Shown: in pieces, positions 1 through 64,000 of the stretch
Position numbering within the stretch: position 1 is the stretch's first letter
Layout of the letters: the number at the start of each line of letters is the position of its first letter
Assembly (NCBI GenBank): GCA_050250895.1
Contig: JBFWNU010000001.1
Coordinates: 2,342,210 to 2,406,209, forward strand
Reading direction: 5' to 3'
Length of the DNA: 64,000 bases
Source: Vulcanimicrobiota bacterium
GTDB lineage: Bacteria; Vulcanimicrobiota; Xenobia; Xenobiales; JADMJV01
The notes under the pieces: model-generated
What the model saw: only the letters and a program-made list of their open reading frames with translations
The model's database searches: none
Told to the model about the DNA's origin: nothing
Program-made: the position numbers and the translations under genes

Positions 1-532
1 CTTGACCCGGGGGCGCTCACGCTTAGGTATTTTCATGCGGGCCATCAAAGCCGCCGCCACCGGGTTCTCGCGCCGAGCGAAATCGCGCCAGGCCAGCCGT
101 TTGAGGTGAATCGCTCGAAACTCGAATACCAGTGGGGTGAAGCCGAGGGTGGTGACAACGTATCTTTCTGGAACGGACTGCCTGGTGGTGGAGTATGAGA
201 ACACGGCGATCGGATAGACGGGCAGCCCGTAGCGCTCGTGGAGAATGTTCCAGTAGCGAAACATCCGGCGGGCGAAGTCGTCGTCGTGCTGGGCTTGATG
301 CTCGACGTGGACCAGGCAGAAGGCCGGACTTCCGGCCACTGCGACCCGGGCCACGAGGTCGGCCTCGCGACGGTCGCCCAGGCCCAGTTCGGTGAACATC
401 TCCTTGTCGAAGAACTCGATCGAGGCCGGGTCGATGGCCTCGGCGACCTCGGGCAGAAACAGCTCGAGGAATTCGTAGAGAAAGAGGGTTAGCAGCTCTT
501 TGAAGAGGCGGTCGTGACGTTTTCGCATGGCG
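1..532 (-). CDS. Rpn/YhgA-like PD-(D/E)XK recombination-promoting nuclease / putative transposase (Transposase_31 / DUF4351 family); 3' end truncated by the window edge
   Basis: My own translation of the minus strand from ATG at 532 reads MRKRHDRLFKELLTLFLYEFLELFLPEVAEAIDPASIEFFDKEMF...LVHVEHQAQHDDDFARRMFRYWNILHERYGLPVYPIAVFSYS...NPVAAALMARMKIP. It is open to position 1. The HDxLFK start and the H-x-E-x-Q-S/A core are typical of the Rpn family. It is absent from the ORF track because no stop codon lies in the window. Confidence 0.6.
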
Positions 533-879
533 TCTCCAATCTCGGTCGTCGGCGACCGGAATTGGTGCCTCTTCTTGGAGTGCCCGGGGGCTCCCGTCGA
601 TGGAATTGTGAACTTTGTGGAGCCATTCTTTCGCTAGCGAACGCACTGGTCCGAATACCACCTGCCGAATGGCCCAGCTCAGCCCGGCCCACCTCGACGT
701 CAAGGCGTGGGGGCTGGCGATCGCCCACTCCGGCTGGGGGACCACTCCGGTGGGGCCAAGGCTGGGCGGACGGCCGAGAGCTGGCCGCTGCCCACCCCGC
801 CGCGCCTACGGCGGGTAAGCTGGCGCCCTAGTCCTGGCTTGGTGGGCGCTTTTTAGGTCACCGCGGAGATACGCGGGGC

Positions 880-1330
880 GCGCGGAGTTGGGTGCATTTG
901 AGTCGGATGGAGCACGCTCTGGCGTTGAGGCCCGGAGAGGGCTGTGCGGGGTGGGGCCAAGGTCGGCCGGGAGCGGCCTGGCCACACTGCCGAACGGCCC
1001 ATCCGCCCCTGCCCCGGCGACTCGGCAGCACACGCTGCCGAATTCGGCGTACCACGTGCCGAATGGCCGGCCCGTTTCGACCCGGCGAGGTTGTGGGCGT
1101 GGTGGCCGGCGGCCGGGAGCTAGCGATCCCCCACTCCGGGTGGGGCCAGGGTTGGAGGCTAGCGATCGCCCACTCCGGCTGGGGGATTTCGCCCACTCCG
1201 GGTGGGGCCAGGGTTGGAGGCTAGCGATCGCCCACTCCGGCTGGGGGATTTCGCCCACTCCGGGTGGGGCCAGGGTTGGCCGGGAGCGGCCTGGCCACAC
1301 TGCCGAACGGCCCGGCCCGCTTTCCCCGGG
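880..1330. repeat. Repeat-rich intergenic region. A 62-bp tandem repeat occurs about 2.4 times at 1131-1280 and contains GCGATCGC. A 36-bp exact direct repeat lies at 965-1000 and 1278-1313. A GCCGAATTCGGC palindrome lies near 1037-1048. The 15-mer TACCACGTGCCGAAT near 1050-1064 recurs in inverted orientation at 23297-23311 and 23420-23434.
   Basis: Direct reading of the sequence. Period 62 comes from the recurrence of CCACTCCGGGTGGGGCCAGGGTTGGAGGCTAGCGATCGCCCACTCCGGCTGGGGGATTTCGC. Confidence 0.8.
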
Positions 1331-1482
1331 GTGCCAAACTTGAAAAGACATTGTAACAAGCCAGCTACATCCAGGCCGTCATTTTGACTGGCTGGAAACT
1401 GGGGCCTGGTATCTTAAAGACACACAGAACCACGTTAGCGGAGTTGGTTCCTAGCGGACCACTCGTTCATATATAAATCGTC

Positions 1483-1516
1483 AAAACCGAGCCCGAACCC
1501 AATCTGGCTCGGTTTT
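1483..1516. terminator. Perfect 11-bp-stem hairpin AAAACCGAGCC-N12-GGCTCGGTTTT with an A-run on one side and a T-run on the other (bidirectional intrinsic-terminator-like). It overlaps the annotated TTG start of the kinase.
   Basis: Inverted repeat read directly from the sequence. It is followed by TTTTGCTTATG on the plus strand and by TTTTGACGATTT on the minus strand. Confidence 0.5.
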
Positions 1517-3758
1517 GCTTATGACCGGGGGTCACAGGGCCCACCTTGTCAAACTGTGCCTTGTGGACCCGTCAGAGACGGTGGACGTCACCCATAACAC
1601 CTTGAGCGTCGCCCGGCTCAACTCGGGGGGCGGGCCCAAGCCCGAGATACCCGGCTATAAGCTCGGCGATCGGCTGGGCCGCGGCGCCTTCGGCGAGGCC
1701 TATCGGGCTACTCAGCTGAGCACCGGTCAAGAGGTGGCGGTCAAGGTGCTGGTCTCGGTCAGCGGCCGATTTCGCGACGAGGTCGAGCGCCTTTCGCAGG
1801 TCAGCGACCACACCCACATCGTGACCCTGGTCGACGCCCAGCTCGACCATGACCCGCCTTATCTGGTCACTCCGCTTTTTAGCGGCTCGCTCCTGGATGA
1901 GGTACCCCGCCAGCCCAGCGAGGCCGACATCGAGAAGGTCTGCAGCTGGCTGCGGCAGCTGGCCGGAGCCCTCGACTACATGCACCGCCGCGGTATTCTG
2001 CACTGCGATGTCAAGCCGGCCAACGTGCTGCTCGACCGCGAAGGCAACGCCCGCCTCACCGATTTCGGCCAGGCGACCCTGCGCGACCAGAGCGAGCTTC
2101 GCCTCGGCAGTTTCTGGTTTATGCCCTGGCAGCAGGCCGAGGGAGGCCTGCCCGAGGTGACCTGGGACCTCTATGCCCTGGGAGCCACCGCCTACGCCCT
2201 CTTGACCGGCGTGCCCCCGTGCTGGTCAAAGCAAGAACAGGTAGAGTTGCAGGCCCTGACCGGCGTCGCTGAACAGGTGAAGAGATACCGGCAGGCGCTA
2301 GAGCGACCCGTCACTCCCATTCGCCAGCTCAACCCGGCCGTTGACCCTGAACTGGCTTGTATCGTCGAGTACTGTCTAAAGCTCGACCAGGGCTATGGCA
2401 GCGCCAGCGAGATCCTGTCAGACCTTGACCGCCGTGACCAGAAACGACCGCTGGCCGCGCGGCCGTTCTCGCGTGGCTACTGGCTGGAGCGGTTCGTGAC
2501 CCGCAACCGACTGAGCGTGGCGGTGGGCCTGATCGCCGTGGCCGTGCTGCTGGTCGGCTTGAGCCTCTCGTCTTATGAGGTCTACAAAGCGCGTCAGGCT
2601 CGTCAGCTCTTGATCGAGCAACGCTTCGAGCAGGGCCGCTCGATGATCGACAACGGCCAAGCCACCGGGCTGGTGTGGCTGGCCGAGGCCTACCAACTCA
2701 GCGGTCGGTCCGACTATCAGCTGGCCCTGCGCCAGGCCCTGGCCCGCCAGATGCAGATTGCCGACCCCTCGCTCTATCGCTTGCGAACGGCCACGGCCCC
2801 GAGCCCCAGCGGACGGTGGGCCATCTGGACCAATCCCGCCAACCTCCAACGCGTTCTCGTCGACCTTCGCGACGGCTCGACCGGACCGTTGCCGGCCAAC
2901 TTCTTCGGAGCCCAGCGCGAGCAGAAAGACAGGCTGCGCTATCGGCTCGATGGTATCGTGCTCGACCCCAGCCTTCCCTCGCCCGTGCCCGGCACCTGGG
3001 CCATGCGCTCTTTTGACAGCGCTCACCCCGACCAGCACGGAGCCAGCCTGGCTCTTCACCTGGCCCCCACCGGAGCTTTGCGAGCCGTGCGGGTCGACCA
3101 CGGAATCCAGGTCCAGAACGCCGCCGGCAAGGTGCTGGTCAGGGCCGAGCGCCCGGGCAAGGTGCCCCAGAGCCCCGTCTTTTCACTGCAGGGCGAACTG
3201 GCCGTGGCCTGGGAGGACGGCCAGATCAACCTCTACACCAAGGCCGAGACCAAAACCATCGACACCGACTTCGTGGCTGGTTTTCTCTGCTTTAGCCCCG
3301 ATGGTCAGTTTCTGGCCGGCAGTGGCTGGGATGCTCCTCGAGTGCGCGTCTGGACCCGCCAGGGAGCCAAAGTGGCCGACTTTTCCATCAGTGCGCCCGT
3401 GACCGATATGGTCTTCGACCAAGCTTCGCAGCTGGTGGTGTGCGCCACCCGAGTCGGTCTGGTTCACGGCTACTCGCTCATAGACCAGCAGCCTGCCTGG
3501 CCGCCCATCGAACTCGAGAACCCGGCTCGCTGGATCTACGTTCAAGAAGGCGGCCAGATCGTCACCATGTCGGATGAGGTGATGGTCTGGAAACTGCCCG
3601 AACCGCTCAACGACTCGCTGGTGAGCGCCGAAGAACTCAAGCGAGAAATCTCGCGGCGGACCGGCTGGCTCTATGACGAGAAGGCCCGGGTGAGAACCTT
3701 GAGCCGCTCAGAATACCTCGAGCGCTACGCCCCGAAAACCGTCAAGACAGCGAAATAA
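1515..3758 (+). CDS. Hanks-type Ser/Thr protein kinase with a transmembrane segment and a C-terminal beta-propeller-like extracytoplasmic domain
   Basis: G-loop LGRGAFGEAY, VAVK, catalytic HCDVKPANVLL and DFG are present. A hydrophobic segment LSVAVGLIAVAVLLVGLSL follows the kinase domain, then about 400 aa of repetitive beta-rich sequence. The start is uncertain: TTG at 1515, ATG at 1521, or a later GTG. Confidence 0.8.
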   Translation: MLMTGGHRAHLVKLCLVDPSETVDVTHNTLSVARLNSGGGPKPEIPGYKLGDRLGRGAFGEAYRATQLSTGQEVAVKVLVSVSGRFRDEVERLSQVSDHTHIVTLVDAQLDHDPPYLVTPLFSGSLLDEVPRQPSEADIEKVCSWLRQLAGALDYMHRRGILHCDVKPANVLLDREGNARLTDFGQATLRDQSELRLGSFWFMPWQQAEGGLPEVTWDLYALGATAYALLTGVPPCWSKQEQVELQALTGVAEQVKRYRQALERPVTPIRQLNPAVDPELACIVEYCLKLDQGYGSASEILSDLDRRDQKRPLAARPFSRGYWLERFVTRNRLSVAVGLIAVAVLLVGLSLSSYEVYKARQARQLLIEQRFEQGRSMIDNGQATGLVWLAEAYQLSGRSDYQLALRQALARQMQIADPSLYRLRTATAPSPSGRWAIWTNPANLQRVLVDLRDGSTGPLPANFFGAQREQKDRLRYRLDGIVLDPSLPSPVPGTWAMRSFDSAHPDQHGASLALHLAPTGALRAVRVDHGIQVQNAAGKVLVRAERPGKVPQSPVFSLQGELAVAWEDGQINLYTKAETKTIDTDFVAGFLCFSPDGQFLAGSGWDAPRVRVWTRQGAKVADFSISAPVTDMVFDQASQLVVCATRVGLVHGYSLIDQQPAWPPIELENPARWIYVQEGGQIVTMSDEVMVWKLPEPLNDSLVSAEELKREISRRTGWLYDEKARVRTLSRSEYLERYAPKTVKTAK

Positions 3759-5256
3759 GGGCTCTCTGATAGGCCTCTTCCAGGGCCAGGGAAGGCTCCA
3801 TCTGCAAGTCGGCGGCCAGCTGCTTGCGACACTCTTCGAAGTGACGCACCGCCTGCTCGGGACGACCCAGCCCCATCAATGCACTCATGCAGACCAGTCG
3901 ACTGGCCTGACAGCACGGCTCGAGCTCAAGACTCAGCTCGCCAAACTTGAGGGCCAGCTCGAGACGCTCGCTCTGCAAAGCCGCCTGCGCCACCCGCTGA
4001 TAGGCCAGCTGCATCTCGCCTTCGAGCTTGGTGCGGGTGTGAGCGGCCCAGTCGAGATAGCAGCCCTCGAGGTAGGGACCGACATACAGCTCCAGCAACC
4101 GCTGGCCGGCGCTCAGCGCCTGGTCGGGGTCGGCCGCGGCAATGGTCGCCAACAACGACTCGACCTCGCAGTAGTCGTGCCAGAAGTCGAGGCCCTCGTC
4201 GAGGCGATAGCCAGTGTGATTGCGTGGGATGGGGTTTGACTCGAGCCCATCCTGACGCAGGCTGTTGCGAAGCTTGGACAGAGCCACCATCAGGCTGCGC
4301 CGAGCCCGATTGCCCTTGCCCGGCCAGAACGCTTCCATCAGCCGGTCCTCGGTCACCGTCTGCTGGGCCGAGGCAAGATACGAGAGCAACCACGACAGCT
4401 GCTTGCCGCCCCAGCCCTCATCGAGCCTGACCCCACCCATGTGGGCCTCGAACTCGCCCAGGCTCTTGATGCGAAGGCCTTCACCGGGAGCCTTGCCGGT
4501 CTTGAGTTGGCGAGCGGCCAGATGATCGCTGACCATCTGGGCCAGCAGGCAATAACCGCCCCGCTCGAGCGGGTCGGCCGCGAAGTGGCCAACGGCATAG
4601 AGCACCAGGCGCGTCTGGCCTGAGCCGATCGGCACCGCCAGGGCCCAGCTCTCGTTCTGATTGGCCGTCGGCTGGTCGTGGGCCGGCCCGATCCATTCGT
4701 AGAAGACCGGAGCCTGCTGCTGGAGAGCTTGGGACACAAGGCTACGGCTTGGTGTTAGCGGGCCGGTTGTTTTTAGGGTTTCGTCGAACAGGCCCACGCG
4801 GGCCTTCGGCAAGACCTGGTTGAGGCGGGCGACGAGTTCTGGGACCGGCGTGTTCTCGTCTAGGATCGGTTGCACCTCGAGCATCAGCGCCATCACTTGC
4901 TCCGCCGGCCTCTGACGGGCCTGGTGCAGGTCGTCATCGGTGACCGTCTGGGCCAGCTCGGAGAGCAGCTCGAAGACCGTCTCGGCCACGCAGAACCTGC
5001 CGCCGGGGAGCAGCTCGAAGCGGTCACGCTCTTCTTGCTCGGTGAAGATAGGGGACCGGCTGCCATCGCGCCAGACCACGATGTGCGACTGCTTCACTTC
5101 TAGCCTGGCCGTGCGCCGGGAGAGCTTGGGGTCGAAGGGGATGGCCAGCTTGTCGTCGGGATCGTGGGGAGTGGAGCGTCCGAGCTGATAGAGCCCCGGC
5201 TGTAGTTCGAAGTGCGCCGTCGCCAGCGACGTCATGTGAGTGGCCCACAGGATCAC
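3742..5256 (-). CDS. FHA-domain SARP/AfsR-type transcriptional regulator (N-terminal FHA, central domain, C-terminal OmpR/PhoB-type winged HTH plus BTAD)
   Basis: FHA signature LYQLGRS...SRRTARLEV...VVWRDGSRSPIF. The SARP DNA-binding region reads LRIKSLGEFEAHMGGVRL...GGKQLSWLLSYLA...LMEAFWPG...ARRSLMVALSKLRNSL, followed by TPR-like BTAD helices. It converges on the kinase and overlaps its 3' end by 17 nt. Confidence 0.65.
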   Translation of the reverse strand: MILWATHMTSLATAHFELQPGLYQLGRSTPHDPDDKLAIPFDPKLSRRTARLEVKQSHIVVWRDGSRSPIFTEQEERDRFELLPGGRFCVAETVFELLSELAQTVTDDDLHQARQRPAEQVMALMLEVQPILDENTPVPELVARLNQVLPKARVGLFDETLKTTGPLTPSRSLVSQALQQQAPVFYEWIGPAHDQPTANQNESWALAVPIGSGQTRLVLYAVGHFAADPLERGGYCLLAQMVSDHLAARQLKTGKAPGEGLRIKSLGEFEAHMGGVRLDEGWGGKQLSWLLSYLASAQQTVTEDRLMEAFWPGKGNRARRSLMVALSKLRNSLRQDGLESNPIPRNHTGYRLDEGLDFWHDYCEVESLLATIAAADPDQALSAGQRLLELYVGPYLEGCYLDWAAHTRTKLEGEMQLAYQRVAQAALQSERLELALKFGELSLELEPCCQASRLVCMSALMGLGRPEQAVRHFEECRKQLAADLQMEPSLALEEAYQRALISLS

Positions 5257-6035
5257 GGGACGATTTACGTGGTGGGGGTTTGGCGGACCTTTTAGGTGGT
5301 CTCCCCTGGACGGGGGGGAGGCTCGATGCCCAAGGGGATGGGCTCTCTGGGGTCACGAAAAATGAAAGACACCGAGGAACGAGCTTTGCTTGGGGGGCCT
5401 CAATCACGACGTGACCCGAGGTATGGGGCGTGGATGGGTCGGGGAGGCGGACCCGTTGCGCTCCACACTTTTCCCGAGCGTGGCTTTTCGGGACCCTCAA
5501 GAATGTGGGCGACGAAGCGGAAAGGTTCCGCCTGTCCCCCGAACGTCGGAGCGAGTTTGCCAGCACGGAGAGAAGAGTCTCTTGACCGGGAGCGGGGGCG
5601 CGCAGCCCCCCAGCGTGCGCGGCCATCACCGCGTTCAGGCCTTCACCCACCAGCCACTGTTCGGCCGCGTTGCGTGCCGCCTGGAGCCACAGCTCGACGG
5701 CCTCAGGCTCTTGGTTGGTGCTTCTTTGCAGCTCCTGAACTCCTGGCCCCGGGCGACCAGATCCTTTTCCCAGGCACCCACCCTCAGGATCGAGGTAACG
5801 GCTGGTCGTCGGCGGAGTTTCAATGGCCGGGACAAGCTCGGTCTTGGAGACAAAGTTGGCGGCTTCGTTTGAGTCGAGACGGACCGTTTTAGCATGAGTT
5901 TGGTGGCCAGAGTCTCTCGGGCATTCGATGCTACGCGATGTAAAGTTGGCGGCGTCGATCCCGCTCGCATCCGGGCTTTCTTGAAGGAGGACAAAGATCG
6001 GGCTTGATGCCAAGGTCACGCCTCATTTCTCACGT

Positions 6036-6563
6036 CTACGGGCCTACGATATCACCGAGGTGGAAAAATGTGGGGGCTCCGCCCGGGTCGACAATAGTCA
6101 GCCGATGGTCGGGATAACACCATTCACGAGTTTGACTCTGGGTGGAGGGCGTCCTGACCGGCGGCTCACCCAGGACCTCAGTGACCCGATTCAGGTTCTT
6201 TAGGTCTTCTTCGTCGCTCCAAGCCTCTTCGGCCAAGGGTTCGCCATCCTGCTCCAAATTGGCTCCCGCCACACCACAGACTCGGTCCTCGGAGTCGAGC
6301 TTCAATCGCGTAAAATCGGAAAACCCGAAGTATCCCGGTTCCGTGCCGAAAGCCAGTATTGGATCGTCTCCGCGAGGCTCACCTCGTCGTGCGATGACTT
6401 CTTCCCTGGTCATTCCCAGACAGACCCCATTGATGGCAAGTCCTCTCACGGTTTTGCTAGAGGGTCTGGCGGTCCGATTTCCGATGGTGTCGAGAGGCGA
6501 ACCAGGCGGGATCACAATCTCGCCGTGGGGGGCTCTGGGCCCGTCGTCCGAGCTGTAGGGCAA
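6036..6563 (-). CDS. Hypothetical protein; paralog of the adjacent ORF (shared GMTREEV...EWCYP motifs)
   Basis: The ORF is 175 aa. INGVCLGMTREEVIARRGEP and EWCYPDHRLTI mirror IGGVTLGMSREQVTSQLGL and EWCYPNPCPVW in the upstream ORF. It has no signal peptide in its own frame. Confidence 0.4.
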   Translation of the reverse strand: MPYSSDDGPRAPHGEIVIPPGSPLDTIGNRTARPSSKTVRGLAINGVCLGMTREEVIARRGEPRGDDPILAFGTEPGYFGFSDFTRLKLDSEDRVCGVAGANLEQDGEPLAEEAWSDEEDLKNLNRVTEVLGEPPVRTPSTQSQTREWCYPDHRLTIVDPGGAPTFFHLGDIVGP

Positions 6564-7067
6564 CTCCCAGGTCTCGAAATACTTGCGTCCAAGGTTCCGT
6601 CTGTGAGTGCGAGAAAACCAATCTTCTTAGTTTCGTAACCAAAGAGTCTTACGAGCACGCGCTGTTTCTCATTCGGTAGCTCGTAAAAGAGGGAATCACC
6701 ATCCTCGCTTACAGAGGACGGGTGGCCGAACGACGCGGCGAACCCTTCCAGGGTGCCTCCTACTTGGGCCACGAGCTTGTGGTTCTGTGATAAGAAGCTG
6801 CCCTGAACGGCCACCACACCTTGACCCATGAGGAAGCATCGCCACACAGGACATGGGTTGGGATAGCACCATTCGTTCTCCATCGGACCAAAAGATAGCC
6901 CGAGTTGCGATGTCACCTGTTCTCGAGACATGCCGAGCGTGACCCCACCGATGTCGAACGGCTTGGTAGATGGCTTCTGGATAGAGGCCACGCTGGCTCG
7001 CGGACCTGCTGCCCAGGAGCGCAACAACGATGACGACAGCGACGAACCAGCGGGCACGACCGAGCAT
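6512..7067 (-). pseudogene. Probable frameshifted secreted paralog. A signal-peptide-like start (MLGRARWFVAVVIVVALLGSRSA, frame of 6696..7067) is out of frame with the mature-domain ORF 6512..7057.
   Basis: Two overlapping minus-strand ORFs in different frames. The hydrophobic N-terminus is present only in the short frame. The conserved domain lies in the long frame, which starts MPAGSS... with no signal peptide. Confidence 0.35.
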
Positions 7068-7180
7068 GCAAGAGGATTCGGTTTATCACCGGGTTTGACC
7101 TACGGCAAGCGTGTGCCAATGGCTAGGCGGCCGCAGGAGGAGGCTCCGAAAATAGGGAATCTTCAAGTGTCGGAGGACGT

Positions 7181-7984
7181 ATGAAGAAGCAGTTCGTCGC
7201 CTGTTCGCTGTTCTTGGCACTGTCGCTCTCAGCGGGAGCGCAAACGATGGGACCGTGCGGACCGTGCGGTCCAGGCGGGGGGTCGAGCCCTGGCTTCAAC
7301 CCCGGCGCCCCCATGTTGGGCCCCGGCCAGAGCGGTCCGGGCAGCGACCGGAATGCGGGCCCGCAAGCACGTTTTCGCAGCGACGATGATGTCTTCGACT
7401 ACATCCGTCAGAACTACGGCGGTAACGCCAATCAGGCCCGCCAGGACCCACGCGTCACCAGCTGGATGAAGGGCCTCGAGGGAGAAGCTCGTTACGTCTT
7501 TCAAGACCGGCTGGATCGAGCCCACGATTTCTCGGGCGACCCCACCCTGACCCGCATCACCGGCACCGCGACCAACGACTACTACTGTCACGATTTCGCC
7601 TGGCGCCAGGGTGACAAGTCGCCCCCGGCCGGCGGTCATATCAACCCCGACCCCATCCTGGCCGACCCGGCCCGGTATGGTTACGAAGTTGTCTCGGCGT
7701 CGAGTGCCCAGGCCGGTGACATCGTCGTGTATCATCAGAGCGACGGCGGCAAGGCCGACCACTCGGGCCTGGTGGTCCGGGTTCAAGACGGCAATACCTA
7801 TATGATCAGCAAGGATGTGGGCAACTCACTATTCCGTCATCAACTCGACAGCCCGCCGGGAAGTCCGAACTTCTTTCGCGGCGCCTACGGTTCCGAGGGG
7901 GTGACCATCCTGCGGCCGGGACCTTACGCTGTAAAACCGACCGCCGGTTCCGAGGCACCTCCGCCGGCTGCCTCAGGACCGTAA
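7181..7984 (+). CDS. Secreted protein with a Gly/Pro-rich linker and a CHAP/NlpC-P60-like putative cysteine peptidase domain
   Basis: Signal peptide MKKQFVACSLFLALSLSAGAQT. The RBS GGAGGACGT precedes the ATG. Cys in NDYYCHDFAW and His in GDIVVYHQSDGGKADHSGLVV are arranged like a papain-fold CHAP domain. Confidence 0.5.
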   Translation: MKKQFVACSLFLALSLSAGAQTMGPCGPCGPGGGSSPGFNPGAPMLGPGQSGPGSDRNAGPQARFRSDDDVFDYIRQNYGGNANQARQDPRVTSWMKGLEGEARYVFQDRLDRAHDFSGDPTLTRITGTATNDYYCHDFAWRQGDKSPPAGGHINPDPILADPARYGYEVVSASSAQAGDIVVYHQSDGGKADHSGLVVRVQDGNTYMISKDVGNSLFRHQLDSPPGSPNFFRGAYGSEGVTILRPGPYAVKPTAGSEAPPPAASGP

Positions 7985-8025
7985 GAGACCGCGCAAGCCG
8001 TTCGGGGATACCTGACCCGCCGCCT

Positions 8026-8640
8026 CTACAGTCGAGCCCTCAAGAACTCGAGCAGCTCTTCCAACTCGGGTGCGCAGCCCCGCCCAAGGTTCAGATTGGC
8101 GTCGGCCGTGACTCGCCGCAGGGTGGTGCCCCCGTCCAGTGCCTGACCGAGCACCAGATAGTCCGCCAATTGCAGGTCATCATCGAGCAGAACGACGGAG
8201 AAATGGGGAGCCAGGATCGTGCCCTTCAGCTTCTCGAGCAGCGTCTCCTCCGACGCTGTCTCCAGGTCCGCGACCTGTAACGGTGGGAACTTGGGGTAGC
8301 CGATGATTCGGTATTGTAGGCCTTCTTTGAGAGTGCCCGAATCCCCCGACACCGCACTGAACTCTTTGGCGAATTCCTCATCAGGCTCAAAGCCTGCCAT
8401 GATGGCCGAGCCTTGGCAGCAAAGAATGCCCGCCAATCTTGGCTTGGCCACAAGCATTTTGAAGTTCCCGCCAACCTCATCGTGATAGAGGTAGTAGGGA
8501 AGGAGCGAATAGGCTGCCGTGTAGCAAACCTGCTTGGAATCCGGACGGTCGGACTTCTTCTCTTTTTTGAAGAGCGAACTCAATGGTTCTCCGTGGCCTC
8601 CTTTCGTATCGACTCTCGCTTCAAAGCACCCGCGGCCCAA
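8026..8640 (-). CDS. Hypothetical protein (204-aa ORF). The true start may be an internal Met (MLVAKPRLAGILCC...).
   Basis: Long ORF in a lower-GC stretch with no recognisable motif. Confidence 0.4.
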   Translation of the reverse strand: MGRGCFEARVDTKGGHGEPLSSLFKKEKKSDRPDSKQVCYTAAYSLLPYYLYHDEVGGNFKMLVAKPRLAGILCCQGSAIMAGFEPDEEFAKEFSAVSGDSGTLKEGLQYRIIGYPKFPPLQVADLETASEETLLEKLKGTILAPHFSVVLLDDDLQLADYLVLGQALDGGTTLRRVTADANLNLGRGCAPELEELLEFLRARL

Positions 8641-8677
8641 CGAACCTAAAATAGGCGGCCAGCTTATTTTAGGTTCG
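8641..8677. promoter_or_regulatory. AT-rich perfect dyad CGAACCTAAAATA-N11-TATTTTAGGTTCG (13-bp arms) immediately upstream of the 8026..8640 gene. This is a candidate operator.
   Basis: Read directly. A second TTAAAATAAG motif lies about 8686. Confidence 0.4.
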
Positions 8678-8848
8678 GGCCAAACTTAAAATAAGCCTTG
8701 GTTAGAGCTTCATCTCGCCGTGGCGGGCAAACCTACCTACGGTCGCGGGTATCGAGTGGATCGCGCGGGCACGCTGGGCCACAGTCATCATTCGCTCGAG
8801 CGCCAGAACTAGACTGCCACGCGGCCACCAGCTCGTATGCAAGTCCCT

Positions 8849-9262
8849 CTAGTCTTTGATTTGATGGTGAGGCATCCATCGACCGAGCTCTTCCTCCAAC
8901 AATCGGCCGAGATAGTCTACTCCGCTGCGCACCTCTTTGTTGTTGCCGGAGGTGACCAATGGGAGAATCATGCGAAGCTCTGGAAAGCGATGGATGACAG
9001 ATTCGGGGTCTGCGGCCGCGAAATAGATTGCGACTCGCCGCGCGAGTTTGAAAAGCGTTTTGTACTCTTGACCTTGACGCTGTCGTCTTACCTGTCGGCG
9101 TTCCCTGGCCAGGTTTTTGCGATGACTACGGGATTCTAGGCTTCGACGTTTGGCTCCGGAGAGCGGACGTTCTGACTTCAGTGTTCTTCGCACCTCGTTG
9201 CCGCCCGGTGCGATGGGCCGAGTGATAGTCACCATTATATCCCAGCTCGCCGCCCCGAACAA
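8849..9262 (-). CDS. Hypothetical basic protein (137-aa ORF). The frame and strand are uncertain, because an overlapping +ORF 8837..9139 also exists.
   Basis: The C-terminal half (KTLFKLARRVAIYFAAADPESVIHRFPELRMILPLVTSGNNKEVRSGVDYLGRLLEEELGRW) looks protein-like. The N-terminal half is Arg-rich. Confidence 0.25.
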   Translation of the reverse strand: MFGAASWDIMVTITRPIAPGGNEVRRTLKSERPLSGAKRRSLESRSHRKNLARERRQVRRQRQGQEYKTLFKLARRVAIYFAAADPESVIHRFPELRMILPLVTSGNNKEVRSGVDYLGRLLEEELGRWMPHHQIKD

Positions 9263-9368
9263 TCGCTGCCCTGGCCTGACCAGACAGGGGACGAGCGAAG
9301 ATGAGGAGGCTCGCGTTGCCCGAGGAGATCTTCAGGGGGTGGTGGCGATCTCTCGGACCTGATCACCG

Positions 9369-9638
9369 ATGGAGAGTGGTTCTGCAGAACGTCTGTCCCT
9401 GCTGGTGGAGCCAGTGCCGCAACTGGGGCCCGCTGAAAAGCTTCGTATTGCCCTCAAGCTTGCTCAGGCGGGGGTCGAGATGAAGAGGCAGGCGCTCATT
9501 CGCCAGTATCCGAGCGAAACTCCGGAGCAGATCTCCGCGCGGATGCTGGAATGGCAATGTCGACGAGTCGAAGCGCCGTATGGTGATTGCCCGGGGACCT
9601 GGCTGGCGACTAGGACCAGGTCATTTGACTGTCTCTAG
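9369..9638 (+). CDS. Hypothetical small protein (89 aa). Its 3' third is duplicated as a degenerate copy at 10613-10715.
   Basis: The ORF reads ...QYPSETPEQISARMLEWQCRRVEAPYGDCPG. A paralogous, frameshifted copy (YPSETREQVP... / LEWQCRRVEAPCGDCPG) lies about 1.1 kb downstream. Confidence 0.3.
   Translation: MESGSAERLSLLVEPVPQLGPAEKLRIALKLAQAGVEMKRQALIRQYPSETPEQISARMLEWQCRRVEAPYGDCPGTWLATRTRSFDCL
9495..9605. repeat. Left copy of a roughly 105-bp imperfect direct repeat (about 85% identical to 10613-10715) flanking the HTH cassette
   Basis: Aligned by eye: CCAGTATCCGAGCGAAACTCCGGAGCAGATCTCC...CTGGAATGGCAATGTCGACGAGTCGAAGCGCCGTATGGTGATTGCCCGGGGACCTGG against GGTATCCGAGCGAAACCCGGGAGCAAGTCCCC...CTGGAATGGCAATGTCGGCGAGTCGAAGCGCCTTGTGGCGATTGTCCCGGCACCGGG. 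Confidence 0.7.
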
Positions 9639-10153
9639 CTCGCGGATGACGTCCCGGTATCGAGAAAGACAGGCTCTTCTCCGGGGAAGACCGCCTGCAC
9701 GCGTAGCTCTCCGCCTAGAGCGGCGATGTACCTCTGCAGGGTGGTGAGCTGGATGTCTCCCTTTTCCAATCTTGAGACACTTGACTGCTGTATCCCAAGC
9801 CGCTCGGCGAGCTGAACCTGTGTGAGGCCTCGCAGCTCTCGAAGGCGGCTGCGAAGTACGCCCATCGGCGGCCTGGTTGCTTTGCCCTCCGATAGAAGCT
9901 CGATGGCACGCGCAACAGCCTGTTCTAGCTTGGGATAGACTTCGTCGGAACCTTCCCCGTAGCCAGCTTGTCCCGTCGAGAGGCCAAAGCCCTTGTGCGG
10001 TCTCCACTCTACCGCGACAGAATGGCCGTCAAGCTCCAGGTCCAACCACCAGCGCCCGGCAGCATCGCGCGGACGGTCGAGGTATGACTTCAGTTCCGGA
10101 AGCTCTCTCCTCACTGCTCGTTCCAATTTCTCGATCGCGTTCATTCTGGCCAC
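9635..10153 (-). CDS. XRE-family helix-turn-helix protein with an uncharacterised 90-aa N-terminal domain
   Basis: C-terminal HTH LRELRGLTQVQLAERLGIQQSSVSRLEKGD. The N-terminal domain (WWLDLELDGHSVAVEWRPHKGFG...) matches nothing I recognise. It overlaps the upstream gene by 13 nt, so it is probably in an operon. Confidence 0.6.
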   Translation of the reverse strand: MARMNAIEKLERAVRRELPELKSYLDRPRDAAGRWWLDLELDGHSVAVEWRPHKGFGLSTGQAGYGEGSDEVYPKLEQAVARAIELLSEGKATRPPMGVLRSRLRELRGLTQVQLAERLGIQQSSVSRLEKGDIQLTTLQRYIAALGGELRVQAVFPGEEPVFLDTGTSSAS

Positions 10154-10512
10154 ACTCCCTTTCCGTCAGCTCCGTTCTTTCTAAAGAGAATCTCACCAGA
10201 TTCCGGGGGCGTCGCAACCCGGCGTGTTTCGATGGCGCCGTTGGGCCCCAGGAACGTGTTGTGCTGTCGACTGCGGAAGCGTTGAACTCCGTCAAAGCCG
10301 TCGACATTCCTGAGGCTGTCCTTCTGTGGTGGATACATCCGTCCGTCAGTCTGCCAGTTTTCTGGGTCGTAAACAATCCCGGTGAACTCATCCTCAACCT
10401 GGTTCAGTGTCTGCTCAATTTGCAGCAAAGCCTCCTCGGCGTTCCCCGCTGCGGACAGGGCGGCCAGCCTTCGGAAGAATTCCTGCAGGCGTTCGGCGCG
10501 AGAAGATTCCAA
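10141..10512 (-). CDS. Hypothetical 123-aa protein, first gene of the two-gene cassette
   Basis: ORF MESSRAERLQEFFRRLAALSAAGNAEEALLQIEQTLNQVEDEFTGIVYDPENWQTDGRMYPPQKDSL... with no recognisable motif. Confidence 0.45.
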   Translation of the reverse strand: MESSRAERLQEFFRRLAALSAAGNAEEALLQIEQTLNQVEDEFTGIVYDPENWQTDGRMYPPQKDSLRNVDGFDGVQRFRSRQHNTFLGPNGAIETRRVATPPESGEILFRKNGADGKGVWPE

Positions 10513-10612
10513 GAAAGCCTCCAGTAAGTTCCAGCGCTACAGAAAATATAGCTCATAATGCATACCTGGGCAAGATGCGCCAGCGTGCATATTCCAGGAA
10601 GCCTCGATCGAG

Positions 10613-10715
10613 CGCCATCTGGTATCCGAGCGAAACCCGGGAGCAAGTCCCCATGCGCCCTGGAATGGCAATGTCGGCGAGTCGAAGCGCCTTGTGGCGA
10701 TTGTCCCGGCACCGG
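10613..10715. repeat. Right copy of the roughly 105-bp direct repeat; a degenerate pseudo-copy of the 3' end of ORF 9369..9638
   Basis: See the left copy. The coding frame is disrupted between the YPSET and LEWQCRRVEAP segments. Confidence 0.7.
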
Positions 10716-10720
10716 GTGGT

Positions 10721-11041
10721 ATGATGACAATCATGGCCGAGCACGACGACACCTTATGGGTCATCACGATAGACCCCGCAATTGAGCACTACATCGAAAG
10801 AGTCAATGCTGGGGAGGCTCCACTCCACCAATCGTTCGTCGAGGCTCTCCATCGAGCCCTGGAGCACCATCTTAAAGATCCCGAGGTCCCGAGAAGGCTG
10901 CTGAGTATGCCTACATCGGTCCTCTTCCTGCGGGAGATATTCCGGGAAACAATGCCCGACCTGGCCGTCGTGACCTGGACCGACTTGGGACCGAAACAGC
11001 GCGTGGGTTGTGTTCTGATGCTGGAAGTCACAGAGATTTGA
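10721..11041 (+). CDS. Hypothetical protein (about 106 aa from the internal ATG; the ORF track gives 10694)
   Basis: MMTIMAEHDDTLWVITIDPAIEHYIERVNAGEAPLHQSFVEALHRALEHHLKDPEVPRRLL... has protein-like composition but no recognisable motif. Confidence 0.35.
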   Translation: MMTIMAEHDDTLWVITIDPAIEHYIERVNAGEAPLHQSFVEALHRALEHHLKDPEVPRRLLSMPTSVLFLREIFRETMPDLAVVTWTDLGPKQRVGCVLMLEVTEI

Positions 11042-11088
11042 CCGGGTAGTGGGCGTGTGATACCGGCCAAGACTGGGATCAGGCCGCT

Positions 11089-12981
11089 TCACTCCAGCAG
11101 GCGACGGAACTCGGCGGCCCGGTCGTGGAAGCGGCGTTGCCATAGTTCGAGGCAGACCAGGCCCCAGAGCTTGCGGCCAAAGCGGGGCTCGGCGTCGAGG
11201 CCCGCCAGCACCTGGTGATGGTCGACATAGTCGCGCTCCCGGCTGAGCAGGTCGCGCACGAAGTCGCGGGCGGGGCCCTGGAACCACTCGGCCACCGGGG
11301 TGGGAAAGCCCATTTTGTCCTGGCGCTGGGCGATCTCTTTGGGCACGTAGCCGCCCATGGCGTTGCGAAAGACGTGCTTGAGGGTGCCGTCGCGAAACTT
11401 GACGCTGGCGGGCATGGTGGCGGCCAGTTCGACCATGGGGTGGTCGAGCAGCGGCACCCGCGACTCGAGGCCGTGGGCCATGCTGACCCGGTCCTCGACG
11501 TGCAGCAGGGCCGGCAACAGCGTCTTGAAGTCGAAGTTGGTCATCAGGTCGAAATACGAATCGCGCCGCACGTTGGGCCCGTAGAAGATCGACGAGAACA
11601 CCTCGAAGGGCGAGTATTCGGGCAGCTGGTCCCAGCGGATCTCGTCGCGCAGGGTCTGGGCCCGGTCGACCAGGCGAAAATAGCGCCGGTCCATCGACTC
11701 GAACAGGCCCTCTGACCAGAAGCTCTGCAGCAGCGGCTTGTAGTTGCGCAGGGCGGTCAGGTTGGGGATGATCGACTCGTAGGTGACCACGAAGTTGCCG
11801 TTGTGCATGGTGCCGTCGATGGCGGCTTTGATGCACTGCTCGAAATAGGCGATCAGATAGCGGGTGTAGCCTCCGAAGAGCTCGTCGCCGCCCTGGCCTC
11901 CGAGCACCACCTTGCGATGGCGGGCGGCCTCGCGGCTGACCACGAACTGCGAGAACGAGCCGGGGCCGGCCACCGGATAGTCGAGATGGTAGATGACCTT
12001 CTCGATGTCGGCCAGAAAGTCGTCGACGGTGATGTCGACCGAAATCAGCTCGAAGTGGTGGCGGTCTGACACCAGTTTGGCATAGGCACTCTCGTCGTAC
12101 TCGGGGCCCAGGTCAAAGCGCCCGTGAAACCCCACGAAGGGGCGGCTGCGCTCGGCCGCCAGGCTGGCCACCAGACTCGAGTCGAGGCCTCCGGAAAGGT
12201 AGGCTCCCAGGGGCACGTCGGCCCGCAAGTGCAGCTCGATCGACTCGTGGACCAGATCATTTAAGCGGCGCTCGAAGTAGAGCTCGGTGTGCTCGAGGTC
12301 GACCCCGTAATAGACCTCCCAGTAGCGGCGCGTGCGGGTGCCCTCGGCGTCGCGCCAGAGCAAGTGGCCGGCCTCGAGCTCGCGCACCTGACGAAAGAGG
12401 GTCTTGCCGGCCAGACAGAACTGAAAGACCAGATAGTCCATCAGGCCTTCGTTGTCGGTGGCCACCTCGGGCAGAAAGGGCAGCAGCGCCTTGGGCTCGG
12501 AGGCGAAATAGAAGACTCCCCCCTGCTCGGTGTAGTAGAACGGCTTGATCCCGAAGCGGTCGCGGGCGCAAAACAGGCGCTGGTTGGCCTCGTCCCAGAG
12601 GGCGAAGCTGAACATGCCGCGCAGCTTGTCGAGGACCGCCTCGCCCCAGCGGCGATAGCCCACCAGGATGACCTCGGTGTCGCAGGTGGTGCGAAAGTTC
12701 TCTTCGCCAAGCTCCTGGCGCAGCTCGAGATAGTTGTAGATCTCGCCGTTGTAGGTCAGGTAGTTGCCGTGGCCGTCGCTCATGGGCTGGGCCCCGCCCT
12801 CGAGGTCGATAATCGACAGGCGGCGGTGGGCCAGACCCAGGCGGCCGCTGGGGTGAGTCCAGACTCCGTGGCCGTCGGGGCCGCGGTGGGCCAGCAGATC
12901 GTTCATGACGGTCAGGCCACGTTCGAGGTGGGGGAGGGGGCCGGGACTCACGATTCCGGCAATGCCGCACATAGAGAACAA
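11089..12981 (-). CDS. Asparagine synthase (glutamine-hydrolysing) family amidotransferase (AsnB-like)
   Basis: N-terminal Ntn nucleophile MCGIAGIV. The synthetase domain carries the PP-loop YLSGGLDSS. Length is 630 aa. It is divergent from the carbamoyltransferase operon. Confidence 0.85.
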   Translation of the reverse strand: MFSMCGIAGIVSPGPLPHLERGLTVMNDLLAHRGPDGHGVWTHPSGRLGLAHRRLSIIDLEGGAQPMSDGHGNYLTYNGEIYNYLELRQELGEENFRTTCDTEVILVGYRRWGEAVLDKLRGMFSFALWDEANQRLFCARDRFGIKPFYYTEQGGVFYFASEPKALLPFLPEVATDNEGLMDYLVFQFCLAGKTLFRQVRELEAGHLLWRDAEGTRTRRYWEVYYGVDLEHTELYFERRLNDLVHESIELHLRADVPLGAYLSGGLDSSLVASLAAERSRPFVGFHGRFDLGPEYDESAYAKLVSDRHHFELISVDITVDDFLADIEKVIYHLDYPVAGPGSFSQFVVSREAARHRKVVLGGQGGDELFGGYTRYLIAYFEQCIKAAIDGTMHNGNFVVTYESIIPNLTALRNYKPLLQSFWSEGLFESMDRRYFRLVDRAQTLRDEIRWDQLPEYSPFEVFSSIFYGPNVRRDSYFDLMTNFDFKTLLPALLHVEDRVSMAHGLESRVPLLDHPMVELAATMPASVKFRDGTLKHVFRNAMGGYVPKEIAQRQDKMGFPTPVAEWFQGPARDFVRDLLSRERDYVDHHQVLAGLDAEPRFGRKLWGLVCLELWQRRFHDRAAEFRRLLE

Positions 12982-13050
12982 CTACGCGTCGGGCGCCAAA
13001 CGACCTTCAGGCGGCGGAGGAACTCGAACGGTCGACTCAAAGATAACAGG

Positions 13051-13452
13051 GTGAAAGAAGACCTCGCCGCCAATCGCCGCGCCGGGGTGATCCAGGCCCT
13101 GGTGGCGGGCCTGGTGGGTGGCTTGTCTTTTCACTTCTGGCGGGTCGAGGTGGCCTATGTCGCTTTCGGCTTTTGCGGCCTGTTTCTGGTGGCCGGGCTG
13201 TTCTCTCCTGGAGGGCTCTATCCGGCCATTCGCAAGGTCTTTGACGGCTTCGGTCGGGTCGTGGGCACGGTGCTGACCTGGGTCTTGCTGGTGCCTACCT
13301 ACTGGCTGTTTTTTACTCCCTTTCACCTGCTCTTTCGCCGCGGCAGCCGCGATTCGATGACTCGCCGGCTCGATAAAGAGGCAGCCTCGTATTGGATCGA
13401 GCGCAGCGGTCAGGTGCCCGAGCCCGAGAGCTACGAGCGGCAGTTTCGATGA
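13051..13452 (+). CDS. SxtJ-like small membrane protein (partner protein of carbamoyltransferases)
   Basis: These are the last 133 codons of ORF-track entry 12289..13452, whose 5' part is antisense to asnB. GTG at 13051 (residue 255) begins VKEDLAANRRAGVIQALVAGLVGGLSFHFW...LTWVLLVPTYWLFFTPFHLLFRRGSRD, which has two hydrophobic segments. It overlaps the carbamoyltransferase ATG by 4 nt. Confidence 0.5.
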   Translation: MKEDLAANRRAGVIQALVAGLVGGLSFHFWRVEVAYVAFGFCGLFLVAGLFSPGGLYPAIRKVFDGFGRVVGTVLTWVLLVPTYWLFFTPFHLLFRRGSRDSMTRRLDKEAASYWIERSGQVPEPESYERQFR

Positions 13453-15269
13453 ACATTCTCGGCATCAGCGCCTTTTACCACGACTCGGCCGCCTGCCTGG
13501 TCGAGTCGGGCCGCATCGTGGCCGCCGCTCAGGAGGAGCGCTTCACCCGCAAGAAAGCCGACGCCGACTTTCCTTACGAGTCGGTGCGCTACTGCCTGAG
13601 CCAGATGCAGGGCGAGCTGGCGGCGGTCGCCTTTTATGATAAGCCGTTGACCAAGTTCCATCGCATCCTCGAGACCTATCTTTCGGTGGCTCCCCGGGGT
13701 CTCAAGCCTTATCTGCAGGCCGTGCCCCTGTGGTTGCGCGAGAAGCTGTGGATTCATCCTCAGATCCAGCAGGCGCTCGAGCAATGCGGGGTCAAGGCTC
13801 CCGAGCAGTTCTACTTTCCCGAGCACCACGAATCGCACGCCGCCAGCGCCTTTTATCCCAGCCCGTTTCAAGAGGCGGCCATCGTCACCCTCGACGGAGT
13901 GGGCGAGTGGACCACCACCAGCATCGCCGTGGGCGAGGGCAACCAGGTTCGCATGGTGCGCGAGCTGCACTTTCCTCATTCGCTGGGAATGTTGTATTCG
14001 GCTTTCACCTACTATACCGGCTTCAAGGTGAATTCGGGCGAGTATAAACTGATGGGACTGGCTCCCTACGGCCAGCCCACCTATGTTGACAAGATCAAGG
14101 ACCACCTCATCGACATCAAGGCCGACGGCTCGTATCGGCTGAATATGGACTACTTCGCGTATCTTGACGACCTGGTGATGGTCAATGAGCGCTTTCACCA
14201 GCTTTTCGGAGGCGAACCGCGTCAGGCCGAGTCGCCTTTGACCCGGCGCGAGATGGACCTGGCCGCCTCGATCCAGGTGGTGACCGAAGAGGTGGTGCTA
14301 AAGATAGCCGCCCATGCCCGCGAGCTGACCGGCAAAGCCAACCTTTGTCTGGCCGGCGGGGTGGCCCTCAACTGCGTGGCCAACGGTCGTCTGCTGCGGG
14401 AGGGGATTTTCGACGACCTTTGGATTCAGCCGGCCGCGGGCGATGCCGGCGGAGCGCTGGGAGCGGCCATGTTGGTCTGGCACCAGATTGAAGGCAAGCC
14501 GCGCCAGGCCGGCCCCACCGATCAGATGCAGGGAGCCTATCTCGGGCCTGAATATAGCCCTGAGGAGATCCGCGCCTTTCTGGACGAGCACGGCTACGTC
14601 TATGAAGAACTGGCGCCCCAGGAGTGGGCCAGCCGGTTGGCCGAGATCCTCGACGGCGAGAACGTCATCGGCTTGCTCCAGGGGCGCATGGAGTTTGGCC
14701 CGCGGGCGCTGGGCAATCGCTCGATTATCGGTGATGCCCGCTCGCCCAAGATGCAGGCGGCCATGAACCTCAAGATCAAGTACCGCGAGAGCTTTCGCCC
14801 GTTCGCTCCCAGTTGTCTGGAGGAGTGCATCGGCGAGTATTTCGAACTCGACCGGCCCTCGCCTTACATGCTGCTGGTGGCCCAGGTCCAGCCAGAGCGT
14901 TGCGTGCCGCCCCAGGGCGACGAGCGCGAGCTGGAGGTGCGCGAGTGGGTCAACCGCCCGCGCTCGGATATTCCGGCCATTACCCACGTCGATTTTTCGG
15001 CCCGGGTTCAGTCGGTCAATCAGACCACCAATCCCAGCTATTACGCTCTGCTCAAGGCTTTTCAAGCGCGCACCGGTTTTGGCATCATCACCAACACCAG
15101 TTTCAACGTGCGCGGAGAGCCCATCGTGTGCACGCCTGAGGACGCCTATCGCTGTTTTATGCGCACCGAGATGGACTATCTGGTGCTGGGGCCGTTTCTG
15201 TTGGCCAAGCCCGCCCAGCCCGAGTGGAAAGAAACCAAAAAGTGGCAAGAAGACTTCGTGCTGGATTGA
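13449..15269 (+). CDS. Carbamoyltransferase (NodU/CmcH/SxtI family)
   Basis: Starts at the internal Met of the ORF (MNILGISAFYHDSAACLVESGRIVAAAQEERFTRKK), the characteristic N-terminus of this family. About 606 aa. Confidence 0.85.
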   Translation: MNILGISAFYHDSAACLVESGRIVAAAQEERFTRKKADADFPYESVRYCLSQMQGELAAVAFYDKPLTKFHRILETYLSVAPRGLKPYLQAVPLWLREKLWIHPQIQQALEQCGVKAPEQFYFPEHHESHAASAFYPSPFQEAAIVTLDGVGEWTTTSIAVGEGNQVRMVRELHFPHSLGMLYSAFTYYTGFKVNSGEYKLMGLAPYGQPTYVDKIKDHLIDIKADGSYRLNMDYFAYLDDLVMVNERFHQLFGGEPRQAESPLTRREMDLAASIQVVTEEVVLKIAAHARELTGKANLCLAGGVALNCVANGRLLREGIFDDLWIQPAAGDAGGALGAAMLVWHQIEGKPRQAGPTDQMQGAYLGPEYSPEEIRAFLDEHGYVYEELAPQEWASRLAEILDGENVIGLLQGRMEFGPRALGNRSIIGDARSPKMQAAMNLKIKYRESFRPFAPSCLEECIGEYFELDRPSPYMLLVAQVQPERCVPPQGDERELEVREWVNRPRSDIPAITHVDFSARVQSVNQTTNPSYYALLKAFQARTGFGIITNTSFNVRGEPIVCTPEDAYRCFMRTEMDYLVLGPFLLAKPAQPEWKETKKWQEDFVLD

Positions 15270-15288
15270 CAGAATAGAGCCAGAGACC

Positions 15289-15450
15289 ATGAAACTAAGC
15301 TATCTTGGAAAGCTGCTCAAAGAGCTCTATCTGTTCGCCAAGAAAGAGAAGGCCTACTGGATCGTGCCGCTGGTGCTGATGCTGCTGCTCTTCTCGGTGC
15401 TGGTGGTCACGGGGCAAACGGTGGCTCCCTTTATCTACACCCTGTTTTGA
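15289..15450 (+). CDS. SxtK-like small membrane protein (DUF5989-like; carbamoyltransferase-associated)
   Basis: Internal ATG of ORF 15079..15450 gives MKLSYLGKLLKELYLFAKKEKAYWIVPLVLMLLLFSVLVVTGQTVAPFIYTLF (53 aa, one TM). It starts 20 nt after the carbamoyltransferase stop. Confidence 0.55.
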   Translation: MKLSYLGKLLKELYLFAKKEKAYWIVPLVLMLLLFSVLVVTGQTVAPFIYTLF

Positions 15451-16700
15451 CCCCCGATTACGTGCTGGGGTGCCTGGGCCGCTATTGGCCCACCGGCGGG
15501 CGGCTGATTCTCGAGCTTCCCCTGGTCCAGCATACCCGCGGAGGTCATCAGCTGCGCCTGGTGTCGCTGCCGGATTGGCACCCCGGCGAGTTGTTGGTGC
15601 CGGCCTGGGCCGCTCCCGAGGGTGACTGGGAGCGGGTGGACTGGCTGGGGGCGGCCATGTGGTTTTTGCACGGTCAGGCCGAGCGCGATCTCGAGCGGGT
15701 GCACGGGCCGGTCCACTCCTACAGTCTGCGCCTGGATCTCGACTCGCGCATGTGGGATAAAGCCTGGGTCAACCGCATCGCGCTCTTTTTGCGAGCCTGG
15801 GTGGCCCATCGTCTGGGCCAGAGCGAGGCCGAGTTGTTCGGGCCCAGGCCCAAGGCCGAATTTATGCTCACCCACGATGTGGACGCGGTGGCCAAGACCG
15901 TGGCCATCCGCGGCAAGCAGACTGCCTTCCATCTGTTCAACGGGCTCCGTCAACTGGCCCGCGGTCGCCTGGGAGGAGCGGTGGCGGCCTGGCGGCGCGC
16001 GGTGCAGTTCTCGGTCTCGGCCGAAGATTATTGGTGTTTCGAGTGGCTGATGGCGCTCGAGGCCGCTCATGGCGTGACCAGCCACTACAACTTCTATGGC
16101 GGACCCGGCGGATGGGGGCGGGATCCCGTGCGCCTGCTGCTCGACCCGGCCTACAACGTGGACCACCCGCGCCTGCGCGAGGTGCTGGCCCGACTGGTGA
16201 CCGCCGGCCACGCGGTGGGTTTGCACCAGTCTTTTCACGCCTGGCAAGACGCCGCTTCCATGGCGCGCGAGAAGGCTCGCCTCGAGGCGGCCCTGGGCCG
16301 GCCGGTCAAGGAGTGCCGCCAACACTGGTTGCGTTTCTCCTGGCAGCACACATGGCAGGCTCAGCAAGAGGCTGGATTGACCCTTGACAGCACTCTGGGC
16401 TTCAACGACCGGCCCGGATTTCGCACGGCCGGGGCCCTGCGCTACCATCCCTGGGACCCCGAAACCGGCCGGCCCATGGGCCTGGAAGTGGTGCCGATGG
16501 TCTTGATGGATTCGCATCTCTACGATTATCTGGGTCTTGACGACGAGGCCGAGCGACGCCGCCACATCGACCACTGGCTCGACGAGGTGATGGCGGTGGG
16601 CGGCGTGGCCAGCCTGACCTGGCACCAGCGGGTGGTCAGCCAGGACTATGGCTGGGGACCGGGCTACGAGCACGTGCTGGCCCGAGTGGCCCCCCGCTGA
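15447..16700 (+). CDS. Polysaccharide deacetylase-like protein (ArnD/NodB-type fold suggested)
   Basis: An HDVD motif (LTHDVDAVAKT) resembles the D-x-D metal site of NodB/ArnD deacetylases. Length is 417 aa. The start overlaps the previous gene's stop. Confidence 0.45.
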   Translation: MTPDYVLGCLGRYWPTGGRLILELPLVQHTRGGHQLRLVSLPDWHPGELLVPAWAAPEGDWERVDWLGAAMWFLHGQAERDLERVHGPVHSYSLRLDLDSRMWDKAWVNRIALFLRAWVAHRLGQSEAELFGPRPKAEFMLTHDVDAVAKTVAIRGKQTAFHLFNGLRQLARGRLGGAVAAWRRAVQFSVSAEDYWCFEWLMALEAAHGVTSHYNFYGGPGGWGRDPVRLLLDPAYNVDHPRLREVLARLVTAGHAVGLHQSFHAWQDAASMAREKARLEAALGRPVKECRQHWLRFSWQHTWQAQQEAGLTLDSTLGFNDRPGFRTAGALRYHPWDPETGRPMGLEVVPMVLMDSHLYDYLGLDDEAERRRHIDHWLDEVMAVGGVASLTWHQRVVSQDYGWGPGYEHVLARVAPR

Positions 16701-16737
16701 GAGAAGGTCACCGGGTTTGGGCGCCGAAAACAGCGGT

Positions 16738-18234
16738 ATGACAAGGGTTCTGCGAGCGACCGACCTGTCCGAGCACATGCACGAGGATTGGGCCGAGGCC
16801 AAACGTCCCATTCGGGTGCTATTGATCCAGCCTCCTACCTCGGGTTGTGTGCGCTCCCTTTTGCCGCAGGTCGAGCAAGACGGCGAGGGTATCGGCTTCA
16901 AGCCTCCCCTGGGGTTGCTGTATGTGGCCAGCATGACGGCCGCCTCGACCCCCCACGAGGTGAAGGTTATCGACGCTATCGGCCAGCGCAAGAGCTTCGA
17001 TGACCTGGTGGCCGAGGCCAGGGCGTTTGAGCCCGACCTCATCGGCATTTCGGCCTGGACCGACTGGTGGTATCCGGCCTATCACACCGGCGAGTTGCTC
17101 AAGGAGGCCCTGCCCAAGGCCCACCTTTGCTACGGCGGGCCCCACGTCAGCATCTATGCCCAGGCTACCCTGGACGTTCCGTTTGTCGACAGCGTGATCG
17201 TGGGTGACGGCGAGGTTCCTTTTATGTGCCTGGCCAACATGCTGGCTAACGACAAGCTCGACAACCGGCTGCCCGGACTGCATCTAAAGCAGCACGGGGT
17301 GAAAGAGTGCCAGCAGTTCTTCATTCACGACGACCTCGACAACCTGCCTCTACCCGACCGTCGCATGTTGCCGCTCGAGCCTTACAGCTCGGTGCTGGGC
17401 AAAGGTCGCCTTTTGACTACGATGGTGACCAGCCGCGGTTGCCCCCACAAATGCACCTTCTGCAAGCTCAACTTCCAGAAGACCCTGTGTCGCTCGGCCG
17501 ACAACGTGCTGCGCGAGTTCGAAGACATCCACTCGCTGGGCATCAAGGAGGTCGAGCTCTACGACGACACCTTCACCTGGGCGCGTCAACGGGTGCTCGA
17601 TATCTGCCAGGGCTTGATCGACCGCCAGCTCGGCCTCGAGTGGGCCGTGCGTGACAGGGTTAGCAACGCCCGCGTCGATCTGCTCGACCGCATGTACGCG
17701 GCCGGCTGCCGCCGCGTTCACTACGGTATCGAATCGGGAGTCGACCGGGTGCTCGAGAAGATGCGCAAGAAGACCACCGTGCGCCTGGCCCGGCGGGCCG
17801 TGCAGATCGCCAAGGACACTGGCCTCACCGTGCTGACCTACTTCATGTTCGGCAACCTCGACGAGACCCTCGACGACATGCAGCGCACCATCGACTTTGC
17901 CCTCGAGCTCGACGCCGACTTCTGCGAGTTTTCCATCACCATCCCCTATGCCGGCACCGAGATGTACGAAGAGGCCCTCGAGACCGGCCTCATCAAAGAA
18001 GACTACTGGGCCGAATACGCCCGCAAGCCCGTGCCCGACTTCATGCCGCCCAAGCTCATCGAAACGGCGGCCAGCCTGGAGCAGCTCATCGAGATTCGCA
18101 ACCGGGCCGTGCGCAGCTTCTATTTCCGCCCTAAGTACATCATCAATCAGGCCCGCAAGGTCACCAACCCCGTCGAGTTCTTGCGCAAGGCCAAAATGGG
18201 CGGCAAACTCTTCAATTCGGTCTATGCCAGGTAA
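16738..18234 (+). CDS. Cobalamin-binding (class B) radical SAM enzyme
   Basis: N-terminal B12-binding-like region (RVLLIQPPTSG...). The radical-SAM cluster motif is SRGCPHKCTFC. The start is taken at the internal ATG (MTRVLRA); the ORF track begins at 16648 and overlaps the upstream gene. Confidence 0.8.
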   Translation: MTRVLRATDLSEHMHEDWAEAKRPIRVLLIQPPTSGCVRSLLPQVEQDGEGIGFKPPLGLLYVASMTAASTPHEVKVIDAIGQRKSFDDLVAEARAFEPDLIGISAWTDWWYPAYHTGELLKEALPKAHLCYGGPHVSIYAQATLDVPFVDSVIVGDGEVPFMCLANMLANDKLDNRLPGLHLKQHGVKECQQFFIHDDLDNLPLPDRRMLPLEPYSSVLGKGRLLTTMVTSRGCPHKCTFCKLNFQKTLCRSADNVLREFEDIHSLGIKEVELYDDTFTWARQRVLDICQGLIDRQLGLEWAVRDRVSNARVDLLDRMYAAGCRRVHYGIESGVDRVLEKMRKKTTVRLARRAVQIAKDTGLTVLTYFMFGNLDETLDDMQRTIDFALELDADFCEFSITIPYAGTEMYEEALETGLIKEDYWAEYARKPVPDFMPPKLIETAASLEQLIEIRNRAVRSFYFRPKYIINQARKVTNPVEFLRKAKMGGKLFNSVYAR

Positions 18235-18240
18235 CGCTTA

Positions 18241-19452
18241 GTGATCCCACGTTTGCGGCCTCCCTTTGGCCTGCTCGAGCTGGCCCTGGCGGCCGTCCCT
18301 CGCCCCGGATACGACGAAGCTCGTTTCGAGCAGGCGTTTGCCAATAAGTTTGGCTTTGAGCACGGGCTGTTCTTTCCTTACGGGCGCAGTGCGCTCTACG
18401 CGCTACTCAAGGTTCGCGGCCAGGACCGCCAGGTGGTCATGCCCGCTTATACTTGCTCGGTGGTGGCCCATGCGGTGGCTTTGTCGGGCAACAAGCCGGT
18501 CTTTGTCGACTGCGGCCAAGAGCACTTCAACATGCCGCCCGCCGCCCTCGAGCCAGCGCTTGACGAGCAAACCTCGATGGTCATCCTGACGCCCATCTTC
18601 GGCTATCCCATCGAACGCCGCGATTGCGAGGCGGTCATCAAGAAGAAGTCGCCCGACGCCTTCGTGCTTTACGACCTGGCCTATGCCTTCGGGGTTCACG
18701 ACAAGCGAGGTCCTCAGGCCCAGGAGGCCGACGCGGCCCTCTTCGGCCTGGGCATCGGCAAGCAGCTCTCGACCCTTTTCGGAGGCATCTTGCTGCTGCG
18801 AGACCCCGAGCTCTATCAGGCGGTCAAGGAATTTCGCGACCAGACCTTCAAGAAGCCCGGCCGGCTGGCCGGGCTCAACAAATTCAGCTATGGCAAGGCC
18901 GTCTACTTTGCTTTTCGTGAGCCGTTCTTGAGCCTGGTCGACCTGCTCGAGCGCAAGACCCCGCTGCTCAATCGCTTCACCCGCCACTATTACGGCGTCG
19001 ACGGCATCGCCATGCCGGCCGATTTTCAGGTCAGGCCGACGGCTCTGCAAGCTCGGCTGGGATTGTCGCAGCTCGAGCGCTACGACCAGATCGAGACCCA
19101 GCGCTGGGCCATCGGCCAACGCTACGAACTCAAGCTGGCTCAGGCGGGCTTCAAGGTTTTCGAGGGCCAGGAGAGCCAGACTTATTCGCATTTTCCCCTG
19201 GCAGTGGCCGAGCGGGACAGGGTCATCGCTGCCATGCTCGACAAAGGCGTGGGCCTGGGCAAGCTGATCGACTACAGCTGCCCTTGCCTGCCGGGCTATG
19301 ACTACTCGCCCGACGCTCATCCCCACTCCTACTGGTTCTCGCAGCATCTCGTCAATTTGCCCTGCTGGCCCGGCATGACGGTCGCCCAGGTCGACCAAGT
19401 GATCGAGGCGCTCGGCGCCTGCCGCGACCAGTCGCCCAAAGATTTCCTGTGA
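18241..19452 (+). CDS. DegT/DnrJ/EryC1/StrS-family PLP-dependent sugar aminotransferase
   Basis: Family-typical N-terminus (FEQAFANKFGFEHGLFFPYGRSALYALLKV...VVMPAYTC) and a length of 403 aa. Confidence 0.8.
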   Translation: MIPRLRPPFGLLELALAAVPRPGYDEARFEQAFANKFGFEHGLFFPYGRSALYALLKVRGQDRQVVMPAYTCSVVAHAVALSGNKPVFVDCGQEHFNMPPAALEPALDEQTSMVILTPIFGYPIERRDCEAVIKKKSPDAFVLYDLAYAFGVHDKRGPQAQEADAALFGLGIGKQLSTLFGGILLLRDPELYQAVKEFRDQTFKKPGRLAGLNKFSYGKAVYFAFREPFLSLVDLLERKTPLLNRFTRHYYGVDGIAMPADFQVRPTALQARLGLSQLERYDQIETQRWAIGQRYELKLAQAGFKVFEGQESQTYSHFPLAVAERDRVIAAMLDKGVGLGKLIDYSCPCLPGYDYSPDAHPHSYWFSQHLVNLPCWPGMTVAQVDQVIEALGACRDQSPKDFL

Positions 19453-21257
19453 ACCGCTGGCTGGTGCTGGTGGGTCTGGCCTTTTGTGCCTACGCCGTGG
19501 TGGCCCTGGGCGACTTCAAGGTGTTGCTGGCCACTACCCACGGCGACGACGGGCCGGTCGTCTACGCCGACTATGCGGCTCATCCCGATCGCTACCAAAA
19601 GGACATCCTGGCCATCTATGCGCCGGTGCAACTGCGGGCCACGGCCCAGAACTGGCTGCCGGTGCGGCTGCGACCCATCCTCTCGCCCGAGCGCTTCGCC
19701 TGGCTGATGGCCTTTCTCCAGATGGCCTTGCTCGGGCCGGCCGCCTGGCTGCTGGCCTATAATCTCAGCAGCGACCGCTGGGTGGCCTGGGTCTATCCGC
19801 TCTGGTTGGCCTCGACCTTTGCCTGGGAGTGGAACCTGGCCAACTACGACACCAGCCTCCATCTGCCTTATCCCGCCCAATTGGGCTTTTCCCTAACGTT
19901 GCTGGCCTTCGGTCTGGCCCTGGCCGAGAAGCCCTGGCCCGCTCTAGCAGTGCTGGCGGTGGTGGCCCTCTTTCACCCGGTGTTGACCCTGCTCGGCGGC
20001 CTGGTGCTGGGCCTGACCTGGTGGCGCCGCCAACAGCTGGCGGTCGCGCCGATGCTGGGATTGGCGGCAGCGCTGGCCCTGGCGGTGGGGCCGGCGCTCT
20101 TGCTGGCGTCCTCGGTCGAACAACTGGGACGCCCCGAGATGCTCGAAGGCATGCGGGTCAATCAGCACGTCTCGCCGTGGAACTTTCCCCAGGTGTTCTG
20201 GCCGCGTTGCTGGACCCTGCTGGGCTTTGTCGTCCTCTATGCTCTGGCCTGGAAGGACCAGAGCGAACCCGGCCGCGCTCTGGGCACGGCCACCCTGGTG
20301 GTGGTGGTTCTCTTTGCCGGCTCGCATCTAGTCGGCGGCTGGTTGGGCATTCCCTTCCTGCTAAAGCTGATCGGCTTGCGCTCGACGCAGCTGATGGTCC
20401 TGTTCGGATTGCCCGTGGTGCTGGCCTATTTGGGCGGGCGCCTGGACGGCTCGACTCGCGAACGCTGGGCAGCCCTGACGCTGCTGCTCTTACTCGGCCT
20501 CTTTCGCCGGGGCTTTTTCTGGGGACCGCTGCTGGTGCTGGTGGCCGAGCGCCTCGGCTGGAAAGGGCTGGCCCGGGGCGTGGCGGTGGGCTGGAGCAGC
20601 CTGGTGATCATCCTGGTCTTAGGCGGCCTGCTGGTCGACCCCATCCTGTTTCGAGGCGCCCTGGTGTTGATGCCCGGCCTGGTACCCACCCGGCCGGTGG
20701 TGTTGCTCGTATTGCTGGTGGCGCTGGCCTGGTTGGTGGCCAGCCTTCCCCGCCACACTCGCCGTCTGGCGGTGGTGTTGGTGGGAGTGCTGGCTCTCTA
20801 CAGCGCCGTCGAGTTGGGCCAGAAGTCGCATTCGCCCAAGGCGGTAGCCCTCTATCAGGCTCAGACCTGGAGTGCGGCCAATACGCCCGAGACGGCCAGG
20901 TTCGTCGAGTTCGCCGGCACCTGGCGCAACCTGGCTCATCGCTCTACCGTCAACCCGCGGGCCTCGGTCTGGTATCTCTACTCGGGCGACGCTCGCCTGC
21001 GGGTCTTCGACGACGCCTATCTGCGCTTCTATGGTCTGGAAGATGCCTTTCGGCGCGACACCCAATGGTCGCTGTATCTCAAGCAGATGCGAGCCTTCTA
21101 TACTCTCGACGAGGCAGGGGTGAAGGCCCTGGTCGACCAGTTCGGGGGCGACTATCTGGTTCACGACAAGACCGTCGGCCCGCCGCGCTTGAGCTTTCCG
21201 GTGGCCTACGAGAACGACGCCTACGTCATTTATCGGGTGGGTAACCCAGGCTCGTGA
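19449..21257 (+). CDS. Polytopic membrane protein, putative GT-C-fold glycosyltransferase (ArnT/PMT-like architecture: about 12 TM helices plus a roughly 150-aa C-terminal soluble domain)
   Basis: Many hydrophobic helices. An acidic HGDDGP motif sits in the first extracytoplasmic loop after TM1, where GT-C enzymes carry their DD/DE motif. The start overlaps the aminotransferase stop. Confidence 0.45.
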   Translation: MNRWLVLVGLAFCAYAVVALGDFKVLLATTHGDDGPVVYADYAAHPDRYQKDILAIYAPVQLRATAQNWLPVRLRPILSPERFAWLMAFLQMALLGPAAWLLAYNLSSDRWVAWVYPLWLASTFAWEWNLANYDTSLHLPYPAQLGFSLTLLAFGLALAEKPWPALAVLAVVALFHPVLTLLGGLVLGLTWWRRQQLAVAPMLGLAAALALAVGPALLLASSVEQLGRPEMLEGMRVNQHVSPWNFPQVFWPRCWTLLGFVVLYALAWKDQSEPGRALGTATLVVVVLFAGSHLVGGWLGIPFLLKLIGLRSTQLMVLFGLPVVLAYLGGRLDGSTRERWAALTLLLLLGLFRRGFFWGPLLVLVAERLGWKGLARGVAVGWSSLVIILVLGGLLVDPILFRGALVLMPGLVPTRPVVLLVLLVALAWLVASLPRHTRRLAVVLVGVLALYSAVELGQKSHSPKAVALYQAQTWSAANTPETARFVEFAGTWRNLAHRSTVNPRASVWYLYSGDARLRVFDDAYLRFYGLEDAFRRDTQWSLYLKQMRAFYTLDEAGVKALVDQFGGDYLVHDKTVGPPRLSFPVAYENDAYVIYRVGNPGS

Positions 21258-22260
21258 AATAGTCGGCCAGTTGCTGGGCCACGAATTGGTTGCCGGCGGG
21301 GGTATGGTGGATGAAGTCCACATACATGCCTTCTCGACCCCGCTCGTCAAAGGCGTGGCGAAGGTCGAGGTAGTGCACATGCTCGCGCCCTTCGGCCGCC
21401 CCCGCCAGCACCGCGTTGAGGTCTACGATGAGGTGCTCCCAGAGGTCGACGTAGCCGGTGAAGTCTTTCCAGTGGGGCAGGTTGGCGTTGCGAGCCGGGT
21501 CGGCCCCCGAATAATAGAACGGGTCGATGGGCAGCAAGACCACCTCGGTCTCGGGTCCGATCTGATCCAGCCATTGCGGCAACTGTTCTTTAAGGTAGGC
21601 AATCAGCCGGTCGTCGGGGTAGGCCTGGTGGTTTTCGCGGCTCAGGTGCCGGCGGGCGGCCACATAGTAGAACAGAGCTAGAGCGTGAGGCCGGGGCGGC
21701 TCGCCCCCGGCCAGGCGCACCTGGGCCCAGGTGACCTCGGGCGACCAGCGCTCGCGAAATTGCGTCAACAGCGACATGTCGTTAGCCGCCTGCACGGTCA
21801 ACAGCCTGGTCTTGACCCTGGGAGCCACCTCGATGCGATAGCGAGCAAACGACTGGCGCAGGTTATAGGAAGGCACCCCGGCGTTGAGCACCTGCCCCGG
21901 ATAGCGCTCGCCGAGGTAGGCGGAATAGGTCTCGTCATCACCGACTCCGGAACCGAAGGGCACCGAGTCGCCCAGGCACACGATGCGAGTGTCAGGCCCT
22001 GGGGGCCGCCCGCGAAAGCCCTGCTCATTGATGTGCACCCCCGAGTGATCGCCCGGCTTGAGAGTGTAACCGCGCTCGTCGTCGACGGGCACGGCGTAGC
22101 CGACCTTGAACTGCTGGGTGGGAGCCGGCTGCCAGACGAAGCGCCCCTGGGTAAGGCGAAAGTGAATCTGCAAGAGCAACTCGAGTCCCACCAACCCCAG
22201 CAGGCTGGTGATGATCACCAGAGCTAGAGCCAGTTGCCAGCGTTTGGGTTCGGACTCCAT
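21226..22260 (-). CDS. Membrane-anchored SGNH/GDSL-family hydrolase
   Basis: Start taken at the internal Met (MESEPKRWQLALALVIITSLLGLVGLELLL, a TM anchor). The GDS motif is CLGDSVPFGSG. The upstream 103 codons of the ORF-track entry overlap the divergent gene and are probably not translated. Confidence 0.6.
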   Translation of the reverse strand: MESEPKRWQLALALVIITSLLGLVGLELLLQIHFRLTQGRFVWQPAPTQQFKVGYAVPVDDERGYTLKPGDHSGVHINEQGFRGRPPGPDTRIVCLGDSVPFGSGVGDDETYSAYLGERYPGQVLNAGVPSYNLRQSFARYRIEVAPRVKTRLLTVQAANDMSLLTQFRERWSPEVTWAQVRLAGGEPPRPHALALFYYVAARRHLSRENHQAYPDDRLIAYLKEQLPQWLDQIGPETEVVLLPIDPFYYSGADPARNANLPHWKDFTGYVDLWEHLIVDLNAVLAGAAEGREHVHYLDLRHAFDERGREGMYVDFIHHTPAGNQFVAQQLADYFTSLGYPPDK

Positions 22261-22338
22261 CGGAAGCCTTTTCGCAGCCGCGATGGGACCTCCTGGAAGA
22301 GCGGCGGGAGCGCGGGCTCTGGTCGCGAACCCAGCCAG

Positions 22339-23154
22339 GTGCTGACCATCTCTAACCAGGATACCCAGATTCAAATCGCCCCCGAGCGCGGCGCCATCGT
22401 GACCAGCCTGAAGGTCCACGGCCACGAGCTGCTCTTTCTCAACCAGGCCACCTTCGACGACCCCAGGGCCAACGTGCGCGGGGGAATCCCCGTCTTGTTC
22501 CCCATTTGTGGACCGTTGGCCGGGCCCGACGATGCATGGGCGGGTCAGCGCTTCGCGATGAAACAGCACGGCTTTGCCCGCAATCTAGCCTGGCCGCTGG
22601 TCGAGCACAGCCCCGACAAGCTGGCGCTGGAGCTGGTCGACTCGCCCGAAACCCGAGCCCAATACCCGTTTGCCTTCCGCTATCGCCTGACCTTTCGGGC
22701 CTTGCCTGACGGCCTCGCCATCGACCAGGAGGTGGAAAATCGCGGGGCGGAGACCATGCCCTTCCAGCTTGGCTTTCATCCGTACTTTCTGGCCTCCGAC
22801 AAGCCGGCTCTGGGCTGGCGGCTGCCGGTCAGCGACTATCAAGATCACAAGAGCGAGGCGGGCGGTCCGTTCCATGGCTTTGACTTTGCGGCCGACGAGA
22901 TCGACTGGGCCTTCCCCGAGCCGATCACCCGGAAAGCCTCGTTCGTCGACCCCGGCCGGGGCCTCGAGGTGAGCCTGACCTACGAAGAACCTTACCGGAT
23001 GCTGGTCTTCTGGACCCTCAAAGACCAGCCCTTCGTCTGCCTCGAGCCGTGGACCTCGGGTCGGCTGGCCTTCCCCGGCGGCCCGGTCGAACGCCTCGCC
23101 CCCGGCGGGCGACTCGAAACCGGCGTAACCGTGACCGCCTCTGCCCTGGGCTAA
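22339..23154 (+). CDS. Aldose 1-epimerase family protein (glucose-6-phosphate 1-epimerase/YeaD-like)
   Basis: LTISNQDTQIQIAPERGAIVTSLKVHGHELLF is characteristic of the family. A GTG start at 22339 is preferred over ATG at 22234, which overlaps the divergent gene's start. Confidence 0.65.
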   Translation: MLTISNQDTQIQIAPERGAIVTSLKVHGHELLFLNQATFDDPRANVRGGIPVLFPICGPLAGPDDAWAGQRFAMKQHGFARNLAWPLVEHSPDKLALELVDSPETRAQYPFAFRYRLTFRALPDGLAIDQEVENRGAETMPFQLGFHPYFLASDKPALGWRLPVSDYQDHKSEAGGPFHGFDFAADEIDWAFPEPITRKASFVDPGRGLEVSLTYEEPYRMLVFWTLKDQPFVCLEPWTSGRLAFPGGPVERLAPGGRLETGVTVTASALG

Positions 23155-23283
23155 GTGGGTGCTGGCTGGGGTTTAGCGCGGAGATCACGCCGAGGACGCG
23201 AGGTCGCGGAGAGGGCGGCTCGAGGCGCAAGGGGACGCTCTTGCGATTTTTATGGCTTGCTTGAGCTCGGCAGAACCGCCGGC

Positions 23284-23540
23284 CAGGTGGTGCCGGATTC
23301 GGCACGTGGTAGCGCCGTACTCGGCCGAGGTTGCTCTTCCGTGCGGAAGTCGGCTTGCCCGCGACCGTGGTCGAGCCACCCAGGCTGGTCGGCGGCGGTA
23401 CGGCACCAGGTGGTGCCGGATTCGGCACGTGGTAGCGCCGTACTCGGCCGAGGATGCTCTTCCGTGCGGAAGTCGGCTTGCCCGCGACCGTGGTCGAGCC
23501 ACCCAGGCTGCCGGCGGCGGTACGGCACCAGGTGGTCGCC
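23284..23540. repeat. Tandem repeat of about 123 bp with about 2.1 copies. Each unit contains the hairpin GTGCCGgattCGGCAC.
   Basis: Read directly. The unit starts CAGGTGGTGCCGGATTCGGCACGTGGTAGCGCCGTACTCGGCCGAGG. It is related to motifs at 1037-1064. Confidence 0.75.
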
Positions 23541-23923
23541 AGGACGCTCACCCCACGCCCCCAAAGCCCTCTCCGTGCCCTCCTGATCTCCGCGGTTTAC
23601 TTCTCAGGCGCGCCACTGGCGAGCCGCACCGACCTGTGCTTCGACCACGCGCCGCGCCGCCACGACAGACGCGCCGCGGTATTCCCAATCTCGTGCGCCC
23701 AGCCCCCCTCAGCGCCTTTGCGAGCTCTGCGGTTTTGTCAACGAGCGCTGCCCTCGGCCAACGCCCACCTCTCCGTGAACTCCGAGACCTCCGTGTTGGT
23801 ACGCCAGCCCCCGCGCCCCCCGCGGAACTCCGCGGTGCCCCCAAAAGCGCCTGCCTTCGAGATACTTCGCCCCTCGAGGCGCCTTTGCGACCTTGGCGGT
23901 TTTCCCCACCAGCCCTCCACTGG

Positions 23924-23953
23924 CTTGACCGTCAAAAGGCCTGTCGATATACT
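23924..23953 (+). promoter_or_regulatory. Sigma70-like promoter TTGACC-N17-TATACT ending about 17 nt before the miaB ATG (short or absent leader)
   Basis: Read directly; coordinates are accurate to about 1 nt. Confidence 0.5.
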
Positions 23954-23969
23954 GCACTGGGTGAATGCG

Positions 23970-25352
23970 ATGACCGACAAGCAAGCCGTGACCAAGCTCG
24001 GCACATATTATCTGCAAACCTATGGCTGCCAGATGAACGAGTATGACTCCGAGTTGCTCGGCTGGCTGCTCGAACGCTTGCACTACACGCCTTGCTCCGA
24101 GCCGGCCGAGGCCGATATCGCGGTCTTCAACACTTGCTGTGTGCGCGACAACGCCGATCAGAAAGTCTACGGCCGTATCGGCGACTTCAAGAACCACAAG
24201 CTGACCAACCCCAACCAGGTGCTGGCGGTGGCCGGTTGTCTGGCGCAAAAAGACGGAGAGGCTTTCCTCGAGCGCTTTCCCCAGGTCGACGTGGTGGTGG
24301 GCACCCACAACCTGCAGGACCTGCCCGACCTGATCGCCCGAGTCCAGAACGGCGAGGGCCGTTTCGTCAAGGTCGACCGCGTGGGCGACCACTTCAATCT
24401 TCCTTCTAACCCCCGCAAGAAGCACTCGGCCATGGTCACCATTTCCATGGGCTGCGACCAGTGGTGCACCTTCTGCATCGTGCCCTACGTGCGCGGGCAA
24501 CTCAAGAGCCGTCCCCTGCCCCAGGTGCTGTCCGAGGTCAAACGCCTGGCCTGGGAAGGTCATCGCGAGATTCTGTTGCTGGGCCAGAACGTCAACGACT
24601 ACGGCCGCGACCTCGAGGGCGAGGTCGATTTCGCCGACCTCATCGACGGCACCAGGGGCATGCGAGGCCTCGACCGCCTGCGCTTTACTTCGCCTCATCC
24701 CCACTATTTCACTCAGCGGGTCATCGATTCGATGGCCGCCAACCCGGCCGTGTGCGAGCATATCCATCTGCCGGTCCAGTCGGGCGACGACGAGGTGCTC
24801 AAGCGGATGCGCCGGCTCTACACTCAGGCCGAATTCCTCGACCTGGTGGCCCGCATGCGCAAGGCCATTCCTACTTTGTCGCTGACGACCGACATCATCG
24901 TGGGCTATCCCGGCGAGACCGAGGAGCAGTTCCAGCACACCCTCGATGTGGTGCGCGAAGTGGGCTTCTCGTCGGCCTTCATGTTCGCCTATTCACCCCG
25001 GCCGGGCACGCCCGGCTCGCTGTTTAAAGACCAGGTTCCTGAAGACGAGAAGATGGATAGGCTCTATCGCCTGATCGAGGTCCAGAACAACCTCTCGCTG
25101 GCTCAGAATCTCGAAATGGTCGGGCGCGAGTTCGAATTGCTGGTGGAGGGTCCGTCCAAGAAAGATCCGACCCGCTTCACCGGACGCACGCGCTGCAACC
25201 GGCTGGTCCACTTTGCTCACGAGGGCCACTCGTTGACCGGTCACCTGGTCAGGGTCAAGCTCGAGAAAGCCTACACCTGGGGCTTCATCGGCGGCCTGCT
25301 CGAGGCCGAAGCGAAACCGGGCGCCTGGGGATTGGCCGCGAACTCGGCATGA
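23970..25352 (+). CDS. miaB: tRNA-2-methylthio-N6-dimethylallyladenosine synthase (radical SAM methylthiotransferase)
   Basis: The internal Met of ORF 23454.. gives MTDKQAVTKLGTYYLQTYGCQMNEYDSE, the MiaB MTTase N-terminus. A radical-SAM core and a TRAM-like C-terminus follow. About 460 aa. Confidence 0.9.
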   Translation: MTDKQAVTKLGTYYLQTYGCQMNEYDSELLGWLLERLHYTPCSEPAEADIAVFNTCCVRDNADQKVYGRIGDFKNHKLTNPNQVLAVAGCLAQKDGEAFLERFPQVDVVVGTHNLQDLPDLIARVQNGEGRFVKVDRVGDHFNLPSNPRKKHSAMVTISMGCDQWCTFCIVPYVRGQLKSRPLPQVLSEVKRLAWEGHREILLLGQNVNDYGRDLEGEVDFADLIDGTRGMRGLDRLRFTSPHPHYFTQRVIDSMAANPAVCEHIHLPVQSGDDEVLKRMRRLYTQAEFLDLVARMRKAIPTLSLTTDIIVGYPGETEEQFQHTLDVVREVGFSSAFMFAYSPRPGTPGSLFKDQVPEDEKMDRLYRLIEVQNNLSLAQNLEMVGREFELLVEGPSKKDPTRFTGRTRCNRLVHFAHEGHSLTGHLVRVKLEKAYTWGFIGGLLEAEAKPGAWGLAANSA

Positions 25353-27397
25353 GGTGGCTCCGTCCGGGTCTTCCGGACCTGGCTGGACGGCTTTTGCTAG
25401 AAGGTCTCGAAGCGGCATGTCTGGGCGCGGCTGCGGCCCGGGGTTGGGTCGTTCTTCGGACCGGAGGCCATCGCTATGAGCTGGTGGCCTGTCTGGGAAC
25501 TTCGCCCCCCTCTAAGAATCGCATGACCGCTGTCTTGCCCGAACGTAACGGCGCGCTCGACGCCACGGCGGCCCGAAACTTCAGTCCCTTTCCCGATCCA
25601 GGCACGGTGCAGATGTTTCGCATTGGCTCGGGCGCCCTTTTTCTGGAGGGTCGTTCGAACCCCTCGATGCGGCTCTTAGAGATGGTCACTCTGGCCCTCG
25701 AGCGGCTCGACTCCGAGCGCGAGATGGCCAGCCTGCGTCAAAAGGTCAAGCGGCTCGGCAAGCAGCTCAAAGCGGTCAAACGCAGCAGCCACCGCCTTCT
25801 GCCCGAACTCGAGAACACCGAACGACGGGCCGGAGCGCTCTCGGCCTGGTATCAGCACGCTGCCCAGATGCTGGCCTCGTCTCACCTGGGCTCGAGCCTG
25901 CCGGGATTGGTCGAGCGAGCCAAAGCTCTACTCGAGGTCGAGTTCGGGGCCGTGCTGACCCGCGAACTCAAGCGCGTCAGGCTCTGGGGTGGCGAGAGTC
26001 TGCGCCGAGTGGTGGGCAGCACTTTCGACATCAAGCGGCTGGGCTCGATCGGCCGGCAAGTCTTACTCACGGGTGAGGTGTATAACTCGGGCTCGCCCAA
26101 GGCTCGTTTCGAGAGCAGCAAGCTGTTCGGCTCGATCGGCTTGAAATCGCTGCTGGCCGTGCCCATGAAGGTCGAGGGCCGAGTGCTGGGAGCCTTTCTG
26201 CTGGGCTCTGAGCAAGATCACGAGTTCCTCTCGGACGAGATCGACCTGGCCCGCTTGATGGCCTATCAGTCTGCCCTCTTTCTAGAGAATGCTCTGTTGG
26301 TCTCGGGGGCCGACGTCGAGCGCGTGGTGGCCCGGGCGGTGCTCGAGAGTATGGCCGACGGCGTGTTTACCCTGGATTGGGAGAAGCGGATCACCTCGTT
26401 CAACCCGGCCGCCGAGCACATCACCGGGTGGAAAGCAGAAGACGCGGTGGGCCGCCGCTGCTCTGAGGTCATGCGAGGCCAGTATTTGTGTCCCGGCGCC
26501 AAGAAGCCCACCGGTTGCGAAGAGAACTGTCCCCTGCTGGCTCTGCTGGCCGATCAAGAACTGATGGAGACGGGTCTCACCGTCGAGGGCACTATCAAGA
26601 CCGCCAATGGCGAGCCGCGCTACGTCAGTTCGTCGTATTCGGTGGTGGCCGATCGGGGCGACCTGCTGGGCGCGGTCGTGCTCTTTCGTGACATCACCGA
26701 GAAGAAGGCTCTCGAGCAGATGAAGTCTGACTACGCGGCCGCCCTCTCTCACGACCTCAAGACCCCGCTGACCGCCATGAAGGGTTACGCCGTGACGCTC
26801 TTGCGCCATGGCGAGAAGCTCGACGAAGAGACCCGGCACGAGGCTCTCGAGGTGATCAACTCCGAGATCGACCGGGTCACCCGCATGTTCGACAATCTGC
26901 TCCACCAGGCGCGCATCGAGGCCGGCATGCAGACCCGCTATCTCGAGCCGATCGACCTGCACGAGGCGATCGGCAAGGTGGTCAGCCTGCACAACTTCTC
27001 GAGCCGCAAGCACAGCCTCAAGGCCAACGTTCCCGAAGGGTTGATGGTGCGCGGCGACCGCGACCAGCTCGACCAGATCCTCAATAACCTGGTCTCGAAC
27101 GCCGTCAAATACAGCCCCGCCGGCTGTCACATCATGGTCCGGGCCGAGGCCGACGACCGCTTCGCCCGGGTCGAGGTCGAAGACGATGGCCCTGGCATTC
27201 CCGAAGACCAGATTCCCTATGTCTTCGAGCGTTTTCGCCGGGTCGAGGACCGCCTCAGTCGCCAGGTGCGAGGCAGCGGCCTGGGCCTTTACATCACCCG
27301 CATGCTGGTAGAAGGCCTGGGCGGTGACGTGGGCGTCAACAGTCGCCGCGGCGAGGGCAGCAACTTCTGGTTTCGCCTGCCCCTGCATCGGAACTGA
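25349..27397 (+). CDS. Sensor histidine kinase with GAF, PAS, HisKA and HATPase domains
   Basis: HisKA H-box YAAALSHDLKTPLTAMKGY and HATPase N/G boxes (NLVSNAVKYS, GSGLGL). The upstream region is GAF/PAS-like. Confidence 0.8.
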   Translation: MRWLRPGLPDLAGRLLLEGLEAACLGAAAARGWVVLRTGGHRYELVACLGTSPPSKNRMTAVLPERNGALDATAARNFSPFPDPGTVQMFRIGSGALFLEGRSNPSMRLLEMVTLALERLDSEREMASLRQKVKRLGKQLKAVKRSSHRLLPELENTERRAGALSAWYQHAAQMLASSHLGSSLPGLVERAKALLEVEFGAVLTRELKRVRLWGGESLRRVVGSTFDIKRLGSIGRQVLLTGEVYNSGSPKARFESSKLFGSIGLKSLLAVPMKVEGRVLGAFLLGSEQDHEFLSDEIDLARLMAYQSALFLENALLVSGADVERVVARAVLESMADGVFTLDWEKRITSFNPAAEHITGWKAEDAVGRRCSEVMRGQYLCPGAKKPTGCEENCPLLALLADQELMETGLTVEGTIKTANGEPRYVSSSYSVVADRGDLLGAVVLFRDITEKKALEQMKSDYAAALSHDLKTPLTAMKGYAVTLLRHGEKLDEETRHEALEVINSEIDRVTRMFDNLLHQARIEAGMQTRYLEPIDLHEAIGKVVSLHNFSSRKHSLKANVPEGLMVRGDRDQLDQILNNLVSNAVKYSPAGCHIMVRAEADDRFARVEVEDDGPGIPEDQIPYVFERFRRVEDRLSRQVRGSGLGLYITRMLVEGLGGDVGVNSRRGEGSNFWFRLPLHRN

Positions 27398-27405
27398 TTT
27401 GCCCC

Positions 27406-27732
27406 ATGAGCCGAGCCTGGCGACTTCGCTGCCTGATGGTTTTGCTCACCATGTTTTTTGTCTGCTTCGGGCGAGGTCGTCCCAGTCATTGGAGATACCT
27501 CGTCAGCGACGACCAGGGTCACCGCTACTATCTCGATGAGCGGCGTTTGGAGAAGACCCCCACCGGCTACCGGTTCTACCTTCGCTGCGACTCCGGCCAG
27601 GCTCGCTACGAACTGGATCTCGAGCGCGCAACCGTGGCCCGGCTGGGCCAACCGCCCCAACCCCTGGCCTCCAACAGCGTGGCCGCGGCGGTGCGCAGTC
27701 GCTTGCTCGAACTCGAACAGGTCCAGAAATGA
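27406..27732 (+). CDS. Hypothetical secreted small protein
   Basis: Signal-like N-terminus MSRAWRLRCLMVLLTMFFVCFG; 108 aa. Confidence 0.4.
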   Translation: MSRAWRLRCLMVLLTMFFVCFGRGRPSHWRYLVSDDQGHRYYLDERRLEKTPTGYRFYLRCDSGQARYELDLERATVARLGQPPQPLASNSVAAAVRSRLLELEQVQK

Positions 27733-27734
27733 AA

Positions 27735-27757
27735 AAGCCCCGCCGCAGCGGGGCTTG
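27735..27757 (-). terminator. Intrinsic terminator for the minus-strand lipoprotein gene: 9-bp stem AAGCCCCGC-cgca-GCGGGGCTT followed by T5 on the minus strand. It may also act bidirectionally.
   Basis: Read directly between convergent genes. Confidence 0.65.
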
Positions 27758-27771
27758 ACGGAAAGGACGAA

Positions 27772-28596
27772 CTAGGGCGTGCCCACCACGCGGGGCTCGC
27801 CATAGAAGAAATCGTCGACGACCACGATGTCCTGGGTGCCTCCGTTGCTGACGTCGTTGGGACCGGCAGCTGCGGTTACGCCCATGGCCGCGTCACCCTG
27901 GGTGATTTTCACTGAGGTGATCTTGGAACCGTTCGTGAACACCACCCCCAGAAACGAGTGGCCATTGGCGTCGCTGCGGGTGGGCACCTGGAAGACGCCG
28001 AGACTGGTGTTGCCGTTGAAATACTCGACGGTGGTGGTGCCAGCGTTGTCCACATCGCTGAAAACTGCGCCAAACCCCGTCACGGCGGCGGGAACGCCGG
28101 TCGCGCCGGGAATCTCGAAGCGCGCCCACAGAATGCGGCTGCTGGTAGCGGCAAAAAGGTTGTTGGCGCTAAAGGGCGTGAACTGGTTGGGATAATCGGC
28201 ATTGAGATTGGCGAAGGCATTATTGCTGGCTCGCAACTGGTTGCCGCCCGCGCCCACGATCAGGCCCCGAGTGGCCGGGCTGGTGTTGGCGTTGTTGAAG
28301 AAGTCGAAGGGAAAGGCGGCAGGTTCGACGGGCACAATGCCGGCGTCCCAGTTGATCGAGCGAAAGCCGGTGGCCTGAGAGCCTGCCGTACTGGCATTGT
28401 TGGCGCCCCCGATCAGAGCTTGGAACGCGTTGATGGCGGCCTGGACGTTGGCCGCTCCAGAACCGGTGAAGACCTGAAATCCCGCTTGTTGAGCCTGGGC
28501 GATTTCAGGGACAAAGTCGTTGCTTTCGTCGCAGCCGACAAACGCAAGCATTGATGCGAGCCCTGCCGCGACGGCAAGGCGCTTGAACCATTTCAT
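27772..28596 (-). CDS. Putative lipoprotein (Ala/Gly/Asn-rich, secreted)
   Basis: Start taken at the internal Met with the strong SD AGGGAGGG. MKWFKRLAVAAGLASMLAFVGC is a lipobox-like signal. The ORF-track start at 28809 is probably not used. Confidence 0.6.
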   Translation of the reverse strand: MKWFKRLAVAAGLASMLAFVGCDESNDFVPEIAQAQQAGFQVFTGSGAANVQAAINAFQALIGGANNASTAGSQATGFRSINWDAGIVPVEPAAFPFDFFNNANTSPATRGLIVGAGGNQLRASNNAFANLNADYPNQFTPFSANNLFAATSSRILWARFEIPGATGVPAAVTGFGAVFSDVDNAGTTTVEYFNGNTSLGVFQVPTRSDANGHSFLGVVFTNGSKITSVKITQGDAAMGVTAAAGPNDVSNGGTQDIVVVDDFFYGEPRVVGTP

Positions 28597-28710
28597 GATT
28601 ACCCTCCCTGTTGTTTGGTCGAGGCTGCTTCTTGCTCTGTGTGAATAAACCTGGGGCCTTATGACGATCGGATCGTCAGGATTTGGCACCTCGGCGTCGA
28701 AGCTTGGCTC

Positions 28711-29181
28711 ATGCGCCTGTGGATAGTCGCTTTGGTCCTCTTCCTCGGCTGGCCGGCCCGGGCGGACGAGGTGCAGACCTATTACCAGCGGGCCGCGGCG
28801 GGCTCGCACCGTCAGTTGCCCACGGCGTCGACCTATCGAGCGGTTTATTTCTCGCTTTGCCTGGGCGACCAGGCTCCTACCGATGACGAGATGTCCGCGA
28901 GCGTGACCCGCGAGATATCCATTCTATTGGCGGCTCTGGCGGTGGACGCCAGCGCTTTAGAAGGGCTTGGCCCCAGCCTCGACTATCCCTATCTGGTGGC
29001 TAGCCGCTTGCAAGCTAAGCTCGACCCGGGGCTGGTCTGGCTGGCGGCCTGCCACGGTCTGGCCGCCAGCACGGGCGACGACCAGACCTACTTCTTCCCC
29101 GCCGATGAGTACGACGGGTTGCCCAGCTGTTTCGGCCCATACAGCGGGCCGCGCATGCACCCCCCTTATCAGCAAAGGTAG
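28711..29181 (+). CDS. Hypothetical secreted protein
   Basis: Signal peptide MRLWIVALVLFLGWPARA; 156 aa. Confidence 0.45.
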   Translation: MRLWIVALVLFLGWPARADEVQTYYQRAAAGSHRQLPTASTYRAVYFSLCLGDQAPTDDEMSASVTREISILLAALAVDASALEGLGPSLDYPYLVASRLQAKLDPGLVWLAACHGLAASTGDDQTYFFPADEYDGLPSCFGPYSGPRMHPPYQQR

Positions 29182-29238
29182 GTGGGCAGCGGCCGCCCCG
29201 GTAAAGGAACTGGCCTGCCAGTCGTGAATCTCAGGGCC

Positions 29239-30369
29239 GTGAAACAGAGAGTTTGCATTCTGATATCCCTCTTGCTGCTAGCGGCTTCCCCGGGCTTGGC
29301 CCAGATGGCCGAGAGCCTGCGCGAAGAGTTCCATGACCAGGCGGAGTACGGGCTGGTTGTGATCAACGACGGCGAGACCGGGCGCATCAAGGGGGCGATG
29401 GGTGACCCCACCACCCGAGTGCTGGTGCTACAGGTTTTTGCCCCCAATCTCGGTCAGGCCGACAGTGAGGCCATTCTGGAATGGGTCCGCCAGGGACACA
29501 GTGTCTGGTTCTACGACGCTCGGCTGGCGCCCATGTTCGGCATGAAGCCTTACTTTCTCAGCAAAGAGCAGTTCAAGACCAAGGACGAGAAGGGCGAACT
29601 GGGGGGCCACAAGCGGGCCGGAGTGGCCACGGTCGGGTTGGCCCATCGGGCCCACGCGGTGGTCACCGGCTGCGGTCAGGCTACCATCTTTATGCCCGAA
29701 CTCGAGGTCGAGGGCGAGAAGCGATATGGGGCCGTCGAGGTGGCCGGCGACACCTTCGGGGTGCTGCAGTTCAGCCTCGATTCCCCGGCGCTGATGGCGC
29801 TGCGGCGCGATGGCAAAGGGCTGATCGTCTACAAGGCGCTGCTCTGGCCCGAGGTGCTCTCGGGCGACCGGCTGCAATCCAATCTGCTGGAATACTCGGC
29901 CGGCTTCCAGGTGCCGGGGCCGGCCGGTGAAGGCAAAGTCGGCGACCCGCCCGGCCCCCAGGCCGCCTATGTCGAAGGCAACCCGGCCGTAGAGATCGGT
30001 GCGGGCGTGCCCCCCGAGAATCCTGGCACCACCCTGGCGCCGGTAGCCAAAGGTCCCGAGCCCGCGGCCGGCAAGGCGGATTCGGACCTGCTCTGGACGC
30101 TCGACGACGAGCAGGTCAACGGCGTCCTCGACCTCAAAGAGTTGCGTTTCGAGACCGGCAGCGACAGTCTGACCGTGCCGGTCGATCAGGTCCGTTCGGT
30201 CGATTTAGGCGGCCGCCTCAACCTGGACCGCCTCGAAACCGTCAGCGGCAAGATCTATAAAGGAATGCTGCTGACTCCCGAGTTCAAGCTGCGTTCAGGC
30301 AACAACGAGCGCACCTTCGAGAAGACCGATCTCAAGCGCATCGAATTCAGGAGGACGCATGAGTCTTGA
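29239..30369 (+). CDS. Hypothetical secreted protein
   Basis: GTG start gives the signal peptide [21 protein letters not shown]. About 376 aa. Confidence 0.5.
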
Positions 30370-31768
30370 CCAGGAGTTGACGCCACGCCAGATCGTGGCC
30401 GAACTCGACCGTTACATCATCGGCCAGAAGGATGCCAAGCGGGCCGTGGCCGTCGCTTTACGCAATCGTTATCGGCGTGAGCGCCTCGACGAGAGCTTTC
30501 GCGACGAGGTCATTCCCAAAAATATCTTGATGATCGGACCGACCGGGGTGGGCAAGACCGAAGTGGCCCGGCGCCTGGCCCGATTGGCCAATGCTCCCTT
30601 TATCAAAGTGGAAGCCACCAAGTTCACCGAGGTGGGCTATGTGGGCCGCGATGTCGAGTCGATGATCCGCGATCTGGTCGAGATCTCGGTGCGCATGGTC
30701 GAGCGAGAGCGCATCGAAGAGGTCAAGGCCCGGGCCGAAGACCTGGCCATCGACCGCATTGTCGAGAAGCTGCGCCCCGGTAAGCGCCGCGAGGCTCCCT
30801 CCAACCCGCTGGCCGCTCTCTTTGGCGGGGGCAGTCAACCCGAGGCTCCCGACGACCACGAGCAAGAGCAGCGCGACCGCCTCGAGCACGACCGCGAGCA
30901 GATTCGCAAGGCCATCGCCGCCGGCGAACTCGACGACCAGTATATCGAGATTGAAGTCGAAGAAAGCATTCCCTCTGAAATTCAGGTCTTCTCCAACATG
31001 GGTATGGAGGAGATGGGCATCAACTTTCAAGACATTCTGGGCGGGTTGTTGCCCCGTCGCAAGAAGGCTCGCAACGTCAAGATCGAAGAGGCGCGCAAGT
31101 TGCTGGCCGTAGAAGAGGCCCGCAAGCTGATCGACGCCGACGAAGTCAAGCGCGAGGCCATTCGTCGAGTCGAGCGCCGCGGCATCGTCTTTCTCGACGA
31201 GGTCGACAAGATCGCCGGCCGGGGCAAGGACGGGGGCTCTGGCCCCGATGTGTCGCGCGAGGGCGTGCAGCGTGACATTTTGCCCATCATCGAGGGCTCG
31301 ACGGTAGCCTCCAAGCATGGTCCGGTCAAGACCGACCACATCCTGTTCGTGGCGGCCGGGGCTTTCCACATCAGCAAGCCTTCGGACCTGATTCCCGAGT
31401 TGCAGGGTCGTTTTCCCATTCGGGTCGAGCTAGAGAGCCTCTCGGGTGAGGATTTCCGCCGCATTCTCACCGAGCCCGAGAACGCCCTCACCCGCCAGTA
31501 TCAGGCTTTGCTGGGCACCGAAGGGGTGGACCTCGAGTTCACCGAGGACGGCATCGACGAGATGTCCAAGATCGCCCAGCAGGTCAACGAGACCACCGAG
31601 AACATCGGCGCCCGGCGTCTGCATACCATTCTCGAGAAGGTGCTCGAGCATGTCTCGTTCCAGGCTCCCGAACTCGATGACCCCAAGATCGTGGTGAGTT
31701 CGGCCTATGTGCGCGAGCAACTCAAAGAAGTGCTCGAAGACAAGGATTTATCGAAGTTCATCTTGTAG
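30359..31768 (+). CDS. hslU: ATP-dependent protease ATPase subunit HslU
   Basis: [40 protein letters not shown] and the Walker A motif GPTGVGKTE. An AGGAGGA RBS precedes the ATG. No hslV lies upstream. Confidence 0.9.
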
Positions 31769-31769
31769 T

Positions 31770-31798
31770 TTGACGCCCTGACCGCCCTCTGATATATT
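31770..31798 (+). promoter_or_regulatory. Sigma70-like promoter TTGACG-N17-TATATT about 100 nt upstream of rpsB
   Basis: Read directly. Confidence 0.5.
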
Positions 31799-31897
31799 AG
31801 GGGGCACTTCACAGCGGACCCGATCGCGCAAGCGGTGCCAAATCAAGGTTCTTGGGCGAGATGACGGTCCGTGAGGATAACAAAAACCGGAGGAATA

Positions 31898-32803
31898 ATG
31901 TCTGTAATCAGCATGAAACAGCTGCTGGAGGCCGGTGTTCATTTCGGCCACCAGACCCGTCGTTGGAACCCGAAGATGTCGCGCTACATCTTCACCGAGC
32001 GCAACGGCATCTACATCATCGACCTGCAGAAGACGGTCATCAAGCTCAAAGATGCCTACCACTTCGTCAAAGCCGTGGTCAAAGGCCAGGTCGACTACGA
32101 GACCTTCGAAGTCTCCGAGACCCAGATCGACGATCCCCGCCCCGTGCTTTTCGTGGGCACCAAGAAGCAAGCCATGGAGACCGTCTCCGAAGAGGCTATC
32201 CGCTGCGGCGAGTTCTTCGTGGTCCAGCGTTGGTTGGGCGGCATGCTCACCAACTATAAGACCATTCAAAAGCGCGTCACCCGCCTGAAGAACCTCGAGG
32301 AGATGAAAGAAACCGGCGTTTTCGATCGTCTGCCCAAGAAAGAGGTTCTCAAGCTCGAAGACCAGCGCAAGAAGCTCGAGAAGTTCCTCGGCGGCATCAA
32401 GGACATGCCCGCCCTGCCTGGTTGCCTGTTCGTGGTCGACCCCCGCAAGGAATACATCGCCGTCAACGAAGCCCGCAAACTGGGTATTCCGGTGGTGGCT
32501 ATCGTCGACACCAACTGCGACCCCGATGTCATCGATTTCCCCATCCCCGGTAATGACGACGCCATTCGCGCCGTGCGCCTGATCACCGGTAAGATGGCCG
32601 ACGCCGTCATCGAAGCCAAGGCCGAGATGGAAGCCGAAATCGCCGCTCGCGAGCCCGACGATGAAGCCCGGGCGGATGAGATGGACGCGGCTGCCGCGGG
32701 CGACGCGGCCGGCGCCACCGTCGAGACCGAGACGGTCACTTACACCACCGAAGATGGCGAGACCGAGTCCGTGCGGGTGGGCGTATGGAGAGCTGAAGAG
32801 TAG
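31898..32803 (+). CDS. rpsB: 30S ribosomal protein S2, with an acidic C-terminal extension of about 50 aa
   Basis: The internal Met after the GGAGGAATA RBS gives [27 protein letters not shown]. Confidence 0.9.
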
Positions 32804-32818
32804 AGGAGAGAGAAGGAA

Positions 32819-33415
<597 letters not shown>

Positions 33416-33426
33416 GCCTCGCCCCA

Positions 33427-33449
33427 GGGCTCCCCGTAGAGGGGAGCCC
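33427..33449 (+). terminator. Hairpin GGGCTCCCC-gtaga-GGGGAGCCC downstream of tsf, with no T-tract
   Basis: Perfect 9-bp inverted repeat read directly. Confidence 0.4.
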
Positions 33450-33506
33450 CGGCCCGCTGGTCGGGCAATTTACAGTCCCGGACAGGGCGCGTTAGTCTGG
33501 AGCAAG

Positions 33507-34670
33507 GTGAGCCCCGAATTCGATCAACAGCCCCCGCAGGTGTATTACGTGCTGGTCGCCGGCGAGCAACGGATCGCCATGTCTCATGATGGGACACCTG
33601 TGCGGGTCGGTCGCAACGTCGACAACGACATCGTCTTTGCCGATACCGAGACCAGCCGTCGCCACGCCGAGTTTCGGTGCCGCAACGGGTTGCTCGAGGT
33701 GCGAGACATGCGCTCGATGAACGGCACCCTGCTCGAGGGGCGGCGGATCGTGCCCGAGTTCTGGTGGAAGGTCAATCCCAACCAGATTCTGCAGGTCGGC
33801 ATTAACGAACTCTATTTCGAGCGTCTACCAGGCGCCACCGGCGAGCCCCCCGCTTTCGTCCAGGAAGACTGGTTGGAAGAGGCCGACACCGAGTCGGTCG
33901 TGCGCACCAACTTCGACGCAGCCGCTGCCCAGGACTATGATATGGTTCTCGAGCCTCCGCCGCGCCTATCGCCCCCTCCGCCACCCCCGTCGAACGCCTG
34001 GCTCGAAGAGCCGGCCCGTGTGCCCGAACCCGAGCCCGAGCCGCAGCCGTGGCAAGATGAGGACGGCTGGGACCCTGAGACCGAGGACCCGGGCGTGCCC
34101 CCCATCGAAGACCTGGCGCCCCTGGGAGCACCCACCGATGAGTGGGAGGAACTCCCTGTCCCCGAGACCGAGTTTATCCCGGTACCCGAAACCGAGTTCG
34201 TGTATGAGTCGGCCGAGGAGGTGCCTGACCAGCCCGCAACCGAGCCCGAGCCCGAGCCCGAGCTTGAATCCTCAGAAGAGATGCCGCCGGCTCCTGCGGC
34301 CGAGGAAGAGTCCGACGAAATCGAACTCGAGGCGCCGGTGCGCTCCCAGCCCGTGCTCGCTCCCGAGGATATCCGCTTCAAGCCCACCATGATCTTGCCC
34401 GATGGGCGGCTGGCCCGGGTTGACCCTCTCGGCGAAGGGCGAGTGGTGGTCAGCATCGCCGAGCCTTTGCTGGGCTCGTCGGGTGAAACCGACCTGGTGC
34501 GCCTGGGGGTTGACGCCCAGGGTCGCCCGGTGATGGGCGTGCGCAAAGAATACGAGGCGAATGAATTCGCCGACTACCTCGAGCAGCAAGGGTTGGCCGC
34601 TCCCCGCGAGCGAACCCCCGCAGACAAGCCGTTGCCTCCGGGCCTCGAGCTTGGCGGCGAAGGCCGCTAG
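33507..34670 (+). CDS. FHA-domain protein with a long Pro/Glu-rich acidic low-complexity region
   Basis: FHA core [47 protein letters not shown]. It is followed by [24 protein letters not shown]... repeats. Confidence 0.75.
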
Positions 34671-34788
34671 TGGAGCCCCAAGGAAGGAATGGATCGGCTG
34701 GGAAAGAATATGGCCTCGGCCGTCACCAAAGCCATGGCCACGCCCTTCGAACACAAATTTGGGTCCGCTCCGGATCTCTGGAGGAGAA

Positions 34789-35550
34789 ATGAGCTGCTTG
34801 GTGTCTGAATCTGCCACTGCCCAATCCGAGAATTCCCGTCTGGCCTACGGACGAATTTTGCTGAAGCTGTCGGGCGAGGTCTTCGCCGGCTCGGCCGAAT
34901 TCGGCGTCGACAGCAACACGGTCCGTCGCTACGCCGAAGAGATCCGCGAGATCTATGAGCTGGGCGTGCAGGTTGCCGTGGTCGTGGGGGGAGGCAACAT
35001 CTGGCGCGGCCGAATGGCCCCCGACATGGAGCGGGCCACCGCCGACCAGATGGGCATGATTGCCACCGTGATCAACGCTCTGGCCCTGCAGGATGCGCTC
35101 GAGAAATGCGATGTGCACACCCGCGTGCTCACGGCCATCGAGATGAAGGATGTGGCCGAGCCGTTCATTCGCCGCAAAGCCGTTCGCCATCTCGAGAAGG
35201 GTCGGGTGGTCATTTTCGCCGGCGGTATCGGCAGCCCGTATTTTACCACCGACACCACGGCTGCCCTGCGCGGACTCGAAATCGGCGCCGACGCCATTTT
35301 CAAAGGCACCAAGGTCGACGGGGTCTACGATGGGGACCCTGTCCTCAACCCGGATGCCAAGAAGTTTCAGCAACTCACTTACATTGAAGTTTTGCGTCTG
35401 GGCCTCAAGGTCATGGACGCCACCGCCGTGTCGCTTTGCATGGACAATCGTCTGGCGATCGTCGTGTTCGACATCACCCAGGAGGGCAATATTCGGCGCA
35501 TCGTGGCCGGCGAAGAAATCGGAACATTGGTCAAGGAGGAGCGCAAGTAA
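34789..35550 (+). CDS. pyrH: UMP kinase
   Basis: Internal ATG after the GGAGGAGAA RBS, followed by [20 protein letters not shown]...[11 protein letters not shown]. Confidence 0.9.
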
Positions 35551-36098
35551 TGGATACTATCGCGTTTGACGACTACGAAGAGAAGATGATGAAGTCGATC
35601 GAATCGCTGGGGCGGGACTTTGCCGCTGTCCGTTCGGGGCGCGCTTCGCCCGCGCTGGTCGAGAAAGTCATGGTCGAGGCCTACGGCACCGAGATGCCCC
35701 TCAATCAGGTCGCCAGCATTTCGGTGCCCGAAGCCAGGTTGTTGGTGATCCAGCCCTTCGACAAAAACAACATCGCGGCCATCGAGCGAGCCATCCACAA
35801 GAGCGATCTCGGCATCAATCCGTCCAACGACGGCAGCGTGATCCGTTTGGGATTCCCCGCGCTCACCGAAGAGCGTCGCAAAGATCTGGTCAAGATGGTC
35901 AAAAAGCGCGCCGAAGAGGCCAGGGTCTCGATTCGCAACATCCGCCGCGATGCGATGGAGGACATCAAGAAGGTCGACGGCGTACCCGAAGACGAGGTCA
36001 AACGTTCGCAGGATCAGGTGCAAAAGCTGACCGACCGTTATGTCGACGAGATCGACAGGAGCCTCGACAACAAAGAGAAGGAGATCATGGAGGTCTGA
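35550..36098 (+). CDS. frr: Ribosome recycling factor
   Basis: Starts [46 protein letters not shown]. The ATG overlaps the pyrH stop codon. Confidence 0.9.
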   Translation: MDTIAFDDYEEKMMKSIESLGRDFAAVRSGRASPALVEKVMVEAYGTEMPLNQVASISVPEARLLVIQPFDKNNIAAIERAIHKSDLGINPSNDGSVIRLGFPALTEERRKDLVKMVKKRAEEARVSIRNIRRDAMEDIKKVDGVPEDEVKRSQDQVQKLTDRYVDEIDRSLDNKEKEIMEV

Positions 36099-36296
36099 GC
36101 GAGGCCAATCTGCTCGGTAAGACCTTCCCAGCCGCTCTGTCCTTGCACCAGGGGCCCCTGCGCGTGGTGCTGACCAGTCCCTTTCGACCCTGTCTCGGCA
36201 GTGGTGCGCTCAGAGTGATCGGTCAGCGTCAAGAGGAGTCGGGAGCCCTTTGGATACTGGCCTACGAGCAGTATCACCGGCTGGAACCCGCCCAAC

Positions 36297-37028
36297 GTGG
36301 ACGATAGTCTCGACCTTTCCCGGCTGCCACGGCACGTGGCCGTGATCATGGATGGCAACCGGCGCTGGGCCAAAGAGCGCAAGCTTCCTGTCCTGCTCGG
36401 CCATCGGGCCGGGGTAAAGTCTTTTCGGCGCGTGCTCGAAACCTGCCGCGAGTTGGGCATCCGGCATCTGACCGCCTACGCCTTTTCGGCCGAGAACTGG
36501 CGGCGGGCGCCGGCCGAGGTGCGGGTGTTGATGCAACTGTTCGAGCAGTACACCCGTCGCGAGCGCGAGAAGCTTCGCCGAACGGGCATCTGCTTTCGCA
36601 CCATCGGGCGGATCGAGCTCCTGCCGCCCGAGGTGTGGCAAGAGTTTCGGCGCACGGAAGAGGCTACCGCCGATAACCGCGACATGATCTTGAACCTGGC
36701 CGTCAACTACGGCTCGCGTGACGAGATTGTCGAGGCCGCACGCCGGGTTTCTCGCGACTTGCGCGAGGGTAAACTCCAAGAGGACGAGTTGGACGAAGAG
36801 CGATTCGGCCGGTATCTGTGGACAGGTGACCAGCCCGACCCGGACTTGCTCATTCGCACCAGCGGAGAGCTGAGGGTTTCGAACTTTCTCCTCTGGCAAC
36901 TCGCCTACACGGAATTCTATTTCACGCCGCTCTACTGGCCCGATATCGATCGCCGCGTCCTGATGGACGCACTGCTTGAGTATCAACAGCGGGAGCGCCG
37001 CTACGGAGGCACTGCCGTCTCGTCATGA
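36297..37028 (+). CDS. uppS: Ditrans,polycis-undecaprenyl-diphosphate synthase
   Basis: HVAVIMDGNRRWAKER signature. Confidence 0.85.
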   Translation: MDDSLDLSRLPRHVAVIMDGNRRWAKERKLPVLLGHRAGVKSFRRVLETCRELGIRHLTAYAFSAENWRRAPAEVRVLMQLFEQYTRREREKLRRTGICFRTIGRIELLPPEVWQEFRRTEEATADNRDMILNLAVNYGSRDEIVEAARRVSRDLREGKLQEDELDEERFGRYLWTGDQPDPDLLIRTSGELRVSNFLLWQLAYTEFYFTPLYWPDIDRRVLMDALLEYQQRERRYGGTAVSS

Positions 37029-37843
37029 ACGAACCCGCTCAACCCCAGAGTTCTCTCCTACGCCGGGTCATCACCGGCTTGCTGCTGTCGGTGGCCACCC
37101 TGGCCATGATCTGGTTGGGGGTCATTCCCTTCGCCATTCAGGTGCTGGTCCTGGCCGGCTTTGGTCTCGACGAATACTTCGGCATGGCCGAAAAGAAGGG
37201 CCTGAGACCGGCTCGTAGCCTGGGCAAGATCGCCGGCATGGTCATTCTCGTGGGAGCGGTTTTTCTCTCTGAAGCCCAGCTCACACGCCTGTTGATGGTG
37301 GCCATCATTTCCATTTGCGTGGTCATCGTGCTGCGCTCGCGCGATTACGTGTCCACCTTTTTGGCCGGTTCGTCGACCGTGTTGGGCGTGGTCTATCTGG
37401 GCTGGATGTTCTCGTTTATCATCCTGCTGCGGCGGCTCGATCACGGCGCGGCCCTGGTAACCCTGCTGGTGGTGGCCTCGGCTTTCACCGATATGGGTGG
37501 TTACTTCATCGGACGCTGGCTTGGCCGCATCAAGCTTTATCCCACCGTCAGTCCCAAGAAGACGGTAGAGGGGTCGCTGGGTGCGGTGGTCTTTGCCCTG
37601 GCCGCCTGCTGGTGGGTGGGGGCCTGGCTCTCGATCGCTCCCATTCATCGCTTCGGCCTGGGCCTCTTGGTGGCGGTGGTGGGTCAACTGGGCGACCTGT
37701 TCGAGTCGGCCCTCAAGCGCGACGTCGGGGTGAAAGATTCCGGCACCGTCATCGCCGGTCACGGCGGGGCCCTGGACCGCTTTGACTCGTTGACTTTCTC
37801 CTCCCCGCTGTTTTATCTCTATGCGGTGACTTTCGCCTTATGA
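37025..37843 (+). CDS. cdsA: Phosphatidate cytidylyltransferase
   Basis: Multi-TM protein carrying the CdsA C-terminal signature DMGGYFIGRWLGRIKLYPTVSPKKTVEGSLGAVVFAL. Confidence 0.85.
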   Translation: MNEPAQPQSSLLRRVITGLLLSVATLAMIWLGVIPFAIQVLVLAGFGLDEYFGMAEKKGLRPARSLGKIAGMVILVGAVFLSEAQLTRLLMVAIISICVVIVLRSRDYVSTFLAGSSTVLGVVYLGWMFSFIILLRRLDHGAALVTLLVVASAFTDMGGYFIGRWLGRIKLYPTVSPKKTVEGSLGAVVFALAACWWVGAWLSIAPIHRFGLGLLVAVVGQLGDLFESALKRDVGVKDSGTVIAGHGGALDRFDSLTFSSPLFYLYAVTFAL

Positions 37844-39003
37844 AGAAGATCAGTCTGATCGGCTCGACCGGCTCGATCGGAACCCAGACTCTGGACGTGG
37901 TCGAGGCCAACCCCGACCGCTATCGGGTGGTCGCCCTGGCCGCCCGGCGCTCGTGGCAACTGCTGGCCGAACAGGCCCGCAAGTTCGAGCCGGCGGTGGT
38001 GGCCACCCTCGACGAAGAAGCCGCCGCACAGCTGGAAGGCGCGCTGGCCGATACCGACATCAAGGTACTCGCCGGAATGGACGGGGTGGTTCAGGCTGCC
38101 GCCTGGGCCGGCACCGACCTGACCGTCTCGTCCCTGGTGGGAATGGCCGGCTTGCTGCCGACCCTGGCCGCTCTCGAGGCCGGCATCTCGGTGGCCCTGG
38201 CTAACAAAGAGGCGCTGGTGGTGGGAGGCGACCTGGTCACCCGCGCGGCCCAGGCCAACGGCTGCCACCTGCTGCCCATCGACTCCGAGCACTCGGCCAT
38301 CTTTCAGTGTCTACAGGGAGAGCAGCGCGCTCAGGTTTCACGCCTCATTCTGACCGCCTCGGGCGGGCCGTTTCGCACCTTCGCCAGGGCACGCCTCACC
38401 CAGGTCAAGGCCAGCGACGCGCTCAAGCACCCCACCTGGGACATGGGAGCCAAGATCACGATCGACTCAGCCAGCCTGATGAACAAAGGCTTCGAGGTGC
38501 TCGAGGCCAAGCATTTGTTCGGCCTGCCGCTGGACATGGTGGATGTCTGGGTGCATCCCCAGAGCATCGTGCATTCCCTGGTCGAGTTCATCGACGGTTC
38601 GGTCATCGCCCAGTTGGGTCCGCCCGACATGCGTACCCCCATCCAATACGCCCTGTCCTATCCCGAGCGTATCGCCCCCATCTGGTCGCGGCTCGAGTTA
38701 CCGGCCATGGCCAACCTCAGCTTCGAGGCCCCGCGCTGGGACGACTTTCCCTGTTTGCGCCTGGCTTTCGAGGCCGGCCGCCAGGGAGGATCGATGCCGG
38801 CCGTGCTCAACGCCGCCAACGAGGTGGCCGTGGCCGCTTTTCTCGAAGACCAGATCACCTTCCTCGACATCCCCCGCATCCTCCAGGCCACCTGTGCGGC
38901 CCATACCCTGATCGCCGAGCCAACCGTCGACAATTTGCTGGAAGTGGATGCCTGGGCCCGTGCTTTTGCCGCTAAAGTAGGGGCCGCACCCATCAACGTA
39001 TAA
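37840..39003 (+). CDS. dxr: 1-deoxy-D-xylulose 5-phosphate reductoisomerase
   Basis: MKKISLIGSTGSIGTQTLDVV... is the Dxr N-terminal NADPH-binding motif. Confidence 0.9.
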   Translation: MKKISLIGSTGSIGTQTLDVVEANPDRYRVVALAARRSWQLLAEQARKFEPAVVATLDEEAAAQLEGALADTDIKVLAGMDGVVQAAAWAGTDLTVSSLVGMAGLLPTLAALEAGISVALANKEALVVGGDLVTRAAQANGCHLLPIDSEHSAIFQCLQGEQRAQVSRLILTASGGPFRTFARARLTQVKASDALKHPTWDMGAKITIDSASLMNKGFEVLEAKHLFGLPLDMVDVWVHPQSIVHSLVEFIDGSVIAQLGPPDMRTPIQYALSYPERIAPIWSRLELPAMANLSFEAPRWDDFPCLRLAFEAGRQGGSMPAVLNAANEVAVAAFLEDQITFLDIPRILQATCAAHTLIAEPTVDNLLEVDAWARAFAAKVGAAPINV

Positions 39004-39013
39004 GTTCACCGAC

Positions 39014-40822
39014 GTGGAAGCCTTACTCAGAATCTTGCTCGGACTGCTGGCCGTCGTGGGCGCGTTCGGATTTATCATCTTCATCCATGAGATGGGACAC
39101 TTTCTAGCCGCTCGGGCGGTAGGTATTCGGTGCCCCGACTTCGCCATCGGCTTTGGCCCTTCGTTGTTCGAGTTTCGCTGGCGGGGCACCCGGTTTGCGG
39201 TTCGTCTGTTCCCCATCGGTGGTTACGTCTTGATGACCGGCGAAGAGCCCGAAGCTAACGACCACGAGACCTGGCACGACCGGGTCCATCGCGTCCTGGG
39301 CGGTTGCTCGCTGCCGGCCACCCCTAAGGAGCTACGCGCCTATCTAGAAGAACGGCGAGATTCTCTGCTCGAGAACGGGCTCAGCCAGCAGGCCATCGAC
39401 GAGGTGGACGAGCACCTGAGGTTTCTGGCCGACAAGAGCTATCCCAACCTCGAGCAGGTCGAAGGCAACTTCAATCACCGGACCATCCCCCAACGCATGC
39501 TGGTGATCTCGGGCGGGGTGCTGATGAACTTTGCCGCCACCATCCTGATTCTGGTGTTCTCTGGACTGGTCTATGGGCGGGGCGATATCTTCTCGGATTT
39601 CACTCCTCGGGTACGCGAAGCCATGAAGGACCGTCCGGCTGCAGCGGCGGGCCTCGAGCAAGGTGACAAAATCGTGAGTGTGGGCGGAGTCGAGCTGCTC
39701 TCGGGGGCCGACATGATCGATGTGCTGGGCCAGTATCCCGGCCAGAAGGTTGCCCTGACTTTCACCCGCTGGGACGAGCCCCCTCGCACGGTCGAGGTGG
39801 TCCCCGATCTGGCCTCGAAGGGTATCGTTTTTCGGGGGTCGCCGCCCCGGGTTGTGGCCGATCAAGAGCCGCTCAAAGCCGGCCAGGTGGTGACCGCGGT
39901 CAATGGTCAACCGGTAGCTGACATCGTCGCGATGGCCGACGCCCTCAAACAAGCGCTCGCCGACAAGAAGAGCGACCAGGAGGTCGAGGTGGCTCTCACC
40001 CTCGAGGGCGTCGCTGATCCAATCAAGCTCAAAGGCGAAGCCGACCAGCTCGCGCCCAGAGGCCAGATTGGCGTTTTGTTGGGCTCGGTCGCGCGCATCC
40101 ATCTCGAGACGGAGAAGACCACCACCGTCACCGAAGTGACGCCCGACAGTCTGGCCGCCAGGATGGGCATCCAGCCCGGCGACAAACTGGTGAGTATCAA
40201 TGGCTATGACGCTTTTTCGCCGGCCACCGAAGTGGGCCACGGCTCGCTGGTCAGCTTTGCCCTCGAGCGCCTCGCCCAACGTGACGGGCCCATTCAATAC
40301 CAGGTTCTAGTAGCTCGGGGTGATGACTTCGAACTGCTCAAGGCCGAGGGGCGGGCCGCTAACCTCGATGAATTGGGCGTGTCCCTCACTCCCCTCGGCT
40401 TCGGGGCCATCGTCAAGTCGCCCCTGGACTGGATCGAGCACTCCGTCACCATTCCCGTCAAGTTGCTCGTGGGGTGGTGGAGTGGCCGGGTCGAGGGCAA
40501 GGAAATCGCCCAGGGAGTGTCCGGGCCGATTGGTATCATGCAGACGATCTATGTGATCTCGCACAACGGACTGGCTGCCTTTCTCTTCTTCCTGGGGCTG
40601 CTCAATGCCGCCGTCGGCGGGTTCAACCTGATCCCTTTTCCGGCGCTTGATGGCAGCCGGCTGCTGATCCTGATGCTGGCCGGCTTGCGCGGGCGCGAGT
40701 TTGATCCCGACAAAGAAGCACGGTTCCACTTCACGGGTCTGGTGATTCTGCTGACCCTGGTGATCTTCGTGACCTTCTTCGATGTGCAGCGGCTGTTCGG
40801 CGGCTCGCTGCCTATTGAGTAA
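39014..40822 (+). CDS. rseP: RIP zinc metalloprotease (site-2 protease, RseP family) with multiple PDZ domains; 602 aa
   Basis: HEMGHFLAARAVG is the HExxH motif in TM1. PDZ-like segments include GLEQGDKIVSVGG and GIQPGDKLVSING. A C-terminal LDGSR motif is present. Confidence 0.8.
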   Translation: MEALLRILLGLLAVVGAFGFIIFIHEMGHFLAARAVGIRCPDFAIGFGPSLFEFRWRGTRFAVRLFPIGGYVLMTGEEPEANDHETWHDRVHRVLGGCSLPATPKELRAYLEERRDSLLENGLSQQAIDEVDEHLRFLADKSYPNLEQVEGNFNHRTIPQRMLVISGGVLMNFAATILILVFSGLVYGRGDIFSDFTPRVREAMKDRPAAAAGLEQGDKIVSVGGVELLSGADMIDVLGQYPGQKVALTFTRWDEPPRTVEVVPDLASKGIVFRGSPPRVVADQEPLKAGQVVTAVNGQPVADIVAMADALKQALADKKSDQEVEVALTLEGVADPIKLKGEADQLAPRGQIGVLLGSVARIHLETEKTTTVTEVTPDSLAARMGIQPGDKLVSINGYDAFSPATEVGHGSLVSFALERLAQRDGPIQYQVLVARGDDFELLKAEGRAANLDELGVSLTPLGFGAIVKSPLDWIEHSVTIPVKLLVGWWSGRVEGKEIAQGVSGPIGIMQTIYVISHNGLAAFLFFLGLLNAAVGGFNLIPFPALDGSRLLILMLAGLRGREFDPDKEARFHFTGLVILLTLVIFVTFFDVQRLFGGSLPIE

Positions 40823-42011
40823 CTTCCAGGGCCATCAGGCTGAAGTCGTCGCGGAGCGGGCGTTGCGAAAAGGCGTGCACCCGCCGTTCGATGGTCTTGA
40901 GCAGCTCCGAGACTCCCCGGTCCAGGTGCTGGCGCAGATGGCTTTCGAGCCCTTCCAGGCCGAAGAACTGGCGAGCCGGGTCGCGCACTTCCACCACTCC
41001 GTCGCTATAGATCAGCAGGCGGTCGCCCGCTTCGAGCTGCAATCGTCCCTCTTCCCAGCGGGCCTCGGGACGAATTCCGATGGGGATGCCGCCCTCCATC
41101 AGGCGGCGAATCTGGCCGTTTTGCTTGATGAGCAAGGGGGGCAAGTGACCGGCCCGGCTGTATTGCAGCTCGAGCGTACGGTGGTTGAGCACCCCGTAGA
41201 AGAAGGTGAAGAAGGTCGAGGCGTCACCGCTGTGGTTGTCGCGGTTGAGAATCTCGAACACCTCCGAGGGTGAGCAGATACGATAGTGGGGCGGCTCGCT
41301 GAGGGCTTTCTTGAGGGGGGTGTTGAGGCTCATGTCGGGGGTGAGGATGCGATGGATCCCCACCGAGAGCATCACCGCCTGCACGCCATGTCCACAGACG
41401 TCGAGCATATAGAAGGCGATGTGGTCCTCGGTCAGTCGGAAGATGTTCAGCGAGTCGCCGCTGACGTAGTGGCAAGGTAGAAAGGTGTAGTCGAAGCGAA
41501 TGCTCCCCAGTTCGGGTAGGCGCGAGGGCAACAGGGCCCGCTGGGCCTCTTCGGCCGAGCGCAGGTCGGCCTCGAGCAGTTGCGCCTTCTGCTCGAGTTG
41601 TTGCACGGTCTTTTGCAGGTCGCGCTTGAGGTTGAGAACCCTGAGCCCGGCTCGGATGCGGGCCCGCAACTCGTCGGCTTCAAACGGCTTGACCAGGTAG
41701 TCGTCGGCGCCGAGGTCCAGGCCCAGCACCCGGTCTTCGGCTCTCCACTTGACGGTCAGCATCAAAAAGAAGGGTTGGGCGATGTCGGTGTGTTCGCGCA
41801 CATGGCGAAGCAGTTCCGGCCCGTCCATCCTCGGCATCATCCAGTCCGAGATGATGATGTCTGGTTGGTGGCGCATGAAAAGCTCGACCGCTTCCTGGCC
41901 GTCTTCGGCCAGAAGGACGTGGTAATTCGGTTCCGAGCTTAGACTGTTGAGTAACAGGCTGCGCGAGATCGGATCGTCATCGGCGATCAGGATCGTCAGG
42001 GTCTCGCCCAT
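40812..42011 (-). CDS. Response regulator with a PP2C/SpoIIE-type Ser/Thr phosphatase output domain (RsbU-like)
   Basis: Receiver domain ILIADDDPISRSLL...DWMMPRMDG, followed by a PPM domain (FYMLDVCGHGVQAVMLS...). Confidence 0.8.
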   Translation of the reverse strand: MGETLTILIADDDPISRSLLLNSLSSEPNYHVLLAEDGQEAVELFMRHQPDIIISDWMMPRMDGPELLRHVREHTDIAQPFFLMLTVKWRAEDRVLGLDLGADDYLVKPFEADELRARIRAGLRVLNLKRDLQKTVQQLEQKAQLLEADLRSAEEAQRALLPSRLPELGSIRFDYTFLPCHYVSGDSLNIFRLTEDHIAFYMLDVCGHGVQAVMLSVGIHRILTPDMSLNTPLKKALSEPPHYRICSPSEVFEILNRDNHSGDASTFFTFFYGVLNHRTLELQYSRAGHLPPLLIKQNGQIRRLMEGGIPIGIRPEARWEEGRLQLEAGDRLLIYSDGVVEVRDPARQFFGLEGLESHLRQHLDRGVSELLKTIERRVHAFSQRPLRDDFSLMALEVTQ

Positions 42012-42083
42012 AGCCGGTCAGTTTGACATCTGGCGCGGTCCTTCCCCCAGGACTTTGGGTGAGACTGGGGAACAGCCAGCCCC

Positions 42084-43082
42084 ATGAGCCGGACTCCCCG
42101 TCGCGATAGCAAGCGCCGTCAGGTGGACACCCAGGAGGCCGAGAAGGTGCTCCGCTCGGGGGGGCTAGTGGCCTTTCCCACCGAGTTCGGCTATCGCCTG
42201 GCCGGCTCGGCCCGTCGTCCCGAGACCATCGCTCGTCTGCGCGAGCGAACCGGGCGCCAGAGTTCGCGGCCACTCATCCTGACGATGGGCGGGTTGGAGC
42301 AGGCCGAAGAGTTTGCCGAGGTCAGCCAGTCGGCCGAAGCCTTATGGGAGATCTTTGCCCCGGGGCCGTTGGTCACGTTGTTAGCCCGCCGGCCCGAGGT
42401 GGATCCCGCGATCAGTCATACTCTCAAGGTGGGCGTGCATTTTCCGTCGCACCCCCTGGCCCGCCAGCTACTGCGAGACTTCGAGCCGCTCGTGAGCAGC
42501 GGGGTCAGGGCCCGCGAGCTGGCTGATTATGTGCTCGAGGCTCAGGACCCACCGCTGGAGCTGGTGGCCACCGTGGTTGACGCCACTTCGCACCCGGTCC
42601 GTCTGATCGAGTCGGGCTTCATCTCCACTCGCGAGCTGGAGTTCGCCCTGGGCCATCGACCTTTGCTTTCGGGCGACGAAGCTTGTCCCCGGCGCTTTAC
42701 CCGCTTTCGTCCCGAGGTCACCATTCTAGCGGTAGTGGGGGATCCTCAGCGCACGGCTCGGCGTCTGCGCAACCTGCGCGACTCTTTCCGCCTGTCGCAA
42801 AGCGTGAGGATGCTGGTTTCGACCGAGCTCGCCGAGGAGCATTTCGCTGACGAATCGGGGGTGATCCGACTGGGTAGCCGCAACCGACCCGAAGAGTTCG
42901 AGGCGCAATTGTTCTTGCAACTGGGCGACCTCGAGCGCCAGACCTCGGGGGTGGCCCTGATCGAGGGGCTGGCCGGCAGCCCGAGCGTGATGGAGCGCCT
43001 CGAGCAGTTGGCTCAACAAGTCATCAACACGGATAATCCCGGCTATTCGGGCATCGGGGTCGAGGAGTCGGCCTCGCAATGA
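42084..43082 (+). CDS. YrdC/Sua5-family protein (L-threonylcarbamoyladenylate synthase-like) with a C-terminal extension
   Basis: The YrdC-like N-terminal region reads LRSGGLVAFPTEFGYRLAGSA. 332 aa. Confidence 0.55.
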   Translation: MSRTPRRDSKRRQVDTQEAEKVLRSGGLVAFPTEFGYRLAGSARRPETIARLRERTGRQSSRPLILTMGGLEQAEEFAEVSQSAEALWEIFAPGPLVTLLARRPEVDPAISHTLKVGVHFPSHPLARQLLRDFEPLVSSGVRARELADYVLEAQDPPLELVATVVDATSHPVRLIESGFISTRELEFALGHRPLLSGDEACPRRFTRFRPEVTILAVVGDPQRTARRLRNLRDSFRLSQSVRMLVSTELAEEHFADESGVIRLGSRNRPEEFEAQLFLQLGDLERQTSGVALIEGLAGSPSVMERLEQLAQQVINTDNPGYSGIGVEESASQ

Positions 43083-43801
43083 ACTTTGCTCTGCTCGAGA
43101 GCTGGCCCGAGCTGGCTTCGACCAATGACCGGGTGCGCGAGTTGGCCGAGCTTGGCGCGGCCGAAGGCAGCTCGGTGGTGGCCGACCGTCAGAGCGGCGG
43201 GCGAGGTCGCCTGGGTCGCGTCTGGCATTCGCCCGAGGGCGGGCTTTGGGTCTCGACCTTGCTGCGTCCCGAGCAGGCCGACGGCTTGTCGCTATTAGGG
43301 GCGTTGGCTTGCCGCCGAGCCCTGGCGGGGTTCGGCTTCGAGTGCCGGGTCCGCTGGCCCAACGACCTTCTGCTGAGCGGCAAGAAGGTAGCTGGCGTGC
43401 TGGTAGAGACCCGGCTGCGCGGAGCCGGATGTGATTTTGCCGTGCTGGGCCTGGGGGTGAATGTGGCCGTGAAAGAGTTTCCGCCCGAGCTGACCGAGAT
43501 CGCTACCAGCCTTTGTCTGGAAGGTTCGGCACCCTCGCGCGAACAGGTCCTGGCCGCTTATGTCCAGCAGCTCGAGTCGCTCTATCAAGAACTGCGCAGT
43601 CACGGGGTTGCCTCATTGGTAGCCGAGGCCAATGCTCATCTCGATCTGGTCGACCGGGCCATCGAGCTCGAGCTGGGTGAGCAGACGGTCCGGGGGCGAC
43701 TGGCGGGTCTTGACCCGCGCGGAGGGTTGGTGCTTGCCGATGGTAGGGTATACTATTCTGCTGAGCGCCTGCGACCTGCAGGACCGATTCTCGAGGATTG
43801 A
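43079..43801 (+). CDS. birA: Biotin--[acetyl-CoA-carboxylase] ligase (catalytic domain only; no N-terminal HTH)
   Basis: GRGRLGRVWHSPEGGLWVSTLLRP is the BirA signature. Confidence 0.8.
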   Translation: MNFALLESWPELASTNDRVRELAELGAAEGSSVVADRQSGGRGRLGRVWHSPEGGLWVSTLLRPEQADGLSLLGALACRRALAGFGFECRVRWPNDLLLSGKKVAGVLVETRLRGAGCDFAVLGLGVNVAVKEFPPELTEIATSLCLEGSAPSREQVLAAYVQQLESLYQELRSHGVASLVAEANAHLDLVDRAIELELGEQTVRGRLAGLDPRGGLVLADGRVYYSAERLRPAGPILED

Positions 43802-43813
43802 GAAGGTGCCAAC

Positions 43814-44017
43814 ATGTCCGTCTATAAAATGACCGAAATTGTGGGAGTGTCCAGCGAGAGCTTTGCCGATGCTATCGAAAAAGCCATCGCCGAGGCCACC
43901 AAAGCGGTTGGACGGATGGCCTGGTTCGAGGTGGCCGAGCAGCGCGGAACCATCGAGATGGGCCAGATTCGCGAGTATCAGGTCAAGCTTAACGTGGGCT
44001 TTCGCATCTCAGACTAG
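43814..44017 (+). CDS. Dodecin (flavin-binding small protein)
   Basis: The 67-aa protein MSVYKMTEIVGVSSESFADAIEKAIAEATKAVGRMAWFEVAEQRGTIEMGQIREYQVKLNVGFRISD matches the dodecin pattern. Confidence 0.8.
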   Translation: MSVYKMTEIVGVSSESFADAIEKAIAEATKAVGRMAWFEVAEQRGTIEMGQIREYQVKLNVGFRISD

Positions 44018-45155
44018 CGCCGGGGCCTTCGATCGGCTGAATCCAGGCCGCCTCGGTTTCGGGCGGGCGCGACGAGTTCTCTTTAGGTTGTGACGAACTG
44101 ACCTTGGCCCGCAGATAGAGTTCGTCCCCGGCGAAGTGATAACCGGGCTCGGTGCCTTCGACGATGGCCAGCACCTCGGCCGGTTGGCCGCCCCGGCTGC
44201 CGATGAATTGGGTCGAATATTCCACTCCGGGAGTCGGCTTGATGGTCAGCTGCATCCCCGTCGCGAAGCTTTCGATAGCGGCCAGTTCCACGCCCGTGCT
44301 GGAGTAGAATTGGCCGTCCTTCATCGCCGCCATCAGCGAGTTGGCCGAAAGCTCGTCGGCCTCCACCATGACCCAGCCCCGGCCCGGGTTGCTCTGGGCG
44401 GGGTCCAGCCGGTGATAGTCGTGAGCGTCGTCGGTGGCCAGACCATAAACCAAACTGTCTCCCTGGCACAGCCTCCCCACCAGGGCTTGGTCCCACAGCT
44501 TTTCGGTGCTCGCGTGGTTGGCGTCGCCCGCGTCGGCCGACAACCAGTGCCCGTTGTAAGCCTCGAAGAAGACCGGCTCGTCGGTCCTTAGCTGGATGAG
44601 GTCGCTGGCATTGAGGGTGTAGTGGTAGTTGGGATGGTTGATGACCACCAGGTCGGCGGCCTGGGAGGCCAGTTGGTGGTCGCGGTTGAGCTTTTCCCCG
44701 GCGGTTTCGCCCCCCAGCGGAGCGAGCGGGTGGTCAAGGTTGTGGGCGTTGAGGTGAAGGTGCTCGCTGTCGGTCAGTTCCTCGCTCTGGATGAGCAGGA
44801 ACTGGTCGGGCTGCTCGAACTTGTCCCGGTACTCTGCTAACGTCTTGAGGCGAACCTGGCCGTCGGGCCGCTGTTCGACCCACTGGTCACCGAACTCCTG
44901 GCGATAGCGCTCGACCTTGTCGGGGCTGGTGCCGACCCACTTTTCTCCCTCTTGCAGCCGATTGTGCTCGGTCAAAGCGAGAAAGTGATAGCCGCGTTGC
45001 TGGTAGTCATCGACGGCCTGCTCGGGAAAAGCCTGGCCATCGCTCCACAGGGTATGGGTGTGCATGTTGCCCTTGTACCAGTTGGGTGCCGCCTGGGCCG
45101 AGACGAACGGCGTCACCGCCATCATGGCTGCACACACCAGGCTTCGCGTCTTCAT
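43989..45155 (-). CDS. Secreted PHP-domain metal-dependent hydrolase (CehA/McbA-like)
   Basis: Signal peptide, then NMHTHTLWSDG and LALTEHN, which are PHP metal-binding motifs. Confidence 0.7.
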   Translation of the reverse strand: MKTRSLVCAAMMAVTPFVSAQAAPNWYKGNMHTHTLWSDGQAFPEQAVDDYQQRGYHFLALTEHNRLQEGEKWVGTSPDKVERYRQEFGDQWVEQRPDGQVRLKTLAEYRDKFEQPDQFLLIQSEELTDSEHLHLNAHNLDHPLAPLGGETAGEKLNRDHQLASQAADLVVINHPNYHYTLNASDLIQLRTDEPVFFEAYNGHWLSADAGDANHASTEKLWDQALVGRLCQGDSLVYGLATDDAHDYHRLDPAQSNPGRGWVMVEADELSANSLMAAMKDGQFYSSTGVELAAIESFATGMQLTIKPTPGVEYSTQFIGSRGGQPAEVLAIVEGTEPGYHFAGDELYLRAKVSSSQPKENSSRPPETEAAWIQPIEGPGASLRCESPR

Positions 45156-45237
45156 GGCCTTAGCTTAGAGAAGCCGTGTCACGACCTCGTTAAACCCGGC
45201 CCGGTCTTCGGTCTCTTCCCGCGATCTTTCCCCGAGG

Positions 45238-45318
45238 TCCCCCACTCCGTCCCACCTATCCCACTTCGCCCCACTCACCCCACTATGCCCCACCACCTCC
45301 ACTTCATCCCACCCGCCA
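45238..45318. repeat. Short-period CCCAC(T)-rich tract: about 8 tandem units of 8-11 bp
   Basis: cccactccgt cccacctat cccacttcg ccccactca ccccactatg ccccaccacct ccacttcat cccacccgcc, read directly. It lies between clpS and the PHP hydrolase start. Confidence 0.7.
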
Positions 45319-45360
45319 ACCGGGCTTCTACCGTCTACCGACTGAGCCAACGACGGAAAA

Positions 45361-45666
45361 CTAGAAGTCGTCGACTTCGACCTGTAAGCCGTGGCTGCGC
45401 AACTGGGCCGCTACCCGGTGGCACTTCTCGCGAGTGCCTTCGTAGCAGACGGCTCGGCCCTGAGTGTGGGCGGTGTGGGTCACGTGGCTGGCCACCTCGT
45501 GGGAGCAGCCGGTCGCTTTCTGGATCCAGAGCACCACGTCGTCAAACTTGTGGACGTGGTCGTTGTAGAGAATCACCCGCCAGTTCCTTTCCGGGCGGGA
45601 TTTTCTTTCGGTGTCCTGATGGGTCTGCGTATCCGGAAGTGCGGTGCTCACGTCGCCAACCATCAT
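45361..45666 (-). CDS. clpS: ATP-dependent Clp protease adaptor ClpS
   Basis: WRVILYNDHVHKFDDVVLWIQKATGCSHEVASHVTHTAHTQGRAVC aligns with the ClpS core [24 protein letters not shown]...AVHYQGKAIC. Confidence 0.75.
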   Translation of the reverse strand: MMVGDVSTALPDTQTHQDTERKSRPERNWRVILYNDHVHKFDDVVLWIQKATGCSHEVASHVTHTAHTQGRAVCYEGTREKCHRVAAQLRSHGLQVEVDDF

Positions 45667-45892
45667 ACCCCGGCGGGAGCGGAGGTATGCGCCGCGAGGG
45701 GCTCGAGTGGGAAGAGTGGGGGATTTCGGAGGGCTTCCTGCCCGGTTTGGACCAAAAATGGGAAAATCTTCAAAAAAAAATTGTGAACTTTTTTCACGCT
45801 GTTTCCCAGCATCTGGGGGGGTGGCCTCGTCGAGGGCCCTAGATGTAGTGGTTGGCTGTTTCTTTTATGTTGCTAACTGCTCAATGCCTTTG

Positions 45893-45922
45893 TTGACAGC
45901 GATTCACGGCCGTGCTTATAAT
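45893..45922 (+). promoter_or_regulatory. Consensus sigma70 promoter TTGACA-N18-TATAAT (Pmra) upstream of mraZ
   Basis: Read directly. Sequence just upstream is AT-rich. Confidence 0.6.
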
Positions 45923-45923
45923 T

Positions 45924-45950
45924 GTGGGGCGAGGTGGGGCAAAGTGGAGG
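45924..45950 (+). promoter_or_regulatory. Three direct TGGGG-like repeats at 10-bp spacing (GTGGGGC-gag-GTGGGGC-aaa-GTGGAGG); putative MraZ operator
   Basis: Matches the published TGGGN-N5 x3 MraZ binding architecture. Located between the -10 element and the mraZ start. Confidence 0.55.
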
Positions 45951-45963
45951 ACGATGGAACAGA

Positions 45964-46416
45964 GTGGATGAGTCGACCACGGAATACCTGTTCTCAGGGA
46001 CTTACGAGCACACTCTTGATGACAAGGGTCGGTTGACAATTCCCTCCTCGTTTCGTCAGGACTTCAGTGATGGAGCCGTATTGCGCAAGAGCAACGATGG
46101 CTCGGTCGAAGTTCTGCCTCGCGCGGCATGGAACCTTTTTCTACATGAACTTAAAAAGATTTCAAAGACCGATGTCAGGGGTCAACGGTGGGTGACCAGG
46201 CAACTGGCCGCCGCCACGTCTGTCGAGCTTGACAAGCAAGGGCGCGTATTGGTCTCGCAAGACCTGCGCGGTCACGGCGAGTTGGAGTTCGGCAAAGTGG
46301 TGGTAACCGGGGCGCTAGACCGCCTCAAGGTTTGGAATGCTCGGCGATGGGCCGAGCTCGAGACCGAGGAAATGGAGGAACTCGACGACTATGTTTATGA
46401 GAAGTACCAAATCTAA
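45964..46416 (+). CDS. mraZ: Transcriptional regulator MraZ
   Basis: YLFSGTYEHTLDDKGRLTIPSSFR plus a second DxxGR repeat (LDKQGRVLVSQDLR). GTG at 45964 is preferred because TTG at 45922 overlaps the promoter. Confidence 0.85.
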   Translation: MDESTTEYLFSGTYEHTLDDKGRLTIPSSFRQDFSDGAVLRKSNDGSVEVLPRAAWNLFLHELKKISKTDVRGQRWVTRQLAAATSVELDKQGRVLVSQDLRGHGELEFGKVVVTGALDRLKVWNARRWAELETEEMEELDDYVYEKYQI

Positions 46417-46578
46417 GCTCTCCTACTCCCGTTTCCCTGTCAAGGTTCTGATGCCACCGGCTCCGCCCTGGCGGAGACGGTCGCCTACTCCCGGACCGGG
46501 TACCGGGGGACGGCAGACTCGCCCAGAGCGACTCGAGTTGGTAGACAAGCGAGCGGTCGAGGGCGAGAACGGAACTAG

Positions 46579-47502
46579 TTGACCGACTACCATCGCCCCG
46601 TCATGGTGGCCCAGGTGCTGGAATGTCTCGCTGTGCGCGAGTCCGACCTGGTGGCCGACATGACGTTGGGCGGAGGCGGGCACAGCCAGGCGTTGCTGGC
46701 CTGTCTCGGAGAGAGCGGTCGCCTGGTCGGGTTGGATCGTGATGAGGATGCCGTGCAAGCGGCTGGGGATCGGCTTTCGAGTGATCCTCGTTTTACGGCC
46801 GTCAAGGCCGCGTTTGATGAGTTTGGAGAGGCGTTGACAAGGTTGGGCTGGCCGAAAGCGGATAAGGTGTTGATGGACCTGGGGGTCTCCTCCTATCAGC
46901 TCGACACGGCCGACCGCGGATTCAGTTTTCAATCTGAGGGCCCCCTCGATATGCGCATGGACCGCCAGGCCCGCTTGAGCGCCGCAGAACTGGTCAATAC
47001 CACCGAGGAAGGCCGTCTGGCCGATATTCTTTTCGAATACGGCGAAGAGAAGCGCTCGCGCGCCATCGCTCGGGCTATCGTGGCCGAGCGTCGCCGCCAG
47101 CCAATCAGCACCACCCGCCATTTGGCCGACGTGGTGGTCTCGGTGCTGGGGCGAAAGGGCCGCATTCACCCGGCCACGCGCACCTTTCAGGCCTTGCGCA
47201 TCGCCGTCAATAGCGAGCTCGAGCAACTGCGCGACGGCCTCGAGCAGGTTGTCGAGCGGCTGGCCCCCGGGGGGCGTCTGGCTGTGCTCAGCTACCACTC
47301 TCTCGAAGACCGTATCGTAAAGTCTTTTTTTTCTCGCGCGGCCGGACAGTGCGTTTGTCCGCGCGAGTTTCCTGTCTGTCGCTGCAACCCGCAAGAGCGG
47401 GTGCGGCGCCTAACCCGCAAGCCGGTGGTGGCCGACGCCGGCGAGGTGCGCGAGAACCCTCGCGCTCGTTCGGCCAAACTGCGTGTGGTGGAGAAACTGT
47501 GA
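46579..47502 (+). CDS. rsmH: 16S rRNA (cytosine1402-N4)-methyltransferase
   Basis: HRPVMVAQVLECL...DMTLGGGGHSQALL is the RsmH/MraW signature. Confidence 0.9.
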   Translation: MTDYHRPVMVAQVLECLAVRESDLVADMTLGGGGHSQALLACLGESGRLVGLDRDEDAVQAAGDRLSSDPRFTAVKAAFDEFGEALTRLGWPKADKVLMDLGVSSYQLDTADRGFSFQSEGPLDMRMDRQARLSAAELVNTTEEGRLADILFEYGEEKRSRAIARAIVAERRRQPISTTRHLADVVVSVLGRKGRIHPATRTFQALRIAVNSELEQLRDGLEQVVERLAPGGRLAVLSYHSLEDRIVKSFFSRAAGQCVCPREFPVCRCNPQERVRRLTRKPVVADAGEVRENPRARSAKLRVVEKL

Positions 47503-47513
47503 GGAAGGTGGAG

Positions 47514-47894
47514 GTGTCCGTGGATAACGAGATTTCTGAGCACAAAAAGAGCAAGCGCTTGCGAGAAGGTCTACCCTGGTCTTATCCCGTGGTCGGGTTT
47601 GCGGCCGTGTCCATTTTGTTGGTGGCCTACCTTTGTCAGTTCGCCCAGATCGTGAGTATTCAATATACGCTGCTCGAGCTCCGCGGCGAGCGCCGAGTCC
47701 TGGAGCGCGAGCAGAACGAACTCGAGCTGGCTATTCAAGAGTTGACCTCGCTCGAGCGCGTCGAGACCGTGGCTGTCAAGCAGCTCGGCATGGTTCCCCC
47801 TTCCAATCGCGAGGTGCTGCAGGTGCTGCCGACGGCGGCCGCCGAGGTGCGGCAGTTGGCCGCCACCAACCCCAATGAGGGGGCTCAGCCATAA
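47514..47894 (+). CDS. ftsL: Cell division protein FtsL-like (single TM plus coiled coil)
   Basis: Position after rsmH. TM segment VVGFAAVSILLVAYLCQFAQIV, followed by a leucine-rich coiled coil. An RBS GAGGAAGG precedes a GTG start. Confidence 0.6.
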   Translation: MSVDNEISEHKKSKRLREGLPWSYPVVGFAAVSILLVAYLCQFAQIVSIQYTLLELRGERRVLEREQNELELAIQELTSLERVETVAVKQLGMVPPSNREVLQVLPTAAAEVRQLAATNPNEGAQP

Positions 47895-47982
47895 TGTTTG
47901 AGGGGGTCGAAGGGCGCCAGTCCGACATCATGATTTTCCTGGAAGCAGACTGCTTTGATTTTTCCATCGGAGGAAGCGCACG

Positions 47983-49779
47983 TTGAACGGATGGGCCGGC
48001 GTGAGCCGCAGTCGCCTGATCATGCTCTTCTGGCTGTTCGCAGCCGTTTGTGGTCTATTGACGCTGCGCCTGACTCAGGTGCAGTGGATCGAGCATCCGC
48101 GTTACCTGGCCCAGGCCGACGCCCAGCACCTGGGCCAGGCCGAGCTGCCGGCTTTGCGGGGCGAGATTCGCGACCGCAATAACGTGGTGCTGGCCACCAG
48201 CATCGCGCTGTATTCGGTGGCGGTCAATCCTGAAGAGGCGCGGGCCAAGCTTCAGGAATACAAGAATGAACCTGACAAGGCTCCCGAGGGGGCCCCTACC
48301 ACGACTCGCGAGCTGGCCGAGAATCTGGCTCCCCTGGTCAACTGGAAGGTCGACGCCCTCGAAGACGTGCTCAGCCGTCCAGGTACCTTCGCCTGGCTGG
48401 CCCGCAAAGTGCCCGACGAGACGGCTGATGCTTTCAAGGCCAAAGAGAAACTGCTGCCCGGTGCCTGGCTGGCCAAAGAGCCGACCCCCGGCAAGCGCTT
48501 CTATCCTAAAGGCAGTCTCGCCTCGCATCTGGTGGGCACCACCGGTATCGACGACCAGGGTCTGGATGGACTCGAGTCGGCCTGGGACACCTACCTGGCC
48601 GGTGAGCCCGGCATCATCAAAGCCTTCATGGATCGCGACGGCTGGGCCACCCTGGGTCAGCCCGCCGCGCTGATTCGTCCCGCCGAACCGGGCAAGAACG
48701 TCATCTTGACCATCGACGAGACCATTCAGTATGTGGCTGAGCGCGAACTGGCCAAGCAGGTCAAGGACTACAAAGCCAGCGGTGGTATCGTCATCGTCAT
48801 GGATGCTCGCACCGGCGAGGTGCTGGCCATGGCCATCAATCCAACCTTCCCGGCGAAAGACTTCGGCAAGGTCGATCCGGCCGTGCGCCGCAACCGGGCC
48901 ATTACCGACCCCTACGAGCCGGGCTCGACTTTCAAGGTCTTCCTGGCGGCCTCGGCGGTCGATTCGGGGATCAAGATCAGCGACACCTTCCGGGCGGGCG
49001 GAGTGCTCTATATCGGCGGCTGGAGCATCCATAACGCCAGCGACGGTCTGTATGCTGGCGCGGCCGAGACCCTGGCCGACATTATCGCCTATTCTTTCAA
49101 TATCGGCACCGCCTCCATCGCGATGCGCTTGGGCCGCGACAAGTTTTACAAGCACCTGCTCGCCTTCGGCTTCGGCTCGAAGACCGGCATCGATCTGGTG
49201 GGCGAGAGTGAGGGCATCCTCTCCAATGGTAAGGACTGGGCCGAGATCAACCTGGCCACGATTTCCTTCGGTCAGGGTGTGGCTTGCACTCCGATTCAGT
49301 TGGTGTCGGCCATGCAGGCCGTGGCCAACGGCGGCATTCGCATGCAGCCTCGGGTGGTCAAAGCCATCACCGACGAGCAAGGCAATGTGGTCAAGCGTTT
49401 CGAGCCCACCGAGCTAGGGCGCCCCATCAGTCCTGCCGCGGCTGCCGATATGGTGAAAGTGCTGCGCGGCGTGGTCGAAAAAGGAACCGGGAAAAAAGCC
49501 CAGATTCCTGGCTATTTGGTCGCTGGCAAGACAGGTACAGCGCAACTCGTGGAGAATGGAGTCTACGCACCGGGAAAATACGTGGCGTCTTTTCTCGGGT
49601 TTGCTCCTGCTGACGACCCGCGAGTAGTCATTTTGGTGAAGATCGAAAAGCCCACTCCTTATTGGGGTGGTCTGGTGGCCGGCCCCGTGTTTCACGCGGT
49701 TGGCCAGGAGGCTCTATGGAAGCTGGGGGTCCAACCCGATCCCAAGCTGCTCAAAGAGGCCGAAAACGGGCTGGAGTAA
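47983..49779 (+). CDS. ftsI: Class B penicillin-binding protein (FtsI/SpoVD-type transpeptidase)
   Basis: N-terminal TM, a dimerisation domain, and transpeptidase motifs STFK (GSTFKV), SxN-like and KTGT (GKTGTAQ). Confidence 0.85.
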   Translation: MNGWAGVSRSRLIMLFWLFAAVCGLLTLRLTQVQWIEHPRYLAQADAQHLGQAELPALRGEIRDRNNVVLATSIALYSVAVNPEEARAKLQEYKNEPDKAPEGAPTTTRELAENLAPLVNWKVDALEDVLSRPGTFAWLARKVPDETADAFKAKEKLLPGAWLAKEPTPGKRFYPKGSLASHLVGTTGIDDQGLDGLESAWDTYLAGEPGIIKAFMDRDGWATLGQPAALIRPAEPGKNVILTIDETIQYVAERELAKQVKDYKASGGIVIVMDARTGEVLAMAINPTFPAKDFGKVDPAVRRNRAITDPYEPGSTFKVFLAASAVDSGIKISDTFRAGGVLYIGGWSIHNASDGLYAGAAETLADIIAYSFNIGTASIAMRLGRDKFYKHLLAFGFGSKTGIDLVGESEGILSNGKDWAEINLATISFGQGVACTPIQLVSAMQAVANGGIRMQPRVVKAITDEQGNVVKRFEPTELGRPISPAAAADMVKVLRGVVEKGTGKKAQIPGYLVAGKTGTAQLVENGVYAPGKYVASFLGFAPADDPRVVILVKIEKPTPYWGGLVAGPVFHAVGQEALWKLGVQPDPKLLKEAENGLE

Positions 49780-49798
49780 ATCTGAGAAGGAGGCCGAC

Positions 49799-50017
49799 AT
49801 GCACGACAATTTCGACGTAGAGGAATTTGTTAGACAATTCACGAGTCCCGCTCCGCAAAGGGTCAGAAAGCCTGCTGCGGAGATTATGATGGCGCCGGTT
49901 CCGACTCGGGTCGGACCCCGCCTCGATCGCACGCGTGGGGGCAAGAAGCGCTGGGTCACCAGGCTCGATATGAAGCCAAATCTCAAGCGCTTTACAAAAG
50001 AAGTCCCTATGCTATAA
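49799..50017 (+). CDS. Hypothetical small basic protein (72 aa) between ftsI and murE
   Basis: Strong RBS GAAGGAGG 7 nt upstream of the ATG. Reads MHDNFDVEEFVRQFTSPAPQRVRKPAAEIMMAPVPTRVGPRLDRTRGGKKRW... Confidence 0.35.
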   Translation: MHDNFDVEEFVRQFTSPAPQRVRKPAAEIMMAPVPTRVGPRLDRTRGGKKRWVTRLDMKPNLKRFTKEVPML

Positions 50018-50090
50018 TGGGTCGATTTTTTCGTGGAACGGGCGCTAAACCGGGGTTTTTAGGGCTTAATTGGTTGGGAGGATAGCAAAA

Positions 50091-51653
50091 GTGAAGTTGG
50101 CTGATTTGGCGACAAGCCTTGGGGCGACCAGCATCCACGGTGACCTGGATACGGAGATCACGGGGGTTGCCTATGACTCCCGAAAGGTTCAGCCAGGTGA
50201 CCTTTTCGTCTGTATCCCCGGCTTTCAATCCGACGGCCACGACTTCGCGCAGAAAGCCGCTGACGCTGGGGCGGCCGCGCTGGTGATCGAGCGCTCCGTC
50301 GACCTGACCACGGCCGTGCCCAGTTTGCGGGTGGCTTCGGCCCGCCGCGCCCTGGCGACGGCGGCAGCGTCTCTGGCTGACTATCCGGCTCGCAAGCTTT
50401 TGACCGTGGGCATTACCGGCACCAACGGCAAGACCTCGACGGCCTATCTCTGTCAGGCCGTCTTGCGTGAAGGCGGCTTTCGTCCCGGCTTGATCGGCAC
50501 CATCCACGCCCTGGTAGGCGAGCGGGTGGTGCCGTTGCGCAATACTACTCCCGAATCGGCCGACTTGCAGGGCCTTTTGGGCGAGATGGTCGAGGCCGAA
50601 CTCGACGCCGTGGTCATGGAAGTTTCGTCCCACGCTCTGGTGCTCGAACGCACCCACGATCTGCCCTTCGATGTCGGCGTTTTTACCAACCTCACCCAGG
50701 ACCACCTCGACTTCCATCAGACCATGGAAAACTACTTCCAGGCCAAAATGGAGCTCTTCCGCCAGTTGGGTAACGACTGGAGCCGGGTGACCACTCCCTT
50801 TGCCGTCATCAATCTCGATGACGAGTATGCCCGGCGGATCCTGCCCGAGTTGCAGGTTCCCTACGTTACTTACGGTTTCCATCCCGATGCCCATGTGCGG
50901 GCCACCGACCTCGAGGTCAGCCCCGCTGGCGTGAGCTACACCGTTTCGACTCCGGTCGGCGAAGAGCGGGTCGAGCTGCAACTGTCGGGTCTGTTCAACG
51001 TCCAGAACTCCCTGGCCGCCATTTCGGCCGGCCTGGCCCAGCGCATCGACCTGACCGACGCCGTGCGCGGAGTCGAATCGGTACCGGGCGTTCGAGGCCG
51101 CTTCGAGCTGGTGCGCGAGGGCCAGGATTATACCGTGGTGGTCGACTATGCCCACACCCCCGACGGGCTCGAGAATCTGCTCACTTCCGCCCGCCAGGTC
51201 ACTCGCGGACGGTTGCTGACGGTCTTCGGGTGCGGTGGCGATCGCGATGCGGCCAAGCGACCCATGATGGGCGAGATCGCCGGGCGTCTCTCCGACCATG
51301 TCATCGCCACCTCCGACAATCCTCGTAGCGAACAGCCAGAGACCATTCTCGATGCCATCGAGAAAGGGCTTGCCCCGACCGGCGTCAGCTATGAGCGCGA
51401 GGCGGACCGGGCCAGCGCCATCGGGCGCGCCATCGGCATGGCTGGCCCTGGCGACACCGTGGTGATTGCCGGCAAGGGCCACGAGAATTATCAGATCTTT
51501 GCCGATCGGACCATCCACTTCGACGATGTCGAGGTTGCCGGTCAGGCCATTCGAGTTCGCCTGGGAAAGGGCGGTAAGCCGGCGAGCCGCACTAACGATC
51601 AGGCCTGGACCGAGCGCCGCCGCACCACTGCGGCCCTGGAGCAAACAAGATAA
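50091..51653 (+). CDS. murE: UDP-N-acetylmuramoyl-L-alanyl-D-glutamate--2,6-diaminopimelate ligase
   Basis: GITGTNGKTST P-loop. The DNPR motif (ATSDNPRSE) indicates meso-DAP specificity. Confidence 0.9.
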   Translation: MKLADLATSLGATSIHGDLDTEITGVAYDSRKVQPGDLFVCIPGFQSDGHDFAQKAADAGAAALVIERSVDLTTAVPSLRVASARRALATAAASLADYPARKLLTVGITGTNGKTSTAYLCQAVLREGGFRPGLIGTIHALVGERVVPLRNTTPESADLQGLLGEMVEAELDAVVMEVSSHALVLERTHDLPFDVGVFTNLTQDHLDFHQTMENYFQAKMELFRQLGNDWSRVTTPFAVINLDDEYARRILPELQVPYVTYGFHPDAHVRATDLEVSPAGVSYTVSTPVGEERVELQLSGLFNVQNSLAAISAGLAQRIDLTDAVRGVESVPGVRGRFELVREGQDYTVVVDYAHTPDGLENLLTSARQVTRGRLLTVFGCGGDRDAAKRPMMGEIAGRLSDHVIATSDNPRSEQPETILDAIEKGLAPTGVSYEREADRASAIGRAIGMAGPGDTVVIAGKGHENYQIFADRTIHFDDVEVAGQAIRVRLGKGGKPASRTNDQAWTERRRTTAALEQTR

Positions 51654-53021
51654 GTGCCATCCTTTTCTCTGCAAGAGATCCAGGCTGCCACGGGAGCGAG
51701 TCCGGTCACCGGAGCCTCGCTCCCTGACGTTTTTACAGGTGTCAGCACCGACACCCGCAATCTCTTACCCGGGCAACTCTTTGTGCCTCTGGTGGGCGAG
51801 CGCTTCGATGGCCACGACTATCTAGATCAGGCCCTGGCAGCGGGGGCCACGGGCGTGCTCTGGTCTCGGCCCGAGCGCCCCGCCTCGGCCCCGTTGCTGG
51901 CGGTCGAAGACACTCTCGAGGCCTATCAGTGGCTGGGCTCGGCTTATCTCAAGCGGTTGGGCGTGCCGGTGGTGGCCATCACCGGTTCGACCGGCAAGAC
52001 CACCACCAAAGACCTGGTGGCTGCCATGCTGAGCAGCCGTTATCGGGTGCACAAGACCGAGGCCAATTACAACAACGATATCGGCGTGCCGCTGACCCTG
52101 CTGACCATGCCCGAGGATACCGAAGTGGCCGTGCTCGAGTTGGCCATGCGAGGGGCCGGCCAGATCCGTCGCCTGGCCCGCTTGCTCGATGCCAGGGTGG
52201 GCCTGATTACCAACATCGGGGAGTCCCATATCGAGCTACTGGGTAGCCTCGAGGCCATCGCCGACGCGAAAGGCGAGTTGCTCGAGTGTCTGAGTTCAGA
52301 GGCGGTGGCCGTGTTGCCGGCCTGCAGCCCGTTCTTTGCTCGGCTGGCCGGCAAAACCAAAGCCACCATCCGGAGTTTCTCGGCCCATCCCGGCGCCCGC
52401 GCCACCCTGTCGCCCCTGGCCCTCGAGAACCTTGGTATCGACGGCTGGCGCATCACCCTCGAGGGCGGGCGTCCGTTCGTGTTCTCTCTGCCCGGAACCC
52501 ATCACCTCGAGGATCTCATGGCGGCCCTGTTGGCGGTCGCAGAGCTGGGCGTCAAAGTCGAAGATTGCTCTGGCGTTCTGCGTTCCTTTAGGCCCACAGG
52601 TCTGCGCATGGAGGTGCTGAATCTTTCTGGTGGCGTGAAAGTGATCAATGACTCTTATAATGCGGCTCCGGCCTCGGTAGAGGGCGCCCTCGAGGTGCTT
52701 TGCGGAACCACCAATCGCCGGGTGGCCGTACTCGGCGACATGCTCGAGTTGGGCGAACACGCAGCCGAAGGCCACCAGCGCGTGGGTCGTGCCTGCGCAC
52801 GCCTGGGCGTCGACTTTCTTCTGGCGGTGGGCAGCCAGAGCCGAGCCCTGGCCGAGGCGGCCCGGGAGGGCGGAGTCGACAATGTGGTGTGGGTCGCCTC
52901 GCGCGAAGAAGCAGCCGGTGTGCTCAAGACATCGCTGCAGCCCAATGACTGGGTGCTGTTCAAAGCCTCCCGGGGCATGGGGCTGGATCAATTGGTGGCC
53001 GGTCTGGGGGCAAGCTCATGA
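51654..53021 (+). CDS. murF: UDP-N-acetylmuramoyl-tripeptide--D-alanyl-D-alanine ligase
   Basis: Mur ligase P-loop ITGSTGKTTTKD, in the MurF position of the cluster. Confidence 0.85.
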   Translation: MPSFSLQEIQAATGASPVTGASLPDVFTGVSTDTRNLLPGQLFVPLVGERFDGHDYLDQALAAGATGVLWSRPERPASAPLLAVEDTLEAYQWLGSAYLKRLGVPVVAITGSTGKTTTKDLVAAMLSSRYRVHKTEANYNNDIGVPLTLLTMPEDTEVAVLELAMRGAGQIRRLARLLDARVGLITNIGESHIELLGSLEAIADAKGELLECLSSEAVAVLPACSPFFARLAGKTKATIRSFSAHPGARATLSPLALENLGIDGWRITLEGGRPFVFSLPGTHHLEDLMAALLAVAELGVKVEDCSGVLRSFRPTGLRMEVLNLSGGVKVINDSYNAAPASVEGALEVLCGTTNRRVAVLGDMLELGEHAAEGHQRVGRACARLGVDFLLAVGSQSRALAEAAREGGVDNVVWVASREEAAGVLKTSLQPNDWVLFKASRGMGLDQLVAGLGASS

Positions 53022-53998
53022 GTCTTCCGGTAGCCAAGTTCGCAACCGCTGGCTTAGCCGGTCTGGGCTTTACCCTGTGCGCCATGCCGATCTTTTTGGC
53101 CTACATGCGTCGCCTGGGCTGGGGGCAAGAGATTCGTCCTGAAGGTCCGGCGGATCATCAGTCTAAAGCGGGCACGCCGACCATGGGGGGCGGGGTCTTG
53201 ATACCGGCGGCCATGCTGGCCTCTTTGTGCGCCGGTCTCTACAGCCTCGACCTGGCCTTTTTCTGGTTTATTACGTTGGGGTGCTTCTTGCTGGGTCTGG
53301 TCGACGATATGACCGCCATCACCAAGAAACGCAACCTCGGCCTGAAAGCCCGCCACAAACTGATCATTCAGGGCAGCCTCGGGCTGATGACGGGTCTGTA
53401 CCTGGTCCTCTCTCGCGATAACCCTGGCTTCTGGTTTCCCGGCTTGGGCCGGATCGAAGGCTGGGGTTGGGTGATGGCCCTGGCCCTGGTGGTGCTGACC
53501 TCGAGCACGAACGCGGTCAACCTCACCGATGGGCTCGACGGTCTGGCGGCCGGCACCGTCACCAGCGCCATGCTGGCCTACGGAGTGATTTGCGCCCATC
53601 GAGGCCAGGTCGAGTTGGCCACGGCGGCTCTGGCTCTGGTGGGGGCTCTGCTGGGTTTTCTCTGGTTCAACTGCTATCCGGCCAAGCTGTTCATGGGCGA
53701 CACCGGCAGTCTGGGCCTGGGTGGGGCGCTGGCTCTGCTGGCGCTGCTTTCGGATACTCCTTTTTTGCTGATGGTGATTGGCGGGGTGTTCGTGGCCGAG
53801 GCTGTCTCGGTCATCCTCCAGGTCACCTATTTCAAGACCACTGGTGGCAAGCGGATCTTTCGCATGAGTCCGCTCCACCATCACTTTAGCCTGGGCGGCT
53901 TGCACGAGGTTCAGGTTACCACCCGTTTCTGGCTGGTGGGAGCCCTGCTCGGTCTGCTGGGCGTCTATCTATACTTCCTTATATATGTTTCTTTCTAG
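53018..53998 (+). CDS. mraY: Phospho-N-acetylmuramoyl-pentapeptide-transferase
   Basis: Polytopic membrane protein with the MraY motifs NAVNLTDGLDGLA and DTGSLGLGGAL. Confidence 0.9.
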   Translation: MSLPVAKFATAGLAGLGFTLCAMPIFLAYMRRLGWGQEIRPEGPADHQSKAGTPTMGGGVLIPAAMLASLCAGLYSLDLAFFWFITLGCFLLGLVDDMTAITKKRNLGLKARHKLIIQGSLGLMTGLYLVLSRDNPGFWFPGLGRIEGWGWVMALALVVLTSSTNAVNLTDGLDGLAAGTVTSAMLAYGVICAHRGQVELATAALALVGALLGFLWFNCYPAKLFMGDTGSLGLGGALALLALLSDTPFLLMVIGGVFVAEAVSVILQVTYFKTTGGKRIFRMSPLHHHFSLGGLHEVQVTTRFWLVGALLGLLGVYLYFLIYVSF

Positions 53999-55415
53999 TT
54001 TGAATAATCTTCAAGTGACGGTCCTGGGGCTGGGTAAAAGCGGGCTGGCCCTGGCTCGCGAACTGGGGGCCAGGGGGTGTCGTCTGCTCTTGAGCGACAC
54101 CCGCACTCAGGAACAGTTGGCCCCGGTGCTGGCCGAGTTGGGCGAGCTCGAATACGAACTCGAGGCCGGAGGACACACCGCTCGAGTCTATGAGGGCCAA
54201 GACCTGGTCGTCATCAGCCCCGGCGTGTCGATTCATCATCCAATCCTGAAAGCGGCCTTGCAGGCCGGCGTGCCGGTGGCCGGCGAGGTAGAGATCGCGG
54301 CGCGCTTGAGCGAGCTTCCTTTTGTGGCCGTGACCGGAACCAACGGCAAGTCGACCACCGTGACTCTGATCGGATCCATGCTGGGGCGGCGTGGCCTGGT
54401 GGCCGGCAACATCGGCACTCCGCTGGTGGGACAGGTGACCCACGCCGAGCCGGGGGTCGAGTGGGTGGTGGCCGAGATCTCGAGCTTTCAGCTCGAGTCT
54501 ACTCACACTTTTCGTCCGCGCATTGCGGTCTTGACCAACCTGACTCCGGATCATCTCGATCGCCACCCCAACCTGGAAGAATACGAGGCTGCCAAAGCCC
54601 GAATGTTCTCGTGCCTGGGTCACGGCGATGTCGCCGTGCTCCCGCTCGACGAGCCGCACGGCCCGCGCTTTGCCGAGTGGATTCAAAACGGCCAGTTTCC
54701 GGCCTGGCTGGACGGATTTGAGCCGCCGGCGCGTGAGGGGCGGCCGCGTCTGGTCTGGTTCTCGGGTCAGCGCGAACCCGACCAGGGGGTCTGGTGCCAC
54801 GACGGCCGAGTTTATCACCAGGCGGACGGCCACACCCGCGAACTGTTTGACTGGAACTTTCCCAACCTGCCCGGGCCCCACAATCTGGTCAACGGGTTGG
54901 CGGCCACGGCCGTGGCCCTCGAGTTGGGGGTCGACCTCGACGACATCGTGCGGGCCTTGCGCGAACACCACAATCTTCATTTTCGTCTGGAGCGGGTGGC
55001 CGTGCTCGACGGAGTCGAATACATCAACGACTCCAAAGCCACCAACGTGGCCTCGGTGGTGGCCGCCCTCGAGGCCTGCCCCCAGCCGATCGTGTTGATC
55101 GCCGGCGGCAAGGATAAAGGCTTTGACTTTTCCGAGTTGGCCTCGGCCATCGCCCGCCGCGTCAGGCATCTGATGCTTATCGGCGAGGCCGCCCAGCGAC
55201 TGCAAGAGGCGGTTCAGAGCACCGGGTTCGATTCTATCGTGCGTTGTCAAAGTCTAAAAGAAGCGGTCGAGCGGGCTCACGCCTGCGCCGAGCCGGGGGG
55301 TAGCGTGCTGCTTTCGCCAGCCTGTTCAAGTTTTGATATGTTCGCCCACGCCGAGGAGCGGGGCGAGAAGTTCAGCCAGTTCGTAAGAGAACTGGACGCG
55401 GAGGTATCGGTATGA
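53985..55415 (+). CDS. murD: UDP-N-acetylmuramoylalanine--D-glutamate ligase
   Basis: VLGLGKSGLALARELGARG (Rossmann-type) and GTNGKSTT. Confidence 0.9.
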   Translation: MFLSSLNNLQVTVLGLGKSGLALARELGARGCRLLLSDTRTQEQLAPVLAELGELEYELEAGGHTARVYEGQDLVVISPGVSIHHPILKAALQAGVPVAGEVEIAARLSELPFVAVTGTNGKSTTVTLIGSMLGRRGLVAGNIGTPLVGQVTHAEPGVEWVVAEISSFQLESTHTFRPRIAVLTNLTPDHLDRHPNLEEYEAAKARMFSCLGHGDVAVLPLDEPHGPRFAEWIQNGQFPAWLDGFEPPAREGRPRLVWFSGQREPDQGVWCHDGRVYHQADGHTRELFDWNFPNLPGPHNLVNGLAATAVALELGVDLDDIVRALREHHNLHFRLERVAVLDGVEYINDSKATNVASVVAALEACPQPIVLIAGGKDKGFDFSELASAIARRVRHLMLIGEAAQRLQEAVQSTGFDSIVRCQSLKEAVERAHACAEPGGSVLLSPACSSFDMFAHAEERGEKFSQFVRELDAEVSV

Positions 55416-56773
55416 AGAAACACGCCGATGGGTGGGTTCTGACCATCGCGTTGAGCCTATGTATCCTGGGCATCGTGATGGTATTCTCGTCATCGCTGGT
55501 GACCACCGCGTCCTCCTACGACTTCAATCGCGATCCATACTTCTTCTTGAGGCGGCAACTGGTCTACTTCGTGCTCGCCCTGATCTGTATGGCCGTGGTT
55601 CGACGCATCGACCTCGAGGTGTGGCGCCCCTGGTTGGGTTTTCCCAGCGTGGTATCGGCAGTAGGGCTGCTGATCATGGTGTTGATTGCTGGTCCCGAGA
55701 TTAATGGCGCCCACCGTTGGATCATCATCGGCGGATTCCAGTTCCAGCCGGCCGAGTTCGCCAAGCTTGCCATCATCTTCTATATGGCGGACTTTTTAGC
55801 CCGGCGGGGCGAGAAGATCCAACACTTCATCCGGGTGGTACCCGCCCTGGCCATCTGGGGGATCGTCCTCATCCTGATCGAGCGAGAGCCGGACCTCGGC
55901 ACCGCCCTTGTGGTGGCCGGAGTGTTCATGGCCATGCTCTATGTGGCCGGTGCGCGCCTGTTCCATCTGGGCTCGATGGCCGGAGCCGGAGCCCTGGTGG
56001 TGGTCATGAGCATCATCGCCAAGCCCTACCGGATCAAGCGCATCACCGCCTTTCTCAATCCCGAGCAAGACCCTCAAGGCTCGGGCTATCACGCCATCCA
56101 ATCGCTGATCGCGCTGGGCTCGGGTGGTGTGCTCGGGCGCGGCCTGGGGGCCAGTCATCAGAAGTTCAAGTACCTGCCCGAGGCCCACACCGACTACATC
56201 TTCGCCATTCTGGGTGAAGAGTTGGGATTGCTCGGCGCGGCGGCCGTGCTGGTGCTCTTCGTCTGTTTGCTCTACAAGGGCTTCCGCATCGCTGTCCACT
56301 GCCGCCAGCCCTACTTCCGTTTTCTGGCCGCCGGTTTGACCTTCCAGTTGACTTTGCAAGCTCTGCTCAATATCGGTGTGGTCAGCGGGGCCCTGCCCAG
56401 CACGGGCATTCCGCTGCCTTTCATCTCGTATGGAGGCACTTCGCTTCTCTCCTCGCTGATTTCCATCGGGCTGCTGCTCAACATCAGCGAAGCCAGTGCC
56501 CGCCATCGGGCCAGTCGCAAAAAGCCCACCAGAAAGGTTCGCCGCGCTCGCTCGGGGGCAACCCTGACTTCCTCGCGAGAGGACAGTGTCGAGCCGGTCT
56601 CGAGCGGCAGTTGGGAACGCGACGCCGCCGGCGAAAGACTGCGCTCCTCGAAAGAGAGCCTGCCTCGGCCGGCGGTGGAGCCAGGACTGGTGAAGCAGGG
56701 AAGGGTAGGTTGGGGGTATCGTCGGCGCTCGCTTCGGAAAAGCGATGAGTGGGAAACAGGATCCCACCGCTAG
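55412..56773 (+). CDS. ftsW: SEDS-family peptidoglycan glycosyltransferase FtsW, with a Ser/Arg/Pro-rich C-terminal extension of about 90 aa
   Basis: Ten-TM SEDS pattern. Position between murD and murG. Confidence 0.85.
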   Translation: MKKHADGWVLTIALSLCILGIVMVFSSSLVTTASSYDFNRDPYFFLRRQLVYFVLALICMAVVRRIDLEVWRPWLGFPSVVSAVGLLIMVLIAGPEINGAHRWIIIGGFQFQPAEFAKLAIIFYMADFLARRGEKIQHFIRVVPALAIWGIVLILIEREPDLGTALVVAGVFMAMLYVAGARLFHLGSMAGAGALVVVMSIIAKPYRIKRITAFLNPEQDPQGSGYHAIQSLIALGSGGVLGRGLGASHQKFKYLPEAHTDYIFAILGEELGLLGAAAVLVLFVCLLYKGFRIAVHCRQPYFRFLAAGLTFQLTLQALLNIGVVSGALPSTGIPLPFISYGGTSLLSSLISIGLLLNISEASARHRASRKKPTRKVRRARSGATLTSSREDSVEPVSSGSWERDAAGERLRSSKESLPRPAVEPGLVKQGRVGWGYRRRSLRKSDEWETGSHR

Positions 56774-56786
56774 GGATAGAAAGACT

Positions 56787-56809
56787 GGCCGCCTTCGAGC
56801 GGCCTTTTT
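56787..56809 (+). terminator. Terminator-like hairpin GGCCGC-cttcga-GCGGCC followed by T5, within the dcw cluster between ftsW and murG
   Basis: Read directly. An unusually AT-rich roughly 60-nt segment follows it. Confidence 0.45.
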
Positions 56810-56874
56810 CGTTTGGAGGAATTTGAAAAAAAATCAAAGAACTAGAAACATACGTTCTGAGGGGAATAGGCTTT

Positions 56875-57978
56875 TTGAGCAAAGTCGTCTTTGCTGGAGG
56901 TGGTACCGGCGGACATCTCTATCCCGGCCTCGCGGTGGCGGATCGCCTTCGCTCGGCTGGTAACGAGGTGTGCTTTATCGGTACGCGCCGGGGGGTGGAG
57001 GCTCGGGTTGTGCCCAACTGTGGCTACCCGATCTATTTTGTCCGCGCCCGCGGCTTGTCGTCGCGGCCAATTCCTCTTTTGAAGGCCCTGGCCGAAACGT
57101 TCGTCGGCTTCTTGCAGAGCGTGAAGCTGTTCGTGGGCTGCAAGCCCGACCTGGTGGTCGGCACCGGCGGCTATGTGAGCGCCCCGGCCGTGCTGGCCGC
57201 GGCGATGGTGGGGGTGCCGGTGGTGGTGCTCGAGCAGAATGCCGTACCCGGCAAAGCCACCCGTTTTCTGGCTCGCCTGGCTGACCAGGTCTGCCTGAGC
57301 TTTCCCGAGTCGGCCAATCTACTCAGCGGCGACAAGGTCGTGGTGACCGGCAATCCGGTGCGCCCCGAGTTGATGAATTGCGAGCGCGGCGCCGCCCGCC
57401 GCCAACTAGAATTAGACAGCGACCGTCCCACCCTGCTCATCACCGGGGCCAGCCAGGGCGCAAGCAGCCTCAATCGGGCTACCATGAAAGCTCTGGTGCG
57501 CTGGCGCGACAATCCCTGGACGGTGTTGCACCTGACCGGCGCGTCGCAGCATGAGCAGGTCGCTCGCGAGGCTGCTCCCCTGGTTGAGGGAGGACAGCTC
57601 GACTATCGACCCATAGCCTATCTCGACGATATCGGTTCGGCCTATGCCAGTGCCGACCTGGTGGTGTCGCGGGCCGGCGCCACCACCATCGCCGAACTCA
57701 CTTGCCTGGGGTTGCCCGCCATTTTGGTGCCCTATCCCTTTGCCGGTGGGCATCAGACCCAGAACGCCGAGGCCATGGCCAGAGCTGGCGGAGCCATTCT
57801 GGTGGCCGATGAGAAAATAGAAGAAGAGTTGACCGGGTTAGTGGAGGGGCTATTCCGGGAACCAGAAAAGCTCGAACAAATGCGCGGGGCCAGTGCCTGC
57901 CTGGGAGAACCCGAGGCACTGAATCGTATTGCCGGGATTTGCGAGACCTTAGCCAAGACAGGGAGGACACGACAATGA
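56875..57978 (+). CDS. murG: UDP-N-acetylglucosamine--N-acetylmuramyl-(pentapeptide) pyrophosphoryl-undecaprenol N-acetylglucosamine transferase
   Basis: VVFAGGGTGGHLYPGLAVA is the N-terminal G-loop. Confidence 0.85.
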   Translation: MSKVVFAGGGTGGHLYPGLAVADRLRSAGNEVCFIGTRRGVEARVVPNCGYPIYFVRARGLSSRPIPLLKALAETFVGFLQSVKLFVGCKPDLVVGTGGYVSAPAVLAAAMVGVPVVVLEQNAVPGKATRFLARLADQVCLSFPESANLLSGDKVVVTGNPVRPELMNCERGAARRQLELDSDRPTLLITGASQGASSLNRATMKALVRWRDNPWTVLHLTGASQHEQVAREAAPLVEGGQLDYRPIAYLDDIGSAYASADLVVSRAGATTIAELTCLGLPAILVPYPFAGGHQTQNAEAMARAGGAILVADEKIEEELTGLVEGLFREPEKLEQMRGASACLGEPEALNRIAGICETLAKTGRTRQ

Positions 57979-59405
57979 AGGAAGGCCAGCATGTCCATTT
58001 CGTAGGCATCGGCGGCATCGGGATGAGCGGTATCGCCCGTGTCTTGCTGGAAATGAACTGGAGAGTGTCCGGCTCTGACCTGCGTTCTTCTGGCATCACA
58101 GAAGGGCTGCGGGCCCTGGGGGCTACGATTTTTGAGGGCCACCGGGCCGAGAATGTGGCCGAGGCCGATGTGATCGTGCTTTCTTCGGCCATTCCCGCTT
58201 CCAACCCCGAACTGGTGGAAGCTCGTCGTCGCAATCTGCCGGTCTATGGCCGCAGTGAAATGCTGGGTTTCTTGATGCGCCAGCGGTTCGGCATCGCCGT
58301 GGCCGGGACCCACGGTAAGACCACCACGACCTCTATGGTGGCCCGTGTTCTCGAAGCGAGCAGTCTGCGCCCCACCGTCATCATCGGGGGCGAGGTCAAC
58401 GACATCGGTGGGAACGCAAAACTTGGCCTGGGCGAACACCTGGTGGCCGAAGCCGACGAGTCGGACGCATCCTTTCTTGACCTCGACCCGCGGGTAGCCG
58501 TCATCACGAATATCGATTCCGACGTCAATCTTTCGGCTCCGCCCTTCGCTTCGCTGAACTTCGACTACGATCTCACCATGAATAAGATCGAGGAAATGTT
58601 CGAGCATTTCATGGCCCGTGTCCCGGCCGACACCGGGAAGTTGATCCTCTGCTTTGACAATGAACGCGTGCGCAAGGTTTCGCAGCGGGTCGAGCGCGAG
58701 AAGATCAGCTACGCCCTCGACCACCCGGCGGACCTGACCTGCAAGGGCATCGAACTCAAGGGCTTCGGCTCGACCTGCACCGTGATCTACAAAGGCGAGA
58801 AGCTGGGTTTGCTACGACTGGGCGTACCCGGCCGGCACAACATCTCCAATGCCCTGGCGGCCATCGCCTGTGGTTTGTCCATCGGCCTGGAGCCGGCCGC
58901 CATCTTCGTCGCTCTGGAGAGGTTTGAAGGGGTGCAGCGCCGCTTTCAGATCCTGGGCGAGTTCGGGGGCGTGACCATCGTCGACGACTATGCCCACAAC
59001 CCGCAGAAGATTCAGGCGGCTCTGCACGCTGCCCGCTCGGCCAATCCTCACCGCGTGATCGGCGTCTTTCAGCCCCACCGCTATACTCGCACCAAGTTTC
59101 TGGCCCACGAGTTCGCCGTCTCTTTCGAAGATGCCGACGTGGTGCTGGTGACCGACATCTATTCGGCCGGCGAGGTGCCCATCGTCGGCGCTCGCGCCGA
59201 GAACGTGGTCGAACTCATTCGCCAACACGGTAAACCCGCTAAAGTGGTCTACACGCCTCACAAAGCCGATATGATTCGTTATCTGGTGGAGGAGTGCGAG
59301 CCGGGTGATGTGGTCGTGACCCTTGGCGCCGGTGACATCGGTGCCTGGGGCGCCAGCCTGGGCGACTTCCTGGGAAAGCCACCGGCCGACCGGGCGGCGA
59401 TGTAG
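57975..59405 (+). CDS. murC: UDP-N-acetylmuramate--L-alanine ligase
   Basis: Internal ATG after the GGGAGGA RBS gives MKEGQHVHFVGIGGIGMSGIARVLLEM. A Mur ligase P-loop GTHGKTTTTS follows. Confidence 0.9.
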   Translation: MKEGQHVHFVGIGGIGMSGIARVLLEMNWRVSGSDLRSSGITEGLRALGATIFEGHRAENVAEADVIVLSSAIPASNPELVEARRRNLPVYGRSEMLGFLMRQRFGIAVAGTHGKTTTTSMVARVLEASSLRPTVIIGGEVNDIGGNAKLGLGEHLVAEADESDASFLDLDPRVAVITNIDSDVNLSAPPFASLNFDYDLTMNKIEEMFEHFMARVPADTGKLILCFDNERVRKVSQRVEREKISYALDHPADLTCKGIELKGFGSTCTVIYKGEKLGLLRLGVPGRHNISNALAAIACGLSIGLEPAAIFVALERFEGVQRRFQILGEFGGVTIVDDYAHNPQKIQAALHAARSANPHRVIGVFQPHRYTRTKFLAHEFAVSFEDADVVLVTDIYSAGEVPIVGARAENVVELIRQHGKPAKVVYTPHKADMIRYLVEECEPGDVVVTLGAGDIGAWGASLGDFLGKPPADRAAM

Positions 59406-59913
59406 AGTAGCTCTCGGCCTGCGGCCGACGAGGAGCGTCGGCTTCGCCGCCGGATTTCGACGCTGCGCGTCGACAGGGAGCGCCGACTTCGTCGTCGGGA
59501 GAAGGAGCCGTGCGCTTCGCGCGGAGATTTCGGCCTTCGGCCGACGAGGAGCGTCGGCTTCGCCGCCGGGATTTCGACGCTGCGCGTCGACAGGGAGCCC
59601 CGACTTCGTCGTCGGGAGAAGGAGCCGAGCGCTTCGCGCGGAGATTTCGGCCTTCGGCCGACAGGGAGAGCCGCTAGCGCCGCTAGAAATCTCTCTCGGA
59701 GGGAGCGGTAGCGACTGACGCTCCTTTCTCGGCCGCAGGCCGCTCCTTTTCCCGTGAGCGAAGCGAGCGCTCCTTTTCCCGGGCCGTTCCTTTCCCCGTG
59801 AGCGAAGCGAGCGCTCCTCTCTCGGCCGCAGGCCGCTCCTTTCCCCACGGGAAGGGAATTTTTTTCAAGTTCGCGAAGAATGGCTGACATGGCTGTTTCA
59901 AGGCCATGAAGAA
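59405..59913. repeat. Complex repeat-rich spacer between murC and ftsQ. A tandem repeat of about 116 bp occurs about 2.3 times at 59423-59680. It is followed by mirrored motifs in A-B...B-A order at 59727-59845 (A=CTCGGCCGCAGGCCGCTCCT, B=CCCGTGAGCGAAGCGAGCGCTCC).
   Basis: Read directly. Motif A is the reverse complement of CTCGGCCTGCGGCCGAG at 59411-59427. Confidence 0.75.
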
Positions 59914-60768
59914 GTGGACTCGGGAATGCAAGCCCGCAATCTCCAAACAAAGCTAAAGACTCGCAGGCATCTCACTCACGGTCGCCGTGGGGGGGTCGTC
60001 TATCGCAAGCCCAGAAGGGCGAAAGGTCCGCGACGTGAGGCCTTTACGGCCAGCCCTCGGCGTCTTTTCTTGATTTTTCTGTTTCTGGTTGCCCAGTTGA
60101 TCTTTGCCGGGTCCGAGCTGTTCAATATCCGCGATATCTCGATTTCGGGCGTGTCGCCCATCACCAACGAGGCTCTGCTTGAGCAAGCCCGCCTCGGGCC
60201 CGACGCCAACTACTGGTCGGTTTCGCCCGACACCATCGAACGGCGGCTACTGAGCTTCCATGAGTTGCGCACCGTCGATGTCGAGCGGGTCTTTCCGGGG
60301 ATGGTTTCGATTCGGGTGGCCCAGCGCCATCCCCGTTATCAGGTGGCCATGACCGCGGCCAAGCCCGAATGGTTTCAGGCCGACGCCGATGGGGTGATTT
60401 TGGGCAAAGCGACGGCTGACTCGAAGTTTCCCAGGATTATGGTCGACCAGCCCGTGGTGCAGGGGGCCCGGCTGCCGCGCGAGTCCGCCTTCGCGGTGCG
60501 CGAGTCGGTGCGCTGGCTGCACACTCTTTTGCCCGGCAAGCCGATCTCTTATCACGTCGACGCAAATTACGAGGTCACGATCAAGACGCTCTATCGCGGG
60601 GTGACTTTGTCGATCAAGGTCGGTCAGATGGAGCGCATGGAGTATAAAGCCGGTGTGCTGAAAGCCCTGGCGGGCCAGTTCAAAAGCCAGAAGGGCCAGT
60701 TCGAGCTGGTCGACTTGCGCTACGCTACCCCGGTGGTTCGTCTGAAAGCCGAGAAGAAACCCGAGTAA
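59914..60768 (+). CDS. ftsQ: Cell division protein FtsQ/DivIB (TM plus POTRA domain)
   Basis: Basic N-terminus, TM segment LFLIFLFLVAQLIFAGS, and a POTRA-like region FNIRDISISGVSPITNEALL. Confidence 0.7.
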   Translation: MDSGMQARNLQTKLKTRRHLTHGRRGGVVYRKPRRAKGPRREAFTASPRRLFLIFLFLVAQLIFAGSELFNIRDISISGVSPITNEALLEQARLGPDANYWSVSPDTIERRLLSFHELRTVDVERVFPGMVSIRVAQRHPRYQVAMTAAKPEWFQADADGVILGKATADSKFPRIMVDQPVVQGARLPRESAFAVRESVRWLHTLLPGKPISYHVDANYEVTIKTLYRGVTLSIKVGQMERMEYKAGVLKALAGQFKSQKGQFELVDLRYATPVVRLKAEKKPE

Positions 60769-60856
60769 ATCAGGGTTTACGCTGTGCCCGCGGTGTGCTA
60801 GAATCGGCCCGAGGGGCCGGGCGGCTTTCATCCCGGCCCGGAAAGAAGAACTTGTT

Positions 60857-61678
60857 TTGGAACCGAAGGCGTCCGCGCAGTTGTCTATAGTGCAGGCGGA
60901 CGGTGTCATAAAACCTGGCGGCCAGAACTGGCAGTTGCCTGTGATGTTAGCCAGCCTCTTGCTCGGGGTCGTGATTTCGCTTCAGTTCCGCTCCAGCCGG
61001 GCCGTGGTCGAGACCCCCCAGGGTGAGCGCACTGAGTTGATCGCTCTGGTAAAGAGCCTCGAGTCTGAACGCAACAAGCTTTCAGCCGAATTGACCGAGA
61101 CGCGAGACCGTCTCGGCGAGATCGAGGCGGCTCTAGGCCAGGGGCAGTCCATGAATCAGCAGCTGAATGCCCAGTTCGAGTCGGCCCGCGTCCAGGCGGG
61201 CCTGATGTCGATGAAAGGCCCCGGTGTCGTTGTCCGCATGGCCGACTCGCCTCGCAAGCCCGGTCAAGAAGAAGACCCTTACTTTTACATCGTCCATGAC
61301 GTGGATATCCAGGCTCTGGTGAACGAATTATGGGCGGCCGGGGCCGAGGCAGTGTCGGTCAACGATCAGCGCATCGTCACTCGCAGCTCGATCCGCTGCG
61401 TGGGCCCTACCATTCTGGTCAACGCCAACCGGCTTGCCTCGCCCTATATCATCAAAGCGATCGGCCCGGCCTCGGACCTCGAGGGTGGGCTGCGCATGCC
61501 GGGTGGTTACATCGACAGCATGAGCGCGCTGGTGAACAATGGAGGCGAAGTGGTGGTGAGCCGCCTGCAGGAAGTGGTCGTGCCCACCTATCACGGTAGC
61601 CTGGTCAACCGATATGCCAAACCCGTCGAAGGCGCGGGGAGCAGTACCGGAGCAACCGGAGAATTGACGGCCGAATAG
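60857..61678 (+). CDS. DUF881-family protein (YlxW/YlxX-like, dcw-associated)
   Basis: N-terminal TM, a coiled-coil region, and a C-terminal DUF881-like domain (YFYIVHDVDIQALVNELWAAGAEAVSVNDQRIV). In the divIB-ylxW-ylxX-sbp position. Confidence 0.65.
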   Translation: MEPKASAQLSIVQADGVIKPGGQNWQLPVMLASLLLGVVISLQFRSSRAVVETPQGERTELIALVKSLESERNKLSAELTETRDRLGEIEAALGQGQSMNQQLNAQFESARVQAGLMSMKGPGVVVRMADSPRKPGQEEDPYFYIVHDVDIQALVNELWAAGAEAVSVNDQRIVTRSSIRCVGPTILVNANRLASPYIIKAIGPASDLEGGLRMPGGYIDSMSALVNNGGEVVVSRLQEVVVPTYHGSLVNRYAKPVEGAGSSTGATGELTAE

Positions 61679-61680
61679 TT

Positions 61681-62034
61681 ATGTGGGTAGTGGTTGGTCT
61701 GCTTTTAGGAGTAATTGTGGGGTTGGTGGTGCCCTTCCAGATCCCAGTGGCTATCTCCAAGTATGTCTCGGTAGCCTTCTTGGGAGGATTGGACTCGGTG
61801 CTGGGGGGGACTCGGGCCGGGCTCGAGCATCGTTTCGACCTGTGGGTCTTCTCGACCGGATTTTTCACCAATATCATCCTGGCGGTGCTGGTGACCTGGG
61901 TAGGCCAGGTGCTCGGCGCGGACCTCTATCTGGCGGCGGTGGTGACCTTCGGCTTTCGCATCTTCGCCAACCTGGGCCCCATCCGGCGCCACCTCATCGG
62001 GCGCCCGGCCCTGGCTCAGTCGGTCTTGCCGTAG
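61681..62034 (+). CDS. sbp: Small basic protein Sbp (DUF1290)
   Basis: 117 aa with about 4 TM segments. It immediately follows DUF881, as in Bacillus. Confidence 0.6.
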   Translation: MWVVVGLLLGVIVGLVVPFQIPVAISKYVSVAFLGGLDSVLGGTRAGLEHRFDLWVFSTGFFTNIILAVLVTWVGQVLGADLYLAAVVTFGFRIFANLGPIRRHLIGRPALAQSVLP

Positions 62035-62630
62035 TTCTCTAGCCAGCGCATCGTCTCGGTCACTCCGTGCTTTTTCTCGTATTCCAAGATGATCGAGATG
62101 GCCCGCCCGAAAGTAAAATGACGGATCTTCAAGAGCTTGGCTGCCTCTTTCGGGTGGGTTGGCAGCAGCAGGTGGTATTCGATCCAGCGCGCCATGCCCT
62201 CGCGTAGTCCGCGGTCGCCCATCAGAATGGACTTTTCTCGCTGGTAAGCATGCACGAGTTCATGGCCTAGAATCGAGCGAAATCGCGGTCGAGGCAGCCC
62301 GGGAATCACCATGACCTGATGGGCTTTCTTGTCGCCGAATTCCTGCGGGGTGTAGCGACCCATGTTGCCTTCGGCGTGGTAGAAGCCCGCCTTCCAGCCG
62401 GCCGCGGGCGGCTGCTTGAGTTCTAGCAAGACGGGCCAGGTAAGGGAAATGCCGTATTCTTTCTTGAGTAGCGGGCGCAACTCGTCGAGCACCAGGCGAG
62501 CCTGGACCGAGCCGTTGACGGTTTTCGCCTCGGCGAAATCCGAGAGAGTCATCTGAAATTCAGCCCGCCCGGTAAGGGCGAACTCGAGGGCCCGGCCGAC
62601 GCGGGTGACCAGCTTTTCTACCAGGTCCAT
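62016..62630 (-). CDS. Hypothetical protein with an HExxH motif (HELVHAYQ); putative zinc metallopeptidase-like
   Basis: 204-aa ORF convergent with sbp. Confidence 0.45.
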   Translation of the reverse strand: MDLVEKLVTRVGRALEFALTGRAEFQMTLSDFAEAKTVNGSVQARLVLDELRPLLKKEYGISLTWPVLLELKQPPAAGWKAGFYHAEGNMGRYTPQEFGDKKAHQVMVIPGLPRPRFRSILGHELVHAYQREKSILMGDRGLREGMARWIEYHLLLPTHPKEAAKLLKIRHFTFGRAISIILEYEKKHGVTETMRWLENYGKTD

Positions 62631-62686
62631 AGCTCGATTATACCATTGAACAAGGAGCTTGCCAGTCCTACCAGGAAGCCGTTCGG

Positions 62687-63622
62687 ATGAATATTTGCGT
62701 CACCGGCGGGGCCGGTTTCATCGGGTCGAATCTGGTCGATCTGCTGGTCGAGAACGGCCACCGGGTGGTCGTCATCGACGATCTAGGGACCGGCCGCCGC
62801 GGCAACCTCCGCCCCGAGGTTCCATTCTACGAGTGTTCGGTGGGCGCCCCCCGGGTGCGCGATGTGCTGGTGGAACACGCCGTCGAGGTGGTTTGTCATC
62901 ATGCGGCCCAGATCGACGTGCGGAAGTCGATCGAGGACCCGGTCCACGACGCCGGGGTCAACATCCTCGAAGGCCTGCGCCTGCTCGACGCCTGCCGCAG
63001 CGCGGGCGTCAAGAAAGTCGTCTACGCCTCGACCGGCGGGGCCATCTATGGTGATCCGGGCATCGAGGCCCTGCCGGCTGACGAGTCGACCCCGGTGCGC
63101 CCACTGAGTGGCTACGGCATCTCGAAACACACCCTCGAGCACTACCTCGAGCTTTATCGTTCGCTCTACGGCCTGGGCTATACGGTGCTTCGCTACGCCA
63201 ACATCTACGGCCCACGCCAGGACCCTCTGGGCGAGGCCGGTGTGATCGCCATCTTCACCGATTGCGTGCTCTCGGGCAAGACGCCACGAATCTTCGGCGA
63301 CGGGCAGCAGACCCGCGACTATGTCTACGTCGGTGACGTGTGCCGGGCCAATCTGCTGGCCTTGACCGCGGGCGACGGCGAGATCCTCAACATCGGGACC
63401 GCGGTCGAGACCACCGTCATCGGGCTACTCGAAGAACTCAACCGGGCCACCGACCAATCGGTCGAGGCCAGCTTTGAAGCCGCCCGACCCGGCGAGGTCT
63501 ATCGGATCGCTCTCAGCTTTGGCCGAGCCGAGAAAGTCTTGGGTTGGCGGCCCGAGGTGGATCTGGCCGAAGGTCTGCGCAAGACCATCGCCTTCCAACG
63601 GAGCCTGGCTAAAGCTGAGTGA
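62687..63622 (+). CDS. NAD-dependent epimerase/dehydratase (UDP-glucose 4-epimerase GalE-like)
   Basis: VTGGAGFIGSNLV Rossmann motif; the YxxxK motif is in YGISKHTLE. Confidence 0.8.
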   Translation: MNICVTGGAGFIGSNLVDLLVENGHRVVVIDDLGTGRRGNLRPEVPFYECSVGAPRVRDVLVEHAVEVVCHHAAQIDVRKSIEDPVHDAGVNILEGLRLLDACRSAGVKKVVYASTGGAIYGDPGIEALPADESTPVRPLSGYGISKHTLEHYLELYRSLYGLGYTVLRYANIYGPRQDPLGEAGVIAIFTDCVLSGKTPRIFGDGQQTRDYVYVGDVCRANLLALTAGDGEILNIGTAVETTVIGLLEELNRATDQSVEASFEAARPGEVYRIALSFGRAEKVLGWRPEVDLAEGLRKTIAFQRSLAKAE

Positions 63623-64000
63623 TCGGGAGGCTCTGGTCGCCGACCCGCACTTCGTCTTGTAGCCAGGAGAGGTCCACCGCGGAGTCGGTGCCGGTCAGAT
63701 AGAGCTTGAGTTGTTCGGCCGTCATGTGCCGACTGAGCACGACATGGAGCGAGTGCACGGTGGCCTCGTTGCGGTGCTCGACCGCCCAAGCGTGCAGCTC
63801 GGGCAGCTTCATCTGGCTCGAGGCCGAGAACGTGTTGAGACCGGTCTCCAACTGATAGGCTTTGCCCAGTTCGCCCCGGTCGGAGAAGGCCTGGTGATCT
63901 TCTCGCAGTTGCTCAGAGATCTCTTCTCGGGAGATATCGGGCAGCGCGGGCGTCGGGTTGCTGGCTTCACTGGCCAGTATACTGCTGCTGCGCTCGAGCG
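63609..64000 (-). CDS. 3' portion of a longer minus-strand gene (hypothetical); its 5' end lies beyond the window
   Basis: My own translation shows the frame stays open from the window edge down to the stop at 63609 (...LERSSSILASEASNPTPALPDISREEISEQLREDHQAFSDRGELGKAYQLETGLNTF...). The ORF track only shows it from an internal TTG. Confidence 0.4.
   Translation of the reverse strand, partial: LERSSSILASEASNPTPALPDISREEISEQLREDHQAFSDRGELGKAYQLETGLNTFSASSQMKLPELHAWAVEHRNEATVHSLHVVLSRHMTAEQLKLYLTGTDSAVDLSWLQDEVRVGDQSLPITQL

Follow-up and report, generated by a model that had tools for sequence, protein, structure and literature searches.

The repeat-rich DNA at ~651–1345 of the 64,000-nucleotide stretch analysed here (the window) is best explained, with a probability that we put at about 55%, as non-coding, lineage-specific spacer DNA that has grown by nested local duplication. 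The block occupies ~700 bases of the spacer between a divergent Rpn gene and kinase gene, has a GC content of 72% against 62.6% for the whole window, and consists largely of two diverged direct copies of one composite unit, the second of which holds a perfect 62-bp tandem repeat. A minority of its motifs recur, inverted, upstream of miaB some 22 kb away, with the block itself lacking in the relatives that retain one or other of its flanking genes.

The Rpn–kinase spacer and its conserved edges

The Rpn/YhgA-like gene begins at an ATG at 528 on the minus strand, has a Pfam Transposase_31 match (Rpn fragment) and has many cyanobacterial relatives. Downstream of the spacer, on the plus strand, lies a gene for a WD40 Ser/Thr kinase with a Pfam Pkinase match, adjoined by a gene for a BTAD regulator. 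The kinase probably starts at GTG 1563 rather than at 1515, since the same start is found in an NCBI protein of 731 aa (P0121; MAG-derived and 100% identical to the kinase) and in the orthologue of a second relative, contig L085. More distant homologues of the kinase carry the label Xenobiales.

Comparison with relatives places both edges of the block. In the close relative GCA_020431725.1 (L083), which shares 92% identity in the kinase and 90% in Rpn, the alignment covers the Rpn gene plus 120 nt of upstream sequence, ending at ~650 in the window, beyond which the relative has a VapBC pair and then another Rpn gene. The kinase orthologue of L085 is 73% identical and has the same kinase–BTAD arrangement; its alignment extends from ~1350 to the kinase start, with an SDR gene as its upstream neighbour. 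The edges of the block thus coincide with the limits of conservation in L083 (529–650) and L085 (~1350–1562), which places ~651–1345 at a synteny breakpoint, with a self-contained promoter-proximal region on either side. Furthermore, the absence of the block upstream of both the orthologous kinase and the close Rpn homologue argues that neither gene needs it.

The two flanking regions are unique sequence outside the repeats. That at 529–650 (minus strand), ~83% identical to L083, comprises the promoter and 5′ UTR of the Rpn gene. The kinase leader at ~1350–1562 (plus strand) has a promoter-like TTGACT (1384–1389)-N17-TGGTAT and a conserved CTCGTTCATATATAA, with the features conserved between L085 and the window being TTGACT-N17-T[GA]GTA[TC], the motif CTCGTT[CT]ATATATAA, and a hairpin. 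This hairpin, of 12 bp at 1482–1517, has a z of −6.3, reached by 0 of 200 shuffles, and is by far the most significant structure of the region. The initial annotation had described ~1 kb of repeats at 540–1514; the repeats themselves are present at ~651–1345, but the remainder of that interval belongs to these unique, conserved sequences.

Nested direct repeats of a non-coding block

Alignment and blastn self-comparison resolve the block into units with the order D-x-A-B-C, roughly 150–290 nt in length and present as two diverged direct copies, U1 and U2. The consensus of D is TACCAC[CG]TGCCGAATGGCC, that of A is GCGATC[GC]CCCACTCCGG[CG]TGGGG..., and that of B is GGTGGGGCCA[AG]GG[CT]TGG. Throughout 651–1345, the A, B, C and D units keep a single orientation, and all features of the block described below are on the plus strand. 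U1 (651–800) consists of D′ (656–674; TACCACCTGCCGAATGGCC), the spacer x, A (717–741; GCGATCGCCCACTCCGGCTGGGGGA), B′ (742–769) and a degenerate C-like tail, and aligns with U2 over D, x, A and B; in blastn, D′ is 95% identical to 1050–1068, and 703–769 matches 1210–1283 at 81%. The middle segment M (801–948) follows, including a 41-nt stretch at 845–885 (GCGCTTTTTAGGTCACCGCGGAGATACGCGGGGCGCGCGGAG) and a segment at 929–956 (CCCGGAGAGGGCT...), both of which match the miaB-upstream block in inverted, collinear order. Direct reading of the sequence also reveals a perfect 10-nt inverted repeat at 791–800 and 946–955. A partial third copy at 949–1020, comprising a B tail plus C, separates M from U2 (about 1040–1345). 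The start of U2 (1036–1068) is formed by the perfect 12-nt palindrome GCCGAATTCGGC at 1036–1047 and then D (TACCACGTGCCGAATGGCC; 1050–1068), and is followed by an A/B array at 1120–1279 and, as the right edge of the block, a further B tail and C at 1262–1345.

The A/B array is the 62-bp tandem repeat, reported by TRF at 1130–1279 as 2.4 copies with 100% matches and a score of 300. Its in-register copies lie at 1127–1188, 1189–1250 (98%) and 1251–1312 (partial), with a diverged copy at 682–743 (68%), and each 62-bp unit contains two direct copies of CGCCCACTCCGG[GC]TGGGG. The perfect 36-nt direct repeat GGCCGGGAGCGGCCTGGCCACACTGCCGAACGGCCC, at 965–1000 in the partial third copy and 1278–1313 at the right edge with a spacing of 313 nt, is nested in a 69-nt repeat of 86–88% identity (949–1017 and 1262–1330). 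Palindromes of GCCGAA type are represented by GCCGAATTCGGC and by TGCCGAA[CT]GGCC, which occurs four times in the window, each time inside this spacer region. The three repeat types listed in the initial annotation, and its description of the spacer as tandem and dispersed direct repeats, are therefore borne out by TRF, self-comparison and the alignment of units. Its claim that GCGATCGC is confined to the tandem does not survive, with two of the four sites in the window (717, 1162, 1224 and 51238) lying there and the last lying outside the region altogether. Nor is the octamer enriched, as 2.99 sites are expected and 35 of 100 shuffles reach four.

The block shows no sign of coding. The GC content of the three codon positions in its ORFs is flat (0.70/0.71/0.71), compared with 0.64–0.70/0.39–0.46/0.79–0.82 in real genes; these ORFs have no Pfam match, and the concatenated six-frame translation of the block (1,464 aa) has no homologue among 5.8 billion proteins. 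The 62-nt period, moreover, is no multiple of 3. A coding region or pseudogene is rejected on the flat codon-position GC and on the lack of Pfam matches and protein relatives, in agreement with the original view of a gene-free region whose long ORFs are artefacts of GC content. Known RNAs are likewise rejected: Rfam 15 gave no match at gathering score in the window and just noise (E of 1.9–9) in 400–1700 when searched up to an E of 10, and a tRNA search found none.

The predicted structure of the block is weak. Small stems are formed by CCCCAC-TCCGG-GTGGGG, by GCCGAATTCGGC and by GGCCG-GGAG-CGGCC, and the folds of the units lie at z of −0.5 to −2.8 relative to shuffles, with the 62-bp tandem unit weakly better than its shuffles at −1.8 and −2.8. 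On either strand, the block as a whole folds better than shuffles by only ~2 sd.

Dispersed copies and competing explanations

No further copy of the A, B or C unit exists in the 64-kb window, and the 24-mer of A has no match in 185,579 GTDB species representatives. The D and M segments, however, recur at one other locus within these 64 kb plus ~1.4 kb of the source genome, namely a related repeat block at 23155–23969 (unstranded) upstream of miaB, identified by TRF, blastn and shuffles. The 15-mer TACCACGTGCCGAAT is found exactly at 1050, with one mismatch at 656, and inverted at 23297 and 23420, twice within a 123-bp tandem of 2.1 copies (23283–23536); these four matches in the window compare with 0.11 expected, and 0 of 100 shuffles reach that number. 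In blastn, 845–885 matches 23851–23811 (41 nt, 85%, E of 3.6e-7), 929–956 matches 23579–23551 (86%), and 1050–1064 matches both 23434–23420 and 23311–23297, all inverted. The three segments common to the two blocks are collinear as well as inverted, and the best local score between the blocks is 29, compared with 15.2 ± 1.6 (maximum 22) for 300 dinucleotide shuffles, none of which reaches it. The link to the miaB leader that had been proposed from the 15-mer is thus stronger than first described.

The miaB-upstream block also has inverted arms of about 11+11 nt, CGCGGAGATCA...CGGAGAGGGC (23177–23219 and 23556–23592), around the core of 123-bp tandems, with the 41-nt segment lying at 23811–23851. 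miaB itself retains a proximal TTGACC-N17-TATACT. In relatives, miaB comes ~50 nt after a different gene, and this difference in gene order indicates that the miaB-upstream block is also lineage-specific and at a synteny break. The closest MiaB proteins (70–83%) belong to Eremiobacterota/Vulcanimicrobiota MAGs, some of which are mislabelled.

Other long GC-rich repeat blocks in the window, besides that upstream of miaB, lie at 45165–45320 and at 59406–59890, the latter between murC and ftsQ. The 44-bp family of the murC–ftsQ block, unrelated to the units described above, has an inverted copy (41 nt, 90%) 5.6 kb away. The Logan contig L093 begins inside this block (59720) and ends in that copy of the 44-bp family (~65393), ~1.4 kb past the right edge of the window, and the Logan short-read contig L001 starts at 1284, inside the 36-nt repeat, and is 100% identical onward. 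In its spacers, the genome therefore has at least two dispersed repeat families, both of which break short-read assemblies, and repeat-laden spacers are a habit of this genome. The word CGCGGAGAT occurs at 6 sites where 1.2 would be expected, and long spacers account for 5 of the 6; this excess hints that it recurs as a functional or mobile word. A third locus, considered on account of GCCGAA matches at 34894 and 35009, is rejected: both matches fall within a coding gene, apparently pyrH (UMP kinase), and are attributed to chance. The ORF at 32819–33415 is probably that of elongation factor Ts. The 9-mers GGGATTTCG and CGGGGAAAG, common to three blocks, are roughly at the number expected by chance.

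Beyond the source genome, comparison with ~190 kb of related Eremiobacterota sequence revealed nothing similar to any of the window's four repeat blocks, and Rpn homologues elsewhere (L083, L084, L086–L088) have no such repeats alongside. One JGI metagenome match to the consensus of the 41-nt segment (24 specified bases) falls in a GC-rich coding region and is ascribed to chance. Three viral scans, together with plasmid and phage blastn searches, returned no match.

The three collinear segments show that purely local duplication is insufficient and that some dispersal, by transposition or by ectopic recombination or conversion, is needed. This lends some weight to the proposal, unlikely on balance, that the units are non-autonomous REP/REPIN- or MITE-like elements mobilised by a transposase encoded elsewhere, with the block being a pile-up of insertions that was then amplified in tandem. 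The shared segments are extragenic, GC-rich and partly palindromic, and their sharing with the miaB-upstream block is significant; the latter has inverted arms around a tandem core, both blocks are located at synteny breaks relative to relatives, and the second, unrelated family has an inverted copy at a distance of 5.6 kb. Tandem REPINs, moreover, are known in Pseudomonas and E. coli, in arrays of up to five units (PMC3337134). However, the units of the block are all direct, without inverted doublets, and their fold energies are close to those of shuffles. No terminal inverted repeats bound 651–1345 and no target-site duplication bounds any unit, with none flanking the inverted pairs 791–800/946–955 and 23177–23219/23556–23592. 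Pfam and the gene tables show no RAYT (IS200-like Y1 transposase) gene or IS in the 64-kb window, where Rpn is the only candidate transposase. The confinement of A, B and C to the block, the absence of the A 24-mer from the GTDB representatives and the lack of translated copies among the 5.8 billion proteins argue in the same direction. The MITE-like or REP-like label of the initial annotation therefore failed on its testable features. The same annotation held that motifs absent elsewhere in the genome and lacking structured conservation would indicate a simple local duplication, and the result lies in between, with local duplication accounting for most of the block and dispersal for a minority of its motifs.

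An array of sites for a DNA-binding regulator of miaB as well as of the divergent promoters of Rpn and the kinase is a doubtful explanation of the repeats. Candidate regulators are a dimeric protein recognising CCCAC-N5-GTGGG or CCGCGG-N4-6-CCGCGG, the neighbouring BTAD/SARP-type regulator, and MraZ. The position of the block between two divergent promoters, the recurrence of motifs ahead of two genes, oriented alike with respect to the gene that follows, and the BTAD regulator encoded beside the kinase are all consistent with such an array, as is the resemblance of the GTGGGG boxes to the direct boxes at 45924–45949, downstream of the mraZ promoter. SARP heptamer sites have a phasing of roughly 11 nt. 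The A/B boxes, however, are 23 and 39 nt apart, unlike SARP heptamers and unlike the mraZ promoter of this window, which is phased at 10–11 nt; nor do they form an MraZ operator array of direct GTGGG-type boxes at a phase of ~10 nt, being of mixed orientation. Properly phased GTGGG-type arrays do occur elsewhere in the window, at 45924–45949 and 45240–45313. Additionally, neither the orthologous kinase, whose own conserved 210-nt leader is retained, nor the close Rpn homologue has the block in its upstream sequence, and perfect tandems point to recent amplification over maintained sites. The short motifs shared with the miaB-upstream block could conceivably be a common protein-binding site, as the initial annotation suggested.

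More speculative still, and improbable in our estimation, is a reading in which the D, M and A/B units and the unrelated units of 44 and 117 bp would all belong to an undescribed class of small mobile repeats of Xenobia-like Eremiobacterota that mark or cause the synteny breakpoints and are moved by a non-RAYT enzyme, conceivably the adjacent multi-copy Rpn PD-(D/E)XK nuclease. In E. coli, the nuclease RpnA, an Rpn protein, shows little or no sequence specificity (PMC5350276). As this is so, and as Rpn homologues elsewhere lack the repeats, we see no evidence that Rpn acts on them.

It is very improbable that the block encodes a structured or protein-sponging ncRNA with minus-strand hairpins bearing GGA loops in the style of CsrB/RsmZ. 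On the minus strand, the A/B subunits do read CCCAC-CCGGA-GTGGG, with GGA in a 5-nt loop, about six times, and GGAG words are frequent across all repeat blocks. However, the strand that carries these GGAG motifs changes from one part of the block to another, folding over the block reaches a z of only ~−2 on either strand, and a search of 300–1800 found no promoter-like site, with the sole terminator-like hairpin belonging to the conserved kinase leader. The empty Rfam search and the lack of homologous sequences for covariation add to this. Spacing, mixed orientation and the lack of both conservation and transcription signals accordingly disfavour the MraZ, SARP and CsrA-sponge ideas.

Least credible is a mis-joined or over-collapsed assembly, for whilst the source is a metagenome-assembled genome, some assemblers produce perfect tandem copies and 651–1283 is without independent support, the independent contig L001 is 100% identical from 1284 on across the junction of repeat and kinase leader, the short-read contigs stop exactly at repeats (1284, 59720 and ~65393) as real multi-copy sequence would, and the left edge joins sequence conserved in L083.

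Probable origin by nested duplication and comparison with known repeats

Growth by nested local duplication could have proceeded as follows. A rearrangement would have placed the multi-copy Rpn gene beside the kinase, creating the spacer, with a small dispersed family supplying the D and M segments. Local duplication may then have produced U1, U2 and the partial B–C copy, and the newest event would be the amplification of the perfect 62-bp A/B tandem inside U2, regarded as recent because its copies are 100% identical. This tandem arose most plausibly by slipped-strand mispairing or by unequal recombination between short direct repeats. From the absence of the block in relatives, we infer that it is neutral, without a dedicated function, and would be tolerated filler or selfish DNA, although incidental effects may include hairpin formation and the spacing of the two divergent promoters. 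Its copy number probably varies between strains.

The findings carry a caution for annotation and assembly, as GC-rich spacer repeats of this kind yield long false ORFs and break short-read assemblies. The repeat blocks also coincide with differences in gene order from relatives, and the perfect tandems could serve as strain markers. Should the repeats prove to be a large family with defined ends genome-wide, they would be the first population of repeat elements described for this uncultured phylum.

The block resembles REP, BIME and REPIN sequences in being extragenic, in its short GC-rich units with some dyad symmetry, in its combination of tandem and dispersed copies, and in its lineage-specific sequence. 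It differs in its direct units, weak palindromicity, few copies within 64 kb and lack of a RAYT in the window, and in its location between divergent 5′ ends, whereas REPs lie at the 3′ ends of genes. With MITEs it shares a non-coding nature, a length of a few hundred bp and a position in spacers, and the miaB-upstream block has inverted arms of ~11+11 nt; in contrast to MITEs, there is no target-site duplication and no related autonomous IS in the window, and 651–1345 lacks terminal inverted repeats.

The octamer GCGATCGC is the sequence of HIP1, the highly iterated palindrome of cyanobacteria. It is present in the A unit, and at 717 even in the extended form GGCGATCGCC. However, three of the four sites here are copies of one duplicated unit and the host belongs to the Eremiobacterota, and a HIP1 or cyanobacterial link is ruled out by a number of sites close to expectation.

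A head-to-tail 62-bp unit in non-coding DNA is an intergenic tandem repeat of the VNTR/MIRU-like kind, for which the mycobacterial interspersed repetitive units (MIRU/VNTR) are a comparable case. Both have tandem units of 40–120 bp in few copies, found in several spacers of a GC-rich genome and also inside operons, with near-perfect copies that imply variation in copy number. The two are unrelated in sequence. Neither 62 bp nor 44 bp is divisible by 3, small overlapping ORFs are lacking in these units, and the block combines several unit types in a mosaic instead of repeating a single one. Taken together, the block is a commonplace type of bacterial spacer repeat, found here in an unusual uncultured lineage, rather than a new system.

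Repeat-rich spacers and assembly boundaries

The word CGCGGAGAT occurs at six sites in the window (862, 23177, 59520 and 59637, with 23586 and 9531 on the minus strand) versus 1.2 expected, a count reached by none of 100 shuffles, and five of the six sites lie within long repeat-rich spacers, spread over three different blocks. In related Eremiobacterota genomes, too, there are 26–36-bp tandem repeats in which words of the GACGACAGGAGCG type abound (positions 2705–2793 and 5195–5253 of sequence L007, and 6268–6366 of L009), with these words resembling the CGACGAGGAGCG words in the 117-bp unit of the window. This unit, present in 2.1 copies, forms together with a 44-bp tandem of 2.7 copies and many short GC hairpins a 485-nt repeat block (59406–59890) within the dcw cluster, flanked by murC on one side and ftsQ on the other. 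An inverted copy of the 44-bp family lies 5.6 kb downstream of the block, ~1.4 kb past the right end of the window, at 5634–5674 of the short-read contig L093 (90% identity over 41 nt), with both ends of this contig breaking within the 44-bp family.

At the left end of the window, L083, a contig of the close relative GCA_020431725.1, ends inside its Rpn gene, 2 nt from window position 1 (region 1–75). The ends of L083 (1–75 and 1795–1869) overlap by ~70 nt, giving an Rpn - VapBC - Rpn cycle, and Rpn is therefore multi-copy in the genome of this relative. The start of the window may coincide with, or lie close to, an assembly boundary caused by repeats.

The WD40 kinase, its leader and its regulator

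The kinase leader (1350–1562) is conserved in the more distant relative L085, and contains the elements TTGACT-N17-T[GA]GTA[TC] and CTCGTT[CT]ATATATAA. It also bears a 12-bp hairpin at 1482–1517, with a fold energy z of -6.3 relative to shuffles, whose own A and T runs are part of the stem; candidate roles for this leader are those of attenuator, terminator or operator.

The WD40 kinase and a BTAD/SARP-type regulator are adjacent in every case, namely in the window (1563–5256), in L085, and in the kinase homologue-bearing sequences L089, L090, L091 and L092. In homologues of 54–58% kinase identity the regulator lies upstream and divergent, across a spacer of 74–101 nt; in the window and L085 it lies downstream of the kinase and convergent. 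Together, kinase and regulator seem to form a conserved module with a flipped arrangement.

Box arrays at mraZ and clpS

The mraZ gene (Pfam MraZ), which probably starts at GTG 45964, is preceded by TTGACA (45893–45898) and TATAAT (45917–45922), separated by 18 nt, with three direct boxes, GTGGGG (45924), GTGGGG (45934) and GTGGAG (45944), following TATAAT at a period of exactly 10 nt. This array (45924–45949) looks like an MraZ operator. At 45240–45313, between the minus-strand genes clpS (45361–45666) and an unannotated gene (43989–45155), the box CCCAC, which reads GTGGG on the minus strand, recurs some eight times with a period of 9.5–10 nt; this may be another array of MraZ-type boxes, located outside the dcw promoter.

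What the first reader, a model, noticed from the sequence alone, without database searches (positions are those of the whole stretch)
9495..10715. Two-gene cassette (123-aa unknown protein plus XRE-HTH protein with a novel N-terminal domain) bracketed by roughly 105-bp direct repeats
The operon overlaps by 13 nt and is exactly bracketed by two 85%-identical copies of the 3' end of a neighbouring small gene. The right copy is frameshifted, so it is a pseudo-copy. The architecture suggests insertion of a small selfish module with duplication of flanking sequence. The gene order (small protein first, HTH protein second) and the sizes resemble HigB/HigA-type or MqsR/MqsA-type toxin-antitoxin pairs or small anti-phage modules. 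Neither protein matches families I recognise. The HTH sits at the C-terminus, as in MqsA, but the Zn-ribbon cysteines are absent.
Basis: partly seen in the sequence, partly recalled or inferred. Interest (0 to 1): 0.6.

Follow-up and report, generated by a model that had tools for sequence, protein, structure and literature searches.

The report
Uncharacterised toxin-antitoxin-like cassette inside another antitoxin gene
A compact two-gene operon, a small protein of unknown fold plus a HigA-like DNA-binding partner, occurs as a strictly linked pair in at least nine bacterial phyla and here sits inside the 3' end of a MenA1-type antitoxin gene; it is most likely an undescribed toxin-antitoxin family, though toxicity is untested.

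Summary
Two coupled minus-strand genes, A (123 aa, 10141-10512) and B (169 aa from ATG 10144), lie between direct repeats 9506-9606 and 10622-10719 (about 85% identical). The left repeat is the 3' end of an 89-aa gene that is a MenA1/Rv0078B-family antitoxin (Pfam PF18993). The right repeat is a frameshifted fragment of the same kind of gene.

In all 76 assessable genome loci, A is followed directly by B. The pair often sits beside recombinases, IS elements or other TA pairs. A is disrupted while B stays intact in four loci, including a 42-codon deletion in a sister lineage; the reverse is not clearly seen.

Best reading: a new toxin-first type II TA-like module (about 0.6), inserted with about 100 bp of target duplicated (about 0.5). 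In 29 of 76 loci a VOC/glyoxalase gene follows B; the window copy lacks it.

The parts
10141..10512 (-). Gene A: 123-aa protein of an uncharacterised family (putative toxin). It has a TTG start. Invariant residues are R8, F12, R15, L16, V39, E40, R58, Y60, P61, H84, G92, K112 and G114, and there is a DGRMYPP motif.
10518..10522 (-). Shine-Dalgarno GGAGG, 5 nt upstream of the TTG start of gene A
   Evidence: Read directly from the sequence.
10545..10573 (-). Sigma-70-like promoter candidate (TTGCCC-17-TATATT) upstream of gene A, inside the inserted segment
   Evidence: Consensus scan: one site found against 0.4 expected. This is a consensus match only.
9635..10144 (-). Gene B: 169-aa putative antitoxin and repressor (172 aa if it starts at GTG 10153). 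Residues 1-90 form an alpha-beta5-alpha domain that matches no Pfam family or PDB sequence. Residues 94-142 are an XRE/HTH_37 HTH, followed by a short beta hairpin. Its ATG overlaps the stop codon of A (ATGA).
9607..10621 (-). Segment between the repeats (1,015 bp): promoter, A and B, with 28 nt after B's stop codon. No recombinase gene, and no inverted repeats at its boundaries.
   Evidence: and direct reading. It is 97-100% identical to the sister genome L082, whose flanks are 76-95% identical.
9369..9638 (+). 89-aa MenA1/Rv0078B-family antitoxin gene, convergent with B. Its last roughly 10 codons read into the inserted segment, and its stop overlaps B's stop.
   Evidence: PF18993 E 2.2e-16; protein residues 21-77 match model positions 5-61 of 63. 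MenA1 is the antitoxin of the MenT1 toxin (PMC10435456). dN/dS against L082 is 0.26.
9506..9606 (+). Left copy of the direct repeat (codons about 46-79 of the MenA1-like gene)
10622..10719 (+). Right copy of the direct repeat: a frameshifted 3' fragment of a MenA1-like gene. It abuts the 105-aa ORF.
   Evidence: (tblastn E 2e-7)
10724..11041 (+). 105-aa ORF downstream of the remnant. It may be the original partner of the MenA1-like gene. It is a near-orphan and evolves fast.
   Evidence: No family hit. Only one relative among 1.8 billion representatives (P0170, 69% identity). dN/dS against L082 is 0.6, with dS 0.34.

Best explanation
The cassette is a toxin-first type II toxin-antitoxin-like module of a family not yet described. 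Gene A is the effector or toxin. It is a small alpha+beta protein with no detectable structural relative and a cluster of invariant Arg, Glu, Tyr, His and Lys residues. This suggests an enzymatic or nucleic-acid-directed activity; that step is inferred and the target is unknown.

Gene B is translationally coupled to A through an ATGA overlap. B neutralises A through its N-terminal alpha-beta5-alpha domain, which resembles immunity-protein folds (inferred). B represses the operon through its C-terminal HigA2/HigA3-like HTH (inferred from homology).

The 1,015-bp promoter-A-B unit was acquired horizontally. It landed in the 3' end of a MenA1-type antitoxin gene, and about 100 bp of the target was duplicated, either by staggered insertion or by single-crossover or homology-facilitated integration. 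This left a complete MenA1-like ORF with a new tail on the B side. On the A side it left a decaying 3' fragment, still joined to the original downstream ORF.
For: Shown here:
- Pair linkage. Of 80 genome loci from at least 9 phyla, 76 have a B homologue directly after A on the same strand, and the other 4 end at a contig edge. The median gap is -1 nt, and overlaps of -4 and -13 nt are common. A and B pairwise distances are correlated (Mantel r 0.56, p 0.001).
- Decay is asymmetric. A is disrupted with B intact in L040, L058, L080 and L082. There is no clear case of the reverse.
- The sister lineage lost 42 codons of A, residues about 76-117, including H84, G92 and K112. The deletion lies between 7-nt repeats TCCGTCA. 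B there is 99% identical to the window's B. The deletion appears in two independent assemblies.
- Contexts are mobile or TA-rich. One variant sits between a resolvase and a tyrosine recombinase on an element seen in more than 40 metagenome blocks. Others sit beside DUF433/DUF5615 and NTP_transf_2 pairs, inside a 4.26-kb unit with an IS481-like transposase present twice in one genome, and on a conjugative Bradyrhizobium plasmid.
- Toxin-first HTH_37 TA pairs next to resolvases are known in Tn3-family transposons (PMC7157771).
- Evidence for insertion. The Pfam domain of the MenA1-like gene ends where the repeat ends. The same topology occurs in L014: a 205-bp, 88% identical duplication of the 3' end of a convergent amidohydrolase gene. 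Shorter bracketing repeats occur in L029, L037 and L080. Three of 100 control sites have repeats, all 28 bp or shorter.
Against: No experiment shows toxicity or neutralisation. A resembles no known toxin in sequence or fold, so its activity is pure inference.

In 29 of 76 loci a VOC/glyoxalase gene follows B, and a natural B-VOC fusion exists. A plain two-component TA model does not predict this.

No convincing operator palindrome lies in the promoter.

The decay asymmetry rests on four loci, some from MAGs that may contain indel errors.

The two repeat copies were already about 15% diverged before the window and L082 lineages split. So either the insertion is old or the copies were never identical.

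The enrichment of long flanking repeats is anecdotal: 2 of 73 loci at 100 bp or more, against 0 of 100 controls.
Confidence: 0.6

Rival explanations
1. The module is not an addiction module but a regulated stress or detoxification operon. B is an XRE-type regulator, and its N-terminal domain binds A as a co-regulator or anti-repressor. The real output is the VOC/glyoxalase enzyme found downstream in many relatives. The window copy would then be a remnant that has lost the enzyme gene.
For: A VOC gene follows B in 29 of 76 loci across several phyla. P0123 is a B-VOC fusion. The Bradyrhizobium plasmid shows the order hypothetical, XRE, VOC. A has no toxin-like fold.
Against: 47 of 76 loci lack the VOC gene, yet all keep A and B tightly coupled. 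The HTH is closest to bona fide antitoxins. The pair sits beside other TA pairs and recombinases. A decays while B persists. TASmania already lists Glyoxalase-like proteins as candidate antitoxin partners by association (PMC6504116), so a VOC gene is compatible with a TA reading.
Confidence: 0.2
2. The direct repeats were not made by insertion. Two paralogous MenA1-like loci once flanked the cassette. A deletion removed the 5' part of the right-hand gene, and the cassette replaced the toxin of the left-hand gene.
For: The copies are only about 85% identical, and every difference between them is shared by the window and L082, so they were already diverged before the split. MenA1-family genes are TA components, which often occur in multiple paralogues. 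The similarity ends near the end of the coding domain, as expected for paralogues.
Against: This needs at least two extra events. No other MenA1-like sequence is in the window. The same bracket topology occurs around the pair in L014 with an unrelated amidohydrolase gene, and there the duplication extends 66 bp past the stop codon.
Confidence: 0.35
3. The roles are reversed: B, through its N-terminal domain, is the harmful component, and A is the antidote.
For: Nothing specific. The function of neither domain has been tested.
Against: A is lost or broken while B stays intact in at least four loci and two independent assemblies. That would be lethal if A were the antidote. The B domains resemble antitoxins and immunity proteins.
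Confidence: 0.05

Closest known systems
HigBA-type / Gp49-HTH_37 type II toxin-antitoxin systems (including M. tuberculosis HigA2 and HigA3)
MenAT1 (Rv0078B-Rv0078A) toxin-antitoxin system
   Same: The flanking 89-aa gene, and the repeats derived from it, belong to the MenA1 family, PF18993. MenA1 genes normally lie upstream of their toxin (PMC10435456).
   Different: No DUF1814/MenT gene follows. The downstream ORF is a 105-aa near-orphan. MenAT concerns only the insertion site, not the cassette itself.
Tripartite TA systems such as toxin-antitoxin-chaperone (TAC)
   Same: A toxin-first pair with an HTH antitoxin and, in about 38% of relatives, a conserved third gene downstream.
   Different: The third gene here is a VOC/glyoxalase-fold protein, not a SecB-like chaperone. 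It is sometimes fused to the antitoxin (P0123). The window copy lacks it.
MqsRA
   Same: A small first gene followed by a second gene with a C-terminal HTH.
   Different: B has no zinc-binding CxxC pairs. The MqsA model TIGR03830 scores 21 bits against a cut-off of 61.8, and only over the HTH. The N-terminal domain has a different fold.

Membership tests
Type II toxin-antitoxin system (generic) | Two small adjacent co-directional genes in one operon, usually overlapping | tested here: met
   There is an ATGA overlap at 10141-10144. The median gap across 74 loci is -1 nt.
Type II toxin-antitoxin system (generic) | The pair is co-conserved and patchily distributed, often on mobile DNA | tested here: met
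   76 of 76 assessable loci in at least 9 phyla. Recombinases, an IS element, a plasmid and TA islands lie nearby.
Type II toxin-antitoxin system (generic) | The antitoxin has a DNA-binding domain and autoregulates the operon | tested here: inconclusive
   The HTH_3/HTH_37 domain is present and HigA3-like. No clear operator palindrome was found, and DNA binding was not tested.
Type II toxin-antitoxin system (generic) | The first product inhibits growth, and the second neutralises it by direct binding | not testable with these tools
   Only indirect evidence: A decays while B persists.
HigBA / Gp49-HTH_37 | Toxin of the RelE/ParE superfamily (HigB PF05015 or Gp49 PF05973) | tested here: not met
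HigBA / Gp49-HTH_37 | HTH_37 (PF13744) HigA-type antitoxin encoded after the toxin | tested here: met
   PF13744 scores 30.0 bits against a cut-off of 27. HigA3 and HigA2 are the top structural matches.
MqsRA | MqsA N-terminal zinc-binding domain with two CxxC pairs, and an MqsR toxin | tested here: not met
   TIGR03830 scores 21.1 bits against a cut-off of 61.8, over the HTH only. The N-terminal domain of B contains no cysteine (sequence).
HicAB | HicA toxin (PF07927) and a HicB antitoxin with a partial RNase H-like N-terminal fold | tested here: not met
MenAT (flanking gene only) | MenA1/Rv0078B-family antitoxin | tested here: met
   PF18993 E 2.2e-16, 60 bits against a cut-off of 27.1.
MenAT (flanking gene only) | A DUF1814 (AbiEii/MenT) nucleotidyltransferase toxin directly downstream | tested here: not met
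   The 105-aa ORF has no such hit, and the neighbouring 100-aa and 204-aa ORFs have none either.
Transposon / insertion sequence / integron cassette | Own transposase or integrase, terminal inverted repeats or an attC site, and a short target duplication | tested here: not met
   The 1,015-bp segment holds only A, B and a promoter. No inverted repeats lie at its ends. The duplication is about 100 bp. attC was not specifically searched.

The most novel reading that the evidence does not exclude
A-B(-VOC) is a new family of TA or defence modules spread across many phyla. Its toxin has a fold with no solved relative, and a VOC-domain protein acts as a third, sometimes fused, component. In addition, the minimal promoter-A-B unit spreads as an independent cassette by a recombinase-less route that duplicates 100-200 bp of the target gene's 3' end. 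This is seen here in a MenA1-like gene and in L014 in an amidohydrolase gene.
Probability: 0.12. Interest if true: 0.8.

Novelty: new variant of a known kind. Interest (0 to 1): 0.5.

Why it matters
If A is a toxin, it defines a new toxin family and fold. The family has at least 192 protein clusters and occurs in 123 of 185,579 representative species genomes. It is paired with a two-domain HigA-like antitoxin, and it is absent from Pfam, NCBIfam, PADLOC and PHROGs. That would extend the catalogue of TA and abortive-infection effectors. It would also give a clean test case for how an immunity-type domain fused to an HTH neutralises a toxin.

The frequent VOC third gene, and its fusion to the antitoxin, point to a tripartite variant whose logic is unknown.

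The locus also shows one TA-like module nested in another TA-type gene. Natural 'toxin-dead' alleles exist in sister strains and could serve as ready-made controls.

Tried and rejected
- N-terminal domain of B alone. No Pfam or PDB sequence match.
- Viral origin. No relative in IMG/VR.
- The 105-aa ORF as a MenT-like toxin. It has no family hit and only one relative in the whole library.
- An empty insertion site. The metagenome scan with the 89-aa protein returned one weak partial hit, so it was uninformative.
- Leftward extension of the repeat. Similarity there is no better than in shuffled sequence.
- Operator palindromes in 10513-10640. Only a 7-nt imperfect pair was detected, plus a CTCGATCGAG palindrome read by eye from the sequence, which no scan reported. 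No operator claim is made.
- RNA genes. Only a sub-threshold archaeal snoRNA hit was found, taken as chance.
- MqsA and HicB membership. Rejected; see the membership tests.

Full report
**1. The observation**

Two overlapping ORFs lie on the minus strand between 9495 and 10715: A (10141-10512, 123 aa, TTG start) and B (9635-10153, 172 aa in the longest-ORF reading). A GGAGG sits 5 nt upstream of A's TTG, at 10522-10518. A sigma-70-like site, TTGCCC-17-TATATT, lies at 10573-10545.

B homologues begin MNxIE, and the public gene call for this protein is 169 aa. The real start is therefore almost certainly ATG 10144. That gives a 4-nt ATGA overlap with A's stop codon, not the 13 nt reported.

The direct repeats are real. 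They span 9506-9606 and 10622-10719, are about 85% identical, and differ by a 2-nt and a 1-nt indel. They have no third copy in the window. They do not extend further left than chance allows.

The left copy is the 3' end of the 89-aa ORF 9369-9638(+). The right copy has lost its frame.

**2. The flanking gene**

The 89-aa ORF matches Pfam PF18993, Rv0078B-related antitoxin (E 2e-16). Rv0078B is MenA1, the antitoxin of the nucleotidyltransferase toxin MenT1. MenA1 genes usually lie directly upstream of their toxin gene (PMC10435456; PMC6504116).

The Pfam match ends at residue 77, almost exactly where the repeat ends. The last roughly 10 codons of the 89-aa ORF read into the cassette, and its stop codon overlaps B's stop.

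The right-hand fragment abuts a 105-aa ORF (10724-11041). That ORF has no family hit and only one relative among 1.8 billion representative proteins. It is not a DUF1814/MenT protein.

**3. The pair elsewhere**

A has at least 192 homologous protein clusters. All are annotated hypothetical, and none carries a Pfam domain. The family has a DGRMYPP motif and 13 invariant positions.

A scan of one genome per species found 123 loci, of which the best 80 were kept. In 76 of these a homologue of B follows A directly on the same strand. The other 4 are cut by a contig end. Gaps are short or negative, with a median of -1 nt. A-A and B-B pairwise distances are correlated (Mantel r 0.56, p 0.001).

Hosts span Planctomycetota, Acidobacteriota, Pseudomonadota, Myxococcota, Actinomycetota, Verrucomicrobiota, Cyanobacteriota (Melainabacteria), Bacteroidota and Vulcanimicrobiota. 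The window itself is from a Vulcanimicrobiota MAG.

The pair is co-conserved.

**4. The two proteins**

B's model has pLDDT 85.6. Residues 1-90 form an alpha-beta5-alpha domain. Residues 94-142 form an HTH, followed by a short hairpin.

The N-terminal domain alone has no Pfam or PDB sequence match. In Thermoanaerobaculia the N-terminal domain is kept but the HTH is replaced by a different C-terminus. This points to the N-terminal domain as the part that works with A.

**5. Evidence on which partner is harmful**

A sister genome (L082, GCA_020431725.1) is collinear with window 9352-14331. There B is 99% identical, but A has lost 42 codons in frame, residues about 76-117, including the invariant H84, G92 and K112. 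The deletion lies between two copies of TCCGTCA, at 10162-10168 and 10288-10294. The same allele is present in an independent assembly (L092), so it is not an assembly artefact.

Among the 80 loci, A is frameshifted or truncated with B intact in L040, L058 and L080. Both genes are broken in L014 and L054. L034 has a frameshifted B, but its A also lacks a start codon. No locus clearly has an intact A with a broken B.

This asymmetry is what a toxin-antitoxin pair predicts with A as the toxin. It rests on few cases, and some of those come from MAGs that may contain indel errors.

**6. Genomic context**

- One variant (P0009) lies between a serine resolvase and a tyrosine recombinase, on an element recovered from more than 40 metagenome blocks.
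- P0024 and L029 lie beside DUF433/DUF5615 pairs, and P0024 also beside an NTP_transf_2 gene. L037 lies beside another small XRE-HTH gene.
- L049 and L050 are two identical 4.26-kb units in one genome. Each carries the pair and an IS481-like transposase, and each is bounded by 98-bp repeats.
- One copy is on a conjugative Bradyrhizobium plasmid.
- No copy was found in viral contigs.
- Toxin-first HTH_37 TA pairs next to resolvases are documented in Tn3-family transposons (PMC7157771).

**7. The repeats and the insertion**

The segment between the repeats (9607-10621, 1,015 bp) holds only the promoter, A and B. It is 97-100% identical between the window and L082. The adjacent 105-aa ORF region is 76-86% identical, and asnB is 89-98% identical. 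B has dS 0.02 against 0.19 for asnB. The cassette is thus a mosaic piece, shared more recently than its flanks.

All differences between the left and right repeat copies are shared by both genomes. The copies were therefore already about 15% diverged before the two lineages split.

A bracket with the same topology occurs in an Actinomycetota MAG (L014). There a 205-bp, 88% identical duplication covers the 3' end of a convergent amidohydrolase gene and 66 bp beyond it. As in the window, the intact gene lies on the B side and the fragment lies upstream of A.

Shorter bracketing repeats occur in L029, L037 and L080. Of 100 control sites, 3 had repeats, all 28 bp or shorter.

I favour insertion with duplication of the target, by staggered breaks or by single-crossover or homology-facilitated integration, at about 0.5. 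A remnant of a paralogous MenA1-like locus is the main rival, at about 0.35.

**8. An unexpected third gene**

In 29 of 76 loci, a roughly 120-aa VOC/glyoxalase-family gene (PF00903) follows B on the same strand. P0123 is a natural B-VOC fusion, and the Bradyrhizobium plasmid shows the same order. The window copy lacks this gene.

This is the main observation that a simple two-component model does not explain. TASmania has listed Glyoxalase-like proteins as candidate antitoxin partners by association.

**9. Verdict**

The finding is real. It needs these corrections:
- the HTH is HigA-like, not MqsA-like;
- the overlap is 4 nt;
- the flanking gene is a MenA1-type antitoxin;
- a VOC third gene is frequent in relatives.

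By architecture this is a type II TA. It is not a member of the HigB/Gp49, MqsR or HicA toxin families, because those defining features were tested and not met. I rate it a new variant of a known kind. Confidence in the TA mechanism is 0.6, and interest is 0.5.

Noticed in passing
L006 4963-5325, L016 4958-5314, L039 4860-5213 and 26 other loci; P0123; L090 5875-6213: A VOC/glyoxalase-family gene (PF00903, about 120 aa) follows gene B on the same strand in 29 of 76 loci across several phyla. It is fused to B in P0123. The window copy lacks it.
   Followed up: partly
L082 387-2575 (breakpoint equivalent to window 9352): The sister genome carries a Mu/TniA-like transposase (rve + Mu-transpos_C) and an AAA ATPase immediately left of the MenA1-like gene. 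Synteny with the window breaks at 9352. A third assembly (L092) has the window-type flank, so this is an insertion or rearrangement in L082's lineage.
   Followed up: partly
window 10724-11041: The 105-aa ORF is a near-orphan, with one relative among 1.8 billion representatives. It evolves fast: 69% amino-acid identity, dS 0.34 and dN/dS 0.6, between genomes whose gene B is 99% identical.
   Followed up: partly
window 9642-10737 versus flanks: The cassette and the right repeat are 97-100% identical to L082, while adjacent DNA is 76-95% identical (B dS 0.02 against asnB dS 0.19). This suggests recent exchange of the cassette between lineages.
   Followed up: partly
L049 and L050, 3729-7983: A 4,255-bp unit is present twice, 100% identical, in one 9.3-Mb genome. 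It carries the A-B pair, an FGE-sulfatase-like gene and an IS481-like transposase, and it is bounded by 98-bp direct repeats that also occur elsewhere nearby.
   Followed up: partly
L001, L005, L007, L033, L040, L058, L087 (Thermoanaerobaculia/Acidobacteriota): These are variant B proteins. They keep the N-terminal alpha/beta domain but replace the HTH with an unrelated C-terminus that has no Pfam match.
   Followed up: partly
window about 8200-11000 and 5800-7000: G+C is lower (0.55-0.60) than in the flanks (0.64-0.66). The stretch holds several ORFs with no family hit (204 aa at 8026-8640, 100 aa at 8837-9139), next to a CHAP-domain protein (7181-7984). It is probably an accessory island.
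   Followed up: no
L014 1553-1757 and 2992-3194: A decayed A-B pair in an Actinomycetota MAG is bracketed by a 205-bp, 88% identical duplication of the 3' end of an Amidohydro_2 gene. The topology is the same as in the window.
   Followed up: yes

Follow-up and report, generated by a model that had tools for sequence, protein, structure and literature searches.

A compact Vulcanimicrobiota gene cluster as a candidate envelope-glycan tailoring unit related to a widespread surface-polysaccharide cassette

Gene content and packing of the cluster

The window analysed here is a 64-kb stretch of the genome of an uncultured member of the Vulcanimicrobiota (Eremiobacterota). ORF calls together with Pfam and NCBIfam searches place in it a compact cluster of seven plus-strand genes, flanked on one side by a divergent AsnB amidotransferase gene and on the other by a convergent SGNH hydrolase gene and an aldose epimerase gene (Table 1). 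Every gene named in a preliminary description of this DNA was recovered in place by these searches.

Table 1. Genes of the cluster and its flanks, numbered from the first nucleotide of the window.
Gene product	Position	Strand	Basis or remark
AsnB	11089-12972	-	Asn_synthase + GATase_7
SxtJ-like small membrane protein, 133 aa	13051-13452	+	Remote homologs with PF19588
Carbamoyltransferase, NodU/TobZ/NovN-type, 606 aa	13449-15269	+	Carbam_trans_N + Carbam_trans_C
DUF5989 (SxtK-type) single-pass membrane protein, 53 aa	15289-15450	+	Pfam PF19451
CE4/NodB-fold N-deacylase, unclassified family, ArnD/VimE-like, 412/417 aa	15447 or 15462 to 16700	+	Predicted cytoplasmic
B12-binding radical SAM enzyme, 485 aa	16777-18234 (alternative start 16648)	+	Pfam B12-binding + Radical_SAM
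DegT/DnrJ/EryC1-family sugar aminotransferase, 403 aa	18241-19452	+	Pfam PF01041
GT-C-fold membrane glycosyltransferase, unclassified family, polytopic, 602 aa	19449-21257	+	Fold; no sequence-family match
SGNH/GDSL hydrolase, membrane-anchored, 344 aa	21226-22260	-	Pfam Lipase_GDSL_2
Aldose 1-epimerase-family protein, 271 aa	22339-23154	+	Pfam Aldose_epim

How closely are these genes packed? Read from the sequence, the SxtJ-like and carbamoyltransferase frames share an ATGA and the DegT and 602-aa frames a GTGA, each a 4-nt overlap, while 19 nt separate the carbamoyltransferase from the SxtK-type gene and 6 nt the radical SAM from the DegT gene. The spacing around the deacylase gene varies with the start chosen: from the TTG at 15447 (417 aa) it overlaps the SxtK-type gene by 4 nt, from the GTG at 15462 (412 aa) it follows after 11 nt, and its junction with the radical SAM gene is either a 53-nt overlap or a 76-nt gap. 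The 602-aa and SGNH genes converge, their ends overlapping by 32 nt. Since the junctions overlap or nearly abut in the sequence itself, the tight packing described earlier is real, but strict translational coupling is certain at two junctions only. The same gene order recurs in L001 and L002, assembled independently from the same species, and in a relative at 87-97% amino-acid identity (L104, L107).

Families, folds and catalytic motifs

The true start of AsnB is a Met-Cys at 12972, with the N-terminal Cys2 nucleophile present. Its NCBIfam scores, 496 bits for TIGR01536 and 439 bits for TIGR03108 (eps_aminotran_1), the latter under the cutoff of 817, suggest a glutamine-dependent, WbpS-like amidotransferase.

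The carbamoyltransferase matches Carbam_trans_N (E 1e-100) and Carbam_trans_C (E 1e-70) in Pfam and is aligned over its full length with NovN, GdmN and TobZ in the PDB (E 1e-77 to 1e-88). The DUF5989 protein scores 59.7 bits against PF19451 (cutoff 27). Its SxtJ-like neighbour has no direct Pfam match, PF19588 (SxtJ) included, and is remotely related (E 1e-4 to 7e-4) to two proteins that carry PF19588 (P0282, P0284); synteny fits this assignment. A carbamoyltransferase flanked by SxtJ-like and DUF5989 (SxtK) small membrane proteins is also the arrangement of SxtI-SxtJ-SxtK in the saxitoxin cluster. Unlike that module, the trio of the window lies in a glycan-tailoring context, is accompanied by no other sxt genes there, and has an SxtJ-like protein that falls below the Pfam SxtJ model. 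No function has been assigned to SxtJ or SxtK in any system (PMC2885083).

The 412/417-aa protein, for which Pfam gave no match, has the deformed (beta/alpha) barrel of the CE4/NodB polysaccharide deacetylase superfamily. D139, D141, H255, H288 and H388 are invariant among 20 family members. The motifs HDVDA and GLHQSFH parallel IDVDT and GLHAWDH of ArnD, although the second His of HxxxH is not invariant in the family, and about 130 additional aa at the N-terminus have no counterpart in ArnD. Against the NCBIfam VimE model the protein scores 71.4 bits (E 5.5e-20; cutoff 440), and the family profile gave no significant alignment with E. coli ArnD. By sequence, the protein falls outside both the ArnD and the VimE family.

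The 602-aa protein crosses the membrane with about 13 helices, and its C-terminal part, about 140 aa long, forms a soluble domain. Searches of Pfam, NCBIfam and PDB sequences returned no match; its polytopic fold, however, contains the conserved transmembrane core of the GT-C superfamily, as the preliminary description had supposed, and these structural matches mark it as a GT-C and not a transporter. The best of them include PMT, STT3, AglB, PglB and DPY19, with AftD, AftA and ArnT scoring equally; for this protein and the deacylase alike, fold similarity is distant (TM 0.3-0.5) and does not indicate donor or acceptor. Conservation across 52 family members reaches at least 90% for D33 and for D52; within the 10 closest it reaches at least 90% for D22, D33 and D34, and D52 does not vary. 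All of these residues sit after TM1 (residues 2-20) and before the following transmembrane helix of the model, so that the first extracytoplasmic loop holds the conserved acidic residue(s) of a GT-C enzyme. The lack of Pfam and NCBIfam matches and an hhalign probability of 0.3 for the family profile against E. coli ArnT place it outside the ArnT/PMT_2 sequence family. The earlier comparison with ArnD and ArnT thus fails by sequence for both proteins. The family is small, with only 207 representatives among 1.84 billion proteins.

Pfam detects a B12-binding domain (59 bits) and a Radical_SAM domain (67 bits) in the 485-aa protein, and its CxxxCxxC motif reads CPHKCTFC in the translation. An N-terminal B12-binding domain ahead of a radical SAM core places the protein in class B, as had been proposed. 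The C-methylation offered earlier as an example would be one option for its chemistry: NCBIfam scores are highest for HpnJ (166 bits) and BchE (143 bits), although every one lies far under its cutoff, and the closest solved relative in the PDB is the dehydratase AprD4 (E 7e-25). The DegT protein is most similar in the PDB to perosamine synthetase, QdtB and ArnB, and the lysine of its GIGKQ aligns with the catalytic PLP lysine; all NCBIfam equivalog scores lie far under cutoff.

Distribution across phyla

Is this cluster peculiar to one genome? Across phyla we counted 78 loci that hold the deacylase family, 44 of them with full flanks. AsnB lies immediately upstream of the deacylase gene on the same strand in 57 of the 78, and the AsnB of the window clusters with these proteins. 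DegT and an ArnC-like GT2 each occur in 57/78 loci, as does, in about the same number, a protein of about 526 aa, the commonest neighbour of the deacylase there. A formyltransferase is present in 25/78 and a flippase-like LPG_synthase_TM protein in 15/78. The GT-C family appears in 23/78 loci (18 of the 44 with full flanks), and some related cassettes, L020, L026 and L050 among them, contain GT2, flippase-like protein and GT-C together. Related loci also carry Wbp-pathway genes, UDP-GlcNAc 2-epimerase, Wzz, Wzx and Wzm/Wzt; WbpB/D accompany the cassette in 21/78 loci and a FemAB-like gene in one. The core of the cluster is not confined to the Vulcanimicrobiota genome; as an uncharacterised cassette it is widespread among O-antigen-type loci.

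The additions are rarer. The carbamoyltransferase trio, which is also found alone, is linked to the deacylase cassette in only 2/78 loci. Its order is matched in L105 and in the Acidobacteria locus L035, where it stands downstream of AsnB, deacylase and methyltransferase genes. Radical SAM orthologs lie inside the cassette in only four or five other loci (L011, L026, L064, L075, L108), with 61-64% identity in L064 and L075. Co-conservation of the eight-gene set, suggested earlier as a check, holds for close relatives only; across phyla it is sub-modules that are conserved, and these recur in more than ten.

Among the related loci that carry a member of the GT-C family is L056, the wbm locus for the O antigen of Bordetella bronchiseptica M2020-2, a serotype reported as novel (PMC12243275). 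This locus and a cassette of Achromobacter denitrificans NBRC 15125 resemble the window in a deacylase of 43-48% identity, an AsnB gene directly upstream, a DegT gene and a full-length GT-C homolog (hhalign probability 100, E 1e-48). They differ in adding a GT2, a SAM methyltransferase, the protein of about 526 aa, a formyltransferase and a flippase-like protein, and in having neither the carbamoyltransferase trio nor the radical SAM enzyme. Uronamides are constituents of Bordetella O chains, whose cap is a triamino-galacturonamide derivative (PMC2615507).

Searches of the 64-kb window with the cassette proteins (tblastn) and with Pfam found no polyprenyl-phosphate GT2 (ArnC-like), formyltransferase or flippase-like gene; the window likewise holds no copy of the partner of about 526 aa and no dehydrogenase or other enzyme for a uronic-acid or keto-sugar substrate. 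It appears, by sequence comparison, to be a reduced, re-tooled variant of the widespread, uncharacterised O-antigen-type cassette, one that lacks the GT2, formyltransferase and flippase-like genes, adds the carbamoyltransferase trio and carries the radical SAM gene.

A proposed pathway and its alternatives

We think it somewhat probable (roughly 0.55) that the genes from AsnB to GT-C form one envelope-glycan tailoring unit, a reduced and re-tooled version of the modular surface-polysaccharide cassette. Our best reading is an Arn-like or three-component-like pathway that would deliver an amidated, deacylated, aminated and carbamoylated sugar to an envelope glycan. Protein families, folds, catalytic motifs, gene packing and linkage across phyla are what the analysis shows; the substrate, step order, lipid carrier and acceptor of the pathway are those we infer. 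An N-acyl-aminosugar with a carboxyl group, linked to a nucleotide or to polyprenyl phosphate and most likely an N-acetyl-hexosaminuronic acid, would enter; the AsnB-type enzyme would turn its carboxyl into a uronamide, and the cytoplasmic ArnD/VimE-like CE4 enzyme would take off the N-acyl group. The DegT aminotransferase would then introduce a further amino group, and the B12-radical-SAM enzyme encoded next to it would either provide the keto intermediate, following AprD4- or BtrN-like logic, or add a methyl group. A carbamoyl group would come from the TobZ/NodU-type carbamoyltransferase, probably tethered to the membrane by the SxtJ-like and DUF5989 proteins. The finished sugar would be flipped across the membrane on a polyprenyl phosphate carrier, and the 602-aa GT-C enzyme would transfer it, outside the cytoplasmic membrane, to a polysaccharide, lipid or protein of the envelope. 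A polyprenyl-(di)phosphate donor is suggested indirectly, by the ArnC-like GT2 and flippase-like genes beside GT-C homologs in other phyla. With GT2, flippase, formyltransferase, dehydrogenase and the partner of about 526 aa missing from the window, the pathway as drawn needs genes elsewhere.

We came across no described pathway that combines these genes, in agreement with the preliminary description. Its Arn-like logic survives in part. As in Arn (PmrHFIJKLM, which places L-Ara4N on lipid A), there are a DegT enzyme of the ArnB type, a GT-C transferase and a deacylase of the CE4 type, predicted to be cytoplasmic, which shares the fold of ArnD and has putative counterparts of its DVD and GLHxxxH motifs, and in cassettes of other phyla the deacylase and GT-C families keep company with an ArnC-like GT2, a formyltransferase and a flippase-like protein. 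However, ArnA (UDP-GlcA decarboxylase and formyltransferase), ArnC (Und-P GT2) and ArnE/F (flippase) are absent from the 64-kb window, the deacylase and GT-C lack sequence similarity to E. coli ArnD and ArnT, and AsnB, the carbamoyltransferase trio and the radical SAM enzyme have been added. Nothing in our analysis shows the 4-aminosugar proposed earlier. Three-component GT-C systems, an established route to periplasmic glycan modification (GtrABC; Citrobacter PPPRS/MATE/GT136; PMC11127046), likewise employ a GT-C with a C-terminal soluble domain, and the related cassettes, though not the window, put a polyprenyl-phosphate-type GT2 and a flippase-like protein beside it. In the window the GT-C stands alone, its family is unclassified and has no Pfam model, and the proposed donor would be an extensively tailored aminosugar instead of glucose or a pentofuranose.

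Porphyromonas gingivalis has a Wbp/Vim linking-sugar pathway in which the AsnB-type enzyme WbpS forms a uronamide and the CE4 enzyme VimE strips the 2-N-acetyl group (PMC7468200). The window shares with it an AsnB of the eps_aminotran_1 kind, a VimE-homologous CE4 N-deacetylase and a DegT enzyme. It differs in scoring far under the cutoffs (VimE 71 against 440 bits, WbpS 439 against 817), in containing no WbpA, WbpB, WbpD, VimF or FemAB-type VimA-like gene, and in having a GT-C in place of a Leloir enzyme. Could the cluster be a nucleotide-sugar pathway of this kind, feeding Leloir glycosyltransferases encoded elsewhere, with the GT-C acting separately as an oligosaccharyltransferase or polymerase-like enzyme on a finished lipid-linked glycan and not on the single modified sugar? 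We regard this as unlikely. The DegT stop overlaps the GT-C start, and cassettes of other phyla combine the GT-C family with an ArnC-like GT2 and a flippase-like protein, company that is the signature of single-sugar lipid-linked donors. A protein acceptor (an S-layer protein, a pilin or another surface protein), which would make this a protein-glycosylation system and not one that modifies a polysaccharide or lipid, is less probable still. The modified uronamide of the Wbp/Vim pathway does join proteins to A-LPS (PMC7468200), and protein-directed enzymes (PMT, STT3, AglB, PglB, DPY19) figure among the best structural matches of the GT-C; yet the equal scores of AftD, AftA and ArnT leave protein- and glycan- or lipid-directed enzymes unseparated, the WWDYG and DE motifs of OST/PMT were not seen among the conserved columns of the family, and its relatives lie in O-antigen-type loci with Wzz, Wzx or Wzm/Wzt.

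A different reading is a secondary-metabolite cluster whose product is soluble and resembles an aminoglycoside or a carbamoylated alkaloid, the membrane protein being incidental. In its favour, the SxtJ-carbamoyltransferase-SxtK trio was originally reported from the saxitoxin cluster, AprD4 belongs to apramycin biosynthesis, and aminoglycoside clusters commonly contain DegT enzymes and TobZ-type carbamoyltransferases. We consider this reading very improbable: the annotated ORFs of the window include no PKS, NRPS, cyclitol synthase, amidinotransferase or exporter, the membrane protein is a GT-C and not a transporter, and the AsnB-deacylase-DegT core recurs in surface-polysaccharide loci of other phyla. 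That the genes share no pathway and were juxtaposed by chance in a variable region we find hardly credible, even though housekeeping genes surround the cluster in the window and the DNA beyond AsnB in a related MAG differs and carries Mu-like transposase genes. Against it stand the overlapping starts and stops on one strand, the recurrence of sub-modules in over ten phyla and the order kept in relatives of 87-97% identity.

Of the genes at the far flank, the aldose 1-epimerase (Aldose_epim, 81.7 bits) is a doubtful member of the envelope-glycan pathway, its synteny extending to close relatives only. Membership of the SGNH hydrolase (Lipase_GDSL_2, 34.7 bits) is uncertain. Its translation has an N-terminal hydrophobic segment and a GDS block, its position is kept in L107 at about 90% identity, and as a membrane-anchored enzyme it may process the same polymer extracellularly.

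Genes of the cluster and two orphan families

All genes named in the preliminary description were found at the places it gave, by ORF listing and by Pfam and NCBIfam scans. Of the overlapping or near-overlapping stop and start codons that it described, two 4-nt overlaps (ATGA and GTGA) are certain; the remaining junctions are gaps of 6–19 nt or vary with the choice of start codon. Gene order is kept in independent assemblies of the same species and in a relative with 87–97% protein identity. The label SxtJ-like derives from synteny and from remote homologs with PF19588, the protein itself having no direct match. Over its full length the carbamoyltransferase is homologous to NovN, GdmN and TobZ, and DegT retains its PLP lysine.

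Coding features of the cluster and of the remainder of the window
Feature	Position (nt)	Strand	Remarks
AsnB	11089-12972	-	true start is a Met-Cys pair, so the glutaminase nucleophile is there
SxtJ-like membrane protein, 133 aa	13051-13452	+	
Carbamoyltransferase	13449-15269	+	
DUF5989/SxtK	15289-15450	+	
Deacylase, 412/417 aa	15447 or 15462 to 16700	+	no Pfam family
B12-binding radical SAM enzyme	16777 or 16648 to 18234	+	
DegT	18241-19452	+	
Polytopic protein, 602 aa	19449-21257	+	no family assigned
SGNH hydrolase	21226-22260	-	convergent
Aldose 1-epimerase	22339-23154	+	
Ser/Thr protein kinase (747 aa) and BTAD/Trans_reg_C (SARP-like) regulator	1515-5256		mutually convergent
CHAP-domain protein	7181-7984		
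RseP-type M50 site-2 protease, 602 aa	39014-40822		PDZ domains; cdsA-dxr-rseP arrangement
Complete dcw-type cell-wall/division cluster	47983-60768		FtsI-type PBP, Mur ligases, MraY, MurD, FtsW, MurG, MurC, FtsQ
SDR epimerase/dehydratase	62687-63622		

What are the 602-aa membrane protein and the deacylase? PDB sequence searches, with single sequences and with profiles, returned nothing meaningful for either. Judged by sequence, neither is a member of its Arn counterpart's family, ArnT or ArnD, and comparing the family profiles with ArnT and ArnD of E. coli (locus L110) gave null results. The AlphaFold2 model of the membrane protein, built on a 52-sequence alignment, has a pLDDT of 95.3 and a pTM of 0.93, and Foldseek matches it to DPY19, ArnT (TM 0.45/0.49) and STT3 at probability 1.0, whereas MFS, MATE and POT transporters score at most 0.2 with a TM of ~0.1. 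A transporter, the alternative raised together with the GT-C proposal, is thus excluded on fold grounds, the comparison favoring GT-C folds. Acidic residues D33, D34 and D52, conserved in the family, lie in the loop that follows TM1, where GT-C enzymes have their catalytic acidic residues; His240 is invariant. A hypothetical protein of a Vulcanimicrobiota MAG matches the membrane protein at 100% identity. A word-indexed search found only 2 relatives, an exhaustive HMMER search 207 representatives; a metagenome scan with a narrower alignment gave 19 loci, mostly short. A second window ORF of exactly 602 aa, the RseP-type protease, is unrelated to the GT-C.

The deacylase's family is large: its matches, at ~50% identity and across phyla, number more than 1,000. 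Its invariant residues D139-V-D141, H255 and H388 align with the motifs 'IDVDT' and 'GLHAWDH' of E. coli ArnD, and its sole NCBIfam match is the VimE deacetylase model (E 5.5e-20, far under the cutoff). The protein lacks both a TM segment and a signal peptide and should work on the cytoplasmic side, as ArnD and VimE do. Fold, together with gene linkage across phyla, places two families that have no Pfam model: the deacylase's as ArnD/VimE-like, and that of the membrane protein, with ~200 representative clusters, as GT-C.

A cross-phylum cassette around the deacylase

Is the gene set conserved beyond this genome? We fetched 80 deacylase-encoding loci from species-representative genomes and clustered their ORFs with those of the window, giving 78 loci in total. 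An AsnB-type amidotransferase lies directly upstream on the same strand in 57 of the 78; a soluble ~526-aa protein, Ulvan_lyase_N-like in precomputed Pfam, is found in 58, and DegT and a GT2 in 57 each. Best NCBIfam matches to ArnC, PgfS, Dol-P-hexose transferase and PpgS identify this GT2 as of the polyprenyl-phosphate glycosyltransferase type. Less frequent are two families of SAM methyltransferases (34/78 and 29/78), a formyltransferase (25/78), UDP-GlcNAc 2-epimerase (22/78), WbpB/WbpD (21/78), Wzx (18/78) and an LPG_synthase_TM 'flippase-like' protein (15/78).

A 650-aa polytopic protein encoded in these loci is homologous to the window GT-C over its full length (hhalign probability 100, E 1e-48). 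The family HMM finds a match in 23 of the 78 loci and, among the 44 that have complete 10-kb flanks, in 18; the loci come from Proteobacteria, Planctomycetota, Cyanobacteria, Negativicutes, Synergistota, Bdellovibrionota and Pelagibacteraceae. Could the two genes be neighbors by chance adjacency? The GT-C family is so rare that its linkage to the deacylase cannot be. In its canonical order, found among others in Achromobacter denitrificans (L020) and a member of the Selenomonadales (L026), the cassette runs GT2, AsnB, deacylase, (methyltransferase), ~526-aa protein, DegT, flippase-like protein, (methyltransferase, formyltransferase or radical SAM) and GT-C. The nearest GT-C homolog outside the Eremiobacterota (38% identity) directly follows a GT2 in an O-antigen-type cluster with Wzm/Wzt, and another (37%) lies in the order GT2, AsnB, ~526-aa protein, B12-radical SAM, flippase-like protein, GT-C, DegT, FemAB-like protein and sulfotransferase. 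The preliminary description had asked for co-conservation of the eight genes; the exact set occurs in close relatives only, but its AsnB/deacylase/DegT/GT-C core is a cross-phylum module.

Among the carriers is B. bronchiseptica M2020-2, whose wbm O-antigen locus was presented in 2025 as that of a novel serotype of unknown chemistry (PMC12243275). The cassette is complete at positions 6919-18309 of this locus (L056), with GT2, AsnB, CE4 deacylase, methyltransferase, ~526-aa protein, DegT, formyltransferase, LPG_synthase_TM and a homolog of the GT-C. Such a gene content implies periplasmic addition of a modified aminosugar to the M2020-2 O antigen. With Achromobacter denitrificans, Pelagibacteraceae, Planctomycetota and cyanobacteria as further examples, the carriers include pathogens and abundant environmental bacteria, for which the cassette offers a concrete, testable hypothesis of antigenic variation. 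It unites two orphan families in a single modular system for tailoring surface glycans; both the cassette and the families merit characterization. The result is useful to glycobiologists, and that an uncharacterized cassette is so widespread is somewhat surprising, though not startling.

The ~526-aa protein is the deacylase's most frequent neighbor, mostly directly downstream (e.g. L056:12044-13663 and, in another deacylase locus, L003:12019-13578). It had no Pfam match in our own scan, the precomputed Ulvan_lyase_N matches being those of L083 and L108; a fold of the lyase or epimerase kind would suit a uronic-acid substrate. In two Planctomycetota loci (L008:1124-7224, L017:3009-9530) a row of three large polytopic proteins (615-709 aa) is encoded divergently from the deacylase. 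Of the three, just the one closest to the deacylase is a homolog of the window GT-C (HMM ~400 bits); hhalign found no relation of the other two to it.

How does the window differ from the canonical cassette? By tblastn, the GT2, ~526-aa protein, methyltransferases, formyltransferase and flippase-like protein are absent across the 64 kb. AsnB is inverted, and the trio of SxtJ-like protein, carbamoyltransferase and DUF5989 sits exactly between AsnB and the deacylase. The trio is tied to the cassette in one other locus, from Acidobacteria (L035), where AsnB, the deacylase, a second CE4 gene and a methyltransferase precede it, all on one strand; two further SxtJ-like homologs (L105, L111) show the trio alone or near unrelated genes. 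The second CE4 gene (L035:9308-10303), immediately after the ArnD/VimE-like one, encodes a canonical deacetylase with DVDV and NHTLSHP motifs.

Apart from L108, only four other genome loci have an ortholog or homolog of the radical-SAM enzyme within the cassette. The closest DegT proteins (46-50% identity, versus ~35% elsewhere) come from the two loci whose radical-SAM orthologs are also the closest, which hints that the two enzymes form a functional pair. The enzyme's best matches are HpnJ, BchE and ApyD (NCBIfam, all far under the cutoff) and AprD4 (PDB, E 7e-25). The C-methylation suggested earlier is therefore only one option; a role as diol dehydratase or oxidase, supplying DegT with a keto sugar, would fit equally well.

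A proposed pathway and its alternatives

From the observed families, folds, motifs and linkage we infer a substrate, step order, carrier and acceptor. In the reading we favor, at odds slightly better than even (about 0.55), the cluster tailors a carboxyl-bearing N-acyl-aminosugar that the GT-C moves to an envelope acceptor. The substrate, lipid- or nucleotide-linked, would be amidated by AsnB, N-deacylated by the CE4 enzyme, aminated by DegT together with the radical-SAM enzyme, and carbamoylated; the GT-C would then pass the product to its acceptor outside the membrane. By analogy, each step has support in the literature. In the Wbp/Vim pathway WbpS yields uronamides and VimE strips the 2-N-acetyl group from a diacetamido-uronate (PMC7468200); Bordetella O chains carry uronamides and a triamino-galacturonamide cap, with three AsnB-type genes in the wbm locus (PMC2615507); and combining a GT-C with a flippase and a synthase of the lipid-linked donor is an established three-component route (PMC11127046).

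The main weakness of this pathway is that the window holds no lipid-loading GT2, flippase or sugar-oxidizing enzyme. Its rivals, each less probable, are a nucleotide-sugar pathway beside a separately acting GT-C, protein glycosylation, a soluble secondary metabolite, and mere juxtaposition of the genes by chance. As for a secondary metabolite, a saxitoxin or an aminoglycoside cluster was rejected because the annotated ORFs of the window include no core biosynthetic gene.

Does the cluster belong to a known system? Its working logic is like that of the Arn pathway and of three-component periplasmic glycosylation systems, and it shares the amidotransferase/deacetylase pairing with the Wbp/Vim pathway. 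It belongs to none of them, with components missing, scores far under family cutoffs and no similarity in sequence to ArnD or ArnT. The principle is not new, the cluster extending known Arn and three-component logic. The preliminary description did not recognize the gene combination as a described pathway, and our literature search found no paper on it, on either orphan family or on DUF5989.

SxtJ and SxtK are stated to be uncharacterized (PMC2885083); our analysis suggests that these orphan proteins act close to the membrane. A bolder proposal, which we regard as rather improbable, is that the cluster makes a carbamoylated amino-uronamide new to glycans, radical-SAM-tailored, built on a polyprenyl carrier and exported via a new GT-C family. 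The SxtJ/DUF5989 pair would tether a TobZ-type carbamoyltransferase to the membrane and so let it work on a lipid-linked sugar, and the B12-radical-SAM/DegT pair would install the amine by radical dehydration or oxidation, then transamination. If true, the tether role would be the first function for SxtJ and DUF5989, orphan families unexplained since the saxitoxin cluster.

Genomic setting

The remainder of the window (G+C ~63%) is housekeeping (rpsB, pyrH, cdsA, dxr, rseP, miaB and the dcw cell-wall cluster), so that the cluster is an isolated island; it informs the envelope chemistry of a barely cultured phylum, Vulcanimicrobiota (formerly Eremiobacterota/WPS-2). No riboswitch, other Rfam family or tRNA was found in the window, and promoter and terminator scans gave no useful excess over background. 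A link of the kinase, SARP-like regulator and CHAP genes to the cluster was not established. Intergenic tandem repeats with long units lie at 23283-23536, 1130-1279, 59414-59662 and 59719-59846; that between the aldose epimerase and miaB is 123 nt x 2.1 (97% identity), the others 62 nt x 2.4, 117 nt x 2.1 and 44 nt x 2.7. In a related Eremiobacterota MAG (GCA_020431725.1; AsnB 96% identical), genes for a Mu-like transposase (rve, Mu-transpos_C) and AAA proteins beyond AsnB (L104:387-2575) replace the window's left flank, and the cluster may be placed at a variable or mobile boundary.
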